NCBI RefSeq assembly: GCF_058153355.1 | Contig: NZ_CM177019.1 | Length of the DNA: 64,000 nucleotides | Direction: 5' to 3' (one strand) | Shown: positions 1 to 64,000 of the stretch, piece after piece | Numbering within the stretch: the stretch's first letter is position 1 | Layout of the letters: each line of letters opens with the position of its first letter | Notes under the pieces: model-generated | Seen by the model: the letters and a program-made list of their open reading frames with translations, nothing else | Database searches by the model: none | What the model was told of the DNA's origin: nothing | Position numbers and translations under genes: made by a program

Positions 1-424
1 GAATACCGATGGTATAAACGAACAGGATCAGGCCAAATTCCTGAATAACATGCAGCATATCGCTACTTAATGTCATCCCCGCCTGAGAAACAAAATGGCC
101 GACGATGATCCCACCAAACAGCACGCCGCCAATACCTAATCCTATGCCGCGAAATTTGACGTTGCCGATAAACAAACCGACGACTGCCACCAAAGCCAGA
201 ATACTGACCGTTAATGCTATATCACTCATCGTCCATTTCTCTTGAGATAACATTTTAATTGCTACGGATTATGGCTGAATCGGTGAAGCAGATTTGCCTT
301 ATAGCGCACATTATCACGGGAAAGAACGTGCCGAAATATCTTAAACAGGCGAAATTTAACGCTTTGTTGAGTAAGAAAGACAAAAAAAGCCCCACCAGAA
401 TGGTGGGGCAAAGAGAATAGCTAG

Positions 425-853
425 TTAGCTATTTAACGCGGGACGTTCGCTGATAGCGATACGCTGCGCTGCGATGGGTTCAGGCTCATTACGAATTAAA
501 TCAATATGCAGTAAACCGTTTACGAAGGTTGCACCAGAGACTTCCATATTTTCAGCCAGCGTAAAGCTCAGGCTAAATGGCTGATTCATAAGCCCTTGAT
601 GCAGCCATTTTTTCTCTTCTTTTGGCTGCTCCGGCGTGCCTTTTACGCTCAGGCGCGTACCTTCCAGTTGAATATCTAAATCTTCCTGACGAAAACCTGC
701 CAGCGCAAGGGTAATGCGGTAGTGGTTATCGTCGCTTTTCTCAATGTTGTACGGCGGGAAGCTCTGGCTTTCACCGGCGTTTTGCAGTGCGTTGGCCAGT
801 TTGTCAAAACCGATCCATTGACGCATCAGTGGGGATAAATCGAAGTTACGCAT
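425..853 (-). CDS. ibpB: small heat shock protein IbpB
   Basis: Track ORF 425..892; protein from [13 protein letters not shown] to the C-terminus matches IbpB (142 aa). Start trimmed to the ATG at 851-853. Confidence 0.9.
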
Positions 854-964
854 AGTCATTTCTCCTTCTAAGAAGCGAGTAAGTACCTGCAAATCCGAAG
901 ATTCGCATATGCTCCCTGACGGCGAGCATGGAGATATCAGGCCGCGCCAGGCGGCCTTAGGGAA

Positions 965-1378
965 TTAGTTGATTTCGATACGGCGCGGTTTTTTCGCTTC
1001 CGGAATCACACGTTCGAGATCGATATACAGCAAACCATTTACCAGGTTAGCACCACGAACATGAATGTTCTCAGCTAACTGGAATTTGCGTTCAAAGTTG
1101 CGTTCAGCGATGCCCTGGTACAGATAGGTGCGTTCTTTTTGTTCGTCGGCATGAGCACCTTTCACCACCAACAGATTATCCTGGGCGGTAATTTCCAGTT
1201 CGCTCTCAGCAAAACCAGCCACAGCGATAGCAATGCGGTAATGGTTTTCGTCTACCAGTTCAACGTTATACGGAGGGTAGCCGCCATTACTCTGGCTCTG
1301 GTTGTTTTCTAAGTGGTTAAACAAACGGTCAAATCCAATAGCAGAACGGTAAAGCGGGGATAAATCAAAGTTACGCAT
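965..1378 (-). CDS. ibpA: small heat shock protein IbpA
   Basis: 137 aa ORF, alpha-crystallin-type sHSP paralogous to the adjacent ibpB; length matches IbpA. Confidence 0.92.
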
Positions 1379-1480
1379 AATAAATAGCTCCTGAAATCAG
1401 CGAGAATGTAAGACCTTCCACAATGGACAGGTCAGGTAGCCAGAACACCCATCAGGCGCGTCCTCATCGGCTACGATGTA

Positions 1481-1509
1481 AAAATGGGTCTGGAAATGCA
1501 CTTTTCAAG
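1481..1509 (-). promoter_or_regulatory. sigma32 (heat shock) promoter upstream of ibpA
   Basis: Minus strand reads CTTGAAA, 14 nt spacer, CCCATTTT, matching the sigma32 -35/-10 consensus, about 100 nt upstream of the ibpA start. Confidence 0.55.
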
Positions 1510-1683
1510 CCTTATCAGCGGACTTTTTTTTGCAGTTTATGGTCTATTGCATAGACTGAGGGGGCAGCACGAAACGTTAAAGTGCGATAGCCGCCACAGT
1601 GCGACGTAATGATGATGTTATTTTCAGCAAGGGATCGCTATAACTCATCAGGCCAACACCCACGATCAACAGATGAATTTATT

Positions 1684-2016
1684 ATGATAAGAAATGTGTT
1701 GTTAGCGTTCATGATATGCAGCGGAATGACATTACTCGGAGGATGCTCCAGCGTGATGTCCCATACCGGGGGAAAAGAAGGAACGTATCCCGGCACCCGC
1801 GCCAGCGCCACCATGATTGGCGACGATGAAACCAACTGGGGCACTAAGTCGCTGGCGATTCTCGATATGCCGTTTACCGCTGTGATGGACACGCTTTTAC
1901 TGCCGTGGGATGTGTTCCGCAAAGACAGCTCGGTGCGCTCACGCGTTGAAAAAAGCGAAGCCAACGCGCAAGCCACCAATGCGGTTATTCCACCGGCCAG
2001 AATGCCTGATAACTGA
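1684..2016 (+). CDS. yidQ: small lipoprotein YidQ
   Basis: Internal ATG of track ORF 1609..2016 gives a 110 aa protein with a lipobox (LLGGC); position between ibpA and yidR as in K-12. Confidence 0.8.
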   Translation: MIRNVLLAFMICSGMTLLGGCSSVMSHTGGKEGTYPGTRASATMIGDDETNWGTKSLAILDMPFTAVMDTLLLPWDVFRKDSSVRSRVEKSEANAQATNAVIPPARMPDN

Positions 2017-2017
2017 T

Positions 2018-3268
2018 TTAGCGATCAGTTTCGGTGATCCACAGCTGGCCGCCTTCCATCCACGCTAGCCATCGACCATCCGGCGAGAAGACCACGGCGT
2101 CCGCAGAAGGGGGATTGGCGTGGTTTTCGGTTAAATACTCAACCTCGCCGCTTTGCGCATGGGCGCAAGCAATTCGATTATCCAGCACAAAGCCCAACCA
2201 TTCTCCTGACGGATGCCAGTTAAATGCAGACTGAATATCCGTTTTGTTATGGGTTAACTGGCGCGGCTCGCCGCCCTGTGGCGAGATAAGCCACAGTTGC
2301 ACAATGCCGTTATCATCACGCATTAAAAACGCGATTTGCGTACCCTGCGGATTACAGCGCACCCAGTGGCGCGGGACGTTGACTAACCCCGGATAAGCCC
2401 GATGGTGGGTAAAGGTTAAACGTCGCTGCACGACGCCACGCGGTGGCGCGGGCAGGGTTGTTTCCGTTCCACTTAACGGCGCATCACCTGCTGCTTTCCA
2501 GCCAGCTTCATCTTGCGGTAACTCAACGATGAACAGCTCCGGCACTTTCTCGCCCTTTGGCGAAAGTGTGTCGCCAATAAACGCCAGCGCGTGGTTTCCT
2601 ACCCATCCTTCTTCATAAGCACGATTAATTTCATCACTGCCAGGCTGCGGCGTGGGCGTTGTTTTACTTACCAGTACGCACCAGTGGCTACCGCTGTATT
2701 CACGCGGATGCTGCTTTTGTACGTTGACCGGGCCAAACGGTACCGCAACACTGACGTTGCGCAAATCCAGCGCCGGATCGCGTTCATGCATCACATGGTC
2801 GTTATAGGTAAAGCTCACCATTACACCGTTCGGGCTAAAGACATGTACATGGCTGCCGCCACGCAGCGCCCCTGGCGTATACGGCGCGGTAATATCCATT
2901 GCATCAAGGTTGCTCATCTTGCCGTCTTCAACAATCACGCCTCGACGGTGATGGAAATCGTAATGCCATGTTTCATCAGGATTTTCAGGTCCGTGGATAA
3001 AGACATATTTCTCTGACTTCGGATGAACGGTCACCACGCCGACGTGTGCGCCCTGTGACGCACGGTAGATAACCTCGACCTCACCGGTATGAATATTCAC
3101 ACGTTCAATAGTTTCGCCGGTAAACGACGCCCCAGAAGGACGCACGTCAAATACCAGCCACTGGCTGTCGGGCGTCCAGGTATTGGTATTAGTGAGCAGG
3201 TGATTACGGGGAGCAAAGGTTATCTGTTTCATGGCGTGGTCCTGATACAAAACGGTTTCCGCAATCAT
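2018..3268 (-). CDS. yidR: YidR, beta-propeller-like protein of unknown function
   Basis: 416 aa ORF in the conserved position. An internal ATG at 3232 has a better Shine-Dalgarno (AGGA) and may be the true start. Confidence 0.8.
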   Translation of the reverse strand: MIAETVLYQDHAMKQITFAPRNHLLTNTNTWTPDSQWLVFDVRPSGASFTGETIERVNIHTGEVEVIYRASQGAHVGVVTVHPKSEKYVFIHGPENPDETWHYDFHHRRGVIVEDGKMSNLDAMDITAPYTPGALRGGSHVHVFSPNGVMVSFTYNDHVMHERDPALDLRNVSVAVPFGPVNVQKQHPREYSGSHWCVLVSKTTPTPQPGSDEINRAYEEGWVGNHALAFIGDTLSPKGEKVPELFIVELPQDEAGWKAAGDAPLSGTETTLPAPPRGVVQRRLTFTHHRAYPGLVNVPRHWVRCNPQGTQIAFLMRDDNGIVQLWLISPQGGEPRQLTHNKTDIQSAFNWHPSGEWLGFVLDNRIACAHAQSGEVEYLTENHANPPSADAVVFSPDGRWLAWMEGGQLWITETDR

Positions 3269-3332
3269 ACTTCACAAGGACTTCACTTTCAGACAATAGT
3301 CTTTTGCCATCGTGATGAATGTGAGTGAAAAG

Positions 3333-4433
3333 ATGGAACATTTCGACGTGGCGATTATTGGCCTCGGCCCGGCAGGGTCGGCGTTGGCGCGAAAGTTAGC
3401 AGGCAAAATGCAGGTGATCGCGCTGGATAAAAAGCACCAGTGCGGTACTGAAGGTTTCAACAAGCCTTGCGGCGGTCTGCTGGCACCGGACGCTCAGCGA
3501 TCTTTTATTCGCGATGGACTGACGCTTCCTGTCGATGTGATCGCCAATCCGCAGATTTTCAGCGTCAAAACCGTCGACGTCGCCGCATCGCTTACACGTA
3601 ACTACCAGCGAAGCTATATCAATATTAATCGCCATGCTTTCGACTTATGGATGAAATCGCTGATCCCCGCCAGCGTTGAGGTTTACCACGATAGCCTGTG
3701 CCGGAAAATCTGGCGCGAGGATGATAAATGGCATGTCATTTTTCGCGCAGACGGCTGGGAGCAACACATTACCGCCCGCTATCTGGTCGGTGCCGATGGT
3801 GCAAACTCGATGGTGCGGCGACATCTCTACCCGGATCATCAGATTCGTAAATATGTTGCTATCCAGCAGTGGTTCGCAGAGAAACATCCGGTGCCGTTCT
3901 ACTCCTGCATCTTTGATAATGCGATAACTGACTGTTATTCATGGAGTATCAGCAAAGACGGTTATTTTATCTTTGGCGGTGCCTATCCAATGAAAGACGG
4001 CCAGGCGCGCTTCACGGCGCTAAAAGAGAAAATGAGCGCCTTTCAGTTCCAGTTTGGTAAGGCGGTAAAAAGCGAAAAATGCACGGTGCTGTTTCCCTCA
4101 CGCTGGCAGGATTTTGTCTGCGGTAAGGACAACGCCTTTCTGATTGGTGAAGCGGCGGGATTTATCAGCGCCAGCTCGCTGGAGGGGATTAGCTATGCGC
4201 TGGATAGTGCAGAGATTCTGCGTTCGCTGTTACTGAAGCAGCCGGAGAAGAGCAACGCCGCTTACTGGCGCGCCACCCGCAAACTGCGTTTAAAACTCTT
4301 CGGCAAAATAGTAAAAAGCCGATGCCTGACCGCACCGGCTTTAAGAAAATGGATTATGCGCAGTGGTGTGGCGCATATTCCACAGTTTAAAGATTATCCA
4401 ACGCGCTTCACATCGCCCACCAGCAGGATGTAA
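3333..4433 (+). CDS. cbrA: FAD-dependent oxidoreductase CbrA (YidS)
   Basis: N-terminal Rossmann motif [14 protein letters not shown]. Track ORF starts at 3312 (GTG); start is uncertain between 3312, 3315 and 3333. 3' end overlaps convergent dgoT. Confidence 0.8.
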
Positions 4434-5686
4434 GAGAGCGCGCCAATCAACGCGACGGCGGAGATATAAACCAGTGCAGGCGCGAAACCGTAACCCTGCG
4501 CCAGGTACCCCACCACCAGCGGAACGGTGATGCCGCCCAGACCACCGGCGAAGTTAAACACGCCGCCGGTTAAACCAATCAGCCGCATCGGTGCCAGAGA
4601 AGAGACTAACGACCAGGTAATCGAAGCAAAACCGTTGCCGAAGAATGCCAGCGCCATCAGGCACATAATCATCATCGGATCGTTGGTGTAGTTAGCACCC
4701 ATAATGCAGGTGGAGATCAGCAAACCGCAGATAATCGGCGTTTTACGCGCAAAGCCCAGTGAAAAGCCCTTACGTACCAGCAGATCCGCGACCCAGCCAG
4801 AGAGCAGGACGCCGACAAACGCCGCAAGGAAAGGCACCGTGGTCATAAAGCCCGCTTTCAACGCCGTGATGCCTTTTTCCTGGGTTAAATAGTTCGGGAA
4901 CCAGGTTAAGAAGAACCACAGTGTAGAAGCCACCGCAAATTGCCCAAGATAGACGCCGATCAGTTTACGATGGAACACCAGTTTCCAGTCTTTGGCTGTT
5001 AGCGGCTGACGCGACTCTTTTTTCACTGGCGCATCGCCATCCACCAGACCGCCGCCGTCACGAATGTAATCCAGTTCAGCTTTGCTAATGCCTTTGGTCA
5101 GGCGCGGCGGCTGATAAACCTTAAACCAAATCAGCGACCAGATAATGCCGATACCGCCGGTGACAATGAACACCCAGTGCCAGCTCAACATTTCCTGAAT
5201 CCAGATCAGCAGCGGAGTCAGAAACGCCAGACCGACAAACTGACCAGACGTATAAAAACCCACGGCAGAAGCGCGTTCATGTTCCGGGAACCAGCTGGTC
5301 ACCATCCGGTTATTGGTCGGGAACGCGGGCGCTTCGAAAATACCGGTTATCGCACGCAGACCAATTAATGACATTAAGCCCGTGGCAAAGCCCTGGAATA
5401 ACGTCGCCACTGACCAGCCAAATATCGCAATAAAATAAGTCACGCGAGAACCTACGCGATCTAAAAACCAACCGCCGGGGATCTGACATAAGGTATAAAG
5501 CCAGGCGAAGGCCGAAAATACATAGCCCATTTGCGCTTTGGTAATGCCGAACTCTTCCTGAATATGGGCGGAAGCCACGGCCAGGTTAGCGCGGTCAACA
5601 TAACAAATGACCACCGTAATAAAGATCATCACCAGCGTCAGATAACGCCGACGCCCCGGTTTTGCTGCATTAACGGGAATATCCAT
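4394..5686 (-). CDS. dgoT: D-galactonate:H+ symporter DgoT (MFS)
   Basis: 430 aa from [15 protein letters not shown] matches DgoT; track ORF is extended 15 codons upstream. Confidence 0.92.
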
Positions 5687-5805
5687 AGCGAGCTTTCTCC
5701 AGATTTTGGGCATAGCGAAGCCGCTCACCATGCCCTGTAATGTACAGAGGGTTATATTTTTGTATTGCTGTTTTAGTGCCCGATGAGGGGCTTACGTGGC
5801 AGGAA

Positions 5806-5956
5806 TTACCACTCTGCTACGCTGTTATCTTCATGACGCCAGAGCGGATTACGCCAGTCCGGGGCATTTTTACTGAACTCAATGACTTTGGCTTCGTCGA
5901 TTTCTACGCCTAAGCCCGGTTTCGTTAATGGTTTAAAGAAGCCGCCGACCATGCTG
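5806..5956 (-). pseudogene. dgoD: 3' fragment of dgoD (D-galactonate dehydratase), truncated by IS4
   Basis: Last ~49 codons ([27 protein letters not shown]...NSVAEW) match the DgoD C-terminus; reading frame runs directly into the IS4 end at 5957. Confidence 0.7.
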
Positions 5957-7382
5957 TAATGCCAGTCAGTTAAGCAACTGACTGGCTCTTTTTCGGGGCT
6001 GTGGGGTATTTCCAGGGCCTCTCCTTTACCACTCTCGGGAAGGCCCTTTCCCTTCTTGTCGGTAATTTCACAAGTTGTCCCATACTTGCAAGATCGCGCA
6101 TCAGCTCCGGTATACGTCCCGGTGAAGCGCCCTGCAATGTCATCAGCATTCTCATCACCATTCCGCATGATTCTGAGAAACTCAGTTGATTCGGCCAGTA
6201 ACCTTTCAGATGTTCCGCCATTTTAATCATCTGATATCTCACCAGATTATAAGCCAGTAAGACACCCCACAGCTCTTGCTCCACAAGCTCCGGCTTTTTA
6301 CTTCTCAGCGTCAGCCTGCTCAGTTGCATCGTCTGTTTTATCTCCCTGTATCCCAGTTCGATTTCCCAGCGATGACTGTACAGATCCGCCATTTCTCCTC
6401 CGGGGAAGCGCATGGCGTCCGTCATCGACGTCAGCAGATGGCAGACTTTTCCTTTGCGCGTCACGGTCAGCAGGCGGGCTGTCACTTCATTTCCCAGTCC
6501 CGGCCACTTTTTTCGTGCCTGCGGGCTGGTTTTCAGCTTCACCAGATGATCGCCTTTACCCAGTTTTCTGATCTCTTCATATTGCGCTCCCTTTCTGAGA
6601 GGTATCATCCAGTGGCGGTGTTCTCCCGCCAGGCTCCAGGCATTTAACAGTCCCAGTGAGTAATAACCTTTATCCATTAACGTCAGAGTGTTATCGCCGG
6701 TTTGTTCTATAAGTTGCTCAGCAAGCTCATTTTCGCTGTTCTTCATCGTGCCGAAGGCTGCAGCCGTCAGCAGATGGCTGGTCAGTTCCATCTGGCAGAC
6801 CATTTTGACCTGCGGGTAGAGCGCCGGGTTCCCGGCATGTGTCTGGCGGGGGAAGGCTGCATCGTTCTCTGGTGTATCCGGTGTGCGCCAGAACACACCA
6901 TCGATGGCCAGCAGGGTCAGGCCGCACCAGTGCGGATGCGGCGTGGCGTTATGCCAGAGCTGCGCTGTTTTCGTGAACACGCGGCGGACAGCCTCACTTC
7001 CCAGGCGCTGGCGGGCCTGAATAACGGCACTGGGGGCAACGAAGGGGCGATTGCCCGGCAGCATGATGTCCAGGCGATTCACAATCTGGTGAAGAGGTTC
7101 TTTACGCTCAAGCGCCATGCCAACAATACACCAGACCATCATTTCGAGGGGAAGACGGCGCTTGCGTAGCGTTACAGTACCTGATTCGGCAAGGCAACGA
7201 GAGATGAGTTCGGGGTCGAGGTAATCCCCCAGAGAAGTCAGTGGGTTACGCAGAGAATCGTAACGGGATACCAGATCAAGAGCCTGTCCAATGTGCATAA
7301 AAAAATCCGGAAACAAGTGAGCGTTTCCGGATTCTTACACAGCCACTGGATCGGTCAACTGATCCTTAACTGATCGGCATTA
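5957..7382 (-). mobile_element. IS4 insertion sequence, complete (1426 bp)
   Basis: Terminal inverted repeats TAATGCCAGTCAGTTAAG (5957-5974) and reverse complement of TAATGCCGATCAGTTAAG (7365-7382); single transposase ORF inside; length equals canonical IS4. Confidence 0.92.
5970..7298 (-). CDS. insG: IS4 transposase
   Basis: 442 aa from [20 protein letters not shown] matches the IS4 transposase (DDE family); track ORF 5970..7316 has 6 extra N-terminal codons. Confidence 0.88.
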
Positions 7383-7490
7383 GGCCAAATCGGTCCCGTT
7401 TTTTTTCGCCTTTATTTCGGAGAAGTGTCCAGAGGGGCAAGGGGATTCGGGGGAGTATAATTTCGCCATTCAGAAAGAATGGAAAGAATA

Positions 7491-8017
7491 ATGCAAAACA
7501 GAAAATGGATTTTGACCTCGCTGATAATGACTTTTTTCGGCATCCCCATACTGGCGCAATTACCAACTGGCGCACGGTTGGCGGTAACGATCAGGAGATC
7601 CAGACCTGGCAACGCCCGGAAGACTCTGGCAGCCAGACAGTGATGCAATCGCAGGTCATGAAAAATGTCCGCATGATCTCGCCGCAGGAAACCGAAGTGG
7701 CAAGCATGATGGAGGGAATGATTAAAGTTGTTGCCGAATACCGTAATACAAACAACTCAATAGGCTACACCTTCCGCTATTACGCAACACAAATGAACGC
7801 CGATAAAAATATAAAACTGCTAGCTATTAACGGTATTGCACCGACTGCGGAAAATATTCGTAACGGCAAATATCCGTATATCGTCGATGCCTTTATGGTA
7901 ACGCGGGAAAATACTACGTCAGAAACACAAAAACTGGTCGAATGGTTTTTAACGCCGCAGGGGCAGAGTCTGGTGGAAGATGTGGGCTATGTGCCGCTGT
8001 ATCCAACAATGAAATAA
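7491..8017 (+). pseudogene. yzgL: yzgL-like internally deleted PstS-like binding-protein gene
   Basis: ATG at 7491 encodes a signal-peptide-like start (MQNRKWILTSLIMTFFGIPILA) that runs out of frame after ~50 codons. Frame +2 (track ORF 7505..8017) encodes only the C-terminal half of a protein paralogous to the downstream 330 aa lipoprotein. Confidence 0.6.
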
Positions 8018-8042
8018 CGCTCGAGAGAAAGGAATCAGCGCA

Positions 8043-9035
8043 ATGAATAAATTCACCGGTGTTTTACTATTAGGTACGGCGTTACTGGCGGGATGTGTCG
8101 ACCGGGAAGGGTACTATAACAGCGTCAGGGAAGAAGAGAGTCATGGACTGACGTCTCTGCGGGGGCAACCTGAATTACGTTACAGCGATGATTGGTCAAG
8201 ATGGCCGAGAGTGTACGGCGCTACAGCCTTATACCCGCTGTATGCCTCCGCGTATTATGAATTAGTACCCGAGCCAAAAGATAAGGATCGAACCTCGCTG
8301 GCCTGGCAGGCGTATGGTTTGCAACAAACCCGAACAGCTGAAGCCTACGATAGTCTGATCAAGGGTACCGCGACGGTTATTTTTGTTGCACAACCGTCGG
8401 AAGGACAGAAAAAACGTGCAGAAGAAGCAGGCGTTAAACTGAAATATACCGCGTTTGCCCGCGAAGCCTTTGTCTTTATCGTTGATATCAAAAACCCGGT
8501 TAATTCACTTAGCGAACAGCAAGTCAAAGACATTTTTAGCGGTAAAGTGAGTCGCTGGAATAAAGTGGGCGGCGGTGACGAAAGTATAAAAGTCTGGCAG
8601 CGGCCAGAAGATTCTGGAAGCCAAACGGTTATGAAGGGACTGGTTATGCAAGATACTCCAATGCTGCCAGCCAAAAAATCCACTGTTATCGATCTTATGG
8701 GCGGTTTAATTACCGAAGTCGCCGACTACCAAAACACACCATCTTCCATTGGATACACCTTCCACTATTACGTCACACGTATGAATGACAATATGCTCAA
8801 AATGCGCAAACAGATCAAACTGCTGGCTATAAATGGCGTTGCACCTACAGAGGAAAATATCCGTAACGGCACTTATCCGTACATAATTGATGCTTATATG
8901 GTGACGCACGAAAACCCTACGCTGGAAACGCAGAAATTCGTCGACTGGTTTTTAAGCCCGCAGGGACAGCAATTGGTAGAGGATGTGGGGTATGTGCCGA
9001 TTCATGACGCATCATACGAATCATCAGTGCAATAA
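8043..9035 (+). CDS. putative lipoprotein with PstS/phosphate-binding-protein-like domain
   Basis: 330 aa ORF with Shine-Dalgarno AAGGA, lipobox LLAGC, and C-terminal half about 60% identical by eye to the upstream pseudogene. Family assignment is by motif impression only. Confidence 0.7.
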   Translation: MNKFTGVLLLGTALLAGCVDREGYYNSVREEESHGLTSLRGQPELRYSDDWSRWPRVYGATALYPLYASAYYELVPEPKDKDRTSLAWQAYGLQQTRTAEAYDSLIKGTATVIFVAQPSEGQKKRAEEAGVKLKYTAFAREAFVFIVDIKNPVNSLSEQQVKDIFSGKVSRWNKVGGGDESIKVWQRPEDSGSQTVMKGLVMQDTPMLPAKKSTVIDLMGGLITEVADYQNTPSSIGYTFHYYVTRMNDNMLKMRKQIKLLAINGVAPTEENIRNGTYPYIIDAYMVTHENPTLETQKFVDWFLSPQGQQLVEDVGYVPIHDASYESSVQ

Positions 9036-9637
9036 TGATGAATAAAATCAGACTTTATATTCCTCCGTTAATTCTTGGTTTTGTTATTGTGCCGTTGTTG
9101 GTGTGGCCGACGGTGGTTGCGCTGGCTGCTTCTGTTATCACGCTGAGTTTTCTGGGAGAGATACTGTTCTCTATCCCGCTCATGATCAGGCATATTTCGC
9201 TTCTGCAATTACAACTATGGTTATCGGCTGAATATGCGCTTTTCTGCTGTGCAATGGTGGGCGTTGGTTGGCAATTTGCTCGTATAACTCAATCCGAATC
9301 GAAAAGCAGACTGCATTGTTGGCTGGTATTTGCACCAGTTTATTTCTGGTTGCTCCTGTGGAATATCATTTTCTATGTCGCGCCAGCGAATATTGCGTTG
9401 CTGGAGAATATGCGCAGTTTCTTTCTGACAGTTGTCTGGCTCCCACTGAATTTTTCGCCATTTTGGTCTCAACCGTGGATTGACTTTGTCGGTCCAATAA
9501 GCGCACAGCTTGGTTTTGCGTTGGGATATTATTGCCAGTGGCGTAGCAAAAATAGAAGCCAGATACGGAAGTGGAGTGAGTGGGGAACGTGCCTGAGTTT
9601 TGTTACGTTGGGTATGATGGCGTGGGCTTTGCGGTAA
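9035..9637 (+). CDS. polytopic inner-membrane protein of unknown function
   Basis: 200 aa ORF whose start overlaps the upstream stop (TAATG), implying translational coupling; several hydrophobic segments rich in W/F/L. Confidence 0.6.
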   Translation: MMNKIRLYIPPLILGFVIVPLLVWPTVVALAASVITLSFLGEILFSIPLMIRHISLLQLQLWLSAEYALFCCAMVGVGWQFARITQSESKSRLHCWLVFAPVYFWLLLWNIIFYVAPANIALLENMRSFFLTVVWLPLNFSPFWSQPWIDFVGPISAQLGFALGYYCQWRSKNRSQIRKWSEWGTCLSFVTLGMMAWALR

Positions 9638-9689
9638 TTCCCTGACTTAAAAAGTAGGTCAGATTGTTGACAAAGTGCGCTTTGTTCAT

Positions 9690-9798
9690 GCCGGATGCGA
9701 CATGAACGTCTTATTGGCCTACAAGACCATGCAAATTCAATATATTGCATAAGCCACGTAGGCCTGATAAGCGTAGCGCATCAGGCAGTTTTTTGTTT
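9690..9798. repeat. REP / BIME-like palindromic units
   Basis: gccggatgcgacatgaacgtcttattggcctac and gtaggcctgataagcgtagcgcatcaggcag resemble the E. coli REP consensus, located 3' of glpD. Confidence 0.5.
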
Positions 9799-9849
9799 AT
9801 CATCAGTCGCAGGTCAGATTGAAATCTGACCCGGCCACCTTACGTTAAT

Positions 9850-11355
9850 TTACGACGCCAGCGACAACCTCTGCTGCGTATACTCCCCCAGCCACTGACT
9901 CACACGGGATTGTTGCTGCGCATTCAGCCACATGCCTTGTTTTGTGCGACGCCACAGGGCATCGTCGGCGCGGCGGACCCATTCGTGATCCACAAGGTAT
10001 TTCAGCTCCGCTTCGTAGAACTCATGACCGAAATCTTCCCCGAGATCGCCTATCGCCCCCGCATTGCCGAGCAGCAGCTCGCTGTTGCTGCCGTAAGTGC
10101 GCGCGTAGTGACGTGCCAGCGATTCAGTCAGGAACGGATAACGGCGGCGCAAGCGAGCGGCATAATCGTCGCGGTCGCCCTCGATGGCACCACCCGGCAG
10201 CACGCTCTCTTTCGTCCACGCCGGGCCAATGCCCTGATAATACGGCGTCAGTTTTTCCAGCGCGTGCTCCGCCAGTTTGCGGTAGGTGGTCAGCTTACCG
10301 CCGAATACCGATAACAGCGGAGCTTTGCCGTTTTCATCATGGATATCGAGCGTGTAATCACGGGTAATGGCCTGCGGCGAATCGGACTCATCATCACACA
10401 GTGGACGCACGCCGGAGTAGGTCCAGACGATATCATCCCGGCTTAGCGGCTTTTTAAAGTGCGCGTTATACACTTTCAGCAGGTAATTGATTTCACTCTC
10501 TTCAATCTTCACCGCTTTCGGATCGCCTTTATACTCCACATCGGTGGTGCCGATAATGGAAAACTCGTCCATCCACGGGATCACGAAGACAATACGTTTA
10601 TCTTCGTTTTGCAGAATGTAGGCTTGCTTCTGGGTATGCACACGCGGCACGACAATATGGCTGCCTTTGATCAGGCGAATGCCATAAGGTGAGGGTAGAT
10701 GCATACCGTCGTCGAAGAACTGCTTCACCCACGGGCCGGTGGCGTTCACGAGGCCGCGCGCTTGCCAGCTATATTTTTTGCCGGTATCGATATCTTCCGC
10801 TTCCACAATCCACAGGCCGTTTTCGCGGCGAGCAGAAGTGGCACGAGTACGGGTAAGCACTTCACCGCCTTTACGCACCACCATCTGGGCGTTGGCGAGT
10901 ACCAGACGGGCGTCGTCTACCCAACAGTCGGAATATTCGAATCCGCGCTTAATTTCCGGTTTTAACACTGAATTTGCGCCAAAACGCAAACCGGTTGATC
11001 CCGGCAGGCTGGTGCGTTTACCCAGATGATCGTACATAAACAGACCAATACGGATCATCCACGCCGGACGCAGACGCGGGCGATGCGGCAGGCGAAAACG
11101 CATCGGGAAAGCGATATGGGGAGCCATTTTCAGCAACACTTCACGTTCAGCCAGCGCCTCGCTGACCAGGCGGAATTCATAGTGCTCAAGGTAGCGCAGG
11201 CCACCATGAATGAGTTTTGAACTGGCGGAAGAGGTCGCACAAGCGAGATCCTGCGCCTCCAGCATCAGCACGGATAAACCGCGTCCAGCGGCGTCTGCCG
11301 CGATACCAGCACCATTGATGCCGCCACCTATCACAATCAGATCTTTGGTTTCCAT
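9850..11355 (-). CDS. glpD: aerobic glycerol-3-phosphate dehydrogenase
   Basis: 501 aa from METKDLIVIGGGINGAGIAADAAGRG (FAD-binding motif); track ORF is extended 5 codons. Confidence 0.94.
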   Translation of the reverse strand: METKDLIVIGGGINGAGIAADAAGRGLSVLMLEAQDLACATSSASSKLIHGGLRYLEHYEFRLVSEALAEREVLLKMAPHIAFPMRFRLPHRPRLRPAWMIRIGLFMYDHLGKRTSLPGSTGLRFGANSVLKPEIKRGFEYSDCWVDDARLVLANAQMVVRKGGEVLTRTRATSARRENGLWIVEAEDIDTGKKYSWQARGLVNATGPWVKQFFDDGMHLPSPYGIRLIKGSHIVVPRVHTQKQAYILQNEDKRIVFVIPWMDEFSIIGTTDVEYKGDPKAVKIEESEINYLLKVYNAHFKKPLSRDDIVWTYSGVRPLCDDESDSPQAITRDYTLDIHDENGKAPLLSVFGGKLTTYRKLAEHALEKLTPYYQGIGPAWTKESVLPGGAIEGDRDDYAARLRRRYPFLTESLARHYARTYGSNSELLLGNAGAIGDLGEDFGHEFYEAELKYLVDHEWVRRADDALWRRTKQGMWLNAQQQSRVSQWLGEYTQQRLSLAS

Positions 11356-11388
11356 GCTGCCCTCATTCACTTTCGTTAAAGCTCATAA

Positions 11389-11406
11389 ATGTTCGTTATC
11401 GAACAT
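11389..11406. promoter_or_regulatory. GlpR operator (perfect palindrome) in the glpD/glpEGR control region
   Basis: ATGTTCGTTATCGAACAT is a perfect inverted repeat matching GlpR half-sites, 34-51 bp upstream of the glpD start. Confidence 0.55.
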
Positions 11407-11466
11407 ATTAGCAAAGAATCGCGCTTTGGGTAACATTGAAAAAACATTTTAGAGTGATATGTATAA

Positions 11467-11871
<405 letters not shown>

Positions 11872-11903
11872 CGCTTTATACTGTCCCCTTTTGTGTGGAA
11901 TAA

Positions 11904-12746
<843 letters not shown>

Positions 12747-12762
12747 TTCCAGGGATTTATAA

Positions 12763-13521
12763 ATGAAACAAACACAACGTCACAACGGTATTATTGAACT
12801 GGTTAAACAGCAGGGTTATGTCAGCACCGAAGAACTGGTGGAACACTTCTCCGTCAGTCCGCAGACTATTCGTCGTGACCTCAACGAGCTGGCGGAGCAA
12901 AACCTGATCCTGCGTCACCATGGCGGCGCGGCACTGCCTTCCAGTTCGGTTAACACGCCGTGGCACGATCGTAAGGCCACCCAGACCGAAGAAAAAGAGC
13001 GTATTGCCCGCAAAGTGGCGGAGCAAATTCCTAACGGCTCGACGCTATTTATTGATATCGGCACCACGCCGGAAGCGGTGGCGCACGCGCTGCTTAATCA
13101 CAGCAATTTGCGCATTGTGACCAACAATCTCAACGTCGCTAACACGCTGATGGTAAAAGAAGATTTTCGCATCATTCTTGCAGGTGGCGAATTACGCAGC
13201 CGCGATGGTGGGATCATTGGCGAAGCGACGCTCGATTTTATCTCCCAGTTCCGCCTTGATTTCGGGATTCTGGGGATCAGCGGCATCGATAGCGACGGCT
13301 CGCTGCTGGAGTTCGATTACCACGAAGTTCGCACCAAACGCGCTATTATTGAGAACTCGCGCCACGTTATGCTGGTTGTCGATCACTCGAAATTTGGCCG
13401 TAATGCGATGGTCAATATGGGCAGCATCAGCATGGTCGATGCCGTCTACACCGACGCCCCGCCACCAGCGAGCGTGATGCAGGTGCTGACAGACCATCAT
13501 ATTCAGCTGGAGCTGTGCTGA
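12763..13521 (+). CDS. glpR: glycerol-3-phosphate regulon repressor GlpR (DeoR family)
   Basis: 252 aa; N-terminal helix-turn-helix; conserved position after glpG. Confidence 0.93.
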   Translation: MKQTQRHNGIIELVKQQGYVSTEELVEHFSVSPQTIRRDLNELAEQNLILRHHGGAALPSSSVNTPWHDRKATQTEEKERIARKVAEQIPNGSTLFIDIGTTPEAVAHALLNHSNLRIVTNNLNVANTLMVKEDFRIILAGGELRSRDGGIIGEATLDFISQFRLDFGILGISGIDSDGSLLEFDYHEVRTKRAIIENSRHVMLVVDHSKFGRNAMVNMGSISMVDAVYTDAPPPASVMQVLTDHHIQLELC

Positions 13522-15101
13522 TCCTGCACGGCTTCCCACGTCAGACCAAAACGCGCCAGGTATTTGCGTAGCCGATCCGCGTCGTTGACGCTGGCTTTGC
13601 CCTGGCGCGAAACATCAAAGAGTTCACGCCCGGCAGCGGAAAGCGATTTTGCCTGACGGCAGATAGCGATAACGTGTTCCAGTTGCAGCCGATCAAAGAG
13701 GTCGATGTTTTCCGCTTCAGTGCCCAGTAGCTGCTTAAGCGCAGAAGAGCGGCTATCCTGCCAGTTGTAGCGTAGACGGTTTATCTCATCTTCTACGGTT
13801 TCAAGGGTGATACGCCCACTATCGGCAAACGTCGCCATGCGTGTGACGCTGGCAGAAAGTTCGCGAAAGTTACCGCGCCATGCTGCCTGAGATGATGTCG
13901 CAAAGGCCAGCCAGGCGCGCCTCGCTTCGGTGTTAAAACGCACGCTGTCGCCGGTAAGTGAGGCGTGGCGCTCCACTTCATAATCCAGGTTCGGTTCAAT
14001 ATCTTCCTGGCGCTGGCGTAGACCCGGCAGGGTGAAGGTCCAGAGATTGATCCGCGCGTACAGGTCTTCGCGAAATTTGCCTTCGGCAACCAGCTGACGC
14101 AAATCGCGCACCGTTCCGGCGATCAGCTGAAAATCACTGCTCACCAGGCGATCGCTACCAAACGGGTAAAAGGTTTTCTCTTCAATGGCTTTTAGCAACA
14201 TTGCCTGTTCGTCTGCGCCCAGTTCGCCAATCTCATCAAGAAACAACATGCCGCCGTTGGCGCTGCGTAATAACCCTTCACGAGATTCCCGCGCCCCGGT
14301 AAACGCGCCTTTCACATGACCAAACAGCGCGGACATGGCGGTATCGCCACGCAGAGTGGCGCAGTTCACTTCCACAAACGCGCCGCTAAACTGATGCCGC
14401 GCCTGTTTTAACTCGAAGATGCGTCGTGCCAGAAACGACTTTCCCGCACCGGTTGGGCCGTTGAGCAGGATCGGTGCGCGGGATCTAATCGCCACTTTTT
14501 CGATCTGCTCAATCATGCGGTTGAAGTGGGCGTTACGCGTGGCAATGCCGGATTTGAGGAAATCGAGGGTTTGCTGGCGTTCTTCGGCAAAGCGGCTGGC
14601 AATAGCGTTATAACGGCTTAAATCGAGATCGATAATCGTCACCGCACCAGGGCTGTTGGGCTGTTCTTTTTTACGCGGTGGCGAAGATTGTATTAACCTG
14701 GCGGGCAGGTAACGTGCTTCCGCCAGCAGAAACCAGCAAATCTGCGCGACGTGGGTACCGGTGGTGATGTGAATTAAATAGTCTTCTTTATCAGGTTGGA
14801 ATGCGTAACCACGGGCAAAATCATGCAGGCAGGCGTAAACCTCCTCGAAATCCCATGGGTTATGCAGTTCAATCTCAACGCCCACCACTTCTGTTTCTGG
14901 CGAAACATTGGCGATATCGCGTTTAAGCGTTTCAAACAGCGAGCGTGAGCGGACGTCGTGCAACAATTCCAGTCGATCGATGACTAACGATTCTTGCTGG
15001 CATAGACAGAGTGACGGACGCCATTTCGACCATCGCTGACTGCCGCGCCCGGCATAATCCAGTACGGTGCCGACAAAGCCAAAAGCCACTGTTTTACGCA
15101 T
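13503..15101 (-). CDS. rtcR: sigma54-dependent transcriptional activator RtcR
   Basis: 532 aa; AAA+ sigma54-interaction domain (GPTGAGKS Walker A, GAFTGA motif); divergent from rtcBA; 3' end overlaps glpR by 19 bp. Confidence 0.9.
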   Translation of the reverse strand: MRKTVAFGFVGTVLDYAGRGSQRWSKWRPSLCLCQQESLVIDRLELLHDVRSRSLFETLKRDIANVSPETEVVGVEIELHNPWDFEEVYACLHDFARGYAFQPDKEDYLIHITTGTHVAQICWFLLAEARYLPARLIQSSPPRKKEQPNSPGAVTIIDLDLSRYNAIASRFAEERQQTLDFLKSGIATRNAHFNRMIEQIEKVAIRSRAPILLNGPTGAGKSFLARRIFELKQARHQFSGAFVEVNCATLRGDTAMSALFGHVKGAFTGARESREGLLRSANGGMLFLDEIGELGADEQAMLLKAIEEKTFYPFGSDRLVSSDFQLIAGTVRDLRQLVAEGKFREDLYARINLWTFTLPGLRQRQEDIEPNLDYEVERHASLTGDSVRFNTEARRAWLAFATSSQAAWRGNFRELSASVTRMATFADSGRITLETVEDEINRLRYNWQDSRSSALKQLLGTEAENIDLFDRLQLEHVIAICRQAKSLSAAGRELFDVSRQGKASVNDADRLRKYLARFGLTWEAVQDQHSSS

Positions 15102-15235
15102 CTTAGATATCCTTATAAAAGACGATATTTCATTATCGGCGAATTGGCTTTGCGGGAAATCTCCGTTTACGGACGTACAGATTTTATCTATTTAAAAACA
15201 ATGAATTAAAAAATTAAGCTGCTTATTTAATTTTC

Positions 15236-15251
15236 TGGCACGACGGTTGCA
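15236..15251 (+). promoter_or_regulatory. sigma54 promoter of rtcBA
   Basis: TGGCAC-N5-TTGCA, a perfect -24/-12 sigma54 element, ~40 bp upstream of the rtcB start. Confidence 0.7.
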
Positions 15252-15289
15252 ATTATCTGGACAGCAAACAACGAAAAGAGAAAAACAAA

Positions 15290-16507
15290 ATGAATTACGA
15301 ATTACTGACCACTGAAAATGTCCCGGTAAAAATGTGGACCAAAGGCGTACCGGTAGAAGACGATGCGCGTCAGCAACTGATAAATACGGCGAAGATGCCG
15401 TTTATTTTCAAACATATTGCGGTAATGCCTGATGTACATCTGGGTAAAGGTTCCACCATTGGTAGCGTGATCCCGACCAAAGGGGCGATTATTCCGGCGG
15501 CGGTGGGGGTAGATATCGGTTGTGGAATGAACGCACTGCGAACTGCGTTAACGGCGGCTGACCTGCCTGAAAACCTGGCGGAGTTGCGTCAGGCGATTGA
15601 AGCTGCCGTGCCGCACGGACGTTCCAATAATCGTAGCCGTCGTGATAAAGGCGCATGGGAGAATCCGCCTGTTAACGTCGATGCGAAATGGGCTGAGCTT
15701 GAAGCCGGTTATCAGTGGTTAACGCAAAAATATCCGCGTTTCCTTAATACCAATAACTATAAACACCTGGGAACGGGAAACCACTTTATTGAAATCTGTC
15801 TTGATGAGTCGGACCAGGTGTGGATTATGCTGCACTCCGGTTCACGCGGAATCGGTAATGCCATCGGGACTTACTTTATCGATCTGGCGCAAAAAGAGAT
15901 GCAGGAAACGCTTGAAACGTTGCCATCGCGTGACCTGGCGTACTTTATGGAAGGTACGGAATATTTTGACGATTACCTGAAAGCGGTGGCCTGGGCGCAG
16001 CTTTTTGCCAGCCTTAACCGCGATGCGATGATGGAAAATGTGGTAACGGCGTTGCAGAGCGTTACGCAGAAAACGGTAAGACAGCCACAAACGCTGGCGA
16101 TGGAAGAGATCAACTGTCACCACAACTATGTGCAAAAAGAACAGCACTTTGGCGAAGAGATCTATGTGACGCGTAAAGGCGCGGTGTCTGCGCGTGCTGG
16201 TCAATATGGAATTATTCCCGGTTCGATGGGGGCGAAAAGCTTTATTGTCCGTGGGCTGGGAAATGAAGAGTCGTTCTGTTCGTGCAGCCACGGTGCCGGG
16301 CGGGTAATGAGCCGTACTAAAGCGAAAAAACTGTTCAGCGTGGAAGATCAAATTCGTGCTACCGCGCATGTGGAATGCCGTAAAGATGCCGAAGTGATCG
16401 ACGAAATCCCGATGGCGTATAAAGATATCGACGCGGTGATGGCGGCACAAAGCGATCTGGTGGAAGTAATCTACACCCTGCGTCAGGTGGTGTGTGTAAA
16501 AGGATAA
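15290..16507 (+). CDS. rtcB: RNA-splicing ligase RtcB
   Basis: 405 aa; conserved Asp75/Cys78 (DIGCG) and GNHF motif. Three residues shorter than my recollection of the K-12 protein (see findings). Confidence 0.9.
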   Translation: MNYELLTTENVPVKMWTKGVPVEDDARQQLINTAKMPFIFKHIAVMPDVHLGKGSTIGSVIPTKGAIIPAAVGVDIGCGMNALRTALTAADLPENLAELRQAIEAAVPHGRSNNRSRRDKGAWENPPVNVDAKWAELEAGYQWLTQKYPRFLNTNNYKHLGTGNHFIEICLDESDQVWIMLHSGSRGIGNAIGTYFIDLAQKEMQETLETLPSRDLAYFMEGTEYFDDYLKAVAWAQLFASLNRDAMMENVVTALQSVTQKTVRQPQTLAMEEINCHHNYVQKEQHFGEEIYVTRKGAVSARAGQYGIIPGSMGAKSFIVRGLGNEESFCSCSHGAGRVMSRTKAKKLFSVEDQIRATAHVECRKDAEVIDEIPMAYKDIDAVMAAQSDLVEVIYTLRQVVCVKG

Positions 16508-17527
<1,020 letters not shown>

Positions 17528-17569
17528 TGCAGAGATGTAAGCCGGATCTGGCGCGTTAACCGGCTAAAC

Positions 17570-20281
<2,712 letters not shown>

Positions 20282-20794
20282 TCACTTCACTGTGGAAAAT
20301 GAGGAAATATTATTTTTTTTGCGCTTCGTAATTAATGGTTATAAGGTCGGCCAGAAACCCTTCTAATGCAAGCGATGACGTTTTTTTATGTGTCTGAATT
20401 TGCACTGTGTCACAATTCCAAATGTTTATTAACAACTCACCTAATAACGACGCTGATGCAGCGTGAATACTGGGTTTTACGGTATTTTCCTCATGTTCAT
20501 CAGTTTCATTTAAGCAAGGGAGTCTTCTCAATTCCTGATGAAAGAGCCATCTAAAAAGAGGATCTTAATAAACCTATTAAGAATGAGATGGAGCAAACTG
20601 GATGTTTTACTTATGAAACTGTTTCACTCCTTTACTTAATTTATAGAGTTACCTTCCGCCTTTTGAAAATACACAACGGCCATTTTTTGCACTTAGATAC
20701 AGATTTTCTGCGCTGTATGGCATTGATTTGCTGCTAATCCTGTGGATTGCACTAGGTTTAAGTGGTCGAGATCACATTTCCTTACTCATCCCCG

Positions 20795-23292
<2,498 letters not shown>

Positions 23293-23301
23293 GGAAGCTC
23301 G

Positions 23302-25386
23302 ATGGAAAGCAAACGTCTGGATAATGCCGCGCTGGCGGCGGGGATCAGCCCCAATTACATCAATGCCCACGGTAAACCGCAGTCGATTAGCGCCGAAACC
23401 AAACGGCGTTTGCTTGACGCGATGCATCAACGTACCGCCACGAAAGTGGCGGTAACGCCAGTCCCGAATGTCATGGTCTATACCAGCGGCAAAAAAATGC
23501 CGATGGCGGTGGAGGGCAGCGGCGAGTATAGCTGGCTGCTGACCACCGAAGAAGGAACGCAGTACAAAGGCCATGTAACGGGGGGCAAAGCGTTCAATTT
23601 ACCGACGAAGTTGCCGGAAGGTTATCACACGTTGACACTCACCCAGGACGACCAGCGCGCGCATTGTCGGGTGATTGTCGCCCCGAAACGCTGTTACGAA
23701 CCGCAGGCGTTGCTGAATAAACAAAAGCTGTGGGGCGCCTGCGTCCAGCTTTATACGCTGCGATCGGAAAAAAACTGGGGTATTGGGGATTTTGGCGATC
23801 TCAAAGTGATGCTGGTGGATGTGGCAAAACGTGGCGGGGCTTTCATCGGTCTGAACCCGATTCATGCGCTCTATCCGGCAAATCCAGAAAGTGCCAGCCC
23901 GTATAGCCCGTCTTCTCGTCGCTGGCTAAATGTGGTTTATATCGACGTTAACGCCGTCGAAGATTTCCATCTTAGCGAAGAGGCTCAGGCCTGGTGGCAG
24001 TTACCGACCACGCAACAGACGCTGCAACAGGCGCGGGATGCCGACTGGGTCGATTACTCCACCGTCACTGCGCTGAAAATGACAGCATTGCGGCTAGCGT
24101 GGAAAGGTTTTGCGCAACGTGATGATGAGCAGATGGCCGCGTTTCGCCAGTTTGTTGCAGAGCAGGGCGACAGCCTGTTCTGGCAGGCGGCGTTTGACGC
24201 GTTACATGCCCAGCAAGTGAAAGAAGACGAAATGCGCTGGGGCTGGCCTGCATGGCCAGAGATGTATCAGAACGTGGATTCACCAGAAGTGCGTCAGTTC
24301 TGCGAAGAACATCGTGATGACGTCGATTTTTATCTCTGGTTGCAGTGGCTGGCTTACAGCCAGTTTGCCGCCTGCTGGGAGATAAGCCAGGGCCATGAAA
24401 TGCCGATTGGCTTGTACCGTGATCTGGCGGTTGGCGTAGCGGAAGGTGGGGCGGAAACCTGGTGCGACCGTGAACTGTATTGCCTGAAAGCGTCGGTGGG
24501 CGCACCGCCGGATATCCTTGGCCCGCTGGGGCAGAACTGGGGATTGCCGCCGATGGATCCGCATATCATCACCGCGCGTGCCTATGAACCGTTTATCGAG
24601 CTGTTGCGTGCCAATATGCAAAACTGCGGCGCGTTGCGAATTGACCATGTGATGTCGATGCTGCGTTTGTGGTGGATACCGTATGGCGAGACGGCAGATC
24701 AGGGCGCGTATGTTCACTATCCGGTAGATGATCTGCTCTCGATTTTGGCACTCGAAAGTAAGCGCCATCGCTGCATGGTGATTGGTGAAGACCTCGGCAC
24801 TGTACCGGTAGAGATTGTCGGCAAGCTGCGCAGCAGCGGTGTGTACTCCTACAAAGTGCTCTATTTCGAAAGCGACCACGAGAAGACGTTCCGTGCACCG
24901 AAAGCGTATCCGGAGCAGTCGATGGCGGTTGCGGCGACACACGACCTGCCTACACTGCGTGGCTACTGGGAGAGCGGGGATTTAACGCTCGGCAAAACGC
25001 TGGGGCTGTACCCGGATGAAGACGTGCTGCAAGGTTTGTATGAAGATCGCGAACTGGCGAAGCAAGGGCTGCTGGATGCGCTGCATAAATATGGCTGTCT
25101 GCCAAAACGTGCCGGGCATAAGGCATCGTTGATGTCGATGACGCCGACGCTGAATCGTGGTTTGCAACGTTATATCGCTGACAGCAACAGCGCCCTGTTA
25201 GGGCTACAGCCAGAAGACTGGCTGGATATGGCGGACCCGGTGAATATCCCCGGCACCAGTTACCAGTATAAAAACTGGCGACGTAAGCTTTCTGCAACGC
25301 TTGAGACGATGTTTGCCGATGATGGCGTGAACAAGTTGATTAAGGATCTGGACAAGCGGCGCAGGGCGGTAGGGAAGAAGAAATAG
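23302..25386 (+). CDS. malQ: 4-alpha-glucanotransferase (amylomaltase)
   Basis: 694 aa; immediately downstream of malP. Confidence 0.95.
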   Translation: MESKRLDNAALAAGISPNYINAHGKPQSISAETKRRLLDAMHQRTATKVAVTPVPNVMVYTSGKKMPMAVEGSGEYSWLLTTEEGTQYKGHVTGGKAFNLPTKLPEGYHTLTLTQDDQRAHCRVIVAPKRCYEPQALLNKQKLWGACVQLYTLRSEKNWGIGDFGDLKVMLVDVAKRGGAFIGLNPIHALYPANPESASPYSPSSRRWLNVVYIDVNAVEDFHLSEEAQAWWQLPTTQQTLQQARDADWVDYSTVTALKMTALRLAWKGFAQRDDEQMAAFRQFVAEQGDSLFWQAAFDALHAQQVKEDEMRWGWPAWPEMYQNVDSPEVRQFCEEHRDDVDFYLWLQWLAYSQFAACWEISQGHEMPIGLYRDLAVGVAEGGAETWCDRELYCLKASVGAPPDILGPLGQNWGLPPMDPHIITARAYEPFIELLRANMQNCGALRIDHVMSMLRLWWIPYGETADQGAYVHYPVDDLLSILALESKRHRCMVIGEDLGTVPVEIVGKLRSSGVYSYKVLYFESDHEKTFRAPKAYPEQSMAVAATHDLPTLRGYWESGDLTLGKTLGLYPDEDVLQGLYEDRELAKQGLLDALHKYGCLPKRAGHKASLMSMTPTLNRGLQRYIADSNSALLGLQPEDWLDMADPVNIPGTSYQYKNWRRKLSATLETMFADDGVNKLIKDLDKRRRAVGKKK

Positions 25387-25398
25387 AGTGCGATTGAT

Positions 25399-25419
25399 GC
25401 CGGATGCGATGCATCCGGC
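25399..25419. terminator. intergenic hairpin between convergent malQ and gntT
   Basis: gccggatgc-gat-gcatccggc perfect stem-loop; no clear U-tract, so terminator function is uncertain. Confidence 0.35.
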
Positions 25420-25430
25420 AGTCAGTGTTA

Positions 25431-26747
25431 TCAAATCACCATATTCAGCAGCAGACAGCCTACCAGACCGCACACCGAGATAATGGTTTCCAGCATCGAC
25501 CAGGACTTGATGGTCTCGCCGATAGTCAGGTTAAAGTACTCTTTGAACAGCCAGAAGCCCGGATCGTTCACGTGAGAGAAAATCACACTACCGGAACCAA
25601 CCGCAATAACCATCAGCTCCGGGCTAACGCCTGTCGTTGCAATCAGTGGTGCCGCGATACCCCCCGCAGTGATTGCCGCAACGGTTGCGGAACCCAGCGC
25701 GATACGCAGTACGGCGGCAATCGACCAGGCCATCAGCAGCGGAGAAATGTTGGTTTCGTGCATCATGGAAGCAATGTATTTGTCCACGCCGCTGTCTACC
25801 AGCACCTGCTTGAACGCACCGCCACCACCGATGATCAACAGCATCATCGCGATGATTTTGATGGAAGAAACCAGCGTGTCGTTAATCTGATCCATTGAAC
25901 GACCACGGTTCAGACCAAAGGTGAACATCGCAATCAACACGGCAATCAGCGTTGCCATTACCGGGTCACCGAGGAACTCCGCCACTGGCAGGAAAGCGTG
26001 ACCTTTCGGCAGGATCATTTCGGCAATTGCACGCATCGCCATCAGCACAACCGGCACCAGAGAAGTCCAGACGCTGACGCCAAAGCTTGGCATCTCTTCT
26101 TCGCTGAAGGTTTTCGCGCTGTACAGACCTTCCGGGATTGGCTTATCGATACCTTTCAGCACGCGAGCGTAAACCGGACCCGCGAGAATAACGGTCGGGA
26201 TTGCCAGAATAGTCCCGTACAGCAGGGTTTTACCCATATCGGCATTGAAAATGGTGGCAATCGCAGTTGGGCCCGGATGTGGCGGCAGGAAGCCGTGGGT
26301 CACAGACAGCGCAGCCGCCATTGGTACACCAACATACAGCAGCGGAATATTCGCGGAAGCCGCGATGGTAAACACCAGCGGCAGCATTAGCACGAAGCCC
26401 ACTTCATAGAACAGGGCAAAACCGACAGTAAAACCGGTTAACACTACCGCCCATTGGATGTGTTTTTTACCAAATTTGGCAATCAGCGTGGTGGCGATAC
26501 GTTGTGCACCACCGCAGTCTGCCAGCATTTTGCCCAGCATCGCGCCAAAACCCATGATCAGGGCAAGGCTACCGAGCGTCCCGCCGACACCAGCTTTGAT
26601 GGAGCCAATAACTTTATCCAGCGGCATTCCCTGCATTAATCCAACAGCAAGCGCCACGAGGACGAGAGCGATGAATCCGTTCATTTTGAAGCGGATCATC
26701 AGGAGCAACAACAAGATTACACCGATAGCAACAATGACTAATGGCAT
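25431..26747 (-). CDS. gntT: high-affinity gluconate transporter GntT
   Basis: 438 aa GntP-family permease. Confidence 0.93.
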   Translation of the reverse strand: MPLVIVAIGVILLLLLMIRFKMNGFIALVLVALAVGLMQGMPLDKVIGSIKAGVGGTLGSLALIMGFGAMLGKMLADCGGAQRIATTLIAKFGKKHIQWAVVLTGFTVGFALFYEVGFVLMLPLVFTIAASANIPLLYVGVPMAAALSVTHGFLPPHPGPTAIATIFNADMGKTLLYGTILAIPTVILAGPVYARVLKGIDKPIPEGLYSAKTFSEEEMPSFGVSVWTSLVPVVLMAMRAIAEMILPKGHAFLPVAEFLGDPVMATLIAVLIAMFTFGLNRGRSMDQINDTLVSSIKIIAMMLLIIGGGGAFKQVLVDSGVDKYIASMMHETNISPLLMAWSIAAVLRIALGSATVAAITAGGIAAPLIATTGVSPELMVIAVGSGSVIFSHVNDPGFWLFKEYFNLTIGETIKSWSMLETIISVCGLVGCLLLNMVI

Positions 26748-26895
26748 GATTTACCTGGCCTTTCATTTGTTATGGGTAACGTCAATTTTCTGACGACAAA
26801 CTCTAATTATCCCAATCGGGAACAGAGATATTGCGGCACCACGACTGATACCCACTAAAACTAATTATTGTAGTCAGATGTCAGGAGTATGTTTG

Positions 26896-26923
26896 GTACC
26901 CGCGTGAATGATACGGGTAACAT
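26896..26923 (-). promoter_or_regulatory. putative GntR operator upstream of gntT
   Basis: Minus strand reads ATGTTACCCGTATCATTCACGCGGGTAC, containing a TGTTACCCGTA half-site; recalled from the gluconate regulon, not verified. Confidence 0.4.
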
Positions 26924-27042
26924 CTGGCGTTTGAGAATCACCAGAGCGGGGTAAATTTAAATTATGAGAGGTTGGTCATATTATCGCGGGGAAACGTAGG
27001 GACTGGATTTGCCGAGGCAATGTAGCGCCAACGCCTGGCAGA

Positions 27043-27077
27043 CGGCCCGATAAGACGCTTTAGCGTCGCATCGGGCA
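27043..27077. repeat. REP-like palindromic unit
   Basis: ccgataagacgctttagcgtcgcatcggg inverted repeat between nfuA and gntT. Confidence 0.4.
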
Positions 27078-27098
27078 ATCTATAAAAGAGAGGATAAC

Positions 27099-27674
27099 TT
27101 AGTAGTAAGAGTGTTCGCCGCGCTGGTGTTCGGTGAGATCGCGTACACCTTTCAGCTCCGGGAATTCGTTCAGCAGCTGCTTTTCGATCCCTTCTTTCAG
27201 CGTCACATCGACCATTGAACAACCGTTACAACCGCCGCCAAATTGCAGAATGGCGTAACCGTCTTCGGTGATTTCCATCAGCGAAACGCGACCACCGTGA
27301 CCGGCAAGCTGTGGGTTGATCTGCGACTGCAGCATATACTCCACGCGCTCCATCAGCGGCGCATCGTCAGCTACTTTGCGCATTTTGGCGTTTGGGGCTT
27401 TCAGCGTCAGCTGAGAACCCAACTGGTCAGTAACAAAGTCGATCTCTGCATCTTCCAGGTAAGGCGCGCTTAACTCATCAACATACGCGGTCAGCAGGTC
27501 AAATTTCAGGGCAGTGTCGGTGGCTTCCACAGCGTCCGGCGGACAATAAGAAACACCACATTCAGCGTTAGGCGTGCCAGGGTTAATCACAAATACGCGG
27601 ATTTGTGTCCCTTCTTCCTGATTTGCCAGCAGTTTGGCAAAGTGCGCTTGTGCAGCATCGGAAATACGGATCAT
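27099..27674 (-). CDS. nfuA: Fe-S cluster carrier protein NfuA
   Basis: 191 aa; C-terminal Nfu domain with CxxC (GGGCNGCS). Confidence 0.93.
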
Positions 27675-27732
27675 AGTAATGGCCTAATAGTTGACTATTT
27701 TAGTTGGTTATAATACGCCCATCATCGAGGCT

Positions 27733-28434
<702 letters not shown>

Positions 28435-28435
28435 A

Positions 28436-29224
<789 letters not shown>

Positions 29225-29252
29225 GTAGCTGTTGAAATGGCGAGACAGAATT

Positions 29253-30131
29253 TTACTGACTCGCCGCAGCCAACTCTTCTTCTGACACCCCGGTAAAGCG
29301 CATGATGTCCGCAAGAGGGACTCCGGATTCAAGCATTATTTTTGCTATATGCAAGGCTTTGGATTGTTCCCCCTCTTGCCGCAATCTTTCTGCAATAGTC
29401 ATTAAACTCTCCTTGTGTTTCGGTGAACGTTTGGCCACACCGTCGATAAAATCATTAAAACGTACTGCATCGCCAGTTTGCAGTATGTAATTAAACAGCC
29501 CTTTGATTTGTCTGTCATTAGCGTATCCACTACTTAATAAGCAGGCCATTTGCTCTACCAGCCCCATCAGGTCGCGTTGACGTATATGTTTTTGGATTAA
29601 CTCCAGCAGCGCCATACGTCGGTGCTGCATGATTTCATCATCAGGCATGACAGTGACATCAATCAGCGGGAATGCAGAGGCATAAAGCTGTCTGGCCAGT
29701 TTGGGATCGGCGAAACAATCCAGCCAACACAGTGAATAGGGATATGGGCTTTCAATGCCGTGGTAAAACAACAATGGCACCACCATCGGCAACGTTTTGT
29801 ATCCGGCATCCAGGTGATTTTGCATTGCGGCAATGGCGTAACGCATCATGCGAAATGCGATCAGTTTGTTTGAGGTGCTTTGATGTTCAATCAGACAATA
29901 GATATATCCCGGTCCTTGTTCCGTTTTCACCGACCACAGCACGTCGGAATAGCTTTCACGCAGATCGTCATCAATAAAGCTGCTCGACTCCAGCTTGAGG
30001 GTTTTCATATCACAGAGCGCGTGAATAGGTGCCGGTAAATGGAACGCAAGAAAATCGCGTGCCGTGTCCGGTTGGCGTAAAAAGAGTTTGAACAGCGCAT
30101 CATGTGGGGTGGAACTCTGCTTTTTGCTCAT
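29253..30131 (-). CDS. rpnA: recombination-promoting nuclease RpnA (YhgA, transposase_31 family)
   Basis: 292 aa; conserved position between bioH and feoC. Confidence 0.85.
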
Positions 30132-30281
30132 GGCGTTCCTTCACCTGTTGTTTGAATGCCGCGACTCTACGCGCCGTTCCACACCTGTGCATTAGCGAGT
30201 TTTCATCCCTGCGAGACGCTTTCAGAGGAACTTACGTTGTACTGCAAGAGTTGCATTATTATGGAAAGCCGCACGCAAAAA

Positions 30282-30311
30282 AGCCCGGTTGCAAACGCAT
30301 ACCGGGCTTTC
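30282..30311. terminator. hairpin terminator between yhgA and feoC
   Basis: aaagcccggt-tgcaaacgcata-accgggcttt stem-loop flanked by A/T runs. Confidence 0.45.
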
Positions 30312-30332
30312 AAAACAGGCAGTAAAACAAGG

Positions 30333-30569
30333 TTAACGTAACGCCCACCACTCACGCAGACAGGCTTTGCCTTCCGGGCAGCTTTTACAACTGCCAGAGA
30401 GGCAGCCGTCAGGTTCTTCCTGAATCCGCACGGCTTTGCCCATGCTTTCCAGCTGTTGCAGCATGGCGTAAATCATTGGCTGCGGGGTGTTCAGTGTCTG
30501 GCTTATCTGGGCCGCTTCCATACGGCCCCGTAACGCCAGCAAATCACGCACCTGAATAAGTGAAGCCAT
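30333..30569 (-). CDS. feoC: ferrous iron transport regulator FeoC
   Basis: 78 aa from [15 protein letters not shown]; Cys-rich C-terminus; start overlaps the feoB stop. Confidence 0.85.
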
Positions 30570-32890
30570 TAATGGCAATCGCCAGTGGTGCTGGCTGCAC
30601 AGCAACTGCTTACCGATTTGCGTGTTGCCAGCAGTTCGATATCGACCCGGCTACGCGCGCGACGCAGCAAACCGATAACCACGATGTTAAACAGGATAAC
30701 CGCCAGAATGCATACCAGGCTGTAGGTTGGATGCTGGCTGTAGCTGGCGACCTGGTAGAACAATGTTGCCAACGAGTAAGCGATATTTAGCCCCCACAGG
30801 ATGGAGAAGCCCATCCAGCCACGGCTGGATTCACGCGCGATAGCACCCATCACCGAGATACACGGTACGTACAGCAGGACGAAAATCAGGTAGCTGTATG
30901 CGGCAGCTGCGCTACCGAATTTCTGATCCATCACACCCATCGCTCCGGTACCCATTTCACCGTCGCCTTTGCTCGCTTCAATGGGGTTCATCAGTACGCT
31001 AAGACTGAAGGTGTCTTTCAGGCTCTGCCAGGTTTCATCTACCGCGCTGAATAGCTCTTCACCGAGGTTAAATTCCGCCGGATTGAACTCTTCGTCCTGA
31101 ATATTTTCTGCGGTGTAGAGGGTGTTGAGCGTACCCACCACCACTTCTTTCGCCATTGCGCCTGTAAACAGGCCAACAGTTGCCTGCCAGTTATCTTCAT
31201 GTACGCCAATCGGCTTGAAGACCGGGGTGATCACCCGGCTAACGGAAGCCAGCGCCGAGTCGTTGATGTTATCGACGATTTTCCCGCTCAGAGAGAAGCT
31301 GTTGAAAGCGCTCAGGAAAATGCTGACGATGATAATCACTTTACCCGCACGCAGAACGAAGCCTTTCAGACGCTGCCAGGTCTGGATAATCAGGCTTTTA
31401 ACGTGTGGTACATGGTAGACCGGTAGCTCCATGACAAACGGCGTCGCTTCACCGCGCATGATGGTGTACTTGAGCATCAGGCCAGTCAGCACCGCCATCA
31501 CAATACCCAGCATATACAGCGAGAATACCGCCAGTGCGCCGTTCTGTCCGAAGAAGGCGGCCGCAAATACTGCGAAGATGGCCAGACGTGCGCCGCAGGA
31601 CATAAACGGTGCCATCATAATGGTCATCAGGCGTTCACGCGGCGCATCAAGCGTACGCGCACCCATTACCGACGGTACGTTACAACCGAACCCGACGATC
31701 AACGGTACAAAGGATTTCCCCGGCAAGCCCAGCGCCTGCATCAGGCGGTCCATCACAAACGCCGCACGCGCCATATACCCGGAGTCCTCAAGGAAGGAGA
31801 GGAACAGGTACATCATACCGATCTGCGGCACCAGTGGTAGAACGGTGTTAATACCGCCCCCCAGGCCTTGTGCGAGGAAGATAGTCAGCCAGTCCGGGAA
31901 GTGGAGTGTGTAGCCAATCCACTGAATACCATGCACAAATAGCGCCACGGAGCCGACGTCAAACAGCGGCTGTAATGCCCCGCCGATGTTGATAGCCAAC
32001 AGGAACATCAGGTACATCACAAAGAGGAAAATCGGCAGACCGAGGAAACGGTTGAGCACGATTTTATCTACCGCAGTGGTGAAACGGCTGGGTTCTGCCG
32101 TCAGGGTGTTGCTTACCACATCACAGATGGCAGCAATGCACTGGTAACGCGCATCGGCAATGTGCAGCGCCGGATCGTCCATCTCATTACGCAGACGGGC
32201 GAGGGCGGCATCAAGATGCTGCGACGCTTCACCGGCGTAGGCGCGGCTGTAGATATCGCCTTCCAGCATTTGCAGGCCCAGCCAGCGACGTTGTTTCAGC
32301 GGGATGTCGGAAGGCATCACTTTTGCCAGTGAATCTGCTTCGTTGAGCAGCGGCTGTGCGTAATGCACCAGTTCCACATTCTCGTTAGCTTTATAGCGAT
32401 CAATCGCCAGCTTGAGCGCTTCAATACCGCGACCACGAGTTGAAACCAGCGGGATCACCGGGCAGCCAAGACGCGTCGACAGAGCATCAATTTCAATGCG
32501 AATATTTTGCTTCTCGGCAATGTCGAGCATGTTCAGCGCCACGATGCAGGGAATGCCGAGTTCCAGCAGTTGTAGCGTCAGGTACAGGTTACGCTCAAGG
32601 TTAGACGCATCCACCACGTTAATCAGCAGGTCAGCGTCGCCACTCAAAATGTAGTGACAGGCGATTTGCTCATCGAGCGAGGTCTGCGATGAGATGGTGG
32701 TCAGAGAATAGGTGCCGGGGAGGTCCACCAGCGTGACCTGATGATCGGTGGTGGAGAATTGCCCTTCTTTACGTTCGACGGTAACGCCAGCCCAGTTACC
32801 TACACGCTGACGTGCGCCAGTGAGCTGGTTAAATAAGGTTGTCTTGCCAGAATTTGGATTACCAATTAAGCCAATGGTTAATTTTTTCAT
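30569..32890 (-). CDS. feoB: ferrous iron transporter FeoB
   Basis: 773 aa from [21 protein letters not shown] (G-protein motif) followed by a polytopic membrane domain. Confidence 0.94.
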
Positions 32891-32906
32891 TGTTGTTATC
32901 ACCGTA

Positions 32907-33134
32907 TTAACAGGAAACCGCTTCCACTTCTAATAAGGCCAGATCTTTTTTGCGTAATACCAGGCTCACACGACGGGTTTCGATATGAATGGGGTCGCCA
33001 AGTGGAGCGACGCGCACCACATTAAAAGAGGAGCCAGGTAACATGCCAAGAGAAAGCAGTTTTTGGCGATATGCCGGGCTGATTTCACGGGAAAAGCCAG
33101 TGATTTTCCACGCAGTATCTGGAGTGTATTGCAT
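32907..33134 (-). CDS. feoA: ferrous iron transport protein FeoA
   Basis: 75 aa ORF immediately upstream of feoB. Confidence 0.9.
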
Positions 33135-33244
33135 AGGTGCCTACTTGTTTCTCATTAACTGGATAACTACCTCATGGGGCGTTTGACAGCGACATGAGAC
33201 CAGATGATTTGCCAATGAAGGAGAGATTAAATAATCAACAACAC

Positions 33245-33263
33245 AATGATAATGAGAATGGTT
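33245..33263. promoter_or_regulatory. putative Fur box upstream of feoA
   Basis: tgataatgagaatggtttc partially matches the Fur consensus GATAATGATAATCATTATC, ~110 bp upstream of feoA. Confidence 0.35.
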
Positions 33264-33516
33264 TCTATCAGCAATACTTAAAATGTGTGCGAATGTTGGT
33301 TTGAATAATAATCTGACTCAATGTTGATGTGGCTCAAGGTTATATCGCAGCGAAAATATAATTCGAATAGCGAATTACCAGGACTGGTTAATGTTTAATT
33401 AAGGTTTCATTTGTTAATGAAGTGATAAATATTAACGGGATATATTGTGAGTTTGGTTGTGGAATAAAAGTGCCGGAGATATTCTCCGGCACTTTTATGT
33501 CAGGCAAGGCGTTCGT

Positions 33517-33547
33517 TGCCAGATGCGGCGTGAACGCCTTATCTGGC
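33517..33547. repeat. REP palindromic unit
   Basis: gccagatgcggcgtgaacgccttatctggc closely matches the REP consensus; 3' of tex. Confidence 0.5.
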
Positions 33548-33573
33548 AGGTTTACGTTTGTCTATCAGGGCGT

Positions 33574-35895
33574 TTAACGTTTTTTGCCCATTGCTGCCGC
33601 CAGCGCATCCATCATTGCGCTATTACCGGCAGGCTGCGCTTCACGACCGCGTGGTTTGGCTGCCGGGCGGTTGTTTTGCGGACGTTCATTACCGCCGCCG
33701 CGACGGGCGTTGGTTTCGCCAGGCTGCTCGTCCAGACGCATAGTCAGGGCGATACGTTTACGCTGAAGATCCACTTCCAGCACTTTCACCTTCACAATGT
33801 CGCCCGCTTTCACCACGGTATGCGGATCTTCCACAAACTTGTTCGACAATGAAGAGATGTGAACCAGGCCGTCCTGATGCACGCCAATATCGACAAACGC
33901 GCCAAAGTTGGTGACGTTGGTCACCGCACCTTCGAGGATCATACCCGGTTGCAGGTCGTTCATTGTCTCGACGCCATCGGCAAACTGGGCGGTTTTAAAT
34001 TCCGGACGCGGATCGCGACCTGGTTTTTCCAACTCTTTGATGATGTCGGTTACCGTCGGCACACCGAATTTCTCATCAGTAAAGTCAGACGCTTTCAGGT
34101 TACGCAGTTCGCTGCTGTTACCCATCAGATCTTTCAGTGCCTGCTGTGTTGCTGCCAGAATGCGTTCCACCACCGGATAGGCTTCCGGGTGAACAGTAGA
34201 GGCGTCCAGCGGGTTGTCACCGTGGTTAATGCGCAAGAAGCCTGCGCACTGCTCGAAGGCTTTTGGCCCCAGGCGGCTGACTTTTAACAGTTGCTGACGG
34301 TTCTGGAACTGGCCGTTCTCATCGCGCCAGGCCACAATGTTTTGCGCCATCATGCGCGTCAGGCCAGCCACGCGAGTTAACAGCGGAACAGAAGCGGTAT
34401 TGAGATCGACGCCAACGGCGTTTACGCAGTCTTCTACTACTGCATCCAGTTTGCGGGCCAGTTGCGTCTGGCTGACGTCATGCTGATATTGACCTACGCC
34501 GATAGATTTCGGATCGATTTTCACCAGCTCCGCCAGCGGATCCTGCAAACGACGGGCGATAGACACCGCGCCACGCAGCGAAACATCGAGATCCGGGAAC
34601 TCCTGCGCCGCCAGTTCGGAAGCCGAGTAAACCGACGCGCCTGCTTCGCTGACGACCACTTTCTGTGCGGTCACTTTCGGAAACTGCTTCTGAACGTCGA
34701 GATAGAAACGCTCAGTTTCGCGGGAAGCCGTACCGTTACCGATTGCCACCAGTTCAACGTTATGTTTTTCACACAAGGCAGCAACGGTCATCGCTGCTTT
34801 TGCGGCTTGTCCGGTGTGCGGGTAAATGGTGTCGGTCGCCACCAGTTTACCCGTCGCATCGACTACCGCCACTTTTACCCCAGTACGCAGACCCGGATCG
34901 AGGCCCATCGTTGCACGCAGTCCGGCAGGGGCCGCCATCAGAAGATCGTGTAGGTTACGGGCAAAGACGTTGATTGCTTCATCTTCCGCGCGTTCACGCA
35001 CTGTGCCCATCAGTTCGGTTTCCAGATGCATCAGCACCTTGATGCGCCACGTCCAGCTCACCACGCCTTTGCGCCAGCTATCCGCCGGGGCATTGTTCAG
35101 GCGCAGGCCAAGGTGATCCATGATGATTTGCTCGCAATAGCTCTCTTTTGGCGGCTCATCGAACTGCGGATCGGCATTCAGCGAAAGTTGGAGTACGCCT
35201 TCGTTACGCCCACGGAACATCGCCAGCGCGCGGTGAGAAGGCACCGTTGACAGCGGTTCGTGATGATCGAAATAGTCGCGGAATTTCGCCCCTTCCTCTT
35301 CTTTACCGTTCACCACCGTAGAAACCAAATGCGCGTTCTTCCACAGATAATCACGCACTTTCGCCAGCAGCGCGGCATCTTCGGCAAACCGTTCCATCAG
35401 GATATAGCGCGCGCCGTCCAGCGCGGCTTTGGTATCTGCTACGCCTTTATCGGCATCAACATATTGTGCAGCGGCGACTTCTGGCGTGTGCGACGGATCG
35501 TTCCACAGTAGGTCGGCCAACGGCTCAAGCCCTGCTTCAATGGCGATTTGCCCGCGGGTGCGGCGTTTAGGTTTGTAGGGCAGGTAGAGGTCTTCGAGTT
35601 CGGTTTTGCTTAAGGTGGCGTTGATAGCATTCGCCAGCTCGTCGGTCAGTTTGCCTTGCTCGGAAATGGACTTGAGGATTGCCTGACGTCTCTCTTCCAG
35701 CTCGCGCAAATAGCTCAGACGCGTTTCCAGATTACGCAGCTGCGTGTCATCCAGACCGCCGGTGATTTCCTTACGATAACGTGCGATAAACGGCACGGTA
35801 TTCCCTTCGTCAAGCAGGCGAACGGCAGCGTCAACCTGTTCCGGGCGCGCCTGAATTTCACCCGCAATAATGCGGCAGAACGAATCATTCATCAT
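33574..35895 (-). CDS. tex: transcription accessory protein Tex (YhgF)
   Basis: 773 aa; C-terminal S1 domain followed by a basic tail. Confidence 0.93.
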
Positions 35896-35991
35896 GGTTT
35901 GAGTTCATCTTTTCGGATCAAAAATCAGGGGATAGTTATACGGACTGGCTGGCAAAAATGCCAGCCATCGGCAGGAGGTTAAGACTCTTCC

Positions 35992-36468
35992 TTACGGTTT
36001 CACGTACTCAATAGCATTAACATACCAGCTCGCTTCCCCGGCAGGGGTATTGACCACTGCCAGATCGCCCACTTCTTTTTTCAGCAATGCGCGGGCCATT
36101 GGGGAATCGATAGAGATGTAATCTTTACGGCCAAAAATTTCATCGTAGCCGACAATGCGAAAACGGTGAGTCACGCCATCGTCGTTTTCAATCTCCACCC
36201 ATGCGCCAAAAAAGACTTTGCCTTCCTGTTGCGGGGAGTAATCGACGATTTTGAGATTTTCCATGCATTTAGTGAGATAGCGCACGCGACGGTCGATTTC
36301 ACGCAGACGCTTTTTATTATACTGATAGTCAGCATTTTCGCTGCGGTCGCCCAGACTTGCAGCCCAGGTCACTTTTTTTGTGACCTCCGGGCGCTCTTCA
36401 CGCCAGAGATAATTTAGCTCTTGTTTGAGTTTTTCATACCCTTCCCGGGTAACCAGGGGCGTTTTCAT
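35992..36468 (-). CDS. greB: transcript cleavage factor GreB
   Basis: 158 aa from MKTPLVTREGYEKLKQEL; track ORF is extended 12 codons. Confidence 0.92.
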   Translation of the reverse strand: MKTPLVTREGYEKLKQELNYLWREERPEVTKKVTWAASLGDRSENADYQYNKKRLREIDRRVRYLTKCMENLKIVDYSPQQEGKVFFGAWVEIENDDGVTHRFRIVGYDEIFGRKDYISIDSPMARALLKKEVGDLAVVNTPAGEASWYVNAIEYVKP

Positions 36469-36695
36469 CTCGTTGATTCCCTTTGTCTGTTTGATAATGC
36501 GCACATTGGGTATAACGTGATCATATCAACAGAATCAATAATGTTTCGCCGAATAAATTGTATACTTAAGCTGCTGTTTAATATGCTTTGTAACAATTTA
36601 GGCTGAAATTCATACCAGATTTAGCTGGTGACGAACGTAAGCTTTTTTAAGAATACACGCTTACAAATTGTTGCGAACCTTTGGGAGTACAAAGA

Positions 36696-38764
<2,069 letters not shown>

Positions 38765-38766
38765 AT

Positions 38767-38804
38767 AAAACAGGAGGCGAAGGTGCCTCCCGTTTTATTT
38801 TGTG
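38767..38804 (+). terminator. rho-independent terminator after envZ
   Basis: aaaacaggaggc-gaa-ggtgcctcccgtttt stem-loop followed by a T-rich run. Confidence 0.5.
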
Positions 38805-38927
38805 CACTCAGTATCTACTGAATGAATACGGTTTCAGACATCGGCACCATACGAAGTAAAGTGTACTGTAAGCTGATTGCAGGCTAGCGTATCCTGATTA
38901 GTAAAAGCACACTAAAGGAATAGCTTG

Positions 38928-40211
38928 ATGCAACTTACCAACGAAGAACAAGTACAGATTGCTCGTATAAAAGAAAAAATCCCACGCATTGCCGCACTGG
39001 ATCCTGAATGTAAGTTATTCGGTTCTGAAGGTTGGAAATATCAATGGCCGAAGCCTGCCAGCGAGGCGGAAATAGCTTCCTGGGAGAAAAAACATAGCGT
39101 CACTTTGCCACGGGAATATCGAATTTTTCTTCGCTATATCGCTAATGGCGGTCCGGCACATGCCTACGGTCTTGAATCTTTAGGCGGTACAGATATTTAT
39201 GGCGATATAACAAAAGAAAGCCCTGTACCGCTTTATATGACGCAGCAGGATGTTGATGTGTTGAATGCAGGCCGTACAGAAGATGATGAAGAATATAGTT
39301 TTTTTGACGGCGCATTGACCATTCTCACCCTGGGATGTACTTATGATATTTGCCTGGTGGTGACGGGGCAGTATCGCGGAAGGTTAATGCTGACTGATGG
39401 TGATGAAGATTATCCGTTTGATTTTATATATGATAAAAATTTCCTCAACTGGTATGAACGCTGGCTGGACGATTTTATTGCTGGCATGAGTATGAAGGGT
39501 TTCGATAGAAGTTTGCCAGGAACGCAAATTCAACTGCGTGAGTGGTTTTTAACTGAGAAAATCCCGGATTTACGTAGATCCATTTTATTCTCGCTATGCC
39601 GTTTTCCACAGATAGAACCCGAAACATTTGCCCTTTGGGAACATGTTTGCCGCACAGAGAATGATAAAGAATTGTGTGAAGAGGCATTCATAAGATTACG
39701 CCAAAAAAAAGTTTCTTGTGCTGCAGATATTTTTCGACTCTATTTTACAATGCCAGATGAATTACGTGATATTGCTATTAAAGATCTCCGTTTTGCCTGT
39801 AGAGATAGTGTGGTGAATATTGAGGATTATATTCATTCACTGTTAATAATAATGCCTGAACTTGACGATGACACTCTATCCTCAGCTGTCTTTGCTGTAC
39901 GAGAAACAGAGTATAATAAATATGATACTTTTCTGCCGCTTCTCGAACGTATCACTGATGACCGTCAGCAAACATTATTGTGGGCGATGAGTAAGGCGCC
40001 TGATTTCAATGAAAGCCGAGGATTCGTTGAGTTGGTATTACCGCTTTTTGCATCATCAAAGATGGAGAATGTAAGGAAGGCTATTTTGTTGCTCATTGAA
40101 GTTAAAGATAATCGTATTCCACCATTGGTTGATGAAGCTGCAACTCGTTTCCCTGAACTGACCATTTTACGAGAAAACTACTATCTCAGGACGTGGGGAC
40201 ATAAGCCATAA
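38928..40211 (+). CDS. SMI1/KNR4 (SUKH-1)-like protein with C-terminal helical extension; putative immunity-type protein
   Basis: 427 aa from the ATG at 38928 with Shine-Dalgarno AAGGA. N-terminal motif EIASWEKKHSVTLPREYRIFLRYIANGG matches the LPxxYxxFLxxxNGG hallmark of the SUKH family. Visibly AT-rich; no counterpart at this site in K-12. Confidence 0.65.
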   Translation: MQLTNEEQVQIARIKEKIPRIAALDPECKLFGSEGWKYQWPKPASEAEIASWEKKHSVTLPREYRIFLRYIANGGPAHAYGLESLGGTDIYGDITKESPVPLYMTQQDVDVLNAGRTEDDEEYSFFDGALTILTLGCTYDICLVVTGQYRGRLMLTDGDEDYPFDFIYDKNFLNWYERWLDDFIAGMSMKGFDRSLPGTQIQLREWFLTEKIPDLRRSILFSLCRFPQIEPETFALWEHVCRTENDKELCEEAFIRLRQKKVSCAADIFRLYFTMPDELRDIAIKDLRFACRDSVVNIEDYIHSLLIIMPELDDDTLSSAVFAVRETEYNKYDTFLPLLERITDDRQQTLLWAMSKAPDFNESRGFVELVLPLFASSKMENVRKAILLLIEVKDNRIPPLVDEAATRFPELTILRENYYLRTWGHKP

Positions 40212-40248
40212 ATTAATGGCTCAGAAATGATCTAACGCGGAGAGAAAT

Positions 40249-40779
40249 ATGATCAGGGAACATATTCAGCAAGCGATAAATAATAGGTTAGCATTTGATG
40301 GCCCATTCAATGTTGTTCCTGAACCTGCAAGCACTGCGTTTGATAGCCGGATCCCGACATTGAAAAACGGTGTCTGGCAGAAGGCCAGCCCTATGTTGCA
40401 GGCGCGTTTTGCACATTGTGGACGTTGGTTAAGCGCTACACATGGAAGCTGGCTAAGTATAAGTGACATGGAAACGCTTTGGCAGGAACACATAGAAGAT
40501 ACGTTTCTTGATGAAATCAAAATGAATGCTGTAGCTTCAAGTGATAATTGGGATAACCATGCCTTGGGACTATTTCGTTCTCATCGCCTGTCACTTTTTG
40601 CCGGTAGTGATTACATTTATGAAATGGTTTTTCTCCTTTGGCTAGATAGTACCGTTGAGCCAGAGGTCTGGGTTTATGACTGCAATGGGGAATCACGTTA
40701 TAAAGATCTTAATGATTACCTGAATGCATATATTAATGATGACGTAAGCGCCTGTGAGCGCTCCTGGCGAGTAGAATGA
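40249..40779 (+). CDS. hypothetical protein (island gene 2)
   Basis: 176 aa ORF with Shine-Dalgarno GGAGAG; AT-rich; stop overlaps the next start (ATGA). No family recognised. Confidence 0.55.
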   Translation: MIREHIQQAINNRLAFDGPFNVVPEPASTAFDSRIPTLKNGVWQKASPMLQARFAHCGRWLSATHGSWLSISDMETLWQEHIEDTFLDEIKMNAVASSDNWDNHALGLFRSHRLSLFAGSDYIYEMVFLLWLDSTVEPEVWVYDCNGESRYKDLNDYLNAYINDDVSACERSWRVE

Positions 40780-41402
40780 ATAGCCCCCCTTGCCCCTTTG
40801 ATCCACAAACCGCACATTACCTCGGTACAGTGCAAATCCACTACACCTCAACCACCTTCAACGCTGCCGTTAAGCATTATACCTATCACATTAAAAAGCG
40901 TTTTAAAGGGTTTAAATGGGGAATTGGTACCGCTGGCTTATTGGCTATATTGCCCATGATCCCACAATGGTTGAAACCTTCTCATGACTTTAAACTCAAC
41001 GCAATCAGTACGTTAATTCTTCTATTAATGTTGCCACTCCTCTTATCAATGTTCCTGTTAATCAGCAGAAGAATTAACGATTTTAAGTCAAAAACAAAGC
41101 AAGTTACTTTTACGAAACCCGTGCGTTATGCGTTTTATTTCGAGGGGATTGTTTTTTATGAATCTCATCAGCAGGGCATACTTCGCTGGGAAGATTTTTA
41201 TAGCATTGACTATGAAGAAGATTATTTGTGGCTTTTTCTGCATTTACCGAAGAGTTTTCCCAGAGAAGCGACGAAAGCGTTTTGCGATATTTTCATTCCC
41301 GCCAGCGCGATAAAAGCGCAGCCTGAACTGGATACGTTTTTTCGTGAAACACGCCACTATCTGGATTATCTGTTTGTCCCGTTTAATTCTGACAGAAAAT
41401 AA
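40776..41402 (+). CDS. hypothetical membrane protein, two predicted TM helices (YcxB-like topology)
   Basis: 208 aa; hydrophobic segments WGIGTAGLLAILPMIPQWL and ISTLILLLMLPLLLSMFLLI followed by a ~100 aa soluble domain; translationally coupled to island gene 2. Confidence 0.55.
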   Translation: MNSPPCPFDPQTAHYLGTVQIHYTSTTFNAAVKHYTYHIKKRFKGFKWGIGTAGLLAILPMIPQWLKPSHDFKLNAISTLILLLMLPLLLSMFLLISRRINDFKSKTKQVTFTKPVRYAFYFEGIVFYESHQQGILRWEDFYSIDYEEDYLWLFLHLPKSFPREATKAFCDIFIPASAIKAQPELDTFFRETRHYLDYLFVPFNSDRK

Positions 41403-41435
41403 AAAATCCCCCGTATCTGGTGAAACGGGGGATTT
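41403..41435. terminator. bidirectional terminator between island gene 3 and pck
   Basis: aaaaaatcccccgt-atctggtga-aacgggggattt stem-loop with A/T runs on both sides. Confidence 0.55.
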
Positions 41436-41454
41436 CGTCGCTTAACTTATCGGA

Positions 41455-43077
41455 TTACAGTTTTGGACCAGCCGCTACCAGCGCGGCACCCGCAGGGGTG
41501 TCGGTGTATTTATCGAAGTTGTCGATAAACAGTTTCGCCAGAGTTTCGGCTTTTTCCTGCCACTGTTCCGGAGAAGCGTAGGTGTTACGCGGATCGAGGA
41601 TCTTAGTGTCTACGCCCGGCAGTTCAGTCGGGATCGCCAGGTTAAACATCGGCAGAGTGAAGGTTTCTGCGTTATCCAGCGAACCGTTGAGGATAGCGTC
41701 GATAATGGCGCGGGTATCTTTAATGGAGATACGTTTGCCAGTACCGTTCCAGCCGGTGTTAACCAGATATGCCTGCGCACCCGCCGCTTGCATACGTTTC
41801 ACCAGCACTTCTGCGTACTGAGTTGGGTGCAGCGACAGGAACGCCGCGCCGAAGCAAGCGGAGAAGGTTGGCGTCGGTTCGGTGATGCCACGTTCAGTAC
41901 CGGCCAGTTTGGCGGTGAAGCCAGAGAGGAAGTGGTACTGAGTTTGATCGGCAGTCAGGCGAGAAACCGGTGGCAGCACACCAAAGGCGTCTGCGGTCAG
42001 GAAGATAACTTTAGTTGCATGGCCCGCTTTGGAAACCGGTTTAACGATGTTATCGATGTGATAGATCGGATAAGAAACGCGGGTGTTCTCGGTTTTTGAA
42101 CCATCGTCAAAATCGATAGTGCCATCTTCACGTACGGTGACGTTTTCCAGCAGCGCATCGCGACGGATAGCGTTGTAGATTTCAGGTTCCGCTTCTTTCG
42201 ACAGCTTGATGGTTTTCGCGTAGCAGCCGCCTTCGAAGTTAAACACGCCGTCGTCATCCCAGCCGTGCTCGTCATCGCCAATCAGGCGACGTTTCGGGTC
42301 GGTGGAAAGGGTGGTTTTACCGGTGCCGGAAAGACCAAAGAACACCGCAACATCGCCTTTCTCGCCAACGTTGGCGGAGCAGTGCATAGAAGCGATGCCT
42401 TTCAGCGGCAGCAGGTAGTTCATCATTGAGAACATCCCTTTCTTCATTTCGCCGCCGTACCAGGTGCCGCCAATCAGCTGCATACGCTCGGTCAGGTTAA
42501 ACGCCACGAAGTTTTCAGAGTTCAGCCCCTGCTCTTTCCACTGGGGGTTAGTGCATTTTGCGCCGTTCATAACGATAAAGTCAGGTTTAAAACCAGCCAG
42601 CTCTTCATCGCTCGGGCGAATAAACATGTTTTTGACAAAATGCGCCTGCCAGGCCACTTCGGTGATGAAACGGACGGAAAGACGCGTGTCTGGGTTCGCA
42701 CCACAGAAAGCGTCGACAACGAACAGACGTTTACCGGAAAGCTGTTTGGTCACCAGGCCCTTCAGATGCTGCCAGGTTTCCGGAGAGAGAGGTTTGTTGT
42801 CGTTCTTACCTTTGCCTTTATCAGCCCACCAGAAGGTATCGCGAGTGGTATCGTCACGGACGATATATTTATCTTTTGGTGAGCGACCGGTGAATATACC
42901 GGTATCGACGGCAACGGCACCCAGATTAGTTAACACCCCGCGCTCATAACCTGTCAGGCTCGGATCGAGCTCTTCCTGATACAGCAGGTCGTAGCTTGGG
43001 TTGTAAACGATATCATGTACGTCACTGATACCATAAGCCTCGAGTTCTTGCGGGGTCAAACCATTGTTAACGCGCAT
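41455..43077 (-). CDS. pck: phosphoenolpyruvate carboxykinase (ATP)
   Basis: 540 aa from [17 protein letters not shown]; kinase motif GLSGTGKTT; track ORF is extended 23 codons. Confidence 0.95.
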
Positions 43078-43455
43078 TTCACTGCTCCTTAGCCAATATG
43101 TATTGCCTGAATAGTAAAGTCTTTTTGGGGGTGTTAACCGCGACAAGGCTCATAGATTTACGTATCTGGAGAAATTCATATTTGACAAAAAACTCCGTGA
43201 TTCCTGTCACGAAACGGTTGCTATTATCGCAGAAATAGCATTTTAGGTGTGGAAAATGTTCTTAAAAGGTTAAATCTTGGTTTATATGGCGGGAATATTG
43301 TGAGTGGAATCGCATTCCTGAATGAAATTGATGCAAATTCAATCAGTAAAGTATCGATTCACCACGCTAACTTTTTTTGATTATTTTCTGAAAAAAGCAA
43401 AATACTACGGCCCGGATGCGATAATTAACCCACTTTTTGATTCTGGATAACTAAC

Positions 43456-45180
43456 ATGGATAACGTTGAACTTTCACCCGCAACACGCTGGGGGATGATT
43501 GCTACCGGATTACTTCAGGGTCTGGTTTGCTACCTACTGATCGCCTGGCTTGCCGGAAAAAATCTCAGTTGGATTGTTTATGGCGTGCCTGCGACCGTCG
43601 CGTTTTCATCCGTTTTACTCTTCTCCGTGATCTCCTTTAAACAGAAGCGCCTTTGGGGATGGCTGGCGCTGGTGTTTATTGCCACGCTGGGAATGAGCGG
43701 CTGGCTGAAGTGGCAAACTGATGGCATGAACCCCTGGAGAGCTGAAAAGGCGCTTTGGGATTTTGGTTGCTATCTGCTGCTGATGGCAATGTTGTTGCTA
43801 CCGTGGATACAACAAAGCCTTCGCATCCGCAATGACAGTAGCCGCTATCGCTATTTTTACCAGTCAGTATGGCATAACGTACTTATATTACTGGTGATTT
43901 TTCTCGCCAATGGCCTGACGTGGCTGGTGCTATTACTGTGGAGTGAGTTGTTTAAACTTGTTGGCATCACGTTTTTCAAAACGCTCTTTTTTGCAACCGA
44001 CTGGTTTATTTATCTCACGTTAGGTCTGGTTACCACACTGGCGGTGATCCTCGCGCGTACACAGTCACGTTTAATCGACTCTATTCAAAAGTTGTTCACG
44101 TTAATCGCCACTGGGTTGCTGCCGTTAGTATCATTGCTAACCCTGATGTTTATCATCACCCTGCCGTTTACGGGCCTGAGCGCGATTTCTCGCCACATCT
44201 CCGCCGCCGGGTTGCTGTTGACGCTGGCCTTTTTGCAATTGATTTTAATGGCTATTGTCCGCGATCCGCAAAAAGCGTCACTTCCCTGGACGGGGCCGTT
44301 GCGTTGCCTGATTAAAACCGCTCTGCTGGCTGCTCCGCTGTATGTGTTCGTCGCCGCCTGGGCGTTATGGCTGCGGGTCGCTCAGTACGGCTGGACTGTC
44401 GACCGCTTGCAGGGCACGCTGGCGGTGCTGGTGTTACTGGTATGGTCGCTGGGGTATTTTGTCAGTATCGTCTGGCGTAAAGGGCAAACCCCTCTTGTTC
44501 TTCAGGGCAAAGTGAACCTTGCGGTTTCGTTATTGGTGTTGGTAATACTGGTGCTTCTTAATTCGCCGGTGCTGGATAGTATGCGCATTAGTGTGAACAG
44601 TCATATGGCACGTTATCAGAGCGGCAAGAACACGCCAGATCAGGTAAGTCTCTACATGCTCGAACAGAACGGTCGCTATGGACGTGCGGCGCTTGAGTCG
44701 CTGAAAAGCGATGCCGAGTATATGAAAGACCCGAAACGCGCACGGGATCTGCTGATGACGTTAGATGGAGAGCAACATCTTCAGGAACAGGTATCGGAAA
44801 AAGTATTAGCCGAAAATGTGTTAATTGCCCCAGGCTCTGGCAAACCGGATACGGCATTCTGGTCGGCCTTAATCCAGGATCGCTATAACGTGATGACCTG
44901 TATTGAAAAAGACGCCTGCGTACTGGTCGAGCAAGATCTGAATAGTGATGGTCAGGCGGAGCGGATCCTGTTTGCTTTTAATGATGACAGAGTCATTGTC
45001 TATGGCTTTGACCCGGCCAGAAAAGAATGGGACGCGCTTGATATGAGTTTACTTCCGCGCCAAATAACGAAAGAAAAATTACTCGCTGCTGCGAAGGATG
45101 GAAAACTGGGGACGAAGCCTAAAGCATGGTGTGATCTGACGGTAGATGGTGAAACGCTGGAAATAAACCTAAGTAAGTGA
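43456..45180 (+). CDS. yhgE: inner-membrane protein YhgE
   Basis: 574 aa polytopic membrane protein; conserved position next to pck. Confidence 0.88.
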
Positions 45181-45250
45181 CAATGCGTATTTGATTTTTT
45201 ATCGGATACGACGCTTTATCTTACCAACAATAACTTGCGAATTATTGCAT

Positions 45251-45279
45251 AGGCCTGGTAAGCGCAGCGCATCAGGCCA
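45251..45279. repeat. REP palindromic unit
   Basis: aggcctggtaagcgcagcgcatcaggcc between yhgE and hslO. Confidence 0.45.
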
Positions 45280-45324
45280 TTACGTCGTAAAATCCGGCAG
45301 AGCACTCTCTGCCGGACATACTCA

Positions 45325-46209
45325 TTAATGAACTTGCGGATCTGCCGGAGACGCGTTGTTGCGGATTTCAGCAATATCCATCGCATTGAACAGATAGTGG
45401 TTACCGCAGTAATCACAATGCATGTCAATTTCGCCTTCTTCCGCCAGAATGCTATCCACTTCTTCATCCGGCAGCGTTTTTAGCGCGTCGGCGCAACGTT
45501 CACGCGAGCAGGTGCATTTGAACTCCACATCCTGCGGATCGTAAACCGTCACCTCTTCTTCGTGATACAAACGCCACAACACTTCGTTTGCCGGTAAGGT
45601 CAGCAGTTCTTCGGTTTTGATGGTTTCGGTTAGCGTTGCCAGGTGGTCAAAGTCGTCCTGCTGGGCATTTTGCGCAGGCATTACCTGCAACAACATACCG
45701 CCTGCAGCCGGTTTGCCGTCTACGTCGCCGGTGCGAATAAACAGGCGCGTCGGCAGCTGTTCAGAACGCATAAAGTAATCTTCCAGGCAGGCCGCCAGGG
45801 TATCACCTTCCAGACCAACCACGCCCTGATAGCGTTCGCCTTCGCTCGGAGTAATGGTGATCACTACGTAACCATTGCCGACCAGCGTTTTCAGGTCGGC
45901 ATTTTCTGGAATTTCGCCCTGCACGCGCGCCACACCGCGCATCTGCTGGTTGTTGTTACCATTAATAACCGCCAGATTCATCGGTCCGTCGCCTTGCAGT
46001 TGTACGGTGATATCACCATCAAACTTCAGCGTAGCGGTTAACAGGCTGGTCGCAACCAGCAGTTCTGCCAGCACGTTTTTAACGGGCTGCGGATAATCGT
46101 GATTCTCAAGGATCTGTTGCAGGGTTTCCGAAACGGTTACCAGTTCGCCGCGAACGGCAAAGTTTTCAAACAGATAGCGATGTAATTGGTCATGTTGCGG
46201 CATAATCAT
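45325..46209 (-). CDS. hslO: redox-regulated chaperone Hsp33
   Basis: C-terminal zinc centre CTCSRERC...CDYCGNHY; N-terminus MIMPQHDQL (start may be 6 nt downstream). Confidence 0.93.
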
Positions 46210-46227
46210 CTCTCTTGCAGGTGACAG

Positions 46228-46629
46228 TTATTCACTGTCGCCATGTTTAAATCGTAACAGGTCGCGGCGCTCTTTTTTGTCCGGGCGTCGGTCCGGGTGC
46301 GGCATGGTTAAGGCATTAAGTTTACGTGCCAGCGCCATTTTTTCGCGTTTCTCTACACTTTCTGCAGTCTCTTCATACAGCAAGACTGCCTCGCTGGCGG
46401 GGCGACGCTGTTCAGTAATCGCCTTTACAATCACCGTTCGTTCGTCATTTCCCTGGCGCAGAGTGAGCGTGGCATTCAGCTCGACGATTTTGCTTGGCTT
46501 GCTGCGCTGCCCGTTGTAGTGCACCTTACCGCCTTCGATCATTTCGCGGGCCAGCGCGCGGGTTTTATAAAAACGGGCGGCCCATAGCCATTTATCCAGT
46601 CGAACCTCAACAGCAGGTTTTTCTTTCAT
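46228..46629 (-). CDS. hslR: heat shock protein Hsp15 (ribosome-associated)
   Basis: 133 aa S4-like RNA-binding protein upstream of hslO. Confidence 0.93.
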   Translation of the reverse strand: MKEKPAVEVRLDKWLWAARFYKTRALAREMIEGGKVHYNGQRSKPSKIVELNATLTLRQGNDERTVIVKAITEQRRPASEAVLLYEETAESVEKREKMALARKLNALTMPHPDRRPDKKERRDLLRFKHGDSE

Positions 46630-46639
46630 GGCGTCTCCT

Positions 46640-47308
46640 TCACATTAGCGAGGGGATCAGGCGGCGGTAGTCATTCAGTGACGGATGGTGCTGATACTGT
46701 TTCTCGGCAATCCCGGAGTCAGGATTAGTCACACCGAGGCAGTAACGAATACCAAATTGTGCGGCAGCATCGAGAATCGCTTCGCTGTCATCAATAAACA
46801 GCGTTCTTTCAGCTTTCATACCCGTAGCTTCGGCCACCGCATGCCATAACCGCTGATCCTCTTTCGGATAACCAAATGTGTGGGTGGAAAGTAATAAATC
46901 AAGGTGTGCGTCCAGACCGGTATGCTCAAGTTTTACCGCCAGGTTATGCGGATGAGCATTGGTGAGCAAAATTCGTTGCTTACCACTGGCTTTCAGTGCC
47001 TCAAGAAACGGAATGGTATCTTCACGCAGCACGGCACGCGGTCCCATCTCAGTGGTCATCGCACAGATATCCAGACCCAGTTGCTCACTCCAGTAATCAA
47101 GACAGTACCAGTTTAGCGTATGCTGCACGTCGTGATATTGCTGGCGCATATATTCCATCGCTTCCTGTGGCGTGACCCCGTTTTTCGCCCCCCATGTTTC
47201 AGGCACCAGTTTTTGCCAGAAATAGTTATCGAAGGCGAGGTCGAGCAACGTGCCGTCCATATCCAGCAGAACGGTATCTACGTCCTGCCAGGCAATGTTG
47301 ATATGCAT
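46640..47308 (-). CDS. yrfG: HAD-family nucleotidase YrfG
   Basis: 222 aa from MHINIAWQDVDTVLLDMDGTLLD (HAD motif I); Shine-Dalgarno GGAG; track ORF is extended. Confidence 0.88.
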   Translation of the reverse strand: MHINIAWQDVDTVLLDMDGTLLDLAFDNYFWQKLVPETWGAKNGVTPQEAMEYMRQQYHDVQHTLNWYCLDYWSEQLGLDICAMTTEMGPRAVLREDTIPFLEALKASGKQRILLTNAHPHNLAVKLEHTGLDAHLDLLLSTHTFGYPKEDQRLWHAVAEATGMKAERTLFIDDSEAILDAAAQFGIRYCLGVTNPDSGIAEKQYQHHPSLNDYRRLIPSLM

Positions 47309-47372
47309 GAGGGAAATCTCCAGAGTGAAGCAATTTGCGCGACAGGGTAGCATAACCTGCCGCGCAAACGTG

Positions 47373-49508
47373 TTATTCAATAAGGCTTTCTGAAGAGGTA
47401 ATCAGTTGCGGATTCAGGCAGCTTTCATAATAGGCCTGAATCTCCATCATCCTGGTGCGATGACGTTGATAACGACGCCACGCCTGCACGCCATTATAGA
47501 TGGCGCTACCCAGCATCGTCAGTAGCAAAAGTGTGGTGCTGAGATAGCGCCACAGGCCGGAACGATCCGGGATCGGATGAAGGCCTATATGCTGCGTACC
47601 ATTGGCGTCGGTGAAGATTTTTGTGACGATGCCTTCGGCGTTAAACGGCGTATGCATTAACATTTGCGCCAGTTTCTGGAAAGCGTTCCACTGTTCTTGC
47701 GGCGGGTAGTCGTAAAGTGATGTTGAAGGCCAGGGTTGATCAACAAAATCGCTGCCTTCGTCGCTGACAATCAGGAATCCGCCTGGGGCCGGACTGTTAA
47801 GTGACTGTGCCGCTCGCGCTGTTTCATGCGTGATGAACGGTGCGGTGGAGGTCGCCACCAGGTTATCCAGCGATTCCGCACTCACTGGGCGTAATAACAC
47901 ATTCACGCCATCGAGTTTCCCGGCGTTAGCGCGTTTGACCAGCGCGTCCCAGTCTTTACTGTTGCCGAGATTGACCAGCGCATTTTTCAGTCGCACACAG
48001 TCATCTTTGGCAGAACACAGATCCGCTGTCTTCAGTACTATGTCGCCAAAATCATCAAGCAATACCATGCCGGATTTTTGAATTGCTGAACGTAATGAGG
48101 CGCTGACGCGAGATTCATCTTCCGGTTTAGGGTGCAGCTGGCGATTAACTGCTTCGGTCAATGCCGTCGCTTTGTTGACCAGTTCAGATTCTGGTAATGG
48201 TAATGAACGGGCGTCATTCCAGATGATCTGCGAGCAGTCAAACGGTAAAAAAGGTGAATTGGTTTTCGCGCTCCAGGTACCGGAAGTGCGAATATTACAC
48301 ATTCCCGTACCGCTAATACGCAATGTATCGCCAACCCGCACGCCAGCGTCAGCCAGTTGTTTCACGCTGGTGGCTTCAATGGTCTGCGCGCCTTTCATCC
48401 ACGAGAGGGTGAATTTCAGCGGCATATCCAGCGGGATCCAGAATAACAGCATAAACAGCACCAGTAGCGAGCCCGCAGCGATAATCGTACTGCGCAGCCA
48501 GTGCTGTAACGGAAAGTTTTTTACTTCATCATGCAGCGAAAGATATCGCCCCTGACGCACTACGTGGCGGTCGAGATAGATATCGATATCGGTTTGTTGG
48601 CCGAGATCCTGAGCAATGTAGGGCTGCCAGTGTGCGGGATAGACCAGGTCGATAATACCGAGTGAAATATTGTTGATCTGTTCCTGATCGTTTTCGCCAA
48701 ACAATCCCCAACGACGGGGTGTACCGCGCAGACAATGAATTTCCCGCAGGGAGGATTTTGCCGGGGGCGCGAATAGCCCCCACAGTCCTGCGCCCAGCAG
48801 CAGTAACGCGCCGCCTGCCAGCCACGGAACAAATACATCCGGGGTAATCAGGCAGAAAAAGAACATCAGGAAGGAGGCGACAATCAGCAACGCTTCGCGC
48901 AGCCCGCGCGGACGACTTAGCGCATACTCTTCGTGCGTTTCTTTGCGAATATTGAGTAGCTCGATTTGCTCACTCTCTTCCCCGCGAATAGACGCCTGTG
49001 TTGACGGAACAGGTTGCAAGGCATAGCCGCGAGTTTCCTGCATGTACTCCTGCAGCGTATGACCGTTGAGTGAAATAACCAGCGGCAGCGAATCGGTATG
49101 AATCAGTTCAACGGTATTCTCATCGTTGATGTACTGCTCCCAGAAAGGGGGCAGGTGGACTTCTACCGAATCGAGGTAGTAACGCCATTTATTCGGATCG
49201 TCGGTAGAGATGCCGTAACGCGTGATAGCGTGTGTCAGCATCATGACGTTGTTGCTTTCGGCATTCAGCGCCAGAGAGATCGGTGCCGCGCTGGCTCCCG
49301 TTGGGCCCGGCACCTGTAATACCTGCGTCAGGCTCTCAAGATAATTTTCAACGGCGCTACGTTCTTCAGGTGTGAGTTTACGCGTTTGCGCATCCGCGAA
49401 GGCGTTGGTCCAGGGCAGCTGACGCCGTCTGGATCGCACTTTTATCAGCCATCCCGCAAGTAGTGAGCAGGCCAGCAAAGCAGCTAAAAAAATCACAATG
49501 GTGCTCAT
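47373..49508 (-). CDS. igaA: Rcs-system attenuator IgaA (YrfF)
   Basis: 711 aa membrane protein; conserved position. Confidence 0.9.
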   Translation of the reverse strand: MSTIVIFLAALLACSLLAGWLIKVRSRRRQLPWTNAFADAQTRKLTPEERSAVENYLESLTQVLQVPGPTGASAAPISLALNAESNNVMMLTHAITRYGISTDDPNKWRYYLDSVEVHLPPFWEQYINDENTVELIHTDSLPLVISLNGHTLQEYMQETRGYALQPVPSTQASIRGEESEQIELLNIRKETHEEYALSRPRGLREALLIVASFLMFFFCLITPDVFVPWLAGGALLLLGAGLWGLFAPPAKSSLREIHCLRGTPRRWGLFGENDQEQINNISLGIIDLVYPAHWQPYIAQDLGQQTDIDIYLDRHVVRQGRYLSLHDEVKNFPLQHWLRSTIIAAGSLLVLFMLLFWIPLDMPLKFTLSWMKGAQTIEATSVKQLADAGVRVGDTLRISGTGMCNIRTSGTWSAKTNSPFLPFDCSQIIWNDARSLPLPESELVNKATALTEAVNRQLHPKPEDESRVSASLRSAIQKSGMVLLDDFGDIVLKTADLCSAKDDCVRLKNALVNLGNSKDWDALVKRANAGKLDGVNVLLRPVSAESLDNLVATSTAPFITHETARAAQSLNSPAPGGFLIVSDEGSDFVDQPWPSTSLYDYPPQEQWNAFQKLAQMLMHTPFNAEGIVTKIFTDANGTQHIGLHPIPDRSGLWRYLSTTLLLLTMLGSAIYNGVQAWRRYQRHRTRMMEIQAYYESCLNPQLITSSESLIE

Positions 49509-49827
49509 GCTTTCCCCATCTTACTTAGTCTGTCAGGCGTGGTCAGTCGCACCGGACACAATACATGATTCTGCGGTTGGCTATCGGCAAGCGTGGAGTT
49601 TAACTTGAGCATCATTAAGCACATCACAGTAACCGCTGATCATAGCAAACCCTCTGAAGGCGGAATATCAGCAAATTCCTGGAGTTATTTCAACCTATTG
49701 ACTTTTAATTTGATTTGAGGATGATTATTTAATAAGTTACATAAATGTAAATAACATGCAATTCACATTGCCGAAAGCGTGTCCGATATCGCACAATAAC
49801 CGCTGATTTCACAGCATAGATCCCACG

Positions 49828-50388
49828 ATGAGCAAATCATTACAAAAACCCACCATTCTGAATGTTGAAACTGTAGCCCGTTCACGACTGTTTACCGTCG
49901 AAAGCGTGGATCTGGAGTTCAGCAATGGCGTGCGGCGTGTTTATGAACGAATGCGTCCAACCAACCGGGAAGCGGTGATGATTGTGCCGATTGTGGACGA
50001 TCACCTGATCCTGATCCGCGAATACGCAGTGGGAACGGAATCCTACGAATTAGGTTTTTCGAAAGGATTAATTGATCCGGGTGAAAGCGTCTACGAAGCC
50101 GCTAACCGCGAGCTAAAAGAAGAGGTTGGATTTGGTGCGAACGATCTGACTTTTTTGAAGAAGCTCAGCATGGCACCGTCTTACTTTTCCAGCAAAATGA
50201 ATATCGTAGTAGCGCAAGATCTCTACCCGGAATCGCTGGAAGGCGATGAGCCAGAGCCGCTACCACAGGTGCGCTGGCCGCTGGCGCATATGATGGATTT
50301 GCTGGAAGATCCTGACTTCAACGAAGCACGTAATGTCAGCGCACTGTTCCTCGTGCGCGAGTGGTTGAAGGAGCAGGGGCGAGTGTAA
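49828..50388 (+). CDS. nudE: ADP-sugar diphosphatase NudE (Nudix)
   Basis: 186 aa with Nudix box (GLIDPGESVYEAANRELKEEVGF). Confidence 0.9.
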   Translation: MSKSLQKPTILNVETVARSRLFTVESVDLEFSNGVRRVYERMRPTNREAVMIVPIVDDHLILIREYAVGTESYELGFSKGLIDPGESVYEAANRELKEEVGFGANDLTFLKKLSMAPSYFSSKMNIVVAQDLYPESLEGDEPEPLPQVRWPLAHMMDLLEDPDFNEARNVSALFLVREWLKEQGRV

Positions 50389-50530
50389 ATGCGTGAAGTT
50401 TGCCTGATGCACAATGCTTATCAGGCCTGCGCGGCTCCTGCAATATATTGATTTTTATCGATATTTTCAGACGGATAACGTGTTCACGCCGTATCCGGTA
50501 TAAATAAAGTGACACTTTGTCAGCAAACAG

Positions 50531-50556
50531 AAAAAGGCGCCGAAGCGCCTTTTTAA
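50531..50556. terminator. bidirectional terminator between nudE and mrcA
   Basis: aaaaaggcgc-cgaa-gcgcctttttaa GC-rich hairpin with flanking A and T runs. Confidence 0.55.
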
Positions 50557-53109
50557 TCAGAACAATTCCTGTGCCTCGCCATTATCGATAATGGTCGTTC
50601 CCACCTCGTGCACCGCCTGTTGTGTCGGCTGTGTACCTTCGATGAAATACTCTTCGCGGCTGTTGCCACCATTAGCTAACTGCCCGGTGCTGCGATCGAT
50701 ATTCACCGTCACAATACCCGGCGGCGGCGTCAGCGGCTGTTCCGGCACGCCTTCAAGAACGGCTTTCATATAAGCGTCCCATGCAGGCTGGGCACTCTTG
50801 GCACCGCCTTCGTAACCTGAGATCTGATCTTTAATCGCTCCGGAAGCCGTTGTATGACCGAGATTACGGCGGTGATCATCAAAGCCAATCCAAACCGAGG
50901 TCACAACGCCCGGACCGTAACCCGAGAACCACGCATCTTTCGAACTGTTAGTGGTACCCGTTTTTCCGCCGATATCATGCCGTTGTAAATCACGACCTGC
51001 TCGCCAGCCGGTACCCTGCCAGCCTGGCTCACCAAAAATATTGGTGTTCAGGGCGCTCTTAATCAGGAATGCCAGCGGAGTGTTGATGACGTGCGGTGCG
51101 TACTCCTGCGCGCCAGTCTTCGCGACTAACGCCTGATTCGCCTGCTCCAGCTGCGGCATTGGTACAGAAACATTCTGCTGCTCGCGGGAGATAGCGACAT
51201 CTTCAACATCGTTATTTTCCAGCACGTTCGATTTCTGCGTATCACCGTAAATCACCGGAATATCGCATTCCGGGCAGGCTACTTTCGGTTTCGCTTCGAA
51301 AATCACGCCGCCCTGATCGTTTTCAATTTTGCTGATAAACCACGGGTCCACCAGGAAGCCGCCGTTCGCCATTACCGCGTAGCCGCGCGCCACCTGCATT
51401 GGGGTGAAGGACGCTGAACCCAGCGCCAGCGATTCGGTGTGGACAATGTTTTGCGCCGGGAAGCCGAAGCGTTGCAGATATTCTGCAGCGTAGTCGACGC
51501 CCATCGCCCGCATTGCGCGTACCATCACCACGTTTTTCGACTGGCCCAGTCCCTGACGTAAGCGAATTGGACCGGCATACTGTGGTGGTGAGTTCTTCGG
51601 CTGCCAGTCAGAACCGGCACCTGCATCCCAGCGGGAAATTGGCACATCGTTCAACATACTTGCCAGCGTCAGACCTTTATCCATCGCCGCGGTGTAGAGG
51701 AACGGTTTGATGTTGGAACCTACCTGACGCAGTGCCTGGGTGGCGCGGTTAAACTTGCTCTGATTGAAATCAAAGCCACCGACCAGCGCCATAACGGCAC
51801 CGTTTTGCGGATTGATCGACACCAGCGCCGAGTTCACTTCCGGCACTTGTGCCAGCCACCATGTATCGCCAACCTGACGAACCCAGATTTGCTGACCCGT
51901 TTGCAGAACATCGGTCACTTTACGCGGCGTCGGTCCCTGCTGAGTATCCGAACGGTAAGGACGCGCCCAGCGAACGCCTTCCATACTCAATGCGACGGTC
52001 GACCCGTCCGCCAGCATCGCCGTCGCTTCCTGAGGATTGGCGCTGGTGACTGCGGCAGGCAGCAGCGGACCATAGGTCGGCAGCGCCTTCAGCGTATCGG
52101 TAATCTTGTTGTTATCCCACGCCGATTCGCCCACTTTCCACAGCACATTTGCCGGGCCGCGATAGCCGTGGCGCATGTCGTAGTCCAGCACGTTATTACG
52201 TACTGCCTGCTGTGCGGCCTGCTGTACTTTGCGGGTGATGGTGGTGTAAATGCGATAACCGTCTTCATAGGCACTTTCGCCATAACGGTTATACATCTCC
52301 TGGCGCACCATTTCGCTCAGGTACGGCGCAGAGAAAGCAATCTCCGGCGCGTGATAGTTAGCGTTAATCGCCTCAGTGCGTGTCTGATCGAACTGTTGTT
52401 GGGTGATATACCCTTCATCCAGCATCCGCGACAGTACGACGTTACGCCGCGCGACGGCACGATCCATTGAGTAGAGCGGATTAAAGGTGGAAGGCGCTTT
52501 CGGCAGCCCGGCTATCACCGCCATTTCGTTCAGCGTCAGTTGGTCGACCGTTTTACCGAAATAGACTTGTGCCGCAGCACCGACACCATAGGCGCGGTAA
52601 CCGAGGTAAATCTTGTTCAGATAAAGCTCGAGGATCTCGTCTTTCGTCAGCAACTGTTCAATGCGAATCGCGAGGAAGACTTCCTTAATCTTACGCATCA
52701 GCGTGCGTTCTGGACTGAGGAAGAAGTTTCTCGCCAGCTGCTGGGTAATGGTACTCGCCCCTTGTGACGCGTGGCCGGAGAACAGCGCCACACTTGCCGC
52801 ACGGAAGATCCCCACCGGGTCAACGCCGTGATGCTCGTAGAAGCGGCTGTCTTCCGTCGCGATAAAGGCTTTCACCATCTCCGGCGGGATTTGATCCAAC
52901 GTAACCGGAATACGACGTTTCTCACCGTATTGAGCAATCAGCTCGCCATCGGCGCTGTAAATCTGCATCGGAATTTGCAGGCGAACATCTTTTAATGTCG
53001 CCACATCCGGCAGTTGTGGCTCGATGTAGCGGTATAGGCCATAAATCGAGCCTGCTCCCAGCAGAATGCAACAGACTGCAAGGATCAAAAAATACTTTAC
53101 GAACTTCAC
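50557..53109 (-). CDS. mrcA: penicillin-binding protein 1A
   Basis: 850 aa from a GTG start (VKFVKYFLIL); glycosyltransferase and transpeptidase domains. Alternative in-frame ATG at 53133. Confidence 0.93.
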   Translation of the reverse strand: MKFVKYFLILAVCCILLGAGSIYGLYRYIEPQLPDVATLKDVRLQIPMQIYSADGELIAQYGEKRRIPVTLDQIPPEMVKAFIATEDSRFYEHHGVDPVGIFRAASVALFSGHASQGASTITQQLARNFFLSPERTLMRKIKEVFLAIRIEQLLTKDEILELYLNKIYLGYRAYGVGAAAQVYFGKTVDQLTLNEMAVIAGLPKAPSTFNPLYSMDRAVARRNVVLSRMLDEGYITQQQFDQTRTEAINANYHAPEIAFSAPYLSEMVRQEMYNRYGESAYEDGYRIYTTITRKVQQAAQQAVRNNVLDYDMRHGYRGPANVLWKVGESAWDNNKITDTLKALPTYGPLLPAAVTSANPQEATAMLADGSTVALSMEGVRWARPYRSDTQQGPTPRKVTDVLQTGQQIWVRQVGDTWWLAQVPEVNSALVSINPQNGAVMALVGGFDFNQSKFNRATQALRQVGSNIKPFLYTAAMDKGLTLASMLNDVPISRWDAGAGSDWQPKNSPPQYAGPIRLRQGLGQSKNVVMVRAMRAMGVDYAAEYLQRFGFPAQNIVHTESLALGSASFTPMQVARGYAVMANGGFLVDPWFISKIENDQGGVIFEAKPKVACPECDIPVIYGDTQKSNVLENNDVEDVAISREQQNVSVPMPQLEQANQALVAKTGAQEYAPHVINTPLAFLIKSALNTNIFGEPGWQGTGWRAGRDLQRHDIGGKTGTTNSSKDAWFSGYGPGVVTSVWIGFDDHRRNLGHTTASGAIKDQISGYEGGAKSAQPAWDAYMKAVLEGVPEQPLTPPPGIVTVNIDRSTGQLANGGNSREEYFIEGTQPTQQAVHEVGTTIIDNGEAQELF

Positions 53110-53228
53110 TGGAAATTTCCCATTTAGTTTCATTTGGGCAGTTTATAAACAAACGCGCGGTAGTATAAAGGCAAGCCAGACGCATTGATATACCCGTCAG
53201 AGTGACGGGTGATAAGGAGATCATCACG

Positions 53229-54008
53229 ATGGCATTTAAGATCTGGCAAATTGGTTTGCATTTACAACAGCAAGAAGCGGTGGCGGTTGCGATCGTGCGG
53301 GGCGCAAAAGAATGCTTTTTGCAACGCTGGTGGCGGTTGCCGCTGGCGAACGACATAATCAAAGATGGGCGGATTGTCGATGCACAGCGGCTGGCTAAAA
53401 CGTTGTTACCGTGGAGTCGCGAACTGCCGCAGCGTCATCACATTATGTTGGCGTTTCCCGCCAGTCGCACATTACAGCGGTCATTTCCGCGCCCGTCGAT
53501 GTCCCTTGGTGAGCGGGAGCAAACGGCCTGGCTGTCCGGGACGATGGCCCGCGAGCTGGATATGGATCCGGACTCCCTGCGCTTCGATTACAGCGAAGAC
53601 TCACTCAGTCCCGCCTATAACGTGACTGCCGCGCAAAGCAAAGAGCTGGCAACGCTGCTTACTTTGGCAGAAAGGTTGCGTGTTCATGTTAGTGCGATCA
53701 CCCCGGATGCCAGTGCATTACAGCGATTCCTGCCTTTTTTACCTTCTCATCAGCAATGTCTGGCCTGGCGTGATAACGAACAGTGGCTGTGGGCGACGCG
53801 CTATAGCTGGGGGCGCAAACTGGCGGTGGGGATGACTAGCGCGAAGGAGCTGGCGGCAGCGTTATCCGTTGATCCCGAAAGCGTCGCGCTATGTGGCGAA
53901 GGCGGATTTGACCCGTGGGAGGCGGTTTCTGTTCGTCAGCCGCCGCTACCGCCGCCAGGTGGAGACTTTGCCATCGCGCTGGGGCTGGCGCTAGGGAAGG
54001 CGTACTGA
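53229..54008 (+). CDS. hofM: type IV pilus / DNA-uptake assembly protein HofM (PilM-like)
   Basis: 259 aa from MAFKIWQIGL; Shine-Dalgarno AGGAGA; stop overlaps the hofN start. Confidence 0.85.
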   Translation: MAFKIWQIGLHLQQQEAVAVAIVRGAKECFLQRWWRLPLANDIIKDGRIVDAQRLAKTLLPWSRELPQRHHIMLAFPASRTLQRSFPRPSMSLGEREQTAWLSGTMARELDMDPDSLRFDYSEDSLSPAYNVTAAQSKELATLLTLAERLRVHVSAITPDASALQRFLPFLPSHQQCLAWRDNEQWLWATRYSWGRKLAVGMTSAKELAAALSVDPESVALCGEGGFDPWEAVSVRQPPLPPPGGDFAIALGLALGKAY

Positions 54009-54547
54009 TGAACCCGCCAATTAATTTTTTGCCCTGGCGACAGCAACGCCGGACCGCTTTTCTTCGTTTCTGGTTGCTGATGTTCGTTGCGCCTCTGCTG
54101 CTGACCGTCGGGATAACGCTAATATTGCGTCTGACAAGCAACGCCGAAGCTCGCGTAGATGCCGTTTTGCTTCAGGCGGAACAACAACTCGCCCACAGCT
54201 TACAAATAACGAAACCACGTTTGCTGGAGCGCCAACAAATTCGTGAGCAGCGTTTGCAAAGGCAGCGCCAGCGACAATTTACCCGTGACTGGCAATCTGC
54301 GCTGGAAGCACTGGCGGCGCTTTTACCCGAGCACGCCTGGCTGACAACGATAAGCTGGCAGCAGGGAACGCTGGAGATCAAGGGGCTAACAACAAGCATT
54401 ACCGCGTTAAACGCGCTGGAAACGTCACTCCGCCAGGATGCTTCTTTTCATCTCAATCAGCGGGGGGCCACGCAGCAGGATGCGCAGGGACGCTGGCAAT
54501 TTGAGTATCAGTTAACAAGGAAGGTTAGCGATGGACATGCTCTTTGA
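54008..54547 (+). CDS. hofN: HofN (PilN-like)
   Basis: 179 aa from MNPPINFLPWRQQRR; one TM segment; overlapping-gene operon. Confidence 0.85.
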   Translation: MNPPINFLPWRQQRRTAFLRFWLLMFVAPLLLTVGITLILRLTSNAEARVDAVLLQAEQQLAHSLQITKPRLLERQQIREQRLQRQRQRQFTRDWQSALEALAALLPEHAWLTTISWQQGTLEIKGLTTSITALNALETSLRQDASFHLNQRGATQQDAQGRWQFEYQLTRKVSDGHAL

Positions 54548-54971
54548 CTGGTGGTTCGCCACATCACCCCGCCTCCGCCAGCTTTGCTGGGCATTCTGGT
54601 TGATGATGTTAGTTACGCTCATTTTTCTGTCATCGACACACCAGGAAGAGAGCGACGCATTAATTCGACTACGGGCAAGTCATTACCAGCAGTGGGCCGC
54701 ACTGTATCGCCTGGTAAACACCACTCCCTTCAGCGAGGAAAAAACGCAGCCCTTTTCGCCACTGGATTTTCAGTTATCCGGCGCGCAACTGGTTTACTGG
54801 CATCCATCCGCGCAGGGAGGTGAGTTGGCGTTGAAAACGCTGTGGGAAGCAGTGCCGTCGGCATTTACACGGCTGGCAGAGCGCAACGTCAGCGTGAGCC
54901 GTTTTTCGTTAAGCGTGGAAGGTGATGACCTTTTGTTCACGCTACAACTGGAGACGCCGCATGAGGGTTAA
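54531..54971 (+). CDS. hofO: HofO (PilO-like)
   Basis: 146 aa; start overlaps the hofN 3' end. Confidence 0.85.
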   Translation: MDMLFDWWFATSPRLRQLCWAFWLMMLVTLIFLSSTHQEESDALIRLRASHYQQWAALYRLVNTTPFSEEKTQPFSPLDFQLSGAQLVYWHPSAQGGELALKTLWEAVPSAFTRLAERNVSVSRFSLSVEGDDLLFTLQLETPHEG

Positions 54972-55365
54972 ACGCTGGTTGTTGGCAGGTATTGCATTGT
55001 GCCTTTTAACCGGTATGCGTGACCCTTTTAAACCGCCGGAAGATCTATGCCGGATTAGCGACCTTAGCCAGTGGCGCTATCAGGGGATGGTAGGGCGAGG
55101 CGAGCGCATCATCGGTGTAATAAAAGATGGGCAAAAAAAATGGCGACGGGTGCAGCAAAACGATGTGCTGGAAAACGGCTGGACGATCTTACAGCTAACG
55201 CCAGACGTACTAACGCTGGGAACCGGGACAAACTGCGAACCGCCACACTGGTTGTGGCAACGGCAAGGAGATACAAATGAAGCAATGGATAGCCGCACTA
55301 CTGTTGATGCTGATACCCGGCGTACAGGCGGCAAAGCCGCAAAAAGTGACGCTGATGGTGGATGA
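54961..55365 (+). CDS. hofP: HofP (PilP-like lipoprotein)
   Basis: 134 aa from MRVKRWLLAGIALCLLTGM (lipobox-like). Confidence 0.83.
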   Translation: MRVKRWLLAGIALCLLTGMRDPFKPPEDLCRISDLSQWRYQGMVGRGERIIGVIKDGQKKWRRVQQNDVLENGWTILQLTPDVLTLGTGTNCEPPHWLWQRQGDTNEAMDSRTTVDADTRRTGGKAAKSDADGG

Positions 55366-56515
55366 CGTTCCGGTAGCTCAGGTGTTGCAGGCGCTGGCTG
55401 AACAGGAGAAGTTGAACCTGGTGGTGTCGCCAGACGTCAGCGGTACGGTGTCGTTACATCTAACAGATGTTCCCTGGAAGCAAGCACTACAAACTGTAGT
55501 GAAAAGCGCCGGACTGATAACGCGTCAGGAGGGCAACATTCTCTCGGTGCATTCCGTTGCCTGGCAGAATGACAATATCGCCCGTCAGGAGGCGGAGCAG
55601 GCGCGGGCGCAGGCAAATCTGCCGCTGGAAAATCGCAGTATAACCCTGCAATACGCCGACGCGGGAGAACTGGCGAAAGCGGGGGAGAAGCTACTGAGTG
55701 CCAAAGGGAGTATGACCGTCGATAAACGCACCAATCGCCTTTTGCTGCGAGATAACAAAGCGGCGTTAAGCGCGCTTGAACAGTGGGTAGCGCAAATGGA
55801 TCTGCCGGTCGGGCAGGTTGAGCTGTCGGCGCATATTGTCACCATTAATGAAAAAAGTTTGCGTGAGTTAGGCGTGAAATGGACGTTGGCTGATGCGCAA
55901 CAAGCTGGTGGCGTTGGGCAAGTCACCACGCTTGGCAGCGACCTCTCCGTAGCGACGGCGACAACGCATGTCGGTTTTAACATTGGACGCATTAACGGAC
56001 GTTTACTGGATCTTGAGCTTTCCGCGCTCGAACAAAAACAGCAGCTGGATATTATCGCCAGTCCGCGTCTGCTGGCCTCACATCTTCAGCCTGCCAGCAT
56101 TAAACAGGGGAGTGAAATTCCATATCAGGTTTCCAGCGGGGAAAGTGGCGCGACGTCGGTGGAATTTAAAGAGGCCGTCCTGGGGATGGAAGTTACGCCC
56201 ACGGTGTTACAAAAAGGTCGCATCCGGCTGAAATTACACATCAGCCAGAACGTTCCGGGGCAGGTGCTACAGCAGGCCGATGGCGAAGTGCTGGCGATTG
56301 ATAAGCAGGAGATCGAAACGCAGGTCGAGGTCAAAAGCGGAGAAACGTTGGCGCTGGGTGGCATTTTTACCCGTAAAAATAAATCGGGTCAGGATAGCGT
56401 ACCGTTGCTTGGCGACATTCCCTGGTTCGGGCAATTATTTCGTCATGACGGAAAAGAAGATGAACGACGCGAGTTAGTGGTGTTTATCACGCCACGACTG
56501 GTTTCCAGTGAGTAA
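55277..56515 (+). CDS. hofQ: secretin HofQ (PilQ/ComE-like outer-membrane channel)
   Basis: 412 aa with signal peptide; secretin-family C-terminal domain. Confidence 0.9.
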   Translation: MKQWIAALLLMLIPGVQAAKPQKVTLMVDDVPVAQVLQALAEQEKLNLVVSPDVSGTVSLHLTDVPWKQALQTVVKSAGLITRQEGNILSVHSVAWQNDNIARQEAEQARAQANLPLENRSITLQYADAGELAKAGEKLLSAKGSMTVDKRTNRLLLRDNKAALSALEQWVAQMDLPVGQVELSAHIVTINEKSLRELGVKWTLADAQQAGGVGQVTTLGSDLSVATATTHVGFNIGRINGRLLDLELSALEQKQQLDIIASPRLLASHLQPASIKQGSEIPYQVSSGESGATSVEFKEAVLGMEVTPTVLQKGRIRLKLHISQNVPGQVLQQADGEVLAIDKQEIETQVEVKSGETLALGGIFTRKNKSGQDSVPLLGDIPWFGQLFRHDGKEDERRELVVFITPRLVSSE

Positions 56516-56915
56516 ACAGCCGTAAAAGCGGTAATGTTTTTACGCTGAACGTGTTTCATCTATTTGACGCGCGCAGGTATTTAGCATACAAGGAGTACCG
56601 ATTTGAGAGTTGGTGCTCTTCGCTGCCTGCGTTCCATGATGATGATTTATCATTCAGGCGGCATTTTGCTGTCTTTTTTACGCTAATCTTACCCGGTGAT
56701 TTATCGCCAGAGCGGTGGTAGCAAGGCAGCGCGCTTGCAGCGACCAGATATGCAGAGGGATGGGTGATTTATTCAGTTGCCAAACCCGCTGGAGTATTGA
56801 GATAATTTTCAGTCTGACTCTCGCAATATCTTATGAGGTTTCAGTTCATGTCCTGCGGCGCTCTCTGAGCGAAGCGGGTTTATCATTAACGAATAGTCTT
56901 AGTAGTACCGAAAAA

Positions 56916-57437
56916 ATGGCAGAGAAACGCAATATCTTTCTGGTTGGGCCTATGGGTGCCGGAAAAAGCACTATTGGGCGCCAGTTAGCTCAACAACTCA
57001 ATATGGAATTTTACGATTCCGATCAAGAGATTGAGAAACGAACCGGAGCTGATGTGGGCTGGGTTTTCGATTTAGAAGGCGAAGAAGGCTTCCGCGATCG
57101 CGAAGAAAAGGTCATCAATGAGTTGACCGAGAAACAGGGTATTGTGCTGGCTACTGGCGGCGGCTCTGTGAAATCCCGCGAAACGCGTAACCGTCTTTCC
57201 GCTCGTGGCGTTGTCGTTTATCTTGAAACGACCATCGAAAAGCAACTTGCACGCACGCAGCGTGATAAAAAACGCCCGTTGCTGCACGTTGAAACACCGC
57301 CGCGTGAAGTTCTGGAAGCGTTGGCCAATGAACGCAATCCGCTGTATGAAGAGATTGCCGACGTGACCATTCGTACTGATGATCAAAGCGCTAAAGTGGT
57401 CGCAAACCAGATTATTCACATGCTGGAAAGCAACTAA
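56916..57437 (+). CDS. aroK: shikimate kinase I
   Basis: 173 aa from [22 protein letters not shown] (Walker A); track ORF 56715..57437 is a long upstream extension. Confidence 0.95.
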
Positions 57438-57493
57438 TTCTGGCTTTATATACACTCGTCTGCGGGTACAGTAATTAAGGTGGATGTCGCGTT

Positions 57494-58582
57494 ATGGAGA
57501 GGATTGTCGTTACTCTCGGGGAACGTAGTTACCCAATTACCATCGCATCTGGTTTGTTTAATGAACCAGCTTCATTCTTACCGCTGAAATCGGGCGAGCA
57601 GGTTATGTTGGTCACCAACGAAACCCTAGCTCCTCTGTATCTCGATAAGGTCCGCGGCGTACTTGAACAGGCGGGTGTTAACGTCGATAGCGTTATCCTC
57701 CCTGACGGCGAGCAGTATAAAAGCCTGGCTGTACTCGATACCGTTTTTACGGCGTTGTTACAAAAGCCGCATGGTCGCGATACTACGCTGGTGGCGCTTG
57801 GCGGCGGCGTAGTGGGCGATCTGACCGGCTTCGCGGCGGCGAGTTATCAGCGTGGTGTACGTTTCATTCAAGTCCCGACGACGTTACTGTCGCAGGTCGA
57901 TTCCTCCGTTGGCGGCAAAACTGCGGTCAACCATCCCCTCGGTAAAAACATGATTGGCGCGTTCTACCAGCCAGCTTCAGTGGTAGTGGATCTCGACTGT
58001 CTGAAAACGCTTCCCCCGCGTGAGTTAGCGTCGGGGCTGGCAGAAGTCATCAAATACGGCATTATTCTTGACGGTGCGTTTTTTAACTGGCTGGAAGAGA
58101 ATCTGGATGCGTTGTTGCGTCTGGACGGTCCGGCAATGGCGTACTGTATTCGCCGTTGTTGTGAACTGAAGGCAGAAGTTGTCGCCGCCGACGAGCGCGA
58201 AACCGGGTTACGTGCTTTACTGAATCTGGGACACACCTTTGGTCATGCCATTGAAGCTGAAATGGGGTATGGCAATTGGTTACACGGTGAAGCGGTTGCT
58301 GCGGGTATGGTGATGGCGGCGCGGACGTCGGAACGTCTCGGGCAGTTTAGTTCTGCCGAAACGCAGCGTATTATAACCCTGCTCACGCGGGCTGGGTTAC
58401 CGGTCAATGGGCCGCGCGAAATGTCCGCGCAGGCGTATTTACCGCATATGCTGCGTGACAAGAAAGTCCTTGCGGGAGAGATGCGCTTAATTCTTCCGTT
58501 GGCAATTGGTAAGAGTGAAGTTCGCAGCGGCGTTTCGCACGAGCTTGTTCTTAATGCCATTGCCGATTGTCAATTAGCGTAA
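57494..58582 (+). CDS. aroB: 3-dehydroquinate synthase
   Basis: 362 aa; glycine-rich NAD-binding stretch ([14 protein letters not shown]). Confidence 0.95.
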
Positions 58583-58673
58583 CAACAAGAAAGGTCAGGC
58601 CGCTTATCAAGCGGTCTATTAGCTTCAGGTTAATTGCAACGTGGTAAGCATTAACCTTTTAGTGGGGTGTTAA

Positions 58674-59960
58674 ATGGATGAATTCAAACCAGAAGACGAG
58701 CTGAAACCCGATCCCAGCGATCGTCGTACTGGTCGTTCTCGTCAATCTTCTGAACGTTCTGAGCGTACTGAACGTGGCGAACCGCAGATCAATTTTGATG
58801 ATATTGAACTTGATGACACTGACGATCGCCGTCCGACTCGTGCGCAAAAAGAGCGCAATGAGGAACCGGAAATCGAAGAAGAAATTGACGAATCCGAAGA
58901 TGAAACCGTGGATGAAGAGCGCGTAGAGCGTCGTCCGCGTAAGCGCAAAAAAGCAGCCAGTAAACCCGCTTCTCGTCAGTATATGATGATGGGCGTCGGC
59001 ATTCTGGTTCTCCTGCTGTTGATCATCGGTATCGGTTCTGCGCTAAAAGCCCCCTCGACCTCTTCCAGCGATCAAACCGCGTCTGGCGAGAAGAGTATTG
59101 ATCTTGCTGGCAATGCGACCGATCAGGCGAATGGCGTGCAGCCAGCGCCGGGAACCACGTCTGCGGAAAATACTCAGCAGGATGTTTCTCTGCCGCCGAT
59201 CTCTTCTACGCCGACTCAAGGGCAAACCCCGGCGGCAACGGATGGTCAACAACGTGTTGAAGTGCAGGGTGACCTGAACAATGCGCTGACCCAGCCACAA
59301 AATCAGCAACAGTTGAATAATGTGGCGGTCAATTCCACGTTGCCGACTGAACCCGCGACGGTCGCGCCTGTTCGCAATGGCAATGCATCGCGTGACACGG
59401 CGAAAACGCAAACCGCTGAACGTCCGGCCACTACGCGTCCAGCTCGCCAGCAGGCGGTGATTGAACCGAAAAAACCGCAAGCAACCGTGAAAACGGAACC
59501 GAAGCCGGTAACACAGACGCCGAAGCGTACTGAACCAGCTGCTCCTGTGGCGAGCACGAAGGCACCGGCTGCGACCTCTACGCCAGCACCAAAAGAGACC
59601 GCAACTACGGCTCCAGTACAGACGGCATCCCCGGCGCAAACCACGGCAACAACAGCCGCTGGAGGGAAGACCGCAGGTAATGTTGGTTCGTTGAAATCGG
59701 CACCGTCCAGCCATTACACTCTGCAGCTGAGCAGTTCCTCTAACTACGACAACCTGAACGGTTGGGCGAAGAAAGAGAATCTGAAAAACTACGTTGTCTA
59801 TGAAACGACGCGTAATGGTCAGCCGTGGTATGTCCTGGTTTCTGGCGTGTACGCTTCGAAAGAAGAGGCGAAAAAAGCGGTATCTACATTGCCAGCAGAT
59901 GTCCAGGCCAAAAACCCGTGGGCGAAACCGCTGCGTCAGGTACAGGCCGATCTGAAGTAA
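58674..59960 (+). CDS. damX: cell-division protein DamX
   Basis: 428 aa; acidic N-terminus, TM segment, long Pro/Thr/Ala/Gln-rich linker, C-terminal SPOR-like domain. Confidence 0.9.
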
Positions 59961-60066
59961 TCAAGGTTATCTCCCGCAATGGTTTATCATCGCGGGAGTT
60001 GCCTGAAGCGCTGGATGCTGTCGGAGCTTTCTCCACAGCCGGAGAAGGTGTAATTAGTTAGTCAGC

Positions 60067-60903
60067 ATGAAGAAAAATCGCGCTTTTTTGAAGTGGGCAG
60101 GGGGCAAGTATCCCCTGCTTGATGATATTAAACGGCATTTGCCCAAGGGCGAATGTCTGGTTGAGCCTTTTGTAGGTGCCGGGTCGGTGTTTCTCAACAC
60201 CGACTTTTCTCGTTATATCCTTGCCGATATCAATAGCGACCTGATCAGTCTCTATAACATTGTGAAGATGCGTACTGATGAGTACGTACAGGCCGCACGC
60301 GAGCTGTTTGTTCCCGAAACAAATTGCGCCGAGGTTTACTATCAGTTCCGCGAAGAGTTCAACAAAAGCCAGGATCCGTTCCGTCGGGCGGTACTGTTTT
60401 TATATTTGAACCGCTACGGTTACAACGGCCTGTGTCGTTACAATCTGCGCGGTGAGTTTAACGTGCCGTTTGGCCGCTACAAAAAACCCTATTTCCCGGA
60501 AGCAGAGTTGTATCACTTCGCTGAAAAAGCGCAGAATGCCTTTTTCTATTGTGAGTCTTACGCCGATAGCATGGCGCGCGCAGATGATGCATCCGTCGTC
60601 TATTGCGATCCGCCTTATGCGCCGCTGTCTGCGACCGCCAACTTTACGGCGTATCACACAAACAGTTTTACGCTTGAACAACAAGCGCATCTGGCGGAGA
60701 TCGCCGAAGGTCTGGTTGAGCGCCATATTCCAGTGCTGATCTCCAATCACGATACGATGTTAACGCGTGAGTGGTATCAGCGCGCAAAATTGCATGTCGT
60801 CAAAGTTCGACGCAGTATAAGCAGCAACGGCGGCACACGTAAAAAGGTGGACGAACTGCTGGCTTTGTACAAACCAGGAGTCGTTTCACCCGCGAAAAAA
60901 TAA
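60067..60903 (+). CDS. dam: DNA adenine methyltransferase (GATC)
   Basis: 278 aa; DPPY catalytic motif ([11 protein letters not shown]). Confidence 0.95.
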
Positions 60904-60920
60904 TTCTCAAGGAGAAGCGG

Positions 60921-61598
60921 ATGAAACAGTATTTGATTGCCCCCTCAATTCTGTCGGCTGATTTTGCCCGCCTGGGTGAAGATACCGCAAAAGCCCTGGC
61001 AGCTGGCGCTGATGTCGTGCATTTTGACGTCATGGATAACCACTATGTTCCCAATCTGACGATTGGGCCGATGGTGCTGAAATCTCTGCGTAATTATGGC
61101 ATTACTGCCCCTATTGATGTGCATCTGATGGTGAAACCGGTCGATCGCATTGTGCCAGATTTCGCTGCCGCTGGTGCCAGCATCATAACCTTTCATCCAG
61201 AAGCCTCCGAGCATGTTGACCGCACGCTGCAACTGATTAAAGAAAATGGCTGTAAAGCGGGGCTGGTATTTAACCCGGCGACACCGCTGAGCTATCTGGA
61301 TTACGTGATGGATAAGCTGGATGTGATCCTGCTGATGTCCGTCAACCCTGGTTTCGGCGGTCAGTCTTTCATTCCTCAAACACTGGATAAACTGCGCGAA
61401 GTACGTCGTCGTATCGACGAGTCTGGCTTCGACATTCGACTGGAAGTGGACGGCGGCGTGAAGGTGAACAACATTGGCGAAATCGCTGCGGCAGGTGCCG
61501 ATATGTTCGTCGCTGGTTCGGCCATTTTCGATCAGCCAGACTACAAAAAGGTCATTGATGAAATGCGCAGTGAACTGGCAAAGGTAAGTCATGAATAA
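60921..61598 (+). CDS. rpe: ribulose-phosphate 3-epimerase
   Basis: 225 aa; conserved HFDVMD motif. Confidence 0.95.
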
Positions 61599-62349
61599 GT
61601 TTGAAGATATTCGCGGCGTCGCTTTTGATCTCGATGGTACGCTGGTGGACAGTGCTCCTGGTCTGGCTGCTGCGGTAGATATGGCGCTGTATGCGCTGGA
61701 GTTGCCCGTCGCAGGTGAAGAGCGTGTTATTACCTGGATTGGTAATGGCGCAGATGTTCTGATGGAGCGTGCATTGACCTGGGCGCGTCAGGAACGTGCG
61801 ACTCTGCGTAAAACGATGGGCAAACCGCCTGTTGATGACGATATTCCGGCAGAAGAACAGGTACGTATTCTGCGTAAACTGTTTGATCGCTACTATGGAG
61901 AGGTTGCCGAAGAGGGGACGTTTTTGTTCCCACACGTTGCCGATACGCTGGGCGCATTGCAGGCTAAAGGCCTGCCGCTAGGCCTGGTTACCAACAAACC
62001 GACTCCGTTCGTCGCGCCGCTGCTCGAAGCCTTAGATATCGCCAAATACTTCAGCGTGGTGATTGGTGGTGATGATGTGCAAAACAAAAAACCGCATCCG
62101 GACCCACTGTTACTGGTGGCTGAGCGGATGGGCATTGCCCCACAACAGATGCTGTTTGTTGGCGACTCACGCAATGATATTCAGGCAGCAAAAGCGGCCG
62201 GTTGCCCTTCTGTTGGTTTAACCTATGGATATAACTACGGCGAGGCTATCGATCTTAGCCAGCCTGATGTAATTTATCAGTCTATCAATGACCTTCTGCC
62301 CGCACTAGGGCTTCCGCATAGCGAAAATCAGGAATCGAAAAATGACTAA
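61591..62349 (+). CDS. gph: phosphoglycolate phosphatase
   Basis: 252 aa HAD hydrolase ([10 protein letters not shown] motif I); overlaps the rpe 3' end. Confidence 0.93.
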
Positions 62350-63346
62350 GCCCATCGTTTTTAGTGGCGCACAGCCCTCAGGTGAATTGACCATTGGTAA
62401 CTACATGGGTGCGCTGCGTCAGTGGGTAAACATGCAGGATGACTACCATTGCATTTACTGTATCGTTGACCAACACGCGATCACCGTGCGCCAGGATGCA
62501 CAGAAGCTGCGTAAAGCGACGCTGGATACGCTGGCCTTGTATCTGGCTTGTGGTATCGATCCTGAGAAAAGCACCATTTTTGTTCAGTCCCACGTGCCGG
62601 AACATGCGCAGTTAGGCTGGGCACTGAACTGCTATACCTACTTCGGCGAACTGAGCCGCATGACGCAGTTTAAAGATAAATCTGCGCGTTATGCTGAGAA
62701 TATCAACGCGGGTCTGTTTGACTATCCGGTGCTGATGGCGGCGGATATCCTACTGTATCAAACCAACCTGGTGCCGGTGGGTGAAGACCAGAAACAGCAC
62801 CTGGAACTGAGCCGCGATATCGCCCAGCGTTTCAACGCGCTGTATGGCGATATTTTTAAAGTACCGGAGCCGTTTATTCCGAAATCTGGCGCGCGCGTAA
62901 TGTCGCTGCTGGAGCCGACCAAGAAGATGTCCAAGTCTGACGATAACCGCAATAACGTTATCGGCCTGCTGGAAGACCCGAAATCGGTAGTGAAGAAAAT
63001 CAAACGCGCGGTCACTGACTCCGACGAGCCGCCGGTAGTTCGCTACGATGTGCAGAATAAAGCGGGCGTTTCCAACCTGCTGGATATTCTTTCTGCGGTA
63101 ACTGGCCAGAGTATCCCGGAACTGGAAAAACAGTTCGAAGGCAAGATGTATGGTCATCTGAAAGGCGAAGTGGCTGATGCCGTTTCTGGTATGCTGACTG
63201 AATTGCAGGAACGTTATCACCGTTTCCGCAACGACGAAGCCTTCCTGCAACAGGTCATGAAAGACGGCGCAGAAAAAGCCAGTGCACACGCTTCCCGGAC
63301 GCTGAAAGCGGTTTACGAAGCGATTGGTTTTGTGGCGAAGCCGTAA
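62342..63346 (+). CDS. trpS: tryptophan--tRNA ligase
   Basis: 334 aa class I aminoacyl-tRNA synthetase with KMSKS motif; overlaps the gph 3' end. Confidence 0.95.
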
Positions 63347-63361
63347 TTTAACATTAATGCC

Positions 63362-63387
63362 AAAAACCGGGGAAACCCGGTTTTTTA
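63362..63387 (+). terminator. rho-independent terminator after trpS
   Basis: aaaaaccgggg-aaa-ccccggttttttat perfect hairpin followed by a T-run. Confidence 0.6.
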
Positions 63388-63505
63388 TCCTCTTTTCGCA
63401 ACAACCCGAAAAAATGTGAAGTGCCTCGCCGTTTCCACATCTCATAGTTGCCACTTATCTTCAATTTAATGAAGATATAAATATTCACTTTATTGAAAAT
63501 TTACT

Positions 63506-64000
63506 ATGCGTCGAACGTTTATCAAAAAAGAAGGCGTCGTCATCACGACTCTGGCTCGTTATCTGTTAGGTGAAAAGTGCGGTAATCGACTGAAAACCAT
63601 AGATGAACTGGCAACTGAATGCCATTCATCGGTTGGTCTGACACAGGCCGCATTGAAAACACTGGAATCTGGCGGCGCGATACGGATAGAACGCCGTGGG
63701 CGCAATGGCAGTTATCTGGTGGAAATGGATAACAAAGCGCTGCTGAGTCATGTGGATATCAATAACGTTGTGTGTGCCATGCCTTTGCCCTATACCCGCT
63801 TGTACGAAGGTTTAGCAAGCGGGCTGAAAGCCCAGTTTGATGGCATTCCTTTTTACTATGCGCATATGCGCGGCGCGGATATTCGTGTGGAGTGTTTACT
63901 TAACGGCGTGTATGACATGGCGGTGGTTTCCCGACTGGCGGCGGAAAGTTATCTCACGCAAAAAGGGTTATGCCTCGCGCTGGAGTTGGGGCCGCATACC
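63506..64000 (+). CDS. yhfZ: YhfZ (5' part; runs off the window end)
   Basis: ATG at 63506 opens a frame (MRRTFIKKEGVVITTLARYLLGEK...) still open at 64000; lies downstream of trpS as in K-12. Not in the ORF track because it is truncated. Confidence 0.6.
   Translation, partial: MRRTFIKKEGVVITTLARYLLGEKCGNRLKTIDELATECHSSVGLTQAALKTLESGGAIRIERRGRNGSYLVEMDNKALLSHVDINNVVCAMPLPYTRLYEGLASGLKAQFDGIPFYYAHMRGADIRVECLLNGVYDMAVVSRLAAESYLTQKGLCLALELGPHT

Follow-up and report, generated by a model that had tools for sequence, protein, structure and literature searches.

What occupies the space between envZ and pckA in this genome, and what might it do? These convergent core genes lie 75 bp apart, stop codon to stop codon, in a K-12-lineage genome, and 2,690 bp apart in the window analysed here (the whole 64-kb stretch of DNA). 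A first-pass annotation made from the sequence alone had described an interval of about 2.7 kb against a short spacer in K-12, holding three same-strand open reading frames of 427, 176, and 208 residues (here g1, g2, and g3), and both observations are borne out. Our reading, to which we give a probability of roughly 0.6, is that the three genes form a small, non-mobile interbacterial-defence islet, with g2 as an orphan immunity gene the best supported assignment; the roles of g1 and g3 we infer.

The left core flank is envZ (37412-38764, plus strand; annotated as such in the 99.4%-identical E. coli EC42405), which ends in a terminator hairpin with 16-nt arms (38763-38800) common to K-12, where it acts as terminator for both envZ and pckA. 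The left island junction lies just 3' of this hairpin. In the alignment to K-12, homology stops at approximately 38796, just past the T-tract of the envZ terminator, and restarts at 41455, the stop codon of pckA (41455-43077, minus strand), which forms the right core flank. The first island-specific feature is a leader on the plus strand 5' of g1 (38805-38927), with an AAGGAA Shine-Dalgarno sequence approximately 8 nt before the ATG; a consensus promoter scan of the leader gave no convincing sigma-70 match. The reading frame of g1 (38928-40211, plus strand, 427 residues) opens with this ATG, and inspection of the frame shows an in-frame TTG just ahead of it, at 38925. On the same strand, g2 (40249-40779, 176 residues) and g3 (40776-41402, 208 residues) are translationally coupled through an ATGA overlap at 40776-40779, previously reported and real, in which the g3 ATG (40776-40778) is interleaved with the g2 TGA (40777-40779). 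A bidirectional terminator hairpin with 14-nt arms (41404-41435), absent from K-12 and borne by the island, serves both g3 and pckA. The two hairpins bracket the island as first described, at positions a few bases off the 38767-38804 and 41403-41435 originally given. No Rfam family matches within the island, and scans of the three proteins against PHROG and NCBIfam gave no match.

The AT-richness that had been judged by inspection is now quantified. Island GC is 0.415 (41.5%) compared with 0.521 (52.1%) for the rest of the window, the lowest value among 615 windows of the same size across the 64 kb, and GC3 is 0.35-0.43 in the island genes compared with 0.52-0.67 in the flanking genes. The ORF list and neighbour annotation contain no integrase, transposase, or recombinase in or adjoining the island, and a repeat scan for flanking direct repeats or att sites found only short, chance-level repeats, in agreement with the earlier description. 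Nothing identifies the island as an IS or other integrative element: integrase, transposase, att site, plasmid copy, and PHROG match are all absent. An origin on a plasmid was rejected after no match was found among 72,556 plasmids. A local recombination tract was likewise rejected, as identity to K-12 stays at 92-99% throughout the window and does not change abruptly at the island. The lineage is therefore simply divergent, and the evidence for cassette exchange lies instead in the synonymous distances (dS) of the island genes, which are discordant with those of the flanks.

Of 5,426 complete E. coli genomes, 18 carry the island, in every case on the chromosome and between envZ and pckA; it is missing from K-12 and from 99.7% of the complete genomes. 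The comparison with K-12 and the pan-genome thus agrees with the proposed insertion, and foreign composition, lack of mobility genes, and rarity in E. coli together uphold its description as a non-mobile, horizontally derived accessory islet. It is not a sporadic insertion. The 18 carriers are the same 18 genomes that are closest when a core segment nearby is compared, which means that the island has become fixed in a single minor lineage of E. coli; E. albertii shares it.

Comparison across Escherichia and Salmonella shows that the islet sits in a recombination hotspot, in which cassettes (CdiI immunity genes, a HEAT-like gene, or a RelE/NadS toxin-antitoxin pair) are swapped via the conserved envZ and pckA flanks. 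The spacer is empty in some genomes, and in others holds the toxin-antitoxin pair, the SUKH islet, CdiI cassettes, or YcxB/HEAT fusions; the RelE/ParE-NadS pair occupies it in 1,331 of the 5,426 E. coli genomes. A g3-type gene is always the last before pckA, while the cargo upstream varies between SUKH, HEAT-like, and CdiI_5 genes. The g2-g3 translational coupling is kept in E. coli and E. albertii, and at one further locus (L009) the two genes are 3 nt apart. The multi-allelic nature of the site, visible only from the comparison of genomes, adds to the first-pass annotation. Our literature search on an envZ-pckA hotspot returned nothing relevant.

Profile searches and structure prediction, both suggested at first pass for the island proteins, gave a Pfam SUKH assignment for g1, a SUKH fold by Foldseek for g2, and a YcxB fold for g3, whereas sequence profiles failed to recognize the last two. 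For g2, Pfam returned no match with either the protein alone or its 30-member family, and no SUKH profile in Pfam or NCBIfam detects it. The AlphaFold2 model (pLDDT 74.6) nevertheless matches proteins annotated as SMI1/KNR4 in Foldseek, with E values of 1e-16 to 1e-5 and TM scores of 0.6-0.8, and g2 is predicted on this basis to have a SUKH fold.

The genomic contexts of g2 homologues point to a function. In Pectobacterium parmentieri, an hcp-vgrG-dcrB-rhs operon encodes a PAAR-Rhs toxin of 1,423 residues, and a homologue with 56% identity to g2 follows 20 bp 3' of the toxin gene. E. coli E57 and 30 further genomes carry a paralogue (49% identity) that shares 4 bp with the end of an orphan Rhs-CT; the E57 locus is a VgrG-DUF2169-PAAR array, and the gene pair stands beside an Rhs-CT/Imm11 pair. 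Past the DPxGL motif, the Pectobacterium and E57 Rhs tips are homologous to one another (approximately 50% identity, with a shared GHxPDVGWGG...VNSYIGGxTQAVPVGTTY), and Pfam, NCBIfam, and the PDB offer no classification for this tip. The arrangement that marks Rhs/T6SS immunity genes, a position directly 3' of the toxin C terminus with the two families co-varying, is therefore found among the homologues and not for the copy in the window. One g2 homologue falls within a Bacteroidota-type array (Imm19, SUKH, Imm21, Imm32, Imm17) adjoining a tyrosine recombinase, and one further homologue adjoins a SUKH_6 gene.

A nucleotide search (sensitive to approximately 65-70% identity or more) located DNA for the Rhs-CT toxin tip in 31 E. 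coli genomes, of which none is among the 18 with the island, and neither the window nor the related loci contain remnants or paralogues of the toxin C terminus. With its cognate effector absent at the nucleotide level, g2 qualifies as a putative orphan immunity gene in all 18. The first-pass suggestion that the island might encode orphan immunity against Rhs, CDI, or T6SS toxins thus stands for g2, whose homologues follow Rhs toxins; for g1 it holds by the SUKH domain only, with no canonical toxin partner, and for g3 no link to toxins is apparent. Rhs and CDI immunity specificity is often narrow, and g2, 49-56% identical to its toxin-linked homologues, may fail to neutralize the toxins found here.

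The N-terminal part of g1 matches the Pfam profiles SMI1_KNR4 (PF09346, E 2.7e-6, residues 43-152) and SUKH_6 (PF14568, E 3.4e-5), and RefSeq names the protein 'SMI1/KNR4 family protein'. Its profile matches place g1 in the SUKH/SMI1-KNR4 superfamily. The C-terminal half consists of predicted helical repeats of the HEAT type; PF13646 (HEAT_2) is recorded in the g1 homologues P0063 and P0069-P0071, and not in g1 of the window. Homology between this half and the stand-alone HEAT-like gene of the locus was considered and dropped, the hhalign probability being 0.3. Among 83 contexts of g1-type genes (80 loci from a genome scan, Klebsiella aerogenes, other E. coli, and the window locus), no canonical toxin partner was found. 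An Rhs gene is near a g1-type gene in only one of the 80 scanned loci, in convergent orientation, and the other 79 are solitary, as are the homologues in K. aerogenes and other E. coli. Large ORFs upstream of g1 homologues encode dihydroxyacetone kinase, beta-lactamase-like proteins, sulfatase, and pilus proteins. Proteins of the g1 type are thus almost always solitary among housekeeping genes, and in none of these contexts does one occupy the place directly downstream of a toxin that SUKH immunity genes of polymorphic toxin systems hold.

In g3, the N-terminal strand and helix and the PH-like domain are predicted to face the cytoplasm, with two TM helices between them. The two TM helices followed by the PH-like domain correspond to the fold of YcxB-family inner-membrane proteins, whereas the match to the Pfam YcxB profile is not significant (PF14317, E 1.9, residues 123-155 only). 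Fusions of this protein to a HEAT-like partner are present at the envZ-pckA site in both orders, HEAT::YcxB (346 residues) and YcxB::HEAT (365 residues), and g3 homologues without g2 exist in Salmonella and in A30. No toxin genes neighbour g3 or the remote YcxB relatives, which are solitary genes between housekeeping genes. In one Salmonella lineage (L030), the spacer holds nothing but a YcxB::HEAT fusion, whose GC of 53.6% is host-like. Given this fusion and the lack of toxin neighbours, g3 could belong to the resident envelope genes and have nothing to do with toxins. A search of the literature on YcxB function returned nothing relevant.

The alternative that survives best extends this possibility to the whole locus. 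Here, g3 and a helical-repeat partner (g1 or the HEAT-like protein) would constitute a resident envelope or stress membrane module unrelated to toxins, and g2 and the CdiI cassettes would be passengers in a permissive spacer. That g3 is the sole constant gene of the locus is consistent with such a module, as are the lone Salmonella fusion (GC 0.536), the isolation of remote YcxB relatives and of 79 of 80 g1-type genes, and the description of SUKH domains as general protein-binding modules (PMC3113570). We nonetheless consider it unlikely. Every identifiable passenger at this site is of immunity type (SUKH, CdiI_5) or a toxin-antitoxin pair, an odd coincidence for a neutral spacer, and the g2-g3 coupling is found in both E. 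coli and E. albertii, with 3 nt between the two genes in L009. Furthermore, g3 evolves fast, as conflict genes do, with 74% amino acid identity between E. coli and E. albertii compared with 99.8% for pckA.

An anti-phage or abortive-infection module, with the SUKH and HEAT proteins as sensors of some phage component and the two-TM protein g3 as an effector that disrupts the membrane, would fit the g2-g3 coupling and the presence of the RelE/ParE-NadS pair in the same spacer, as in defence hotspots. In PADLOC, g3 also gives a weak match (E 0.0057) to PycTM, the TM effector of Pycsar. This is the only PADLOC match in the island, with none for g1 or g2, and is what any two-TM hairpin might give; PHROG and NCBIfam are equally blank. 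Moreover, g2 relatives follow Rhs toxins or lie within Imm arrays, not in defence islands, and g3 is found alone or fused to a HEAT-like domain without a sensor or enzyme, which together render an anti-phage role improbable.

It is similarly improbable that an old insertion is decaying here and currently has no function. The lack of a cognate toxin and of mobility genes would fit such a relic, as would the probable silencing of DNA this rich in AT; in some E. albertii strains (L007, L034) frameshifts split g1, and some records (P0016, P0017) have a truncated or frameshifted g3 homologue. Against this, all three ORFs are intact in 18 of 18 island-bearing E. coli genomes, and coupling and terminators are conserved. 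The dN/dS ratios of the island genes, 0.15-0.43 compared with 0.004-0.04 in the flanks, are well under 1 for each gene (0.155 for g1, measured against E. albertii, and 0.39 for g2), indicating that g1, g2, and g3 are all under purifying selection. A toxin-antitoxin-like addiction module, in which g3 would be the toxin, small and membrane-bound, and its antitoxin either g2 or the HEAT-like protein, deserves almost no credence: tight g2-g3 coupling and a site that evidently tolerates toxin-antitoxin pairs would allow it, but g3 homologues occur without g2, the stable fusions of g3 to its partner in both orders are unusual for a toxin and its antitoxin, and outside this locus g2 relatives are tied to Rhs toxins, not to YcxB genes.

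In the preferred reading, an interbacterial-defence islet, relatives of g2 would neutralize a specific family of T6SS-delivered Rhs C-terminal toxins. By analogy with other SUKH immunity proteins, g2 would bind the incoming toxin domain tightly and 1:1 once it reaches the cytoplasm, and so could shield a lineage that is not itself a producer of the toxin. The domain family of g1, a second SUKH-type binder extended by helical repeats, makes a further stand-alone role in immunity or toxin binding the most plausible. The constant anchor gene of the locus across Escherichia and Salmonella is g3, which its fusions suggest is functionally tied to the HEAT-like partner; it may tether or organize the soluble binders at the inner membrane, or be immunity against a membrane-acting effector. 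A bolder version is speculative and, in our estimation, doubtful: g3 and its helical-repeat partner could form a conserved, hitherto unrecognized inner-membrane platform that recruits SUKH, CdiI, and HEAT immunity proteins where T6SS and CDI toxins enter, or g3 could represent a new immunity family against membrane-acting effectors. If either were true, Escherichia and Salmonella would have in the envZ-pckA spacer an immunity locus dedicated to exchanging cassettes, and a function would be assigned to the YcxB domain for the first time.

The islet offers a concrete, testable case of orphan immunity in E. coli, which may shape the coexistence of a minor lineage with T6SS-armed competitors. A SUKH-fold immunity family without a Pfam model, paired with an unclassified Rhs tip (GHxPDVGWGG), provides a defined candidate effector-immunity pair. 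The multi-allelic hotspot is useful for pan-genome and defence-island mapping, and the YcxB domain now has a reproducible genomic context, its first, made up of a HEAT-like partner and immunity genes.

Among described proteins, g3 is closest in architecture to the two-TM bacterial PH proteins YdbS/YdbT of B. subtilis and DdE/DdF of the enterocin DD14 operon, in which a PH-like domain likewise comes after a TM hairpin, and which have a genetic link to how antibacterial peptides are handled (PMC8657885). However, they belong to Gram-positive bacteriocin systems and to Pfam PHb2 rather than YcxB, and have no detectable sequence similarity to g3. SUKH and Imm-HEAT are both immunity superfamilies (PMC3113570, PMC3482391), and the islet agrees with the SUKH superfamily in the SUKH-1/SUKH_6 matches of g1, the predicted fold of g2 and the post-Rhs immunity slot of its homologues, helical-repeat immunity proteins being likewise known. 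It differs in that no Pfam SUKH model recognizes g2, in that the partner tip lies outside Pfam, NCBIfam, and the PDB while most described partners are HNH/EndoVII, REase, or deaminase toxins, and in the g1 architecture (SUKH plus approximately 230 residues of helical repeats), which is nearly always solitary. Orphan toxin/immunity arrays 3' of vgrG/PAAR-rhs are known from Enterobacteriaceae, and the E57-type locus is exactly such an array, with an orphan Rhs-CT and its immunity gene followed by Rhs-CT and Imm11. In contrast, the islet in the window has no Rhs core, CT fragment, or T6SS genes and occupies an unrelated chromosomal site.

The acquired interbacterial defence (AID) and recombinase-associated AID (rAID) clusters of Bacteroidales (PMC12247911) differ from the islet in several respects. 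A rAID cluster combines a tyrosine recombinase with a long array of many orphan immunity genes, whereas the islet has only two SUKH genes, no recombinase ORF or mobile element, and a fixed position in a core-genome spacer of one lineage, and adds a YcxB membrane protein not found in the described AID systems. The islet is like them in carrying immunity-family genes without a cognate effector, SUKH domains among them, and a g2 homologue itself resides in such an array beside a recombinase. In Bacteroidales, orphan SUKH immunity is protective at 35-62% identity to the cognate protein, a range that includes g2 (44-51% divergent from its toxin-linked homologues), and orphan immunity is also known outside Bacteroidales (PMC12247911). 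The islet is most likely a further example of this known form of interbacterial defence, not a new system.

Between the convergent genes envZ (37412-38764, + strand) and pckA (41455-43077, - strand) lie three ORFs that share one strand: g1 (38928-40211, 427 aa), g2 (40249-40779, 176 aa) and g3 (40776-41402, 208 aa), with an ATGA overlap between g2 and g3. They are bracketed by two hairpins, one belonging to the envZ terminator (38763-38800) and the other island-borne (41404-41435). This layout was described in the first-pass annotation, which also proposed an AT-rich insertion relative to K-12 devoid of mobility genes and repeats; the analysis bears out each of these points. The distance from the envZ stop codon to that of pckA is 2,690 bp in the window versus 75 bp in a K-12-lineage genome, and in alignment K-12 homology spans the envZ terminator to approximately 38796 and restarts at the pckA stop codon. 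Island GC is 41.5% versus 52.1% across the remainder of the window, the minimum among all 615 same-size windows, and GC3 is 0.35-0.43 versus 0.52-0.67 in flanking genes. No integrase, transposase or meaningful flanking repeat is present, and the island contains no Rfam families. Elsewhere in the window, approximately 80 bp between yhgE and hslO (45187-45266) has no alignment to K-12 and includes a REP-like GC-rich palindromic segment.

Genomic context provides the decisive evidence on g2. Neither g2 nor its family matches a model in Pfam, NCBIfam or PADLOC. The predicted (AF2) structure (pLDDT 74.6) displays a SUKH (SMI1/KNR4 superfamily) fold, and Foldseek matches are SMI1/KNR4-annotated proteins (E 5e-16 to 1e-5). 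Within an hcp–vgrG–dcrB–rhs operon of Pectobacterium parmentieri, a g2 homolog (56% identity) is located 20 bp past the gene for a 1,423-aa PAAR-Rhs protein. A paralog (49% identity), carried by E. coli E57 and 30 other genomes, overlaps by 4 bp the stop codon of an orphan Rhs-CT, the C-terminal toxin domain of an Rhs protein, in a VgrG–DUF2169–PAAR array adjoining an Rhs-CT/Imm11 pair. The two toxin tips (E57, locus L026, 7586-8668; P. parmentieri, locus L012, 7600-7981) are homologous past the DPxGL motif at approximately 50% identity and have in common the motif GHxPDVGWGG…VNSYIGGxTQAVPVGTTY, for which Pfam, NCBIfam and PDB hold no family. Toxin-tip DNA is present in 31 genomes of E. coli, none of them among the 18 that carry the island, and neither the window nor the related loci contain a CT remnant. 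The position of g2 homologs after Rhs tips, combined with the absence of tip DNA from the island genomes, identifies g2 as a predicted orphan within a family of Rhs-effector immunity proteins, in agreement with the orphan-immunity function initially suggested for the island.

Other g2 homologs occupy varied surroundings. In a metagenomic contig (L015, 5457-16360), one is embedded in a long series of immunity-type genes that all lie on one strand (DUF4284, DUF4304, the g2 homolog, Imm19, SUKH, Imm21, Imm32, Imm17, DUF4948 and others); the series adjoins tyrosine recombinase and conjugative-element genes and looks like a typical recombinase-associated interbacterial defense cluster. One further homolog adjoins a SUKH_6 gene, and that of Caulobacter is solitary. 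The putative immunity role of g2 is well supported by context. Orphan SUKH immunity proteins at 35–62% identity to the cognate protein have been shown to be able to protect (PMC12247911), and g2 may do likewise. The island as a whole is best read as a non-mobile orphan-immunity islet, with a probability of about 0.6.

For g1, a putative immunity role is drawn from the domain family only (PMC3113570, PMC3482391). Residues 43-169 match Pfam SUKH-1 (2.7e-6) and SUKH_6 (3.4e-5), and HEAT_2 is present in the C-terminal half of g1 homologs. This architecture is widespread at 25–35% identity (Paenibacillus, Chitinophaga, Capnocytophaga, Providencia and others) and almost always solitary, as in Klebsiella aerogenes and in 79 of 80 scanned loci, where large neighbors are housekeeping genes; the sole Rhs neighbor is in convergent orientation. 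A solitary E. coli paralog (40% identity) has a helicase gene on one side and a RidA-like gene on the other. A dN/dS of 0.155 shows that E. coli maintains g1. Frameshifts divide g1 into two ORFs in some E. albertii strains, with g2 and g3 intact (L034, 7001-8287, and L007, 4151-5436; 211 + 179 aa and 296 + 132 aa), which suggests that g1 is dispensable there. Fimbrial usher remnants lie approximately 3 kb or less upstream of g1 in E. albertii, and the 4 kb of upstream sequence covered contains no envZ.

The g3 family is tiny: a set of 5.8 billion proteins yields 18 clusters, and one of 1.8 billion yields 15 representatives. In the AF2 model (pLDDT 73), a strand and a helix at the N-terminus precede two TM helices, which are followed by a β-sandwich with a C-terminal helix as its cap; charge distribution places both termini in the cytoplasm. 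The top 50 Foldseek matches are all YcxB-family proteins, and a UniProt entry 98% identical to g3 bears that family name; the Pfam YcxB profile gives no significant match (E 1.9), and nothing on YcxB function was found in the literature. RefSeq starts the g3 ortholog 54 nt downstream at a GTG (190 aa; window 40776-40832). Conservation of residues 8-18 across homologs, including a fusion protein in E. coli A30, and a modeled β-strand at 15-21 favor the 208-aa ATG start overlapping the g2 stop. The genes of remote relatives stand alone, and none has a toxin neighbor. Two further relatives, P0017 (183 aa; the N-terminal 107 residues of g3 followed by a tail resembling histidine-kinase HATPase_c, PF02518) and P0016 (182 aa; frameshifted past residue ~125), probably represent copies that were rearranged or have decayed, or else assembly artifacts.

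Comparison of spacer alleles across hosts identifies g3 as the constant pckA-proximal gene of the locus, with variable envZ-proximal cargo. E. albertii carries g1-g2-g3 (94%, 85% and 74% aa identity), and an Escherichia-like metagenomic contig (L009) a 142-aa HEAT-like gene followed by g2 (66%) and g3 (65%) homologs. Salmonella enterica L005/L006 (4348-6618) has a 152-aa HEAT-like gene, a full CdiI_5 gene, a 91-aa ORF (possibly a toxin-tip remnant), an 80-aa CdiI_5 fragment and a g3 homolog (81%), residues 1-11 of which match an internal CdiI_5 stretch (91%) in what looks like a recombination scar. A single 346-aa HEAT::g3 fusion fills the spacer in E. coli A30 (L004, 4566-5606) and Escherichia sp. 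E4742, and a 365-aa g3::HEAT fusion of host-like GC (53.6%) does so in another S. enterica lineage (L030, 7001-8098). Fusion in opposite orders argues for a functional link between g3 and the HEAT-like module, and the locus may originally have consisted of such a single fused gene. With hhalign, no homology was found between the HEAT-like module and the C-terminal half of g1. The foremost alternative, a resident membrane module in which the immunity genes are passengers, is unlikely; under the preferred orphan-immunity reading, we infer a role for g3 in the islet.

The island is found in 18 of 5,426 complete E. coli genomes, always on the chromosome at the envZ-pckA site, 99.0–99.5% identical to the window and with all three annotated genes intact (18/18); none of 72,556 plasmids carries it. 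Across a core segment 5–9 kb away, the 18 genomes closest to the window (98.4–99.8%) are exactly the carriers, every other genome being at most 98.0% identical, and identity to K-12 is 92–99% along the whole window, without an abrupt change at the island. It follows that the island is fixed in a single lineage of E. coli, a minor and divergent one, and has not been spread about by an active element. Purifying selection acts on all three genes, yet their proteins evolve 10–100 times faster than the flanks, a combination typical of conflict genes. An islet directed against phage and an islet surviving as a relic are both improbable, to a similar degree.

A RelE/ParE–NadS toxin–antitoxin pair (L003, 497-1169; L008, 7101-7773) is found at the same chromosomal site (window 38800-41454) in 1,331 of the 5,426 E. 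coli genomes, and in E. albertii this pair separates the three-gene island from pckA, which makes the spacer a multi-allelic hotspot. That the island itself is a toxin–antitoxin-like pair is very unlikely. Synonymous divergence is discordant with the flanks: dS of g3 between E. coli and Salmonella is 0.24 (pckA 0.50, envZ 0.79), that of g1 and g2 in the E. coli–E. albertii comparison is 0.19 (pckA 0.34), and g2 and g3 are at or near saturation relative to L009 (flanks 0.31). This discordance shows that lineages exchange cassettes; the route we infer is homologous recombination within the conserved flanking genes.

Orphan immunity genes and SUKH immunity are already established concepts. The nearest architectural analogs of g3 are two-TM bacterial PH proteins tied to bacteriocin handling (PMC8657885), a likeness by analogy and not by membership. 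What is new relative to known systems is threefold: a family of SUKH-fold immunity proteins that lacks a Pfam model and has an unclassified Rhs toxin tip as its partner, the association of YcxB and HEAT-like modules, and an envZ–pckA cassette hotspot that extends across two genera.

Follow-up and report, generated by a model that had tools for sequence, protein, structure and literature searches.

A SUKH-HEAT protein encoded in an acquired three-gene island between envZ and pckA of Escherichia coli, a candidate orphan immunity protein

The DNA analysed here, a stretch of 64,000 nucleotides that we call the window, belongs to an Escherichia coli chromosome and has the gene order yhgF(tex)-greB-ompR-envZ-[island]-pckA-yhgE-hslO. 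The insert between envZ and pckA measures 2.65 kb, has a GC content of 0.39-0.44 (about 0.42) compared with about 0.55 in the flanks, and stands in place of ~50 nt of the spacer that K-12 has between envZ and pck. The alignment with this spacer diverges at about position 38805, just past the terminator hairpin of envZ, and resumes at about 41450, a few bases short of the pckA stop; these are the left and right borders of the island. Neither an integrase nor repeats of the kind left by mobile elements were noticed at the borders in this alignment. The insert is a genuine, horizontally acquired island, present in 18 of 5426 complete E. coli genomes at 98.9-99.4% identity. It holds three genes, of which gene 1, the subject of this study, is the first. 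Gene 2 follows it after a gap of 37 nt and has the Shine-Dalgarno sequence GGAGAG, and the start of gene 3 overlaps the stop of gene 2 by 4 nt. Given this spacing and the shared direction, genes 1 to 3 form an operon by arrangement. The features of the region are as follows.

38763..38800, + strand: intrinsic terminator hairpin of envZ (terminator scan)
38916..38920, + strand: Shine-Dalgarno sequence AAGGA of gene 1 (read directly from the sequence)
38928..40211, + strand: gene 1, SUKH-HEAT protein of 427 aa (ORF, RefSeq CDS, AF2 model)
38928..39047, + strand: gene 1 residues 1-40, predicted N-terminal helix and loop, specific to the family (alignment, AF2 model)
39048..39482, + strand: gene 1 residues 41-185, SUKH / SMI1-KNR4 domain (PF09346, PF14568, Foldseek)
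39483..40208, + strand: gene 1 residues 186-427, linker and HEAT_2/alphaRep-like alpha-solenoid of about 14 helices (profile, Pfam matches of relatives, fold)
40249..40779, + strand: gene 2, 176 aa, SUKH-like but divergent in fold, belongs to an immunity family
40776..41402, + strand: gene 3, membrane protein of 208 aa (ORF; transmembrane segment at about residues 76-98)
41406..41434, no strand assigned: GC-rich hairpin (terminator) separating the stop codons of gene 3 and pckA (sequence)

An earlier note on this DNA, made from the letters alone, had remarked that gene 1 is preceded by envZ and not by a toxin gene. This is indeed the arrangement: envZ and its terminator lie directly 5' of gene 1, with no co-directional toxin gene upstream. 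No ORF exceeds 901 aa anywhere in the 64-kb window, which is therefore without a gene of the size of those for Rhs or CdiA proteins.

Gene 1 starts with ATG and its ORF is intact. The LPxxYxxFLxxxNGG motif by which the earlier note had recognised a SUKH protein is found at residues 60-75, within SEAEIASWEKKHSVTLPREYRIFLRYIANGG (residues 45-75), and RefSeq names the product "SMI1/KNR4 family protein" (WP_032185310.1, in the 18 complete E. coli genomes). Pfam profiles match the same region, with E=2.7e-6 for SMI1_KNR4 (PF09346, residues 43-152) and E=3.4e-5 for SUKH_6 (residues 46-169); SMI1_KNR4 is also matched by 19 of 20 aligned relatives at E<=1e-3, the best at 1.1e-11. We modelled the protein with AF2, using the alignment of relatives as input, and obtained a confident model with a pLDDT of 88.3 and a pTM of 0.78. 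The model has a helix at residues 5-24, a SUKH module at residues 46-184 made of helices and a four-stranded sheet, and a solenoid of 14 helices at residues 189-423, with a pLDDT of about 90. When the model was compared with the PDB by Foldseek, its first half retrieved the Knr4 core (6qbr, 8aj2) and YobK (2prv) with a probability of 1.0 and E-values of 0.03-0.07, which are weak because the query spans two domains. The module closes with an invariant FLxWYERWLD helix. The profile, the motif and the predicted fold all support a SUKH/SMI1-KNR4 domain at residues ~41-185, in agreement with the initial call.

The long helical region that had been described after this domain is also there, with about 240 residues and 14 predicted helices. 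It had been considered impossible to assign; this no longer holds. The family profile matches alphaRep chains of the PDB with E-values from 5.8e-18 down to 1e-4 at positions ~305-428, and the second half of the model retrieves designed ARM repeats, the HEAT repeats of the COPI and AP beta-subunits, CpcE/F, and YibA (1oyz). The Pfam family HEAT_2 (PF13646) is found in 2 of the 20 relatives at E<=1e-3 and in 7 of the 20 at E<=0.1; it is not reached by the E. coli protein alone. Together, the alphaRep match, the presence of HEAT_2 in relatives and the ARM/HEAT fold show that the C-terminal half is a degenerate domain of HEAT_2-type repeats. The structural model displays both parts of the proposed architecture, a SUKH fold and then a solenoid that is HEAT-like in the Foldseek comparison, and an annotation gap in gene 1 is mended because its C-terminal half can be described as a HEAT-repeat domain. 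We found neither a signal peptide nor a transmembrane segment, and the product is predicted to be a soluble cytoplasmic protein of two domains in fixed orientation, SUKH first and HEAT solenoid second.

Other resources contributed little to the annotation. Scans of the three island proteins with NCBIfam, PADLOC and PHROGs gave nothing useful; the gene 1 protein had no PADLOC match and its PHROG matches were non-significant (E>0.1). A C-terminal fragment from E. albertii, 92% identical to the E. coli protein, is named "Immunity protein 30 domain-containing protein" in UniProt, which suggested that gene 1 might belong to Imm30 (PF15565), a family described as mostly alpha-helical (PMC3482391). 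We rejected this assignment: the E. coli protein, its 20 relatives and the E. albertii fragment have no Imm30 match in Pfam-A even at E<=10.

The architecture had been thought to lie outside described families. It belongs instead to a family that spans several phyla and is already labelled in databases. When 1.84 billion cluster representatives were searched with the profile, 496 proteins matched at E<=1e-30, and the size of the family is about 500 clusters at 50% identity. Nearly all of the best 150 of these 496 matches have 420-480 aa and cover the whole profile. The scan of 100,044 species genomes revealed 322 SUKH-HEAT loci, of which 80 were retrieved; nearly all of these encode a protein of 440-465 aa matching profile positions ~6-415. 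Many full-length models in AFDB50 can be superposed on that of gene 1 (TM 0.6-0.76), including models from Paenibacillus, Actinomadura, Vibrio, Providencia, Deinococcus, and Myroides, and the family is found in Bacillota, Bacteroidota, Actinomycetota, and Pseudomonadota. The invariant residues form three clusters, in the N-terminal helix (R13, I14, K17), in the SUKH core and in the FLxWYERWLD helix that precedes the linker, and the linker residues F192 and G198 are kept across phyla. The mean pairwise identity is 47% in the SUKH half versus 30% in the HEAT half, and the two halves were never found shuffled. The full-length architecture and the residues conserved across phyla indicate that the halves are one ancient unit and not an ad hoc fusion. 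Copies of the gene can occur in tandem or several per genome (loci L060, L061, and L083), and some are broken into pseudogene-like pieces, e.g., in E. albertii and Xenorhabdus. SUKH-HEAT is a large subfamily of SUKH with a generic label in databases. Our literature searches retrieved no publication on the SUKH+HEAT architecture or on the envZ-pckA island, and the word "HEAT" is absent from the text of the founding SUKH paper.

The other two genes of the operon, and the site itself, are associated with toxin and immunity genes. In an hcp-vgrG-DcrB-PAAR-Rhs cluster of Pectobacterium parmentieri (L095), the PAAR-Rhs effector is followed after 20 nt by a homologue of gene 2 (56% identical), which is thereby in the canonical slot of a cognate immunity gene. 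The C-terminal domain of this Rhs protein received no class from the PDB or NCBIfam. Another homologue (57% identical) lies in a recombinase-flanked array (L098) with Imm19, SMI1_KNR4, Imm21, Imm32, Imm17, and DUF4304 genes. The gene at position +1 in Superficieibacter, considered as a further gene 2 homologue, is not homologous. The islet ends with gene 3, which is conserved in this position; domain scans returned only weak PycTM and YcxB matches for it. A 346-aa protein of strain A30, initially a candidate remnant of gene 1, is actually a variant of gene 3. At the same chromosomal spot, Salmonella enterica has a 152-aa ORF, two CdiI_5 (PF19929) genes and a homologue of gene 3 (81% identical) that closes the islet after the CdiI_5 genes. 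The envZ-pckA spacer is uninterrupted, in the K-12 form, in 4074 of the 5426 E. coli genomes and interrupted in about 1350 (about 25%); in the interrupted spacers that we sampled the insert is a RelE/ParE-NadS pair. As an insertion site the spacer has several states, the small conflict modules that it receives being a TA pair, CdiI genes or the three-gene islet.

The neighbourhoods of gene 1 homologues give a different picture. We examined about 85 loci. The homologues covered were found in 12 Pfam-annotated placements (six homologues), in 76 genome loci and in the plasmid matches; ORFs were called in 76-78 genome loci for the survey of neighbours. No family member in these loci directly follows a recognisable toxin gene. 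No toxin was recognised alongside the six homologues in their 12 placements, and those of Klebsiella aerogenes, E. coli, and Flavobacterium are solitary insertions between housekeeping genes. There is no conserved operon partner across 78 loci, where the largest cluster of neighbours comprises 9 loci from related Paenibacillus. We tallied the Pfam families of the co-directional neighbours, keeping the top 20 families, a depth at which families met once or twice could be hidden: among the families listed, LXG, RHS, PAAR, DUF637, and Tox/Ntox do not reach three occurrences either in the 125 upstream or in the 92 downstream neighbours. BLAST searches for Rhs-like proteins or ORFs in loci L001-L091 found none. 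The large upstream proteins, which we had regarded as candidate toxins, are sortase-linked surface proteins (Sortase, DUF7601, DUF5979, CarboxypepD_reg) or T9SS-sorted, NACHT-like, RING-domain, and DhaK proteins. The earlier note had proposed that homologues never linked to toxin loci would argue against immunity, and the situation in these loci, none with an adjacent toxin, comes close to that.

Genes for SUFU, SMI1_KNR4, and DUF4304 proteins recur among the neighbours. Around two distant full-length relatives, from Capnocytophaga and Saccharibacillus (L009 and L010), small genes without annotation form long arrays of a single direction; the former array includes a weak Imm-NTF2 match, and both include a DUF7638/7639 gene. 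A plasmid of Serratia marcescens encodes a protein of 208 aa, truncated just past WYERWLDD, which has 54% identity with gene 1 over residues 1-185. It is part of a CDI orphan array with DUF637, a polymorphic toxin type 17, two Imm31 genes, a deaminase domain, and DUF596, which lies among IS and group II intron debris. This link to CDI genes is weak because the relative is truncated and surrounded by such debris.

We consider it moderately probable that the product of gene 1 is an orphan immunity protein, which would act in the cytoplasm by sequestering a toxin that enters the cell. Its context is the one expected of orphan immunity or polyimmunity genes, with immunity-type neighbours, no toxin and variable acquired DNA, and the three-gene operon is best read, from its gene content, as an orphan immunity islet. 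The analysis establishes the identity and fold of the two domains, the conserved architecture, the structure of the island and the immunity-type surroundings of gene 2 and of the insertion site; the immunity activity of gene 1 and its target we infer from context. The earlier note had left open whether gene 1 is an orphan immunity gene or has a different role. The first part of this alternative is the better reading given gene 2, the CdiI genes of Salmonella and the Serratia context; it is plausible in this light and weakened by the lack of toxin-adjacent family members. The SUKH and HEAT scaffolds have each, separately, been named as types of immunity proteins in polymorphic toxin systems (PMC3113570; PMC3482391). 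Under the preferred reading, a competitor would inject a toxin domain acting in the cytoplasm (a nuclease, a deaminase or similar) by a T6SS, Rhs or CDI system, and the gene 1 protein would bind and sequester it. Binding would centre on the conserved SUKH cleft, and specificity would be added or tuned by the surface of the HEAT part, which evolves faster. The patchy distribution, the low GC content, the tandem or multiple paralogues, the split copies, and the movement of the gene as a cassette (see below) are on the side of immunity. The conservation of the architecture from end to end across phyla and the occurrence of the gene alone in many genomes are on the other side, and would also fit a role independent of toxins.

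This reading can be compared with known systems. Gene 1 shares with SUKH immunity proteins, such as B. subtilis YobK (for YobL), the profile, the LPxxYxxFLxxxNGG motif, the predicted fold, a presumably cytoplasmic location and relatives in orphan or multi-immunity contexts. It differs from them by being more than twice the usual length, by its conserved N-terminal helix and 240-residue HEAT solenoid, and by the absence of an adjacent cognate toxin gene for SUKH-HEAT at any locus examined. The islet resembles orphan immunity islets and acquired interbacterial defence (AID) clusters in being a small acquired set of co-directional immunity-type genes, without toxin, at a variable chromosomal spot, and the homologue of gene 2 in a recombinase-associated multi-immunity array adds to the likeness. 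However, the envZ-pckA islet has only three genes, no recombinase or noticed repeats, and a membrane protein as its third product. If gene 1 is an orphan immunity gene, the islet is a compact case of resistance to the T6SS, Rhs or CDI toxins of competitors in the absence of the weapons themselves, and SUKH-HEAT could be a large class of toxin neutralisers with hundreds of clusters across Bacillota, Bacteroidota, Actinomycetota, and Pseudomonadota. Established concepts would be unchanged. Such biology is expected of accessory islets in Enterobacteriaceae. Given how large and mobile the family is, and how consistently it is found apart from toxin genes, a rescue screen would be a reasonable approach to it.

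The lack of adjacent toxins at about 85 loci also raises the possibility, which we think unlikely, that SUKH-HEAT proteins act independently of toxins, as interaction or adaptor proteins that serve some endogenous partner in an accessory way, as regulators or chaperones. SUKH and HEAT domains are scaffolds for protein binding in general, as in yeast Knr4, a signalling hub, in Syd, which binds SecY, and in FBXO3, which recognises substrates. A single gene between housekeeping genes at many loci, and an architecture and N-terminal helix strongly conserved across phyla, are what one would expect of such a protein. Against it, only 18 of the 5426 E. coli genomes have the gene, E. albertii has it in split form, the 78 loci share no conserved partner gene, the gene moves between genera as a cassette, and gene 1 shares its operon with a member of an immunity family, at a site where immunity and TA genes accumulate.

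The mobility of the gene is apparent in Paenibacillaceae. The SUKH-HEAT proteins of Paenibacillus, Brevibacillus, and Cohnella (441-447 aa) are 88-95% identical between species, and their loci have 81-89% DNA identity only across the gene (about 1.33 kb), with unrelated flanks. In nine Paenibacillus and Cohnella loci with different outer flanks, a gene encoding a 169-aa EndoV-like protein lies 15-20 nt upstream of the SUKH-HEAT gene, and the DNA similarity then spans exactly these two genes, about 1.87 kb. The end of the similarity at the gene or genes, with unrelated sequence beyond, indicates that the SUKH-HEAT gene spreads between genera as a cassette of one or two genes. This movement parallels the behaviour of gene 1 in E. 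coli.

These observations can be read in two further ways. It is possible, though more doubtful than a role as an adaptor, that SUKH-HEAT is no classical cognate immunity protein but a self-contained mobile cassette, which gives protection and is never carried together with a toxin. In a first version it would be a broad-spectrum neutraliser of a widespread class of toxins, e.g., DNA-deaminase toxins, accompanied in Paenibacillaceae by an EndoV-type repair nuclease, such that the toxin is sequestered and its lesions repaired; in a second version it would be the antidote of a nuclease toxin with an EndoV fold. Still less probable, in our view, is that the protein is the inhibitor or partner of an EndoV-fold nuclease, either in a TA-like pair of nuclease and antidote, with the EndoV-like gene as the partner that the family had originally, or in a two-layer anti-deaminase cassette, with SUKH-HEAT to bind the toxin and EndoV to repair the deaminated bases. 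The E. coli copy would then be an orphan without its nuclease. The nine two-gene loci speak for such a partnership, and there is a precedent in the operon ywqH-I-J-K-L of B. subtilis, which encodes EndoV (YwqL) together with an LXG toxin and the cognate antitoxin (PMC8321402; PMC6364969). But copies with and without a linked EndoV-like gene are intermixed at about 90% protein identity, which makes the link optional; it could go back to one event in a single clade. The enterobacterial, Bacteroidota, and actinobacterial members examined have no EndoV-like gene alongside, and the EndoV-like protein, with its motifs conserved, resembles an ordinary repair enzyme.

Finally, gene 1 is very improbably a double immunity protein, i.e., a fusion of SUKH and Imm-HEAT-like modules that each neutralise one toxin: fusions of immunity domains have been described for polymorphic toxin systems (PMC3482391) and evolution is faster in the HEAT half than in the SUKH half, but the halves are never shuffled, their order and the linker (F192, G198) are conserved across phyla, and the predicted packing between the domains is kept (pTM 0.78; TM 0.6-0.76 to distant AFDB models), all of which argues for one functional unit. 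Imm-HEAT and HEAT_2 (alphaRep-like, PBS-lyase-type) repeat proteins are likewise among the closest known systems. The C-terminal half of gene 1 matches their profiles and the ARM/HEAT folds, among them E. coli YibA (1oyz) and CpcE/F, but its repeats are degenerate and permanently fused to a SUKH domain. HEAT repeats are an immunity type associated with Tox-REase-7 and Ntox34 (PMC3482391), and neither link was seen for SUKH-HEAT.

Two minor observations concern unusual members of the family. Extra-long proteins, which we had singled out as potential carriers of toxin or otherwise informative domains, have instead extra HEAT repeats or a membrane anchor. E. coli itself has a second paralogue, 40% identical to gene 1, which is located between yoaA and yoaB in 2 of the 5426 complete genomes.

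The spacer between envZ and pckA is an insertion spot that exists in multiple states. Among the 5426 complete E. coli genomes surveyed, it is empty, as in K-12, in 4074 and interrupted in about 1350; the three-gene islet accounts for 18 genomes, and strain A30 is the single genome with a 346-aa variant of gene 3, the last islet gene. In the rows sampled, the interrupted E. coli spacers have a RelE/ParE-NadS toxin-antitoxin pair as their insert. The corresponding spot in Salmonella enterica carries CdiI_5 genes together with a homologue of gene 3. The positions concerned are the following (L-numbers denote loci in other genomes):

Window 38800-41450: envZ-pckA spacer; loci L092, L093, L094 and L103
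Window 40776-41402, + strand: gene 3, encoding a 208-aa membrane protein whose transmembrane segment spans roughly residues 76-98

Gene 3 is conserved as the last gene of the islet despite differing upstream cargo (Salmonella locus L103). It is restricted to Enterobacteriaceae, and its similarity to described domains is weak only (PycTM, E=0.006; YcxB, E=1.9).

Relatives of gene 1, the SUKH-HEAT gene of the islet, and genes next to such relatives were found at other sites and in other genomes (coordinates within each locus):

L006-L008, 8001-9275: second E. coli SUKH-HEAT paralogue, yoaA-yoaB spacer
L033, L050, L055, L056, L068, L071, L072, L073 and L075, about 9440-11310 in each: EndoV-like gene and SUKH-HEAT gene pair
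L009, 7026-7961, and L010, 6492-7511: DUF7638/DUF7639 protein
L012, 10001-11287: split gene 1 orthologue, Escherichia albertii NBRC 107761
L087: split gene 1 relative, Xenorhabdus stockiae
L105, 7001-7627: 208-aa SMI1/KNR4 protein, Serratia marcescens plasmid pAM01

The yoaA-yoaB paralogue (40% protein identity) is a lone-gene insert of rare E. coli strains, present in 2 of the 5426 complete genomes, both of which also have the envZ-pckA islet. The SUKH-HEAT gene of nine Paenibacillus/Cohnella species is preceded, at a distance of 15-20 nt, by an EndoV-like gene (PF04493, 169 aa), and the pair forms a 1.87-kb cassette with 83-89% DNA identity between species and unrelated flanks. The same SUKH-HEAT gene occurs without EndoV (about 1.33 kb) in other species and genera, with similar identity. 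The DUF7638/DUF7639 protein, encoded just upstream of a SUKH-HEAT homologue in arrays of both Saccharibacillus (Bacillota) and Capnocytophaga (Bacteroidota), may be a recurrent neighbour of these homologues.

Some relatives are incomplete. The E. albertii copy is split into ORFs of 211 and 179 aa, that of X. stockiae into ORFs of 130 and 157 aa, and both look like decaying genes. For the C-terminal piece from E. albertii, UniProt gives the label "Immunity protein 30 domain", but Pfam scans did not reproduce it. The Serratia protein, which stops directly past WYERWLDD, matches gene 1 over residues 1-185 with 54% identity. Its setting is a CDI orphan toxin/immunity array, which a group II intron and IS fragments break up; the array includes DUF637, polymorphic toxin type 17, a deaminase domain, DUF596 and two Imm31 genes.

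Follow-up and report, generated by a model that had tools for sequence, protein, structure and literature searches.

A probable orphan immunity gene of a SUKH-like, Rhs-linked family overlaps a separable YcxB-type membrane protein gene at the envZ-pckA site of Escherichia

The window, by which we mean the whole 64-kb stretch of DNA that was analysed, is a segment of an Escherichia chromosome with the order greB-ompR-envZ-[island]-pckA-yhgE. When it was compared by blastn with strain 7FA, in which the site is empty, an accessory island was seen to stand in place of 43 bp of the spacer; it is low in GC (0.415-0.427) relative to the flanks (about 0.52-0.54). The island and its features are listed in Table 1. 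At the left edge, the empty-site strain and other variants of the locus cease to be homologous to the window at 38796-38799, 35 nt past the stop codon of envZ. At the other end, the strong hairpin between gene 3 and the stop codon of pckA has its T-run on the minus strand and therefore probably terminates pckA in addition to ending the operon of the island. No match to a sigma-70 promoter was found on the plus strand between the envZ terminator and gene 1, nor was a recombinase found in or beside the island, which seems to move by homologous recombination of its flanks. Of 5,426 complete E. coli genomes, only 18 have the island in full. About 99% of E. coli have nothing inserted at this site, and in others it is occupied by unrelated cargo; for example, a NadS/RelE-ParE pair lies there in some other E. 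coli strains and in E. albertii. The envZ-pckA spacer is thus an exchange site for immunity and toxin-antitoxin cargo.

Table 1. Positions in the window of the island between envZ and pckA, its genes and the features at its edges and junctions.
Feature	Position	Strand	Details
envZ terminator hairpin, bidirectional	38773..38800	.	Terminator scan; the hairpin's 3' end marks the left boundary of the island
Accessory island	38797..41453	+	2,657 bp (2.66 kb), between envZ and pckA; blastn against empty-site strain 7FA
Gene 1, SMI1/KNR4 (SUKH-1) family, immunity-type	38928..40211	+	Pfam; RefSeq name 'SMI1/KNR4 family protein'
Gene 2, SUKH-like predicted fold, putative orphan immunity homolog	40249..40779	+	176 aa; own good Shine-Dalgarno, GGAGAG
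Gene 3, predicted YcxB-family inner-membrane protein	40776..41402	+	208 aa; weak Shine-Dalgarno
ATGA overlap	40776..40779	+	Sequence; same in E. albertii, 3-nt gap in Escherichia sp. MOD1-EC7003
Junction segment	40797..40819	+	TTTGATCCACAAACCGCACATTA, encodes FDPQTAHY; DNA homology to other locus variants begins here
Strong hairpin, -20.3 kcal/mol	41404..41436	.	RNAfold; between gene 3 and the pckA stop codon

Residues 43-169 of the gene 1 product match the Pfam families SMI1_KNR4 (E=2.7e-6) and SUKH_6 (E=3.4e-5), and its C-terminal half, about 230 aa, is without annotation. The coding sequences of genes 2 and 3 are both labelled 'hypothetical protein' by RefSeq in a genome that is 99.4% identical. 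The initial annotation had described these two genes, with coordinates that proved to be exact, as a translationally coupled pair made up of a soluble, Trp-rich protein with no recognisable motif and a membrane protein with two adjacent hydrophobic helices. For gene 2 all three parts of this description hold. The maximum Kyte-Doolittle mean over 19 residues is 1.29, as expected of a soluble protein, and eight of the 176 residues (4.5%) are Trp, seven of which are invariant or nearly so across the family; searches of Pfam, NCBIfam, PADLOC and PDB sequences were all negative.

When the predicted structure of the gene 2 product was compared with the PDB, the best matches were SUKH-fold proteins, followed by the Tde immunity proteins of type VI secretion systems (T6SS). 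A profile search of the PDB found nothing, the SUKH profiles of Pfam (SMI1_KNR4, SUKH_3-6, Syd) were without a match in 30 of 30 family members, and no sequence-level link emerged when the gene 2 profile was aligned to three SUKH proteins with hhalign (E 0.28-0.51). The protein therefore has the alpha+beta fold of SUKH proteins in its model and lacks their sequence profile. Known immunity proteins of the SUKH (SMI1/KNR4) superfamily, of which B. subtilis YobK is one (PDB 2prv; Zhang et al., 2011, PMC3113570), belong to polymorphic toxin systems. Gene 2 differs from them in the absence of a SUKH match in Pfam or by hhalign, and also in that the toxin tip with which its family is paired (described below) is not annotated either. 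We conclude that gene 2 belongs to a new family, not annotated before, with a predicted SUKH-like fold.

Homologs of gene 2 with 40-57% identity are present in Enterobacterales, Burkholderiales, Rhodocyclales, Pasteurellaceae, Alphaproteobacteria, Bacteroidales and a Deferribacteraceae MAG, a taxonomic spread that points to horizontal transfer; on plasmids there was a single partial match, in Sphingomonas. The Bacteroidales homologs lie behind a tyrosine recombinase in long one-directional arrays, which also hold Imm19, Imm21, Imm32, Imm17, SMI1_KNR4/SUKH_6 and ankyrin genes. These relatives of gene 2, found behind a recombinase among Imm and SUKH genes, have the layout of rAID orphan-immunity arrays, and the E. 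coli copy resembles such array genes in lacking a toxin nearby. The E. coli island, however, differs from such arrays in that it has three genes only, lies between two core genes and is without a recombinase, and it is only distant homologs of gene 2 that are found in arrays of this kind. According to a recent preprint, diverged SUKH orphan immunity proteins from rAID-type arrays still protect against the effector.

At least eight genomes, which represent seven genera and include other E. coli, encode one particular Rhs toxin tip, of ~126 aa, directly 5' of a gene 2 homolog. In Pectobacterium parmentieri the gene 2 homolog comes after a VgrG-DcrB-PAAR/Rhs operon, and the C-terminus of Rhs consists of DPFGL and then the 126-aa tip. 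When this tip was used as the query in tblastn, tips directly 5' of a gene 2 homolog were found in P. zantedeschiae (94% identity), Lonsdalea iberica (90%), Serratia rubidaea (79%), Burkholderia turbans (72%), Azovibrio restrictus (70%) and Aggregatibacter kilianii (56%). In contrast to these tips, the Rhs cores are only 25-47% identical in several of the tip-bearing genomes. The tip has the invariant motif GHxPDVGWGG ... VNxYxGGxTQA; it is also found after HINT pretoxin domains and on Rhs of Salmonella enterica, and degraded fragments of it lie 5' of a gene 2 homolog in three metagenomic loci. Annotation searches with the tip gave matches only by way of the preceding Rhs-core or HINT residues, and an HNH-like reading of its GH...N motif is speculation on our part. 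Cognate toxin-immunity modules are typically recognised by a tip that keeps one downstream gene while the scaffold changes. As the gene 2 family is found directly 3' of this tip in a pair that recurs on unrelated delivery scaffolds, we take it to be the cognate immunity family.

The toxin-linked form is also present in E. coli. In 31 of 5,426 genomes there is a Rhs fragment with the tip (50% identical), followed by a gene 2 paralog (49% identical) that overlaps the fragment by 4 nt, the tip of strain EC17GD31 (WP_226096903.1) being an example; the pair lies inside a vgrG-DUF2169-PAAR island, beside a second module of a Rhs tip and imm11. This arrangement is like that of the orphan Rhs-CT/immunity modules found downstream of full-length rhs genes in Salmonella and E. 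coli (PMC3967940, PMC3150448). The window is unlike these modules, as it has the immunity gene only, without a Rhs remnant and far from any T6SS locus, and when it was searched by tblastn neither the toxin tip nor a full Rhs was found in the 64 kb. Gene 2 thus has no accompanying cognate toxin gene within the window and, on its sequence and contexts, most likely represents an orphaned form of the immunity protein encoded after this particular Rhs tip, although it is only 49-57% identical to any toxin-linked copy. An orphan immunity cassette was one of the possibilities raised initially for the pair, and for gene 2 this reading survives, its homologs standing directly after one Rhs tip and also in recombinase-led arrays.

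The contexts of the family and the predicted fold suggest that the gene 2 protein would act in the cytoplasm, where it would bind and neutralise the injected tip. The tip would be delivered by the T6SS of a competitor, possible attackers being other E. coli, Salmonella, Serratia and Pectobacterium. The ~126-aa Rhs/HINT-linked tip and the ~175-aa SUKH-like immunity protein would then make up a toxin-immunity pair not annotated before, which is spread over Gamma- and Betaproteobacteria and has immunity-only orphans that reach Alphaproteobacteria, Bacteroidales and Deferribacteraceae. Both genotypes occur within E. coli, toxin-bearing (31/5,426 genomes) and immunity-only (18/5,426), so that acquired defence between bacteria can be tested directly in a model organism. 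As orphan immunity genes are expected, current views are not overturned by this.

Direct annotation of gene 3 by searches of Pfam, NCBIfam, PADLOC and PDB sequences gave nothing significant. The two hydrophobic helices claimed for it can be seen in its hydropathy profile, one strong at residues 77-97 (Kyte-Doolittle 2.6) and one weaker at residues 48-66 (1.25 over 19 residues, 1.73 over 15); in its homologs both peaks reach 1.7-2.6, and both segments are helical in the AlphaFold model. There are five K+R residues before TM1, two in the loop and five after TM2, a distribution that fits an N-in/C-in topology. From the N-terminus, the model (pLDDT 73.5) runs through a strand, a helix, the TM hairpin, six strands and a final helix, so that the hairpin is inserted between an N-terminal element and a C-terminal PH-like domain, and the low-rmsd matches of the beta-rich part in the PDB are PH/GRAM-like domains. 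The protein is therefore predicted to have two TM helices and a split PH-like domain, and it would sit in the inner membrane with both of its ends and the PH-like domain in the cytoplasm.

The suggestion that gene 3 is YcxB-like stood up at the level of the fold. All of the top 50 Foldseek matches in AFDB50 were YcxB or YcxB-like proteins; the alignments were full-length, with E from 9e-9 (best non-self) to 4e-5 and TM-scores up to 0.64, and an E. coli entry 98% identical to gene 3 is already named 'YcxB family protein'. Gene 3 shares with the YcxB family (PF14317) the full-length fold with its N-terminal strand and helix, TM hairpin and C-terminal beta-domain. It differs in being below the Pfam threshold (E=1.9, residues 123-155 only), in carrying an insertion of ~15 residues before the final strand and in belonging to a very small, diverged subfamily, of which a profile search of 1.84 billion representatives returned 15 clusters. 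Members are found in Escherichia, Salmonella-like backbones, Superficieibacter, Morganella and Orbaceae, with others in Proteus, Providencia and Snodgrassella, and we found no relatives on plasmids or phages. One Orbaceae genome has two homologs, 59% identical to each other, that flank nine diverged paralogs of a 250-aa protein without a family or PDB match. A distant homolog adjoins a YjhX toxin gene. A search of the literature found nothing on the function of YcxB proteins.

Direct reading of the sequence confirmed the overlap between the two genes, the ATG of gene 3 lying at 40776-40778 and the TGA of gene 2 at 40777-40779. A 4-nt ATGA is the commonest overlap of adjacent bacterial genes on the same strand; the overlap here is therefore real, yet not unusual in itself. 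It is accompanied by a poor ribosome-binding site on the distal gene, as the computed anti-Shine-Dalgarno pairing of gene 3 is -3.0 kcal/mol compared with -6.6 kcal/mol for gene 2. In every variant of the locus in which the preceding ORF abuts or overlaps gene 3, its Shine-Dalgarno sequence is weak or absent (in Salmonella it is absent); across the 3-nt gap of MOD1-EC7003 it pairs well, at -6.4 kcal/mol. An upstream intergenic region of its own was never seen in front of gene 3. Because the ribosome-binding site of gene 3 is weak, the two genes are probably co-expressed, and from these sequence features we infer that they are translationally coupled; translation of gene 3 would occur here by termination-reinitiation at the ATGA. 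It is plausible that expression of gene 3 depends more generally on whichever ORF precedes it, and that, having neither a promoter region of its own nor a strong ribosome-binding site, it is expressed as the last gene of the preceding operon.

Comparison of the locus variants located the junction. By blastn, DNA homology between the window and two of the variants (L005 and L008) resumes at 40797, 21 nt inside gene 3, which indicates that the start codon of gene 3 and the ATGA overlap belong to the incoming cassette, the junction being variable. An exact 23-nt copy of the junction segment is present at the 3' end of a 152-aa ORF of Salmonella, and the start of the Salmonella gene 3 (MPFGLKPVMTQ) has been taken from the interior of a truncated CdiI_5 gene.

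All close homologs of gene 3 are at the envZ-pckA site, and five arrangements were seen that all keep gene 3 and differ in the genes in front. In E. coli and E. albertii these are an SMI1/KNR4 gene and gene 2. In Escherichia sp. MOD1-EC7003 they are a stand-alone HEAT-like gene and gene 2, the latter separated from gene 3 by 3 nt. In Escherichia sp. E4742 and E. coli A30 the HEAT-like domain is fused in frame to gene 3 (346 aa), and in Salmonella enterica gene 3 is preceded by a HEAT-like ORF, CdiI_5 and a truncated CdiI_5. On a Salmonella-like backbone the order is reversed, the gene 3 module preceding the HEAT-like domain in a fusion of 365 aa. The match of this module to HEAT_2 is weak (E=0.088).

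It can be seen from these arrangements that gene 2 is missing beside gene 3 in Salmonella, Escherichia sp. E4742 and E. coli A30; the loci that have gene 3 but not gene 2 are L005, L008, L019 and L044. Conversely, a scan with an HMM of the gene 3 family found no member in ~30 other gene 2 loci, including every toxin-linked copy, and gene 3-like ORFs were found only at the enterobacterial envZ-pckA site, on a related contig (L022) and in Orbaceae. Genes 2 and 3 are adjacent, with a tight junction, in two diverged lineages, whose proteins (gene 2/gene 3) are 84%/76% and 67%/65% identical, so that some functional link is possible; the two families, however, do not always co-occur. We conclude that genes 2 and 3 are evolutionarily separable and do not form an obligate pair. 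The co-expression proposed for them at the outset is thus plausible, given the weak Shine-Dalgarno sequence of gene 3, whereas the proposal of a dedicated pair or module is not supported. For genes 2 and 3 dN/dS is 0.08-0.43, compared with 0.02 for envZ, so both are under purifying yet relaxed selection. Between E. coli and Salmonella, dS is 0.24 for gene 3 and 0.79 for envZ; the lower value for gene 3 indicates horizontal exchange.

The explanation that we favour, and consider probable, is that in an immunity-type island an orphan immunity gene, gene 2, has been joined to a separable resident gene, gene 3. On this explanation the island consists of a few immunity-type genes in a row, at a point between envZ and pckA that is prone to recombination, and the ATGA overlap reflects the joining of a cassette to gene 3, not a dedicated two-protein machine. 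Gene 3 would be the constant, horizontally exchanged gene of the site, in front of which different immunity-type genes are placed; as the resident distal gene it would be co-expressed with them, and its role would be independent of gene 2.

What such a role might be is the subject of a further reading, which is compatible with the favoured explanation and not exclusive of it, in which gene 3 acts independently of gene 2, either by giving protection of its own as an immunity-type factor or as the generic last component of orphan-immunity arrays. At envZ-pckA the gene is always distal to variable immunity-type genes, the two Orbaceae homologs flank an array of nine diverged paralogs, and the fast evolution and horizontal exchange of gene 3 are like those of immunity genes. 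Protection against membrane-acting toxins would be one example, by analogy with the proteins of bacteriocin loci that combine two TM helices with a bacterial PH domain. Of these, DdE and DdF are needed for export of enterocin DD14 and for self-tolerance (PMC8657885). Like gene 3, these YdbS/YdbT-type 2TM + PHb2 proteins are predicted to pair a TM hairpin with a cytoplasmic PH-like domain and have a link to antagonism loci (PMC8657885). The PH subfamily of gene 3 is different, however, and without a detectable sequence relationship, so that this is an analogy at the level of the fold class only; moreover DdE and DdF are proteins of Firmicutes that work together with a bacteriocin and the ABC exporter of that bacteriocin. 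No toxin was seen beside gene 3, no gene 3-like ORF was present in the Bacteroidales arrays or Rhs loci that were examined, and the subfamily is tiny, with its 15 clusters among 1.84 billion representatives. We therefore regard this reading as unlikely.

A more specific form of it, in which the YcxB subfamily is a dedicated end component of orphan-immunity arrays in Proteobacteria, with gene 3 as a cytoplasm-facing membrane protein, we put forward tentatively and hold to be unlikely. Its basis is that gene 3 would always be expressed through the variable immunity-type genes in front of it, whether by overlap, by abutment or by in-frame fusion in either order to the HEAT-like module, and that the subfamily flanks the Orbaceae paralog array and travels horizontally with the locus. 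The Orbaceae array, the enterobacterial locus and the HEAT-like fusions in both orders suggest an association of the subfamily with cytoplasmic proteins that occur in arrays and diversify. Under such a reading it could assist cytoplasmic immunity proteins as their membrane scaffold or co-factor, or else confer broad immunity to membrane-acting toxins. The position at the edge of immunity-type arrays is the first repeated genomic association for the YcxB family and, if the end-component reading is true, either role would give this widespread family its first function.

It is improbable, in our view, that genes 2 and 3 are instead one module, in which the YcxB protein tethers the immunity-like protein to the inner membrane, or assists it there, and the overlap matches the expression of the two. 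The ATGA overlap with the weak Shine-Dalgarno sequence of gene 3 would be consistent with such a module, as would the adjacency with tight junctions in E. coli, E. albertii and the diverged MOD1-EC7003 lineage. The fusion of gene 3, in either order, to a HEAT-like soluble module at the same site also fits, and indicates that gene 3 may generally partner with soluble proteins. The start codon of gene 3, however, sits in cassette-specific DNA, the toxin-linked copies among the ~30 gene 2 loci without a gene 3-like ORF evidently work without it, and in Salmonella, E4742 and E. coli A30 it is gene 2 that is missing. It is on these grounds that we prefer the joining of an orphan immunity gene to a separable resident gene.

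Two other readings can be dealt with briefly. A type II toxin-antitoxin-like pair, in which gene 3 would encode a membrane-damaging toxin and gene 2 its antitoxin, is suggested by the antitoxin-first order and overlapping stop and start codons, which are typical of such pairs, and by the RelE/ParE-NadS pair at the same site in other E. coli strains and E. albertii, but is very improbable, because gene 3 is found without gene 2 in several species, even as a fusion, which would be lethal were it a toxin that needs gene 2, because the homologs of gene 2 pair with the Rhs tip instead, and because there is no match to known toxin-antitoxin families. As a toxin gene should never occur without its antitoxin, the finding of gene 3 alone or fused largely refutes this candidate. 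It is just as hard to credit a membrane-anchored anti-phage defence or envelope-sensor module, for example a PycTM-like effector or an accessory of EnvZ/OmpR, of the kind that had also been proposed at first: the site adjoins envZ, and PADLOC gives a weak match of gene 3 to PycTM across the TM region (E=0.0057, 15 bits), but this match is marginal and covers mostly the TM helices, neither a cyclase nor any other defence partner is present, PADLOC is blank for genes 1 and 2, no homolog was found on phages or plasmids, and about 99% of E. coli have no insert at the site, which in others carries unrelated cargo.

Finally, a scan of metagenomes found nothing for the distant subgroup and, for the close family, a single locus, which repeats the E. 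albertii arrangement.

At one and the same chromosomal site, the module of gene 3, a YcxB-family membrane protein, forms in-frame fusions with a HEAT-like helical module of ~140 aa, which may come first (H-Y) or second (Y-H); the HEAT-like gene also occurs on its own (see the table below). In the Salmonella enterica locus (L008 6348-8618) the 346-aa-type ORF is split by an inserted CdiI_5 gene and a truncated second copy. The first 11 residues of the Salmonella gene 3 ortholog derive from the interior of CdiI_5, and the upstream fragment there carries at its 3' end the 23-nt stretch that lies at 40797-40819 in the window. In PADLOC, residues 54-151 of gene 3 (window 40935-41228) matched the Pycsar effector PycTM weakly (E=0.0057, 15 bits), and the TM hairpin probably accounts for this hit. 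Gene 1 encodes an SMI1/KNR4 protein whose last ~230 residues (~200-427; window 39530-40211) matched no family and shared no similarity with the HEAT-like module.

Features in the loci compared
Feature	Locus	Coordinates	Protein
H-Y order fusion, Escherichia sp. E4742	L005	8001-9041	P0036, 346 aa
Y-H order fusion, Salmonella-like backbone	L019	8001-9098	P0053, 365 aa
Stand-alone HEAT-like gene, Escherichia sp. MOD1-EC7003	L024	5484-5911	
T6SS vgrG-DUF2169-PAAR island, E. coli EC17GD31	L043 (NZ_CP031293.1)	2929363-2947523	
YcxB-like genes flanking paralog array, Orbaceae bacterium ac157xtp	L045 (CP133583.1)	1-8660	

An Orbaceae bacterium also has two YcxB-like genes, which share 59% identity. Between them lie nine diverged paralogs, all in one direction, of 248-262 aa and 20-57% identity, for which Pfam, NCBIfam and the PDB gave no match.

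Two of the loci (L002 5601-5978; L043 7445-8668) encode a putative polymorphic toxin tip of ~126 aa that had no earlier annotation. The tip comes after both Rhs DPxGL ends and HINT pretoxin ends, and its alignment (A4) has as invariant positions K17, W35-N36, R48, G81-H82, D85-V86, W88-G89-G90, V103-N104, Y106, G108-G109 and T111. Behind the T6SS island of E. coli EC17GD31 come orphan Rhs-tip/immunity modules in a stack, along with ISAs1 elements; this toxin tip with a paralog of the immunity-like gene 2 comes first, then an Rhs tip with imm11. Of 5,426 E. coli genomes, 31 have this arrangement.

From the envZ terminator to gene 1 (window 38800-38927), the plus strand has no match to the sigma-70 consensus; the island may be transcribed from a weak promoter of its own or by read-through from envZ.

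The spacer between envZ and pckA is a hotspot for cargo, as seen at window 38797-41453, in E. coli E9 (L047) and in E. albertii (L009/L010). Nothing is inserted there in most E. coli, a NadS and RelE/ParE toxin-antitoxin pair occupies it in some strains, the immunity island does so in 18 genomes, and E. albertii carries pair and island together. Downstream of gene 3 in the E. albertii-type locus (L048 4699-5046; L010 8753-9101) are a duplicated 277-bp fragment of the envZ 3' end and a 73-bp internal fragment of pckA, which resemble scars left when recombination placed the island beside the toxin-antitoxin pair.

Follow-up and report, generated by a model that had tools for sequence, protein, structure and literature searches.

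The type IVa pilus systems of P. aeruginosa, V. cholerae, Neisseria and Myxococcus encode the PilMNOPQ proteins in a gene order that is shared with the hofMNOPQ genes of E. coli. H. influenzae carries an orthologous operon, comABCDE, in which comA is the orthologue of yrfD (hofM) (PMC1635313). Both the H. influenzae and the E. coli operons are regulated through CRP-S sites and Sxy and take part in DNA uptake, although two CRP-S sites per promoter are predicted in enterobacteria as opposed to one in Pasteurellaceae (PMC1635313). The yrfD promoter binds CRP weakly, the 16-fold induction of yrfD by Sxy requires CRP and cAMP, and transcription of the operon in laboratory culture is poor or undetectable (PMC1635313). 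In K-12, DNA uptake was shown to depend on hofQ, and the transformation induced by sxy was abolished in a hofQ::kan mutant (PMC3330819). The use of DNA as a nutrient by K-12 is credited to Palchevskiy & Finkel 2006, according to the citation in PMC9273947. The experiments proposed in a first-pass annotation of the locus, namely nutrient use of extracellular DNA and natural transformation with and without hofQ, have thus already been published for K-12, the former as far as that citation conveys. The operon, its regulation and its DNA-uptake role are already known for E. coli, and nothing in them is new here.

We analysed a 64,000-nucleotide stretch of DNA, hereafter the window, in which positions 53229-56515 had been named hofMNOPQ. 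We are highly confident that this region is the chromosomal E. coli hofMNOPQ operon, encoding the type IVa pilus/competence alignment subcomplex together with an outer-membrane channel, and that it is the orthologue of K-12 b3395-b3391, H. influenzae comABCDE and Pseudomonas pilMNOPQ. In E. coli, the comF counterpart (yhgH) is transcribed separately. It lies outside the operon and is listed here with the five hof genes:

53229-54008, + strand: hofM, 259 aa
54008-54547, + strand: hofN, 179 aa
54531-54971, + strand: hofO, 146 aa
54961-55365, + strand: hofP, 134 aa, the final 29 codons within hofQ
55277-56515, + strand: hofQ, 412 aa
27733-28416, - strand: yhgH/gntX, ComF homologue, intact open reading frame; K-12 b3413 'DNA utilization protein YhgH'

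When the open reading frames were re-derived from the sequence, each of the five hof genes had an ATG start and a single terminal stop, and no frameshift or premature stop was found, just as had been claimed. The overlapping junctions were likewise reproduced, with overlaps of 1 nt (hofM/hofN), 17 nt (hofN/hofO), 11 nt (hofO/hofP) and 89 nt (hofP/hofQ, previously given as about 90 nt); the hofM/hofN junction contains a literal TGATGA within TACTGATGAAC. A Shine-Dalgarno (SD)-like motif precedes all five starts, in order AAGGAG, GGGAAGG, AAGGAAGG, GGAG and AAGGAG. The operon is flanked by the divergent mrcA on one side and by aroK-aroB-damX, downstream in the same direction, on the other, as in K-12. 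The region is colinear with K-12 positions 3516000-3526000 at 97.9% identity, and across the window the identity to K-12 is 94.7-97.9%. Gene order, protein lengths (259/179/146/134/412 aa) and overlaps (1/17/11/89 nt) are identical to those of yrfDCBA-hofQ (b3395-b3391) of K-12 MG1655, from which the operon has allelic differences only, at 94.4-98.2% nucleotide identity. They amount to 3 amino-acid differences in HofM, 10 in HofN, 10 in HofO, 2 in HofP and 4 in HofQ. Synteny and identity with K-12 thereby uphold the naming as hofMNOPQ.

The closest genome matches are E. coli (99.1-99.8% identity), and identical HofM, HofN and HofQ proteins are already public as E. coli entries under those names. 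On these two grounds we rejected the idea, prompted by the level of identity to K-12, that the window might come from another species. Of 5426 complete E. coli genomes, 5425 contain the region, annotated as hofM-hofQ, over at least 80% of its length. Only 18 of the 5426 records are at least 99% identical to it, so that the allele in the window is, by this measure of sequence identity, a member of a rare lineage. The operon was intact in all seven E. coli alleles that were sampled. The intactness of the genes had been singled out as noteworthy for DNA-uptake phenotypes; because K-12 is intact, the region occurs in 5425 of 5426 genomes and seven of seven alleles are intact, intactness is rather the default state.

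HofQ scored 856.6 bits with the HofQ model NF007851 (cut-off 598), aligned from residues 1-412 to model positions 1-412, and 448.1 bits with the PilQ model TIGR02515 (cut-off 284.35). Its Pfam domains are STN/N0, Secretin_N/N1 and Secretin, preceded by the signal peptide MKQWIAALLLMLIPGVQA. Residues 23-409 align to residues 158-569 of V. cholerae PilQ (6w6m, E 1.6e-74), and further homologues of solved structure are the PilQ secretins 6ve2, 4av2 and 3jc8 and the HofQ of A. actinomycetemcomitans (2y3m). Judging from these models and alignments, HofQ is an outer-membrane secretin of the PilQ type. With 412 aa it is much shorter than the solved PilQ secretins (571-901 aa). As the alignment begins at residue 158 of V. 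cholerae PilQ, HofQ has no counterpart of the first ~157 residues, and no extension is left after its signal peptide; the missing part is presumably the AMIN region.

HofM, at 98.8% amino-acid identity to K-12, was not recognized as PilM by sequence, scoring 15.8 bits against the model TIGR01175 (cut-off 133), and the sole other model match was weak (T2SSL, 18.2 bits with a cut-off of 25.5). A phmmer search of 1.84 billion representatives returned only about 160 relatives, the full-length ones being about 240-290 aa long. Since searches of PDB sequences with HofM, HofN, HofO and HofP found no significant relatives, comparison at the fold level was needed. The AF2 model of HofM (pLDDT 95.2) found its best Foldseek matches in P. 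aeruginosa PilM (5eoy, E 5e-13), cyto-GspL (4pht_Y), T. thermophilus PilM (2ych) and FtsA, with a TMq of 0.71 to 2ych and a TMt of 0.66 to 4pht_Y. On the strength of the predicted model, HofM is a cytoplasmic PilM/GspL-like actin-fold protein of the FtsA/PilM/GspL fold. It is, however, ~95 aa shorter than PilM (259 as opposed to about 354 aa), closer in size to cyto-GspL, and the layout of its secondary structure suggests that the 2B subdomain of PilM is absent. The first phosphate-binding strand reads HLQ in E. coli HofM, whereas family relatives have DIQ.

The second gene of the operon, hofN, encodes a PilN domain (PF05137, 37.9 bits with a cut-off of 22.8). HofN begins MNPPINFLPWRQQRR, with the N-terminus MNPPINFLPWR followed by a hydrophobic span, and from this sequence it is most readily taken as a bitopic inner-membrane PilN homologue. 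Its N-terminus may correspond to the cytoplasmic, PilM-binding INLLPWR-like motif of PilN (PilM:PilN peptide structures 2ych and 5eou). For HofO, the domain-model search gave no PilO match and the dedicated HofO EspM-like family alone (PF25319, 89.1 bits), which points to a bitopic inner-membrane PilO/GspM-like protein. PilO itself carries a ferredoxin-like domain on the periplasmic side.

HofP likewise belongs to a dedicated Pfam family (PF10748, 262.6 bits), and in the fold comparison its core matched the GspC-HR and PilP β-domain fold, the β-sandwich (HR) domain with which PilP contacts the N0 domain of the secretin. It is thus predicted to be a PilP/GspC-HR-like periplasmic connector. LTGMR, C30 and C92 are invariant among the homologues compared, and overall identity is 54-64% between Escherichia, Salmonella and Citrobacter. 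PilP is a lipoprotein, whereas HofP has no conserved lipobox cysteine: Cys14 follows Leu and is not kept in the homologues of Salmonella, Citrobacter and E. fergusonii.

The operon thus shares with type IVa PilMNOPQ the PilQ homology of HofQ, the PilN domain of HofN, the PilM fold of HofM and the PilP β-domain fold of HofP. It differs from the type II secretion set GspL, GspM, GspC and GspD: HofQ scored 448 bits with the PilQ model as opposed to 196 bits with that of GspD, below the GspD cut-off, HofM and HofN are separate proteins instead of one GspL, and no other gsp genes lie near hofMNOPQ. All five products match a curated family or a solved fold, which excludes their being chance open reading frames, and the PilMNOPQ-like nature proposed in the first-pass annotation finds support in the family and fold tests as well as in the literature (PMC1635313, PMC3330819). 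For HofM, HofO and HofP, the curated PilM, PilO and PilP sequence models gave a score under the cut-off or no match. At the fold level, HofM and HofP are reduced PilM- and PilP/GspC-like proteins that such models miss. The use of the result lies mainly in correct annotation, the strain having an intact hofMNOPQ operon together with the intact ComF-homologue gene yhgH.

Upstream of hofM, we considered the following features:

53110-53228, + strand: mrcA-hofM divergent intergenic region, 119 bp, with the hofM SD AAGGAG at 53214-53219
52961-52982: distal CRP-S candidate ATCTGCATCGGAATTTGCAGGC, within the mrcA coding region; 246 nt separate its 3' end from the hofM ATG
53042-53063: proximal CRP-S candidate TAAATCGAGCCTGCTCCCAGCA, likewise within the mrcA coding region

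A scan of the window for TGCGA-N6-TCGCA with at most two mismatches gave 28 matches against 46.8 expected and none upstream of hofM. Both candidates came from a scan allowing three mismatches, and by itself the motif scan does not exceed chance. The distal candidate matches at 7 of 10 core positions and has the two signature bases, C6 and G17; the proximal one also matches at 7 of 10 and has C6, but is weak. We mapped the primers of the published EMSA fragment (PMC1635313) to 52953-52972 (yrfDF) and 53058-53079 (yrfDR), which places the two candidates at opposite ends of that fragment. The distal candidate fits the '-246' site as well as the sites at the fragment ends in PMC1635313, from which we infer the exact site, and the proximal one is a weak candidate. 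The 329 bp upstream of hofM (52900-53228) differ from K-12 solely at position 53228, so that the sites of K-12, whichever they are, are present here. The description of the operon as cryptic in laboratory E. coli agrees with the literature (PMC1635313, PMC3330819).

By analogy with the characterised systems, we propose how the machine most probably works. The operon would be silent in ordinary culture until Sxy (TfoX) and cAMP-CRP switch it on at non-canonical CRP-S sites upstream of hofM. HofQ would multimerise to form a gated secretin pore, and HofP, through its PilP/GspC-HR fold, may contact the N0 domain of HofQ in the periplasm. HofN and HofO, as single-pass inner-membrane proteins, may pair via their periplasmic domains, and the cytoplasmic actin-fold HofM may clamp the N-terminal INFLPWR tail of HofN. 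These contacts between Hof proteins are inferred from the related systems. The machine would also include the PpdD pilin, HofB ATPase and HofC platform, whose genes lie elsewhere, and a short pilus would traverse the outer membrane and draw double-stranded DNA into the periplasm, where downstream factors including the ComF homologue YhgH could then process it. The gene structure, orthology, domains and folds and the near-identical upstream region come from the present analysis, and the Sxy/CRP induction and the hofQ-dependent uptake from the literature. The yhgH/gntX gene, located within the window, is a partner of the operon in this DNA-utilisation machinery.

The same components and mechanism could instead serve mainly to display a surface pilus for adherence and host colonisation rather than for DNA uptake or nutrition. 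A hofQ mutant of the uropathogenic strain UTI89 and a ΔyheF ΔhofQ mutant of CFT073 showed a defect in colonising the kidney on day 7 that hofQ supplied in trans rescued (PMC2649431), while the PpdD pilin is produced upon sxy induction (PMC3330819). However, adherence and invasion of cultured cells were not impaired in that study (PMC2649431), the dependence of DNA uptake on hofQ was demonstrated directly (PMC3330819), and the two roles are compatible rather than mutually exclusive. The sequence offers nothing to discriminate between them. We consider colonisation unlikely as the main natural role and retain DNA uptake.

Selection on the genes bears on whether the operon, with its open reading frames intact, is nevertheless disused and drifting to pseudogenisation. 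Across the seven E. coli alleles, hofO is the least constrained gene (pN/pS 0.63), with 10 non-synonymous and 2 synonymous differences from K-12, and by these counts its evolution within E. coli is nearly neutral. The annotation of O157:H7 ECP17-1298 gives hofM a frameshift, and the gene contains an in-frame stop in one Salmonella contig, so that the system is dispensable in some lineages. The low identity of HofP among the three genera and the poor or undetectable transcription in laboratory culture (PMC1635313) also agree with decay. On the other hand, hofM, hofP and hofQ are under clear purifying selection (pN/pS 0.08-0.20), the region is retained at a coverage of at least 80% in all but one of the 5426 genomes, gene order and every overlap are kept across genera (Salmonella and Citrobacter were compared), and hofQ-dependent phenotypes have been published (PMC3330819, PMC2649431). 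A relic is thus very improbable, and a DNA-uptake operon remains our reading.

The overlaps had been taken as a sign of tight translational coupling, and by analogy such coupling is plausible for the junctions of 1, 17 and 11 nt. It fits the hofP/hofQ overlap less well, because the hofQ AUG precedes the hofP stop by 89 nt, and both it and the SD of hofQ are predicted to be unpaired. RNA folding of the four gene junctions (z -1.0 to +0.85) gave no sign of mRNA structure enforcing coupling. That the long overlap is an annotation artefact, with the real hofQ start downstream or the real hofP end upstream, can be practically dismissed. Overlaps of such length are unusual, and HofP residues 107-134, which the overlap encodes, vary and are predicted to form a disordered tail. 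However, AAGGAG precedes the hofQ ATG at 55277 by 7 nt, a typical signal peptide begins at this ATG, NF007851 aligns with HofQ over its full 412 residues, the first stop in the hofP frame is at 55363-55365, and the equivalent ATG, SD and signal peptide yield an 86-nt overlap in Salmonella and a 98-nt one in Citrobacter.

The hofQ SD and start codon lie inside an invariant HofP motif, RQGxxNEAMDS. It is conceivable, albeit rather doubtful, that the overlap, conserved at 86-98 nt in three genera, and the nearly neutral evolution of HofO are functional rather than incidental features. If so, the overlap could set the HofP:HofQ ratio or tie secretin synthesis to ribosome traffic through hofP, and the variability of HofO (and HofN) could reflect diversifying pressure on an envelope component.

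Rfam gave no match within or near the operon. A promoter and terminator scan of 52900-57100 found 4 promoters (3.5 expected from shuffled sequence) and 4 terminators (5.3 expected), not above expectation, and we therefore claim no hofQ terminator. A promoter-like site at 56777-56806 is a possible aroK promoter.

The five genes hofMNOPQ are flanked upstream by the divergent mrcA gene and downstream by aroK-aroB-damX, and all five recur in the annotated record of E. coli K-12 MG1655 (b3395-b3391), where neither gene lengths nor overlaps differ from those of the window. The ORF listing and direct translation gave the following genes:

53229-54008, + strand: hofM, 259 aa
54008-54547, + strand: hofN, 179 aa
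54531-54971, + strand: hofO, 146 aa
54961-55365, + strand: hofP, 134 aa
55277-56515, + strand: hofQ, 412 aa

All five are consecutive intact ORFs without an internal stop, overlapping by 1 nt (hofM/hofN, TGATGA), 17 nt (hofN/hofO), 11 nt (hofO/hofP) and 89 nt (hofP/hofQ), and the first-pass annotation described genes and overlaps accurately in every detail. Compared with K-12, the genes share 94.4-98.2% nucleotide identity, gene by gene, without indels, and the proteins differ by 3 (HofM), 10 (HofN), 10 (HofO), 2 (HofP) and 4 (HofQ) substitutions. hofMNOPQ in the window was correctly annotated at the first stage; the operon is known and conserved and has been characterised before, and the locus itself adds nothing new.

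The intactness of the operon had been considered worth noting. However, K-12 is equally intact, as were all seven alleles that we extracted (window, K-12, N96, ST131, N56, ampC_0069 and 3R). Of 5426 complete E. coli genomes searched by megablast, 5425 have a match to the hof region, annotated as hofM-hofQ, with at least 80% query cover; the operon is core genome. The exact window proteins are already public as HofM (756 contigs), HofN (632) and HofQ (147). Some loci are disrupted: the annotation of E. coli O157:H7 ECP17-1298 marks hofM as frameshifted (201-979 of the extracted locus), and a stop codon interrupts the hofM frame of a Salmonella contig (2236-3015), with hofN-hofQ still open in both. 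Despite such occasional disruptions, the intact operon is the default state. Only 18 records were at least 99% identical to the hof region of the window, the best at 99.8%, so the window belongs to an E. coli lineage that is uncommon. Identity to K-12 is unusually low for E. coli across window 9578-38796, with 94.7% over 15.8 kb for glpD-malQ and 96.1% for gntT-envZ; it is 97.5-97.9% around the hof operon. Either a divergent lineage or recombination may account for the low values.

The overlap architecture is ancestral: the corresponding overlaps are 4, 17, 11 and 98 nt in a Citrobacter locus and 1, 17, 11 and 86 nt in a Salmonella locus, the last value with the hofQ start set at the ATG that has a Shine-Dalgarno (SD) motif and a signal peptide. 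An SD-like motif precedes each hof ATG within the preceding gene. The proposed translational coupling is plausible for the 1-, 17- and 11-nt overlaps, but the 89-nt hofP/hofQ overlap does not suit classical termination-reinitiation. This long overlap is kept across genera (window 55277-55365; 4317-4402 in the Salmonella contig and 4317-4414 in the Citrobacter locus). The invariant HofP motif RQGxxNEAMDS falls on the SD, ATG and first codons of hofQ (cggcaAGGAGatacaaATGaagcaatggatagc), and the HofP tail beyond it, encoded in the overlap, is variable, with disorder predicted. In the simplest reading, the lack of constraint on the HofP tail allows the overlap to be tolerated; regulation through the overlap is conceivable. 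RNA folding of the four junctions gave no unusual structure (z -1.0 to +0.85) and left the hofQ SD and AUG unpaired.

Among the seven E. coli alleles, pN/pS was 0.18 for hofM, 0.19 for hofN, 0.63 for hofO, 0.20 for hofP and 0.08 for hofQ, and synonymous divergence was highest in hofN. HofO is polymorphic in amino acid at 21 of its 146 codons, with 10 non-synonymous and 2 synonymous changes against K-12; it is only weakly constrained and evolves almost neutrally within E. coli. One might regard the operon as a relic with open ORFs that is no longer used and drifts to pseudogenes. This view is disfavoured because most of the operon is under purifying selection.

The PilMNOPQ-like reading was supported at the family level for HofN and HofQ, at the fold level for HofM and HofP, and by a dedicated family for HofO. 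HofN contains a PilN domain, HofO a "HofO EspM-like" domain, and HofQ the STN, Secretin_N and Secretin domains. HofQ scores 857 bits with the curated HofQ model NF007851 (cut-off 598) and 448 bits with TIGR02515 for the PilQ subfamily (cut-off 284), and stays under the cut-off of the GspD model. Its alignment to PilQ, the competence secretin of V. cholerae (6w6m, E 1.6e-74), begins at PilQ residue 158. On these matches, HofQ is a short PilQ-type secretin without the N-terminal part (the AMIN region) that V. cholerae PilQ has. Since neither the PilP/PilM sequence models nor a PDB sequence search recognised HofP and HofM, their folds were tested. The HofM model, built from 38 homologues, was very confident (pLDDT 95.2, pTM 0.92) and had P. 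aeruginosa PilM (E 5e-13), cytoplasmic GspL, T. thermophilus PilM and FtsA as its best Foldseek matches. Compared with PilM, however, HofM is about 95 residues shorter; its size is nearer that of cytoplasmic GspL, and the secondary-structure layout suggests that the 2B subdomain is missing. Its family is small, with 160 representatives among 1.84 billion proteins, the full-length ones being about 240-290 aa. In HofP, unlike in its canonical counterpart, no lipobox cysteine is conserved; LTGMR, C30 and C92 are among the invariant residues of the protein.

In K-12, yrfD (hofM) is induced 16-fold by Sxy with a strict requirement for CRP and cAMP, the operon being otherwise transcribed poorly or undetectably; its promoter binds CRP weakly and has two predicted CRP-S sites, one at -246 (Cameron & Redfield, PMC1635313). 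The 329 bp 5' of hofM in the window (52900-53228) differ from K-12 at a single position, 53228. The EMSA primers of PMC1635313 map to 52953-52972 and 53058-53079, within the mrcA coding sequence, and two candidate sites from our own scan sit at the ends of this fragment:

52961-52982: candidate CRP-S site, 7/10 core match, C6 and G17; ends 246 nt before the hofM ATG
53042-53063: candidate CRP-S site, 7/10 core match

These coordinates are only inferred because the CRP-S motif alone was not above chance in the window. The candidates fall in the opening ~170 nt of the mrcA reading frame, which is encoded on the opposite strand. The mrcA ORF (50557-53133, - strand) opens at ATG 53133 (858 aa), while the K-12 and strain N96 annotations start it 24 nt downstream at a GTG (53109 in the window; 850 aa).

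The experiments proposed in the first-pass annotation have already been done in other strains. Expression of sxy led to DNA uptake by E. coli K-12, which was abolished in hofQ::kan (Sinha & Redfield, PMC3330819). The hofQ mRNA was higher when DNA was supplied (PMC9273947, where Palchevskiy & Finkel 2006 is the reference given for DNA utilisation), and a UPEC ΔhofQ mutant was defective in kidney colonisation (Kulkarni et al., PMC2649431). The partner genes ppdD-hofB-hofC (pilin, ATPase, platform) are absent from the 64-kb window and are far from hofMNOPQ in K-12. The window does contain a ComF homologue:

27733-28416, - strand: yhgH/gntX, intact; "DNA utilization protein YhgH" in the K-12 annotation

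TGCGA-type half-matches within bioH (28624-28639 and 28659-28674), 200-260 nt upstream of yhgH, were not above chance in the window.

Elsewhere in the window, an IS4 copy (5957-7382; transposase ORF 5970-7316, - strand; flanks 1-5956 and 7383-7561) links a yidE-ibpBA-yidQR-cbrA-dgoT block to DNA just downstream of glgP. In K-12 this block is far off, beyond the compared 3.511-3.576 Mb region and near 3.86 Mb, so that the window and K-12 differ by a rearrangement. At least 80% of window 1-9600 was not found in one place in any complete E. coli genome. Between the glgP-downstream remnant and glpD, 7505-9637 holds three ORFs not found in K-12, encoding two PstS-family/PBP_like_2 proteins and a 200-aa product without a Pfam match; ORF 7505-8017 is probably truncated, because it abuts IS4 and its profile match is confined to the C-terminal half. 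A 2.66-kb island in the envZ-pck interval (38797-41453), encoding a 428-aa SMI1/KNR4 (SUKH) protein and two ORFs without a family match, was found in only 19 complete E. coli genomes out of 5426, and several of these 19 are also among those with the closest hof alleles. The sole Rfam match within the window was an RNA thermometer directly upstream of an ibpA-like ORF (965-1378):

1372-1444, - strand: ROSE_2 RNA thermometer, 96 bits, E 1.4e-20

Follow-up and report, generated by a model that had tools for sequence, protein, structure and literature searches.

The 59040-59650 interval of the 64,000-nucleotide stretch of E. coli DNA analysed here (the window) encodes residues 123-326 of the cell-division protein DamX, i.e., the periplasmic segment between its membrane helix and its SPOR domain. 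We regard it as very nearly certain that this region is a disordered tether and that the two long open reading frames (ORFs) on the opposite strand are passive, non-coding by-products of the sense codons. DamX is a bitopic protein of the inner membrane that binds septal peptidoglycan through its C-terminal SPOR domain, and residues 125-337 would form a flexible Thr/Ala/Pro/Gln-rich disordered tether between this domain and the transmembrane helix. Sense codons whose reverse complements are stops are missing from the linker, which would leave two long antisense ORFs open passively without making them genes. The feature as a whole, a disordered DamX tether with shadow ORFs, is ordinary and already known.

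The gene at 58674..59960 on the plus strand is damX of E. coli. Its product matches the DamX equivalog family NF008153 of NCBIfam with 848.8 bits against a cut-off of 256, and the match spans residues 1-428 of 428; in 5425 of 5426 complete E. coli genomes the RefSeq name of the matching gene is cell division protein DamX. The damX stretch is 99.8% identical to that of strain 2013C-4282. The 57494-63346 region contains aroB, damX, dam, rpe, gph and trpS in the E. coli order, and both the window and the RefSeq records show the arrangement aroK-aroB-damX-dam-rpe-gph-trpS with damX between aroB and dam. The order around damX is the same in Salmonella, Citrobacter, E. albertii and E. marmotae. The features discussed below are the following.

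58674..59960, plus strand: damX coding sequence, cell-division protein DamX, 428 aa (ORF list, NCBIfam, RefSeq annotation)
58674..58982, plus strand: N-terminal cytoplasmic part, aa 1-103, Glu/Arg/Asp-rich (composition, AlphaFold2)
58974..59042, plus strand: predicted single transmembrane helix, aa 101-123 (AlphaFold2 helix, hydrophobic sequence, conservation)
59043..59045, plus strand: CTA (Leu124), the stop codon (TAG) of ORF1 on the opposite strand and the sole damX codon to yield a stop in the codon-aligned antisense frame (codon count)
59046..59381, plus strand: N-proximal half of the periplasmic linker, aa 125-236, predicted to be disordered, with conserved short motifs (35-homologue alignment, pLDDT 39-48)
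59382..59684, plus strand: C-proximal half of the linker, aa 237-337, a low-complexity Pro/Thr/Ala/Lys spacer, hypervariable between genera (entropy, homologue lengths)
59580..59591, plus strand: ACGCCAGCACCA, the copy that remains of an imperfect 12-bp tandem duplication (codon alignment)
59685..59957, plus strand: SPOR domain, aa 338-428 (Pfam PF05036, PDB 2LFV, AlphaFold2)
59043..59714, minus strand: antisense ORF 1 (ORF1), 223 aa, ATG start, Arg 26%, codon-aligned frame, judged non-coding (ORF list)
59303..59644, minus strand: antisense ORF 2 (ORF2), 113 aa, GTG start, Val/Ala/Gly-rich, judged non-coding and lineage-specific (ORF list)

The layout of DamX was derived from an alignment of 35 homologues with identities down to 31% and from an AlphaFold2 model built on 35 homologues. 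Residues 1-103 are rich in Glu (20%), Arg (17%) and Asp (13%), are modelled without secondary structure (pLDDT 41-59) and vary in length between 37 and 103 aa among the homologues. The helix at residues 101-123 is hydrophobic, is kept among homologues and is modelled with a pLDDT of 82-88. This one predicted transmembrane helix between the N-terminus and the remainder of the protein fits a bitopic topology, and the assignment of the N-terminus to the cytoplasm and of the remainder to the periplasm is taken from the literature. The SPOR domain was recognized by Pfam (PF05036, aa 345-418, E = 1.9e-14) and by a match of aa 334-428 to PDB 2LFV, the solved SPOR structure deposited as 'Protein damX'. 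It is modelled as a beta-alpha fold with a pLDDT of 93-96 across residues 337-428, and its length is about 91 aa (87-92) in all DamX homologues.

The sequence-only reading, which quoted peptide strings corresponding to DamX residues about 247-330, described the linker as compositionally biased and probably disordered, and this description holds. Thr (17%), Ala (16%), Pro (12%) and Gln (10%) together make up 55% of residues 125-337, compared to 24% in the 33 other proteins of the window (binomial P = 7e-23), in which no 213-aa stretch exceeds 34%. Bulky hydrophobic residues and Cys (FWYLIMC) account for 4% of the linker versus 29% of the other window proteins. The complexity minimum of DamX lies at residues about 261-340, where the entropy over 40 residues is 2.8-3.0 bits; the lowest 40-aa value, 2.79 bits, is found in the spacer half, while the minimum in all other window proteins is 3.10. 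The disorder prediction that had been proposed as a check was carried out with AlphaFold2, whose confidence serves here as a proxy for disorder: residues 124-336 have a pLDDT of 36-53 and contain no DSSP secondary-structure elements, whereas the transmembrane helix and the SPOR domain are modelled confidently. Residues 125-337 are, therefore, a biased and probably disordered linker. Its disordered nature is already known, as the literature describes the DamX linker as mostly unstructured.

The homologue alignment indicates that the linker is two-part rather than uniformly low-complexity, with a motif-bearing half at residues about 139-232 and a hypervariable spacer at about 237-337. Four short motifs are conserved in residues about 139-232 of homologues that are 31-60% identical: EKxIDLS at DamX 139-145, in which L144 is invariant; an 11-residue motif at DamX 172-182; QQRVEVxGDLNNAL at DamX 192-205; and STLPTxPATV at DamX 221-230, in which conservation of L223, P224, P227 and A228 reaches 90% or more. 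Within residues 237-337, P291 is the only conserved column, and the mean column conservation is 0.22-0.32. In the DamX frame, dN/dS over the linker is 0.04-0.13, and thus the linker is under purifying selection.

The linker was also proposed to vary in length from strain to strain, and the comparison across strains does not bear this out. In 59 of 60 genomes, picked at regular intervals along a ranking of 5425, the alignment to a linker query is exactly 611 bases long, and the whole damX gene has 1287 bases in 29 of 30 sampled E. coli genomes, so that the length is essentially fixed within the species. The one recurrent variant, present in 40 of 5426 genomes (0.7%), strain HS among them, carries 12 additional bp, ACGCCAGCCGCA, inserted after 59579, and encodes a 432-aa protein; according to the codon alignment, this allele is an imperfect tandem duplication, ACGCCAGCCGCA/ACGCCAGCACCA. 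Since E. albertii and E. marmotae carry the same longer form, this form is probably ancestral and the common 428-aa allele the product of a 12-bp deletion. Other E. coli DamX lengths (389-433 aa) are rare and are mostly singleton sequences; most of the rare length variants of E. coli and E. albertii map to residues 237-337, with several indels at about 288-327. Across genera, the variable half is 50-138 aa and DamX as a whole 326-475 aa long. The term "genus-variable" is thus supported for the linker length and "strain-variable" is not. These data also bear on the possibility that the linker behaves like a contingency locus, differing in length from one E. coli strain to another and thereby tuning the function of DamX. 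The rare variants with indels mostly in the linker, the 12-bp imperfect tandem duplication and the wide variation between genera would agree with such a locus. However, the near-constant length in the sampled genomes, the rarity of the 12-bp-longer allele and the singleton character of the other variants argue against it. In addition, a search of the linker DNA for repeats returned no tandem repeat and direct repeats at chance level only, which means that there is no slippage-prone tract. We consider a contingency-like locus highly unlikely.

Both antisense ORFs lie exactly where the sequence-only reading had placed them. It had called them Arg/Cys-rich, which needs a correction: of the two, only the 223-aa product of ORF1 is Arg-rich, and the 113-aa product of ORF2 is rich in Val, Ala and Gly and contains 7% Cys. 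The frame of ORF1 is codon-aligned with damX, and stops can arise in it only from sense TTA, CTA or TCA codons. The entire damX coding sequence contains one such codon, the CTA of Leu124 that ends ORF1. The open run of this frame is 305 codons long and continues through the SPOR domain as far as the damX stop; the 5' end of ORF1 is set by the first available start codon (the antisense of the His347 codon CAT) and not by a stop. The linker alone does not, therefore, account for the open antisense frame. The earlier explanation that codon bias of the linker opens these frames is correct insofar as codon choice contributes, but the Leu-poor composition contributes too, and the run exceeds the linker. 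Leu makes up 3% of codons 125-347 versus 11% elsewhere, and the linker itself is without Tyr or His and almost without Leu. Among the 35 Ser codons of damX there is no TCA and there are 16 TCT, and 14 of its 23 Leu codons are CTG. Having few Leu, no Tyr or His and avoiding TCA, the linker lacks the codons that read as antisense stops, and long antisense ORFs would be left open passively.

How unusual this is was assessed with a null model in which the protein is kept and synonymous codons are redrawn from the usage of the window. From the Leu and Ser counts, 7.3 stop-generating codons are expected in damX and one is observed (P = 0.004). The longest codon-aligned antisense run in the null model is 163 +/- 54 codons, compared to the observed 305 (P = 0.025). 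Both values are modestly unusual for one gene among 46. However, antisense open runs of at least 200 codons are found opposite 8 of the 46 long ORFs of the window, and the run opposite rpe covers 217 of its 225 codons (96% of the gene). The frame of ORF2, which shares its third codon positions with damX, is unremarkable under codon resampling (P = 0.34).

Pervasive antisense transcription in E. coli is established, and against this background the minus strand of the linker might give rise to a regulatory, non-coding antisense RNA acting on damX or dam, the ORFs being incidental. Nothing specific to this locus that would favour such an RNA was found. A simple consensus scan of the minus strand between 59000 and 60200 found no sigma-70-like site upstream of either ORF start, and the only minus-strand promoter-like site, at 58825-58798, lies downstream of both ORFs. 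No Rfam family matched either strand of 57000-61500 at E <= 1. The synonymous sites of the linker evolve as fast as those of neighbouring genes: at the four-fold sites under ORF1, the linker diverges at the same pace as aroB and dam. A regulatory antisense RNA is, therefore, highly improbable here. A minor-sigma SELEX peak near damX (PMC5493296) was considered and set aside, as it is listed within aroB, between aroK and damX, and has no antisense context. NG86 dS in the linker exceeds that of the flanking segments by a factor of 2-3, which had suggested a mutation hot spot. The four-fold comparison speaks against one: the linker is on a par with aroB and dam, and the low values are those of the N-terminal and SPOR segments. 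As a separate observation, divergence along the damX operon is mosaic, dS being 0.011 in dam and 0.18 in rpe-trpS.

A different possibility is that ORF1 is a young, Escherichia-restricted antisense overlapping protein-coding gene that is translated at a low level. Verified antisense overlapping genes are described for E. coli O157:H7 (PMC9927249), and ORF1 is intact with its ATG start in the window, in seven other E. coli strains spanning the identity range (8/8) and in E. marmotae. The deficit of antisense-stop codons and the 305-codon run might be counted in its favour as well. However, a stop in ORF1 would result from only 3% of the possible point mutations, and the strains differ at about 20 sites; with 1-4% divergence, intactness within E. 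coli is expected and carries no weight. Beyond E. coli and E. marmotae, stops shorten ORF1 to 80-146 aa; this holds for E. albertii (interrupted at sense codon 214), for S. enterica and S. bongori, for C. amalonaticus and for a relative of 83% identity (P0023). These relatives have from 1 to 10 stops in that frame, which is about what codon usage predicts. Over the 223 codons of ORF1, dN/dS in the antisense frame is 1.8-6.9 within E. coli and 0.9-1.4 between species, compared to 0.04-0.13 in the DamX frame of the same codons. A protein encoded by ORF1 would constrain the third positions of damX, and the free divergence of the four-fold sites thus counts against coding. An Arg content of 26% is typical of the complement of Ala/Thr/Pro codons, and neither antisense ORF product matches a family in Pfam or NCBIfam. 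As for ORF2, it is only 65-69 aa long in six other E. coli genomes and is open only in this lineage. Its apparent purifying selection (dN/dS 0.02-0.18) is uninformative, because the wobble positions are shared with damX.

Signals and records of expression point in the same direction. The starts are preceded by 21-25 nt that read ACTGCTCAGCTGCAGAGTGTA-ATG for ORF1 and CTTCCCTCCAGCGGCTGTTGTTGCC-GTG for ORF2, and a simple consensus reading shows no AGGAGG-like or Shine-Dalgarno element in either; the promoter scan described above likewise gave neither ORF a promoter-like site. The exact ORF1 and ORF2 sequences are absent from a collection of 15 billion proteins. A homology search of 5.8 billion protein clusters returned 14 sporadic relatives of ORF1, mostly fragments on short contigs, one labelled 'hypothetical protein' and the rest unnamed, while the cluster of DamX itself has 6081 member sequences. 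The sole full-length ORF1-like call comes from a metagenome scaffold in which the damX-strand ORF is 403 aa and no damX gene was called. Gene finders, thus, essentially never call ORF1, and the 8 RefSeq records inspected have no minus-strand annotation within damX. The one publication found to connect damX with unannotated coding is that on PIRT-Seq, a genome-wide though not saturating translation-reporter screen in E. coli K-12 (PMC12350097); its table of 215 candidate CDSs has no damX entry. The same work does name, and followed up, a nested gene "within damX", but its tagging primer IN-damX_DW.F maps to 58874-58923 on the plus strand, and the candidate is a sense-strand ORF in the +1 frame at 58774..58926, in the N-terminal domain, i.e., neither antisense nor in the linker. 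A literature search on damX with antisense, ribosome profiling or overlapping genes found nothing on the minus strand.

Apart from a mild excess of stop avoidance, every test thus contradicts the view of ORF1 as a young gene, and we give it hardly any credence. Its variant, in which ORF1 is a de novo antisense gene of E. coli and its closest relatives, weakly or conditionally translated, and the lack of TTA, CTA and TCA codons reflects selection for openness, is equally unlikely. The stop depletion spans the whole of damX and does not track ORF1. We return to the reading of both ORFs as passive by-products of the sense codons of a disordered tether. The earlier recommendation that they should not be annotated stands, given that ORF1 is broken in relatives, has an antisense dN/dS of 0.9-6.9 and lacks expression signals; we infer from sequence, rather than from measurement, that neither ORF is translated in cells. 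The finding has little significance beyond annotation hygiene: the two minus-strand ORFs in damX should stay unannotated. The gene may also serve as a worked example of how a codon-aligned antisense frame stays open in a Leu-poor, codon-biased gene.

Shadow ORFs, i.e., long open frames opposite real genes, chiefly in the codon-aligned frame, are a long-recognised annotation artefact. Like ORF1 of damX, they receive stops only from rare sense TTA, CTA and TCA codons; unlike in ordinary shadow ORFs, the effect in damX is reinforced, beyond codon preference, by amino-acid composition (Leu 3%). The antisense overlapping genes of E. coli O157:H7 (PMC9927249) share with ORF1 that they are long, fully embedded in antisense orientation in an annotated gene and restricted to Escherichia. 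The O157:H7 candidates are described as having signal in both RNA-seq and Ribo-seq, together with the structural elements that expression needs; by comparison, the damX ORFs have no promoter-like site, Shine-Dalgarno sequence, purifying selection or reported translation.

DamX of E. coli K-12, which is known to localise to the septum, to bind denuded glycan and to stimulate PBP1B (PMC7642682), is the same gene, with 428 aa, a like domain order and a like operon context. The DNA of the K-12 gene is 98.2% identical to that of the window over the whole gene (23 differences) and 97.2% identical over the linker. Twenty-two of the 23 nucleotide differences fall within codons 130-331, and six change amino acids; for example, the DamX described here has T280 and T327 where most E. 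coli have A and P. The differences of this lineage from K-12 happen to remove two stops, and this is why the 113-aa antisense ORF is open only here. The inner-membrane SPOR proteins FtsN and DedD have disordered periplasmic linkers, as DamX does; the linker of DedD was found to be unstructured by NMR, and that of DamX is the largest periplasmic linker among inner-membrane SPOR proteins (PMC7642682). DamX differs from FtsN and DedD in having the longest linker and in the four conserved short motifs of its N-proximal half. The two-part organization of this linker, as well as its length, near-fixed in E. coli and free between genera, may be of interest to researchers of cell division.

The sequence divergence of damX (58674..59960, plus strand), compared together with its flanks over 55277..63346, is distributed unevenly along the gene. 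Relative to K-12, 22 of the 23 differences fall within codons 130-331, which largely correspond to the linker, and none is found in codons 1-103 or 338-428. At four-fold degenerate sites the comparison with E. marmotae gives 7% differing positions in the N-terminal part and 11% in the part coding for the SPOR domain, against 23-32% in the linker and 19% and 28% in the neighbouring aroB and dam, respectively. The divergence of the operon is itself a mosaic: dam has a dS of 0.011, compared with 0.18 for rpe, gph and trpS. The uneven synonymous divergence may reflect the history of recombination or, alternatively, an added constraint acting on both ends of damX.

Length variation by repeat-mediated indels has a single site in damX, and this site lies outside the linker:

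58748..58775, plus strand, 9-bp repeat in 3.1 copies (unit TTCTGAACG)

The repeat codes for SERSERTER within the N-terminal domain of DamX. One SER unit is missing exactly at this place from P0128, an E. coli DamX variant of 425 aa, and the DamX proteins of Salmonella and Citrobacter are 5-6 residues shorter at the same site.

Alignment of homologues revealed conserved elements within the linker, which is otherwise supposed to be unstructured:

59088..59363, plus strand, four short conserved motifs (DamX residues 139-230)

These motifs, which include EKxIDLS, QQRVEVxGDLNNAL and STLPTxPATV, are kept in homologues down to 31% identity. No structure was predicted for the four of them (residues 139-230) by AlphaFold2, and no description of them was found in the literature consulted; they may be docking sites for partners of DamX.

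The region coding for the N-terminal cytoplasmic domain also contains a reading frame on the sense strand:

58774..58926, plus strand, nested ORF of 50 aa with a GTG start, in the +1 frame of damX

Its product has a hydrophobic stretch. Since the tagging primer IN-damX_DW.F of PIRT-Seq, a translation-reporter screen in E. coli K-12, ends at 58923, this ORF is the nested candidate named 'in-damX' in that work, where it was detected in one replicate only and the text gives no western-blot outcome for it (PMC12350097). Most Escherichia, as well as Citrobacter, keep this frame open; in GF4-3 its sixth codon is a stop, and in Salmonella it is destroyed by indels.

The 223-aa ORF antisense to damX, judged to be non-coding, is of the same kind as two further shadow ORFs:

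60945..61592, minus strand, 215-aa shadow ORF antisense to rpe, covering 96% of that gene
opposite the 797-aa gene 20899..23292, antisense, open run of 326 codons

How such an artefact enters databases is exemplified by L015, an ENA metagenome scaffold on which the real gene is truncated or mis-assembled and the gene caller called the antisense ORF, leaving damX uncalled (scaffold coordinates):

1330..2541, minus strand, damX-strand ORF of 403 aa instead of the usual 428
1501..2172, plus strand, antisense 223-aa ORF, called

Two further sequence features are located around the damX-dam junction:

59971..59998, plus strand, GC-rich hairpin (CUCCCGC ... GCGGGAG, with additional pairs in the loop)
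59691..59720, plus strand, sigma-70-like site (TTGAAA, 18-nt spacer, TACACT; 9/12 matches)

The hairpin begins 11 nt past the damX stop codon, and the region 59955-60015 has a folding energy of -22.6 kcal/mol (z = -2.9 relative to shuffled sequences). Since no U-run follows it, the hairpin does not qualify as an intrinsic terminator of the canonical type. The sigma-70-like site falls in the stretch of damX that encodes the SPOR domain, and dam starts about 350 nt further downstream. Promoters of dam internal to damX are described in the older literature.
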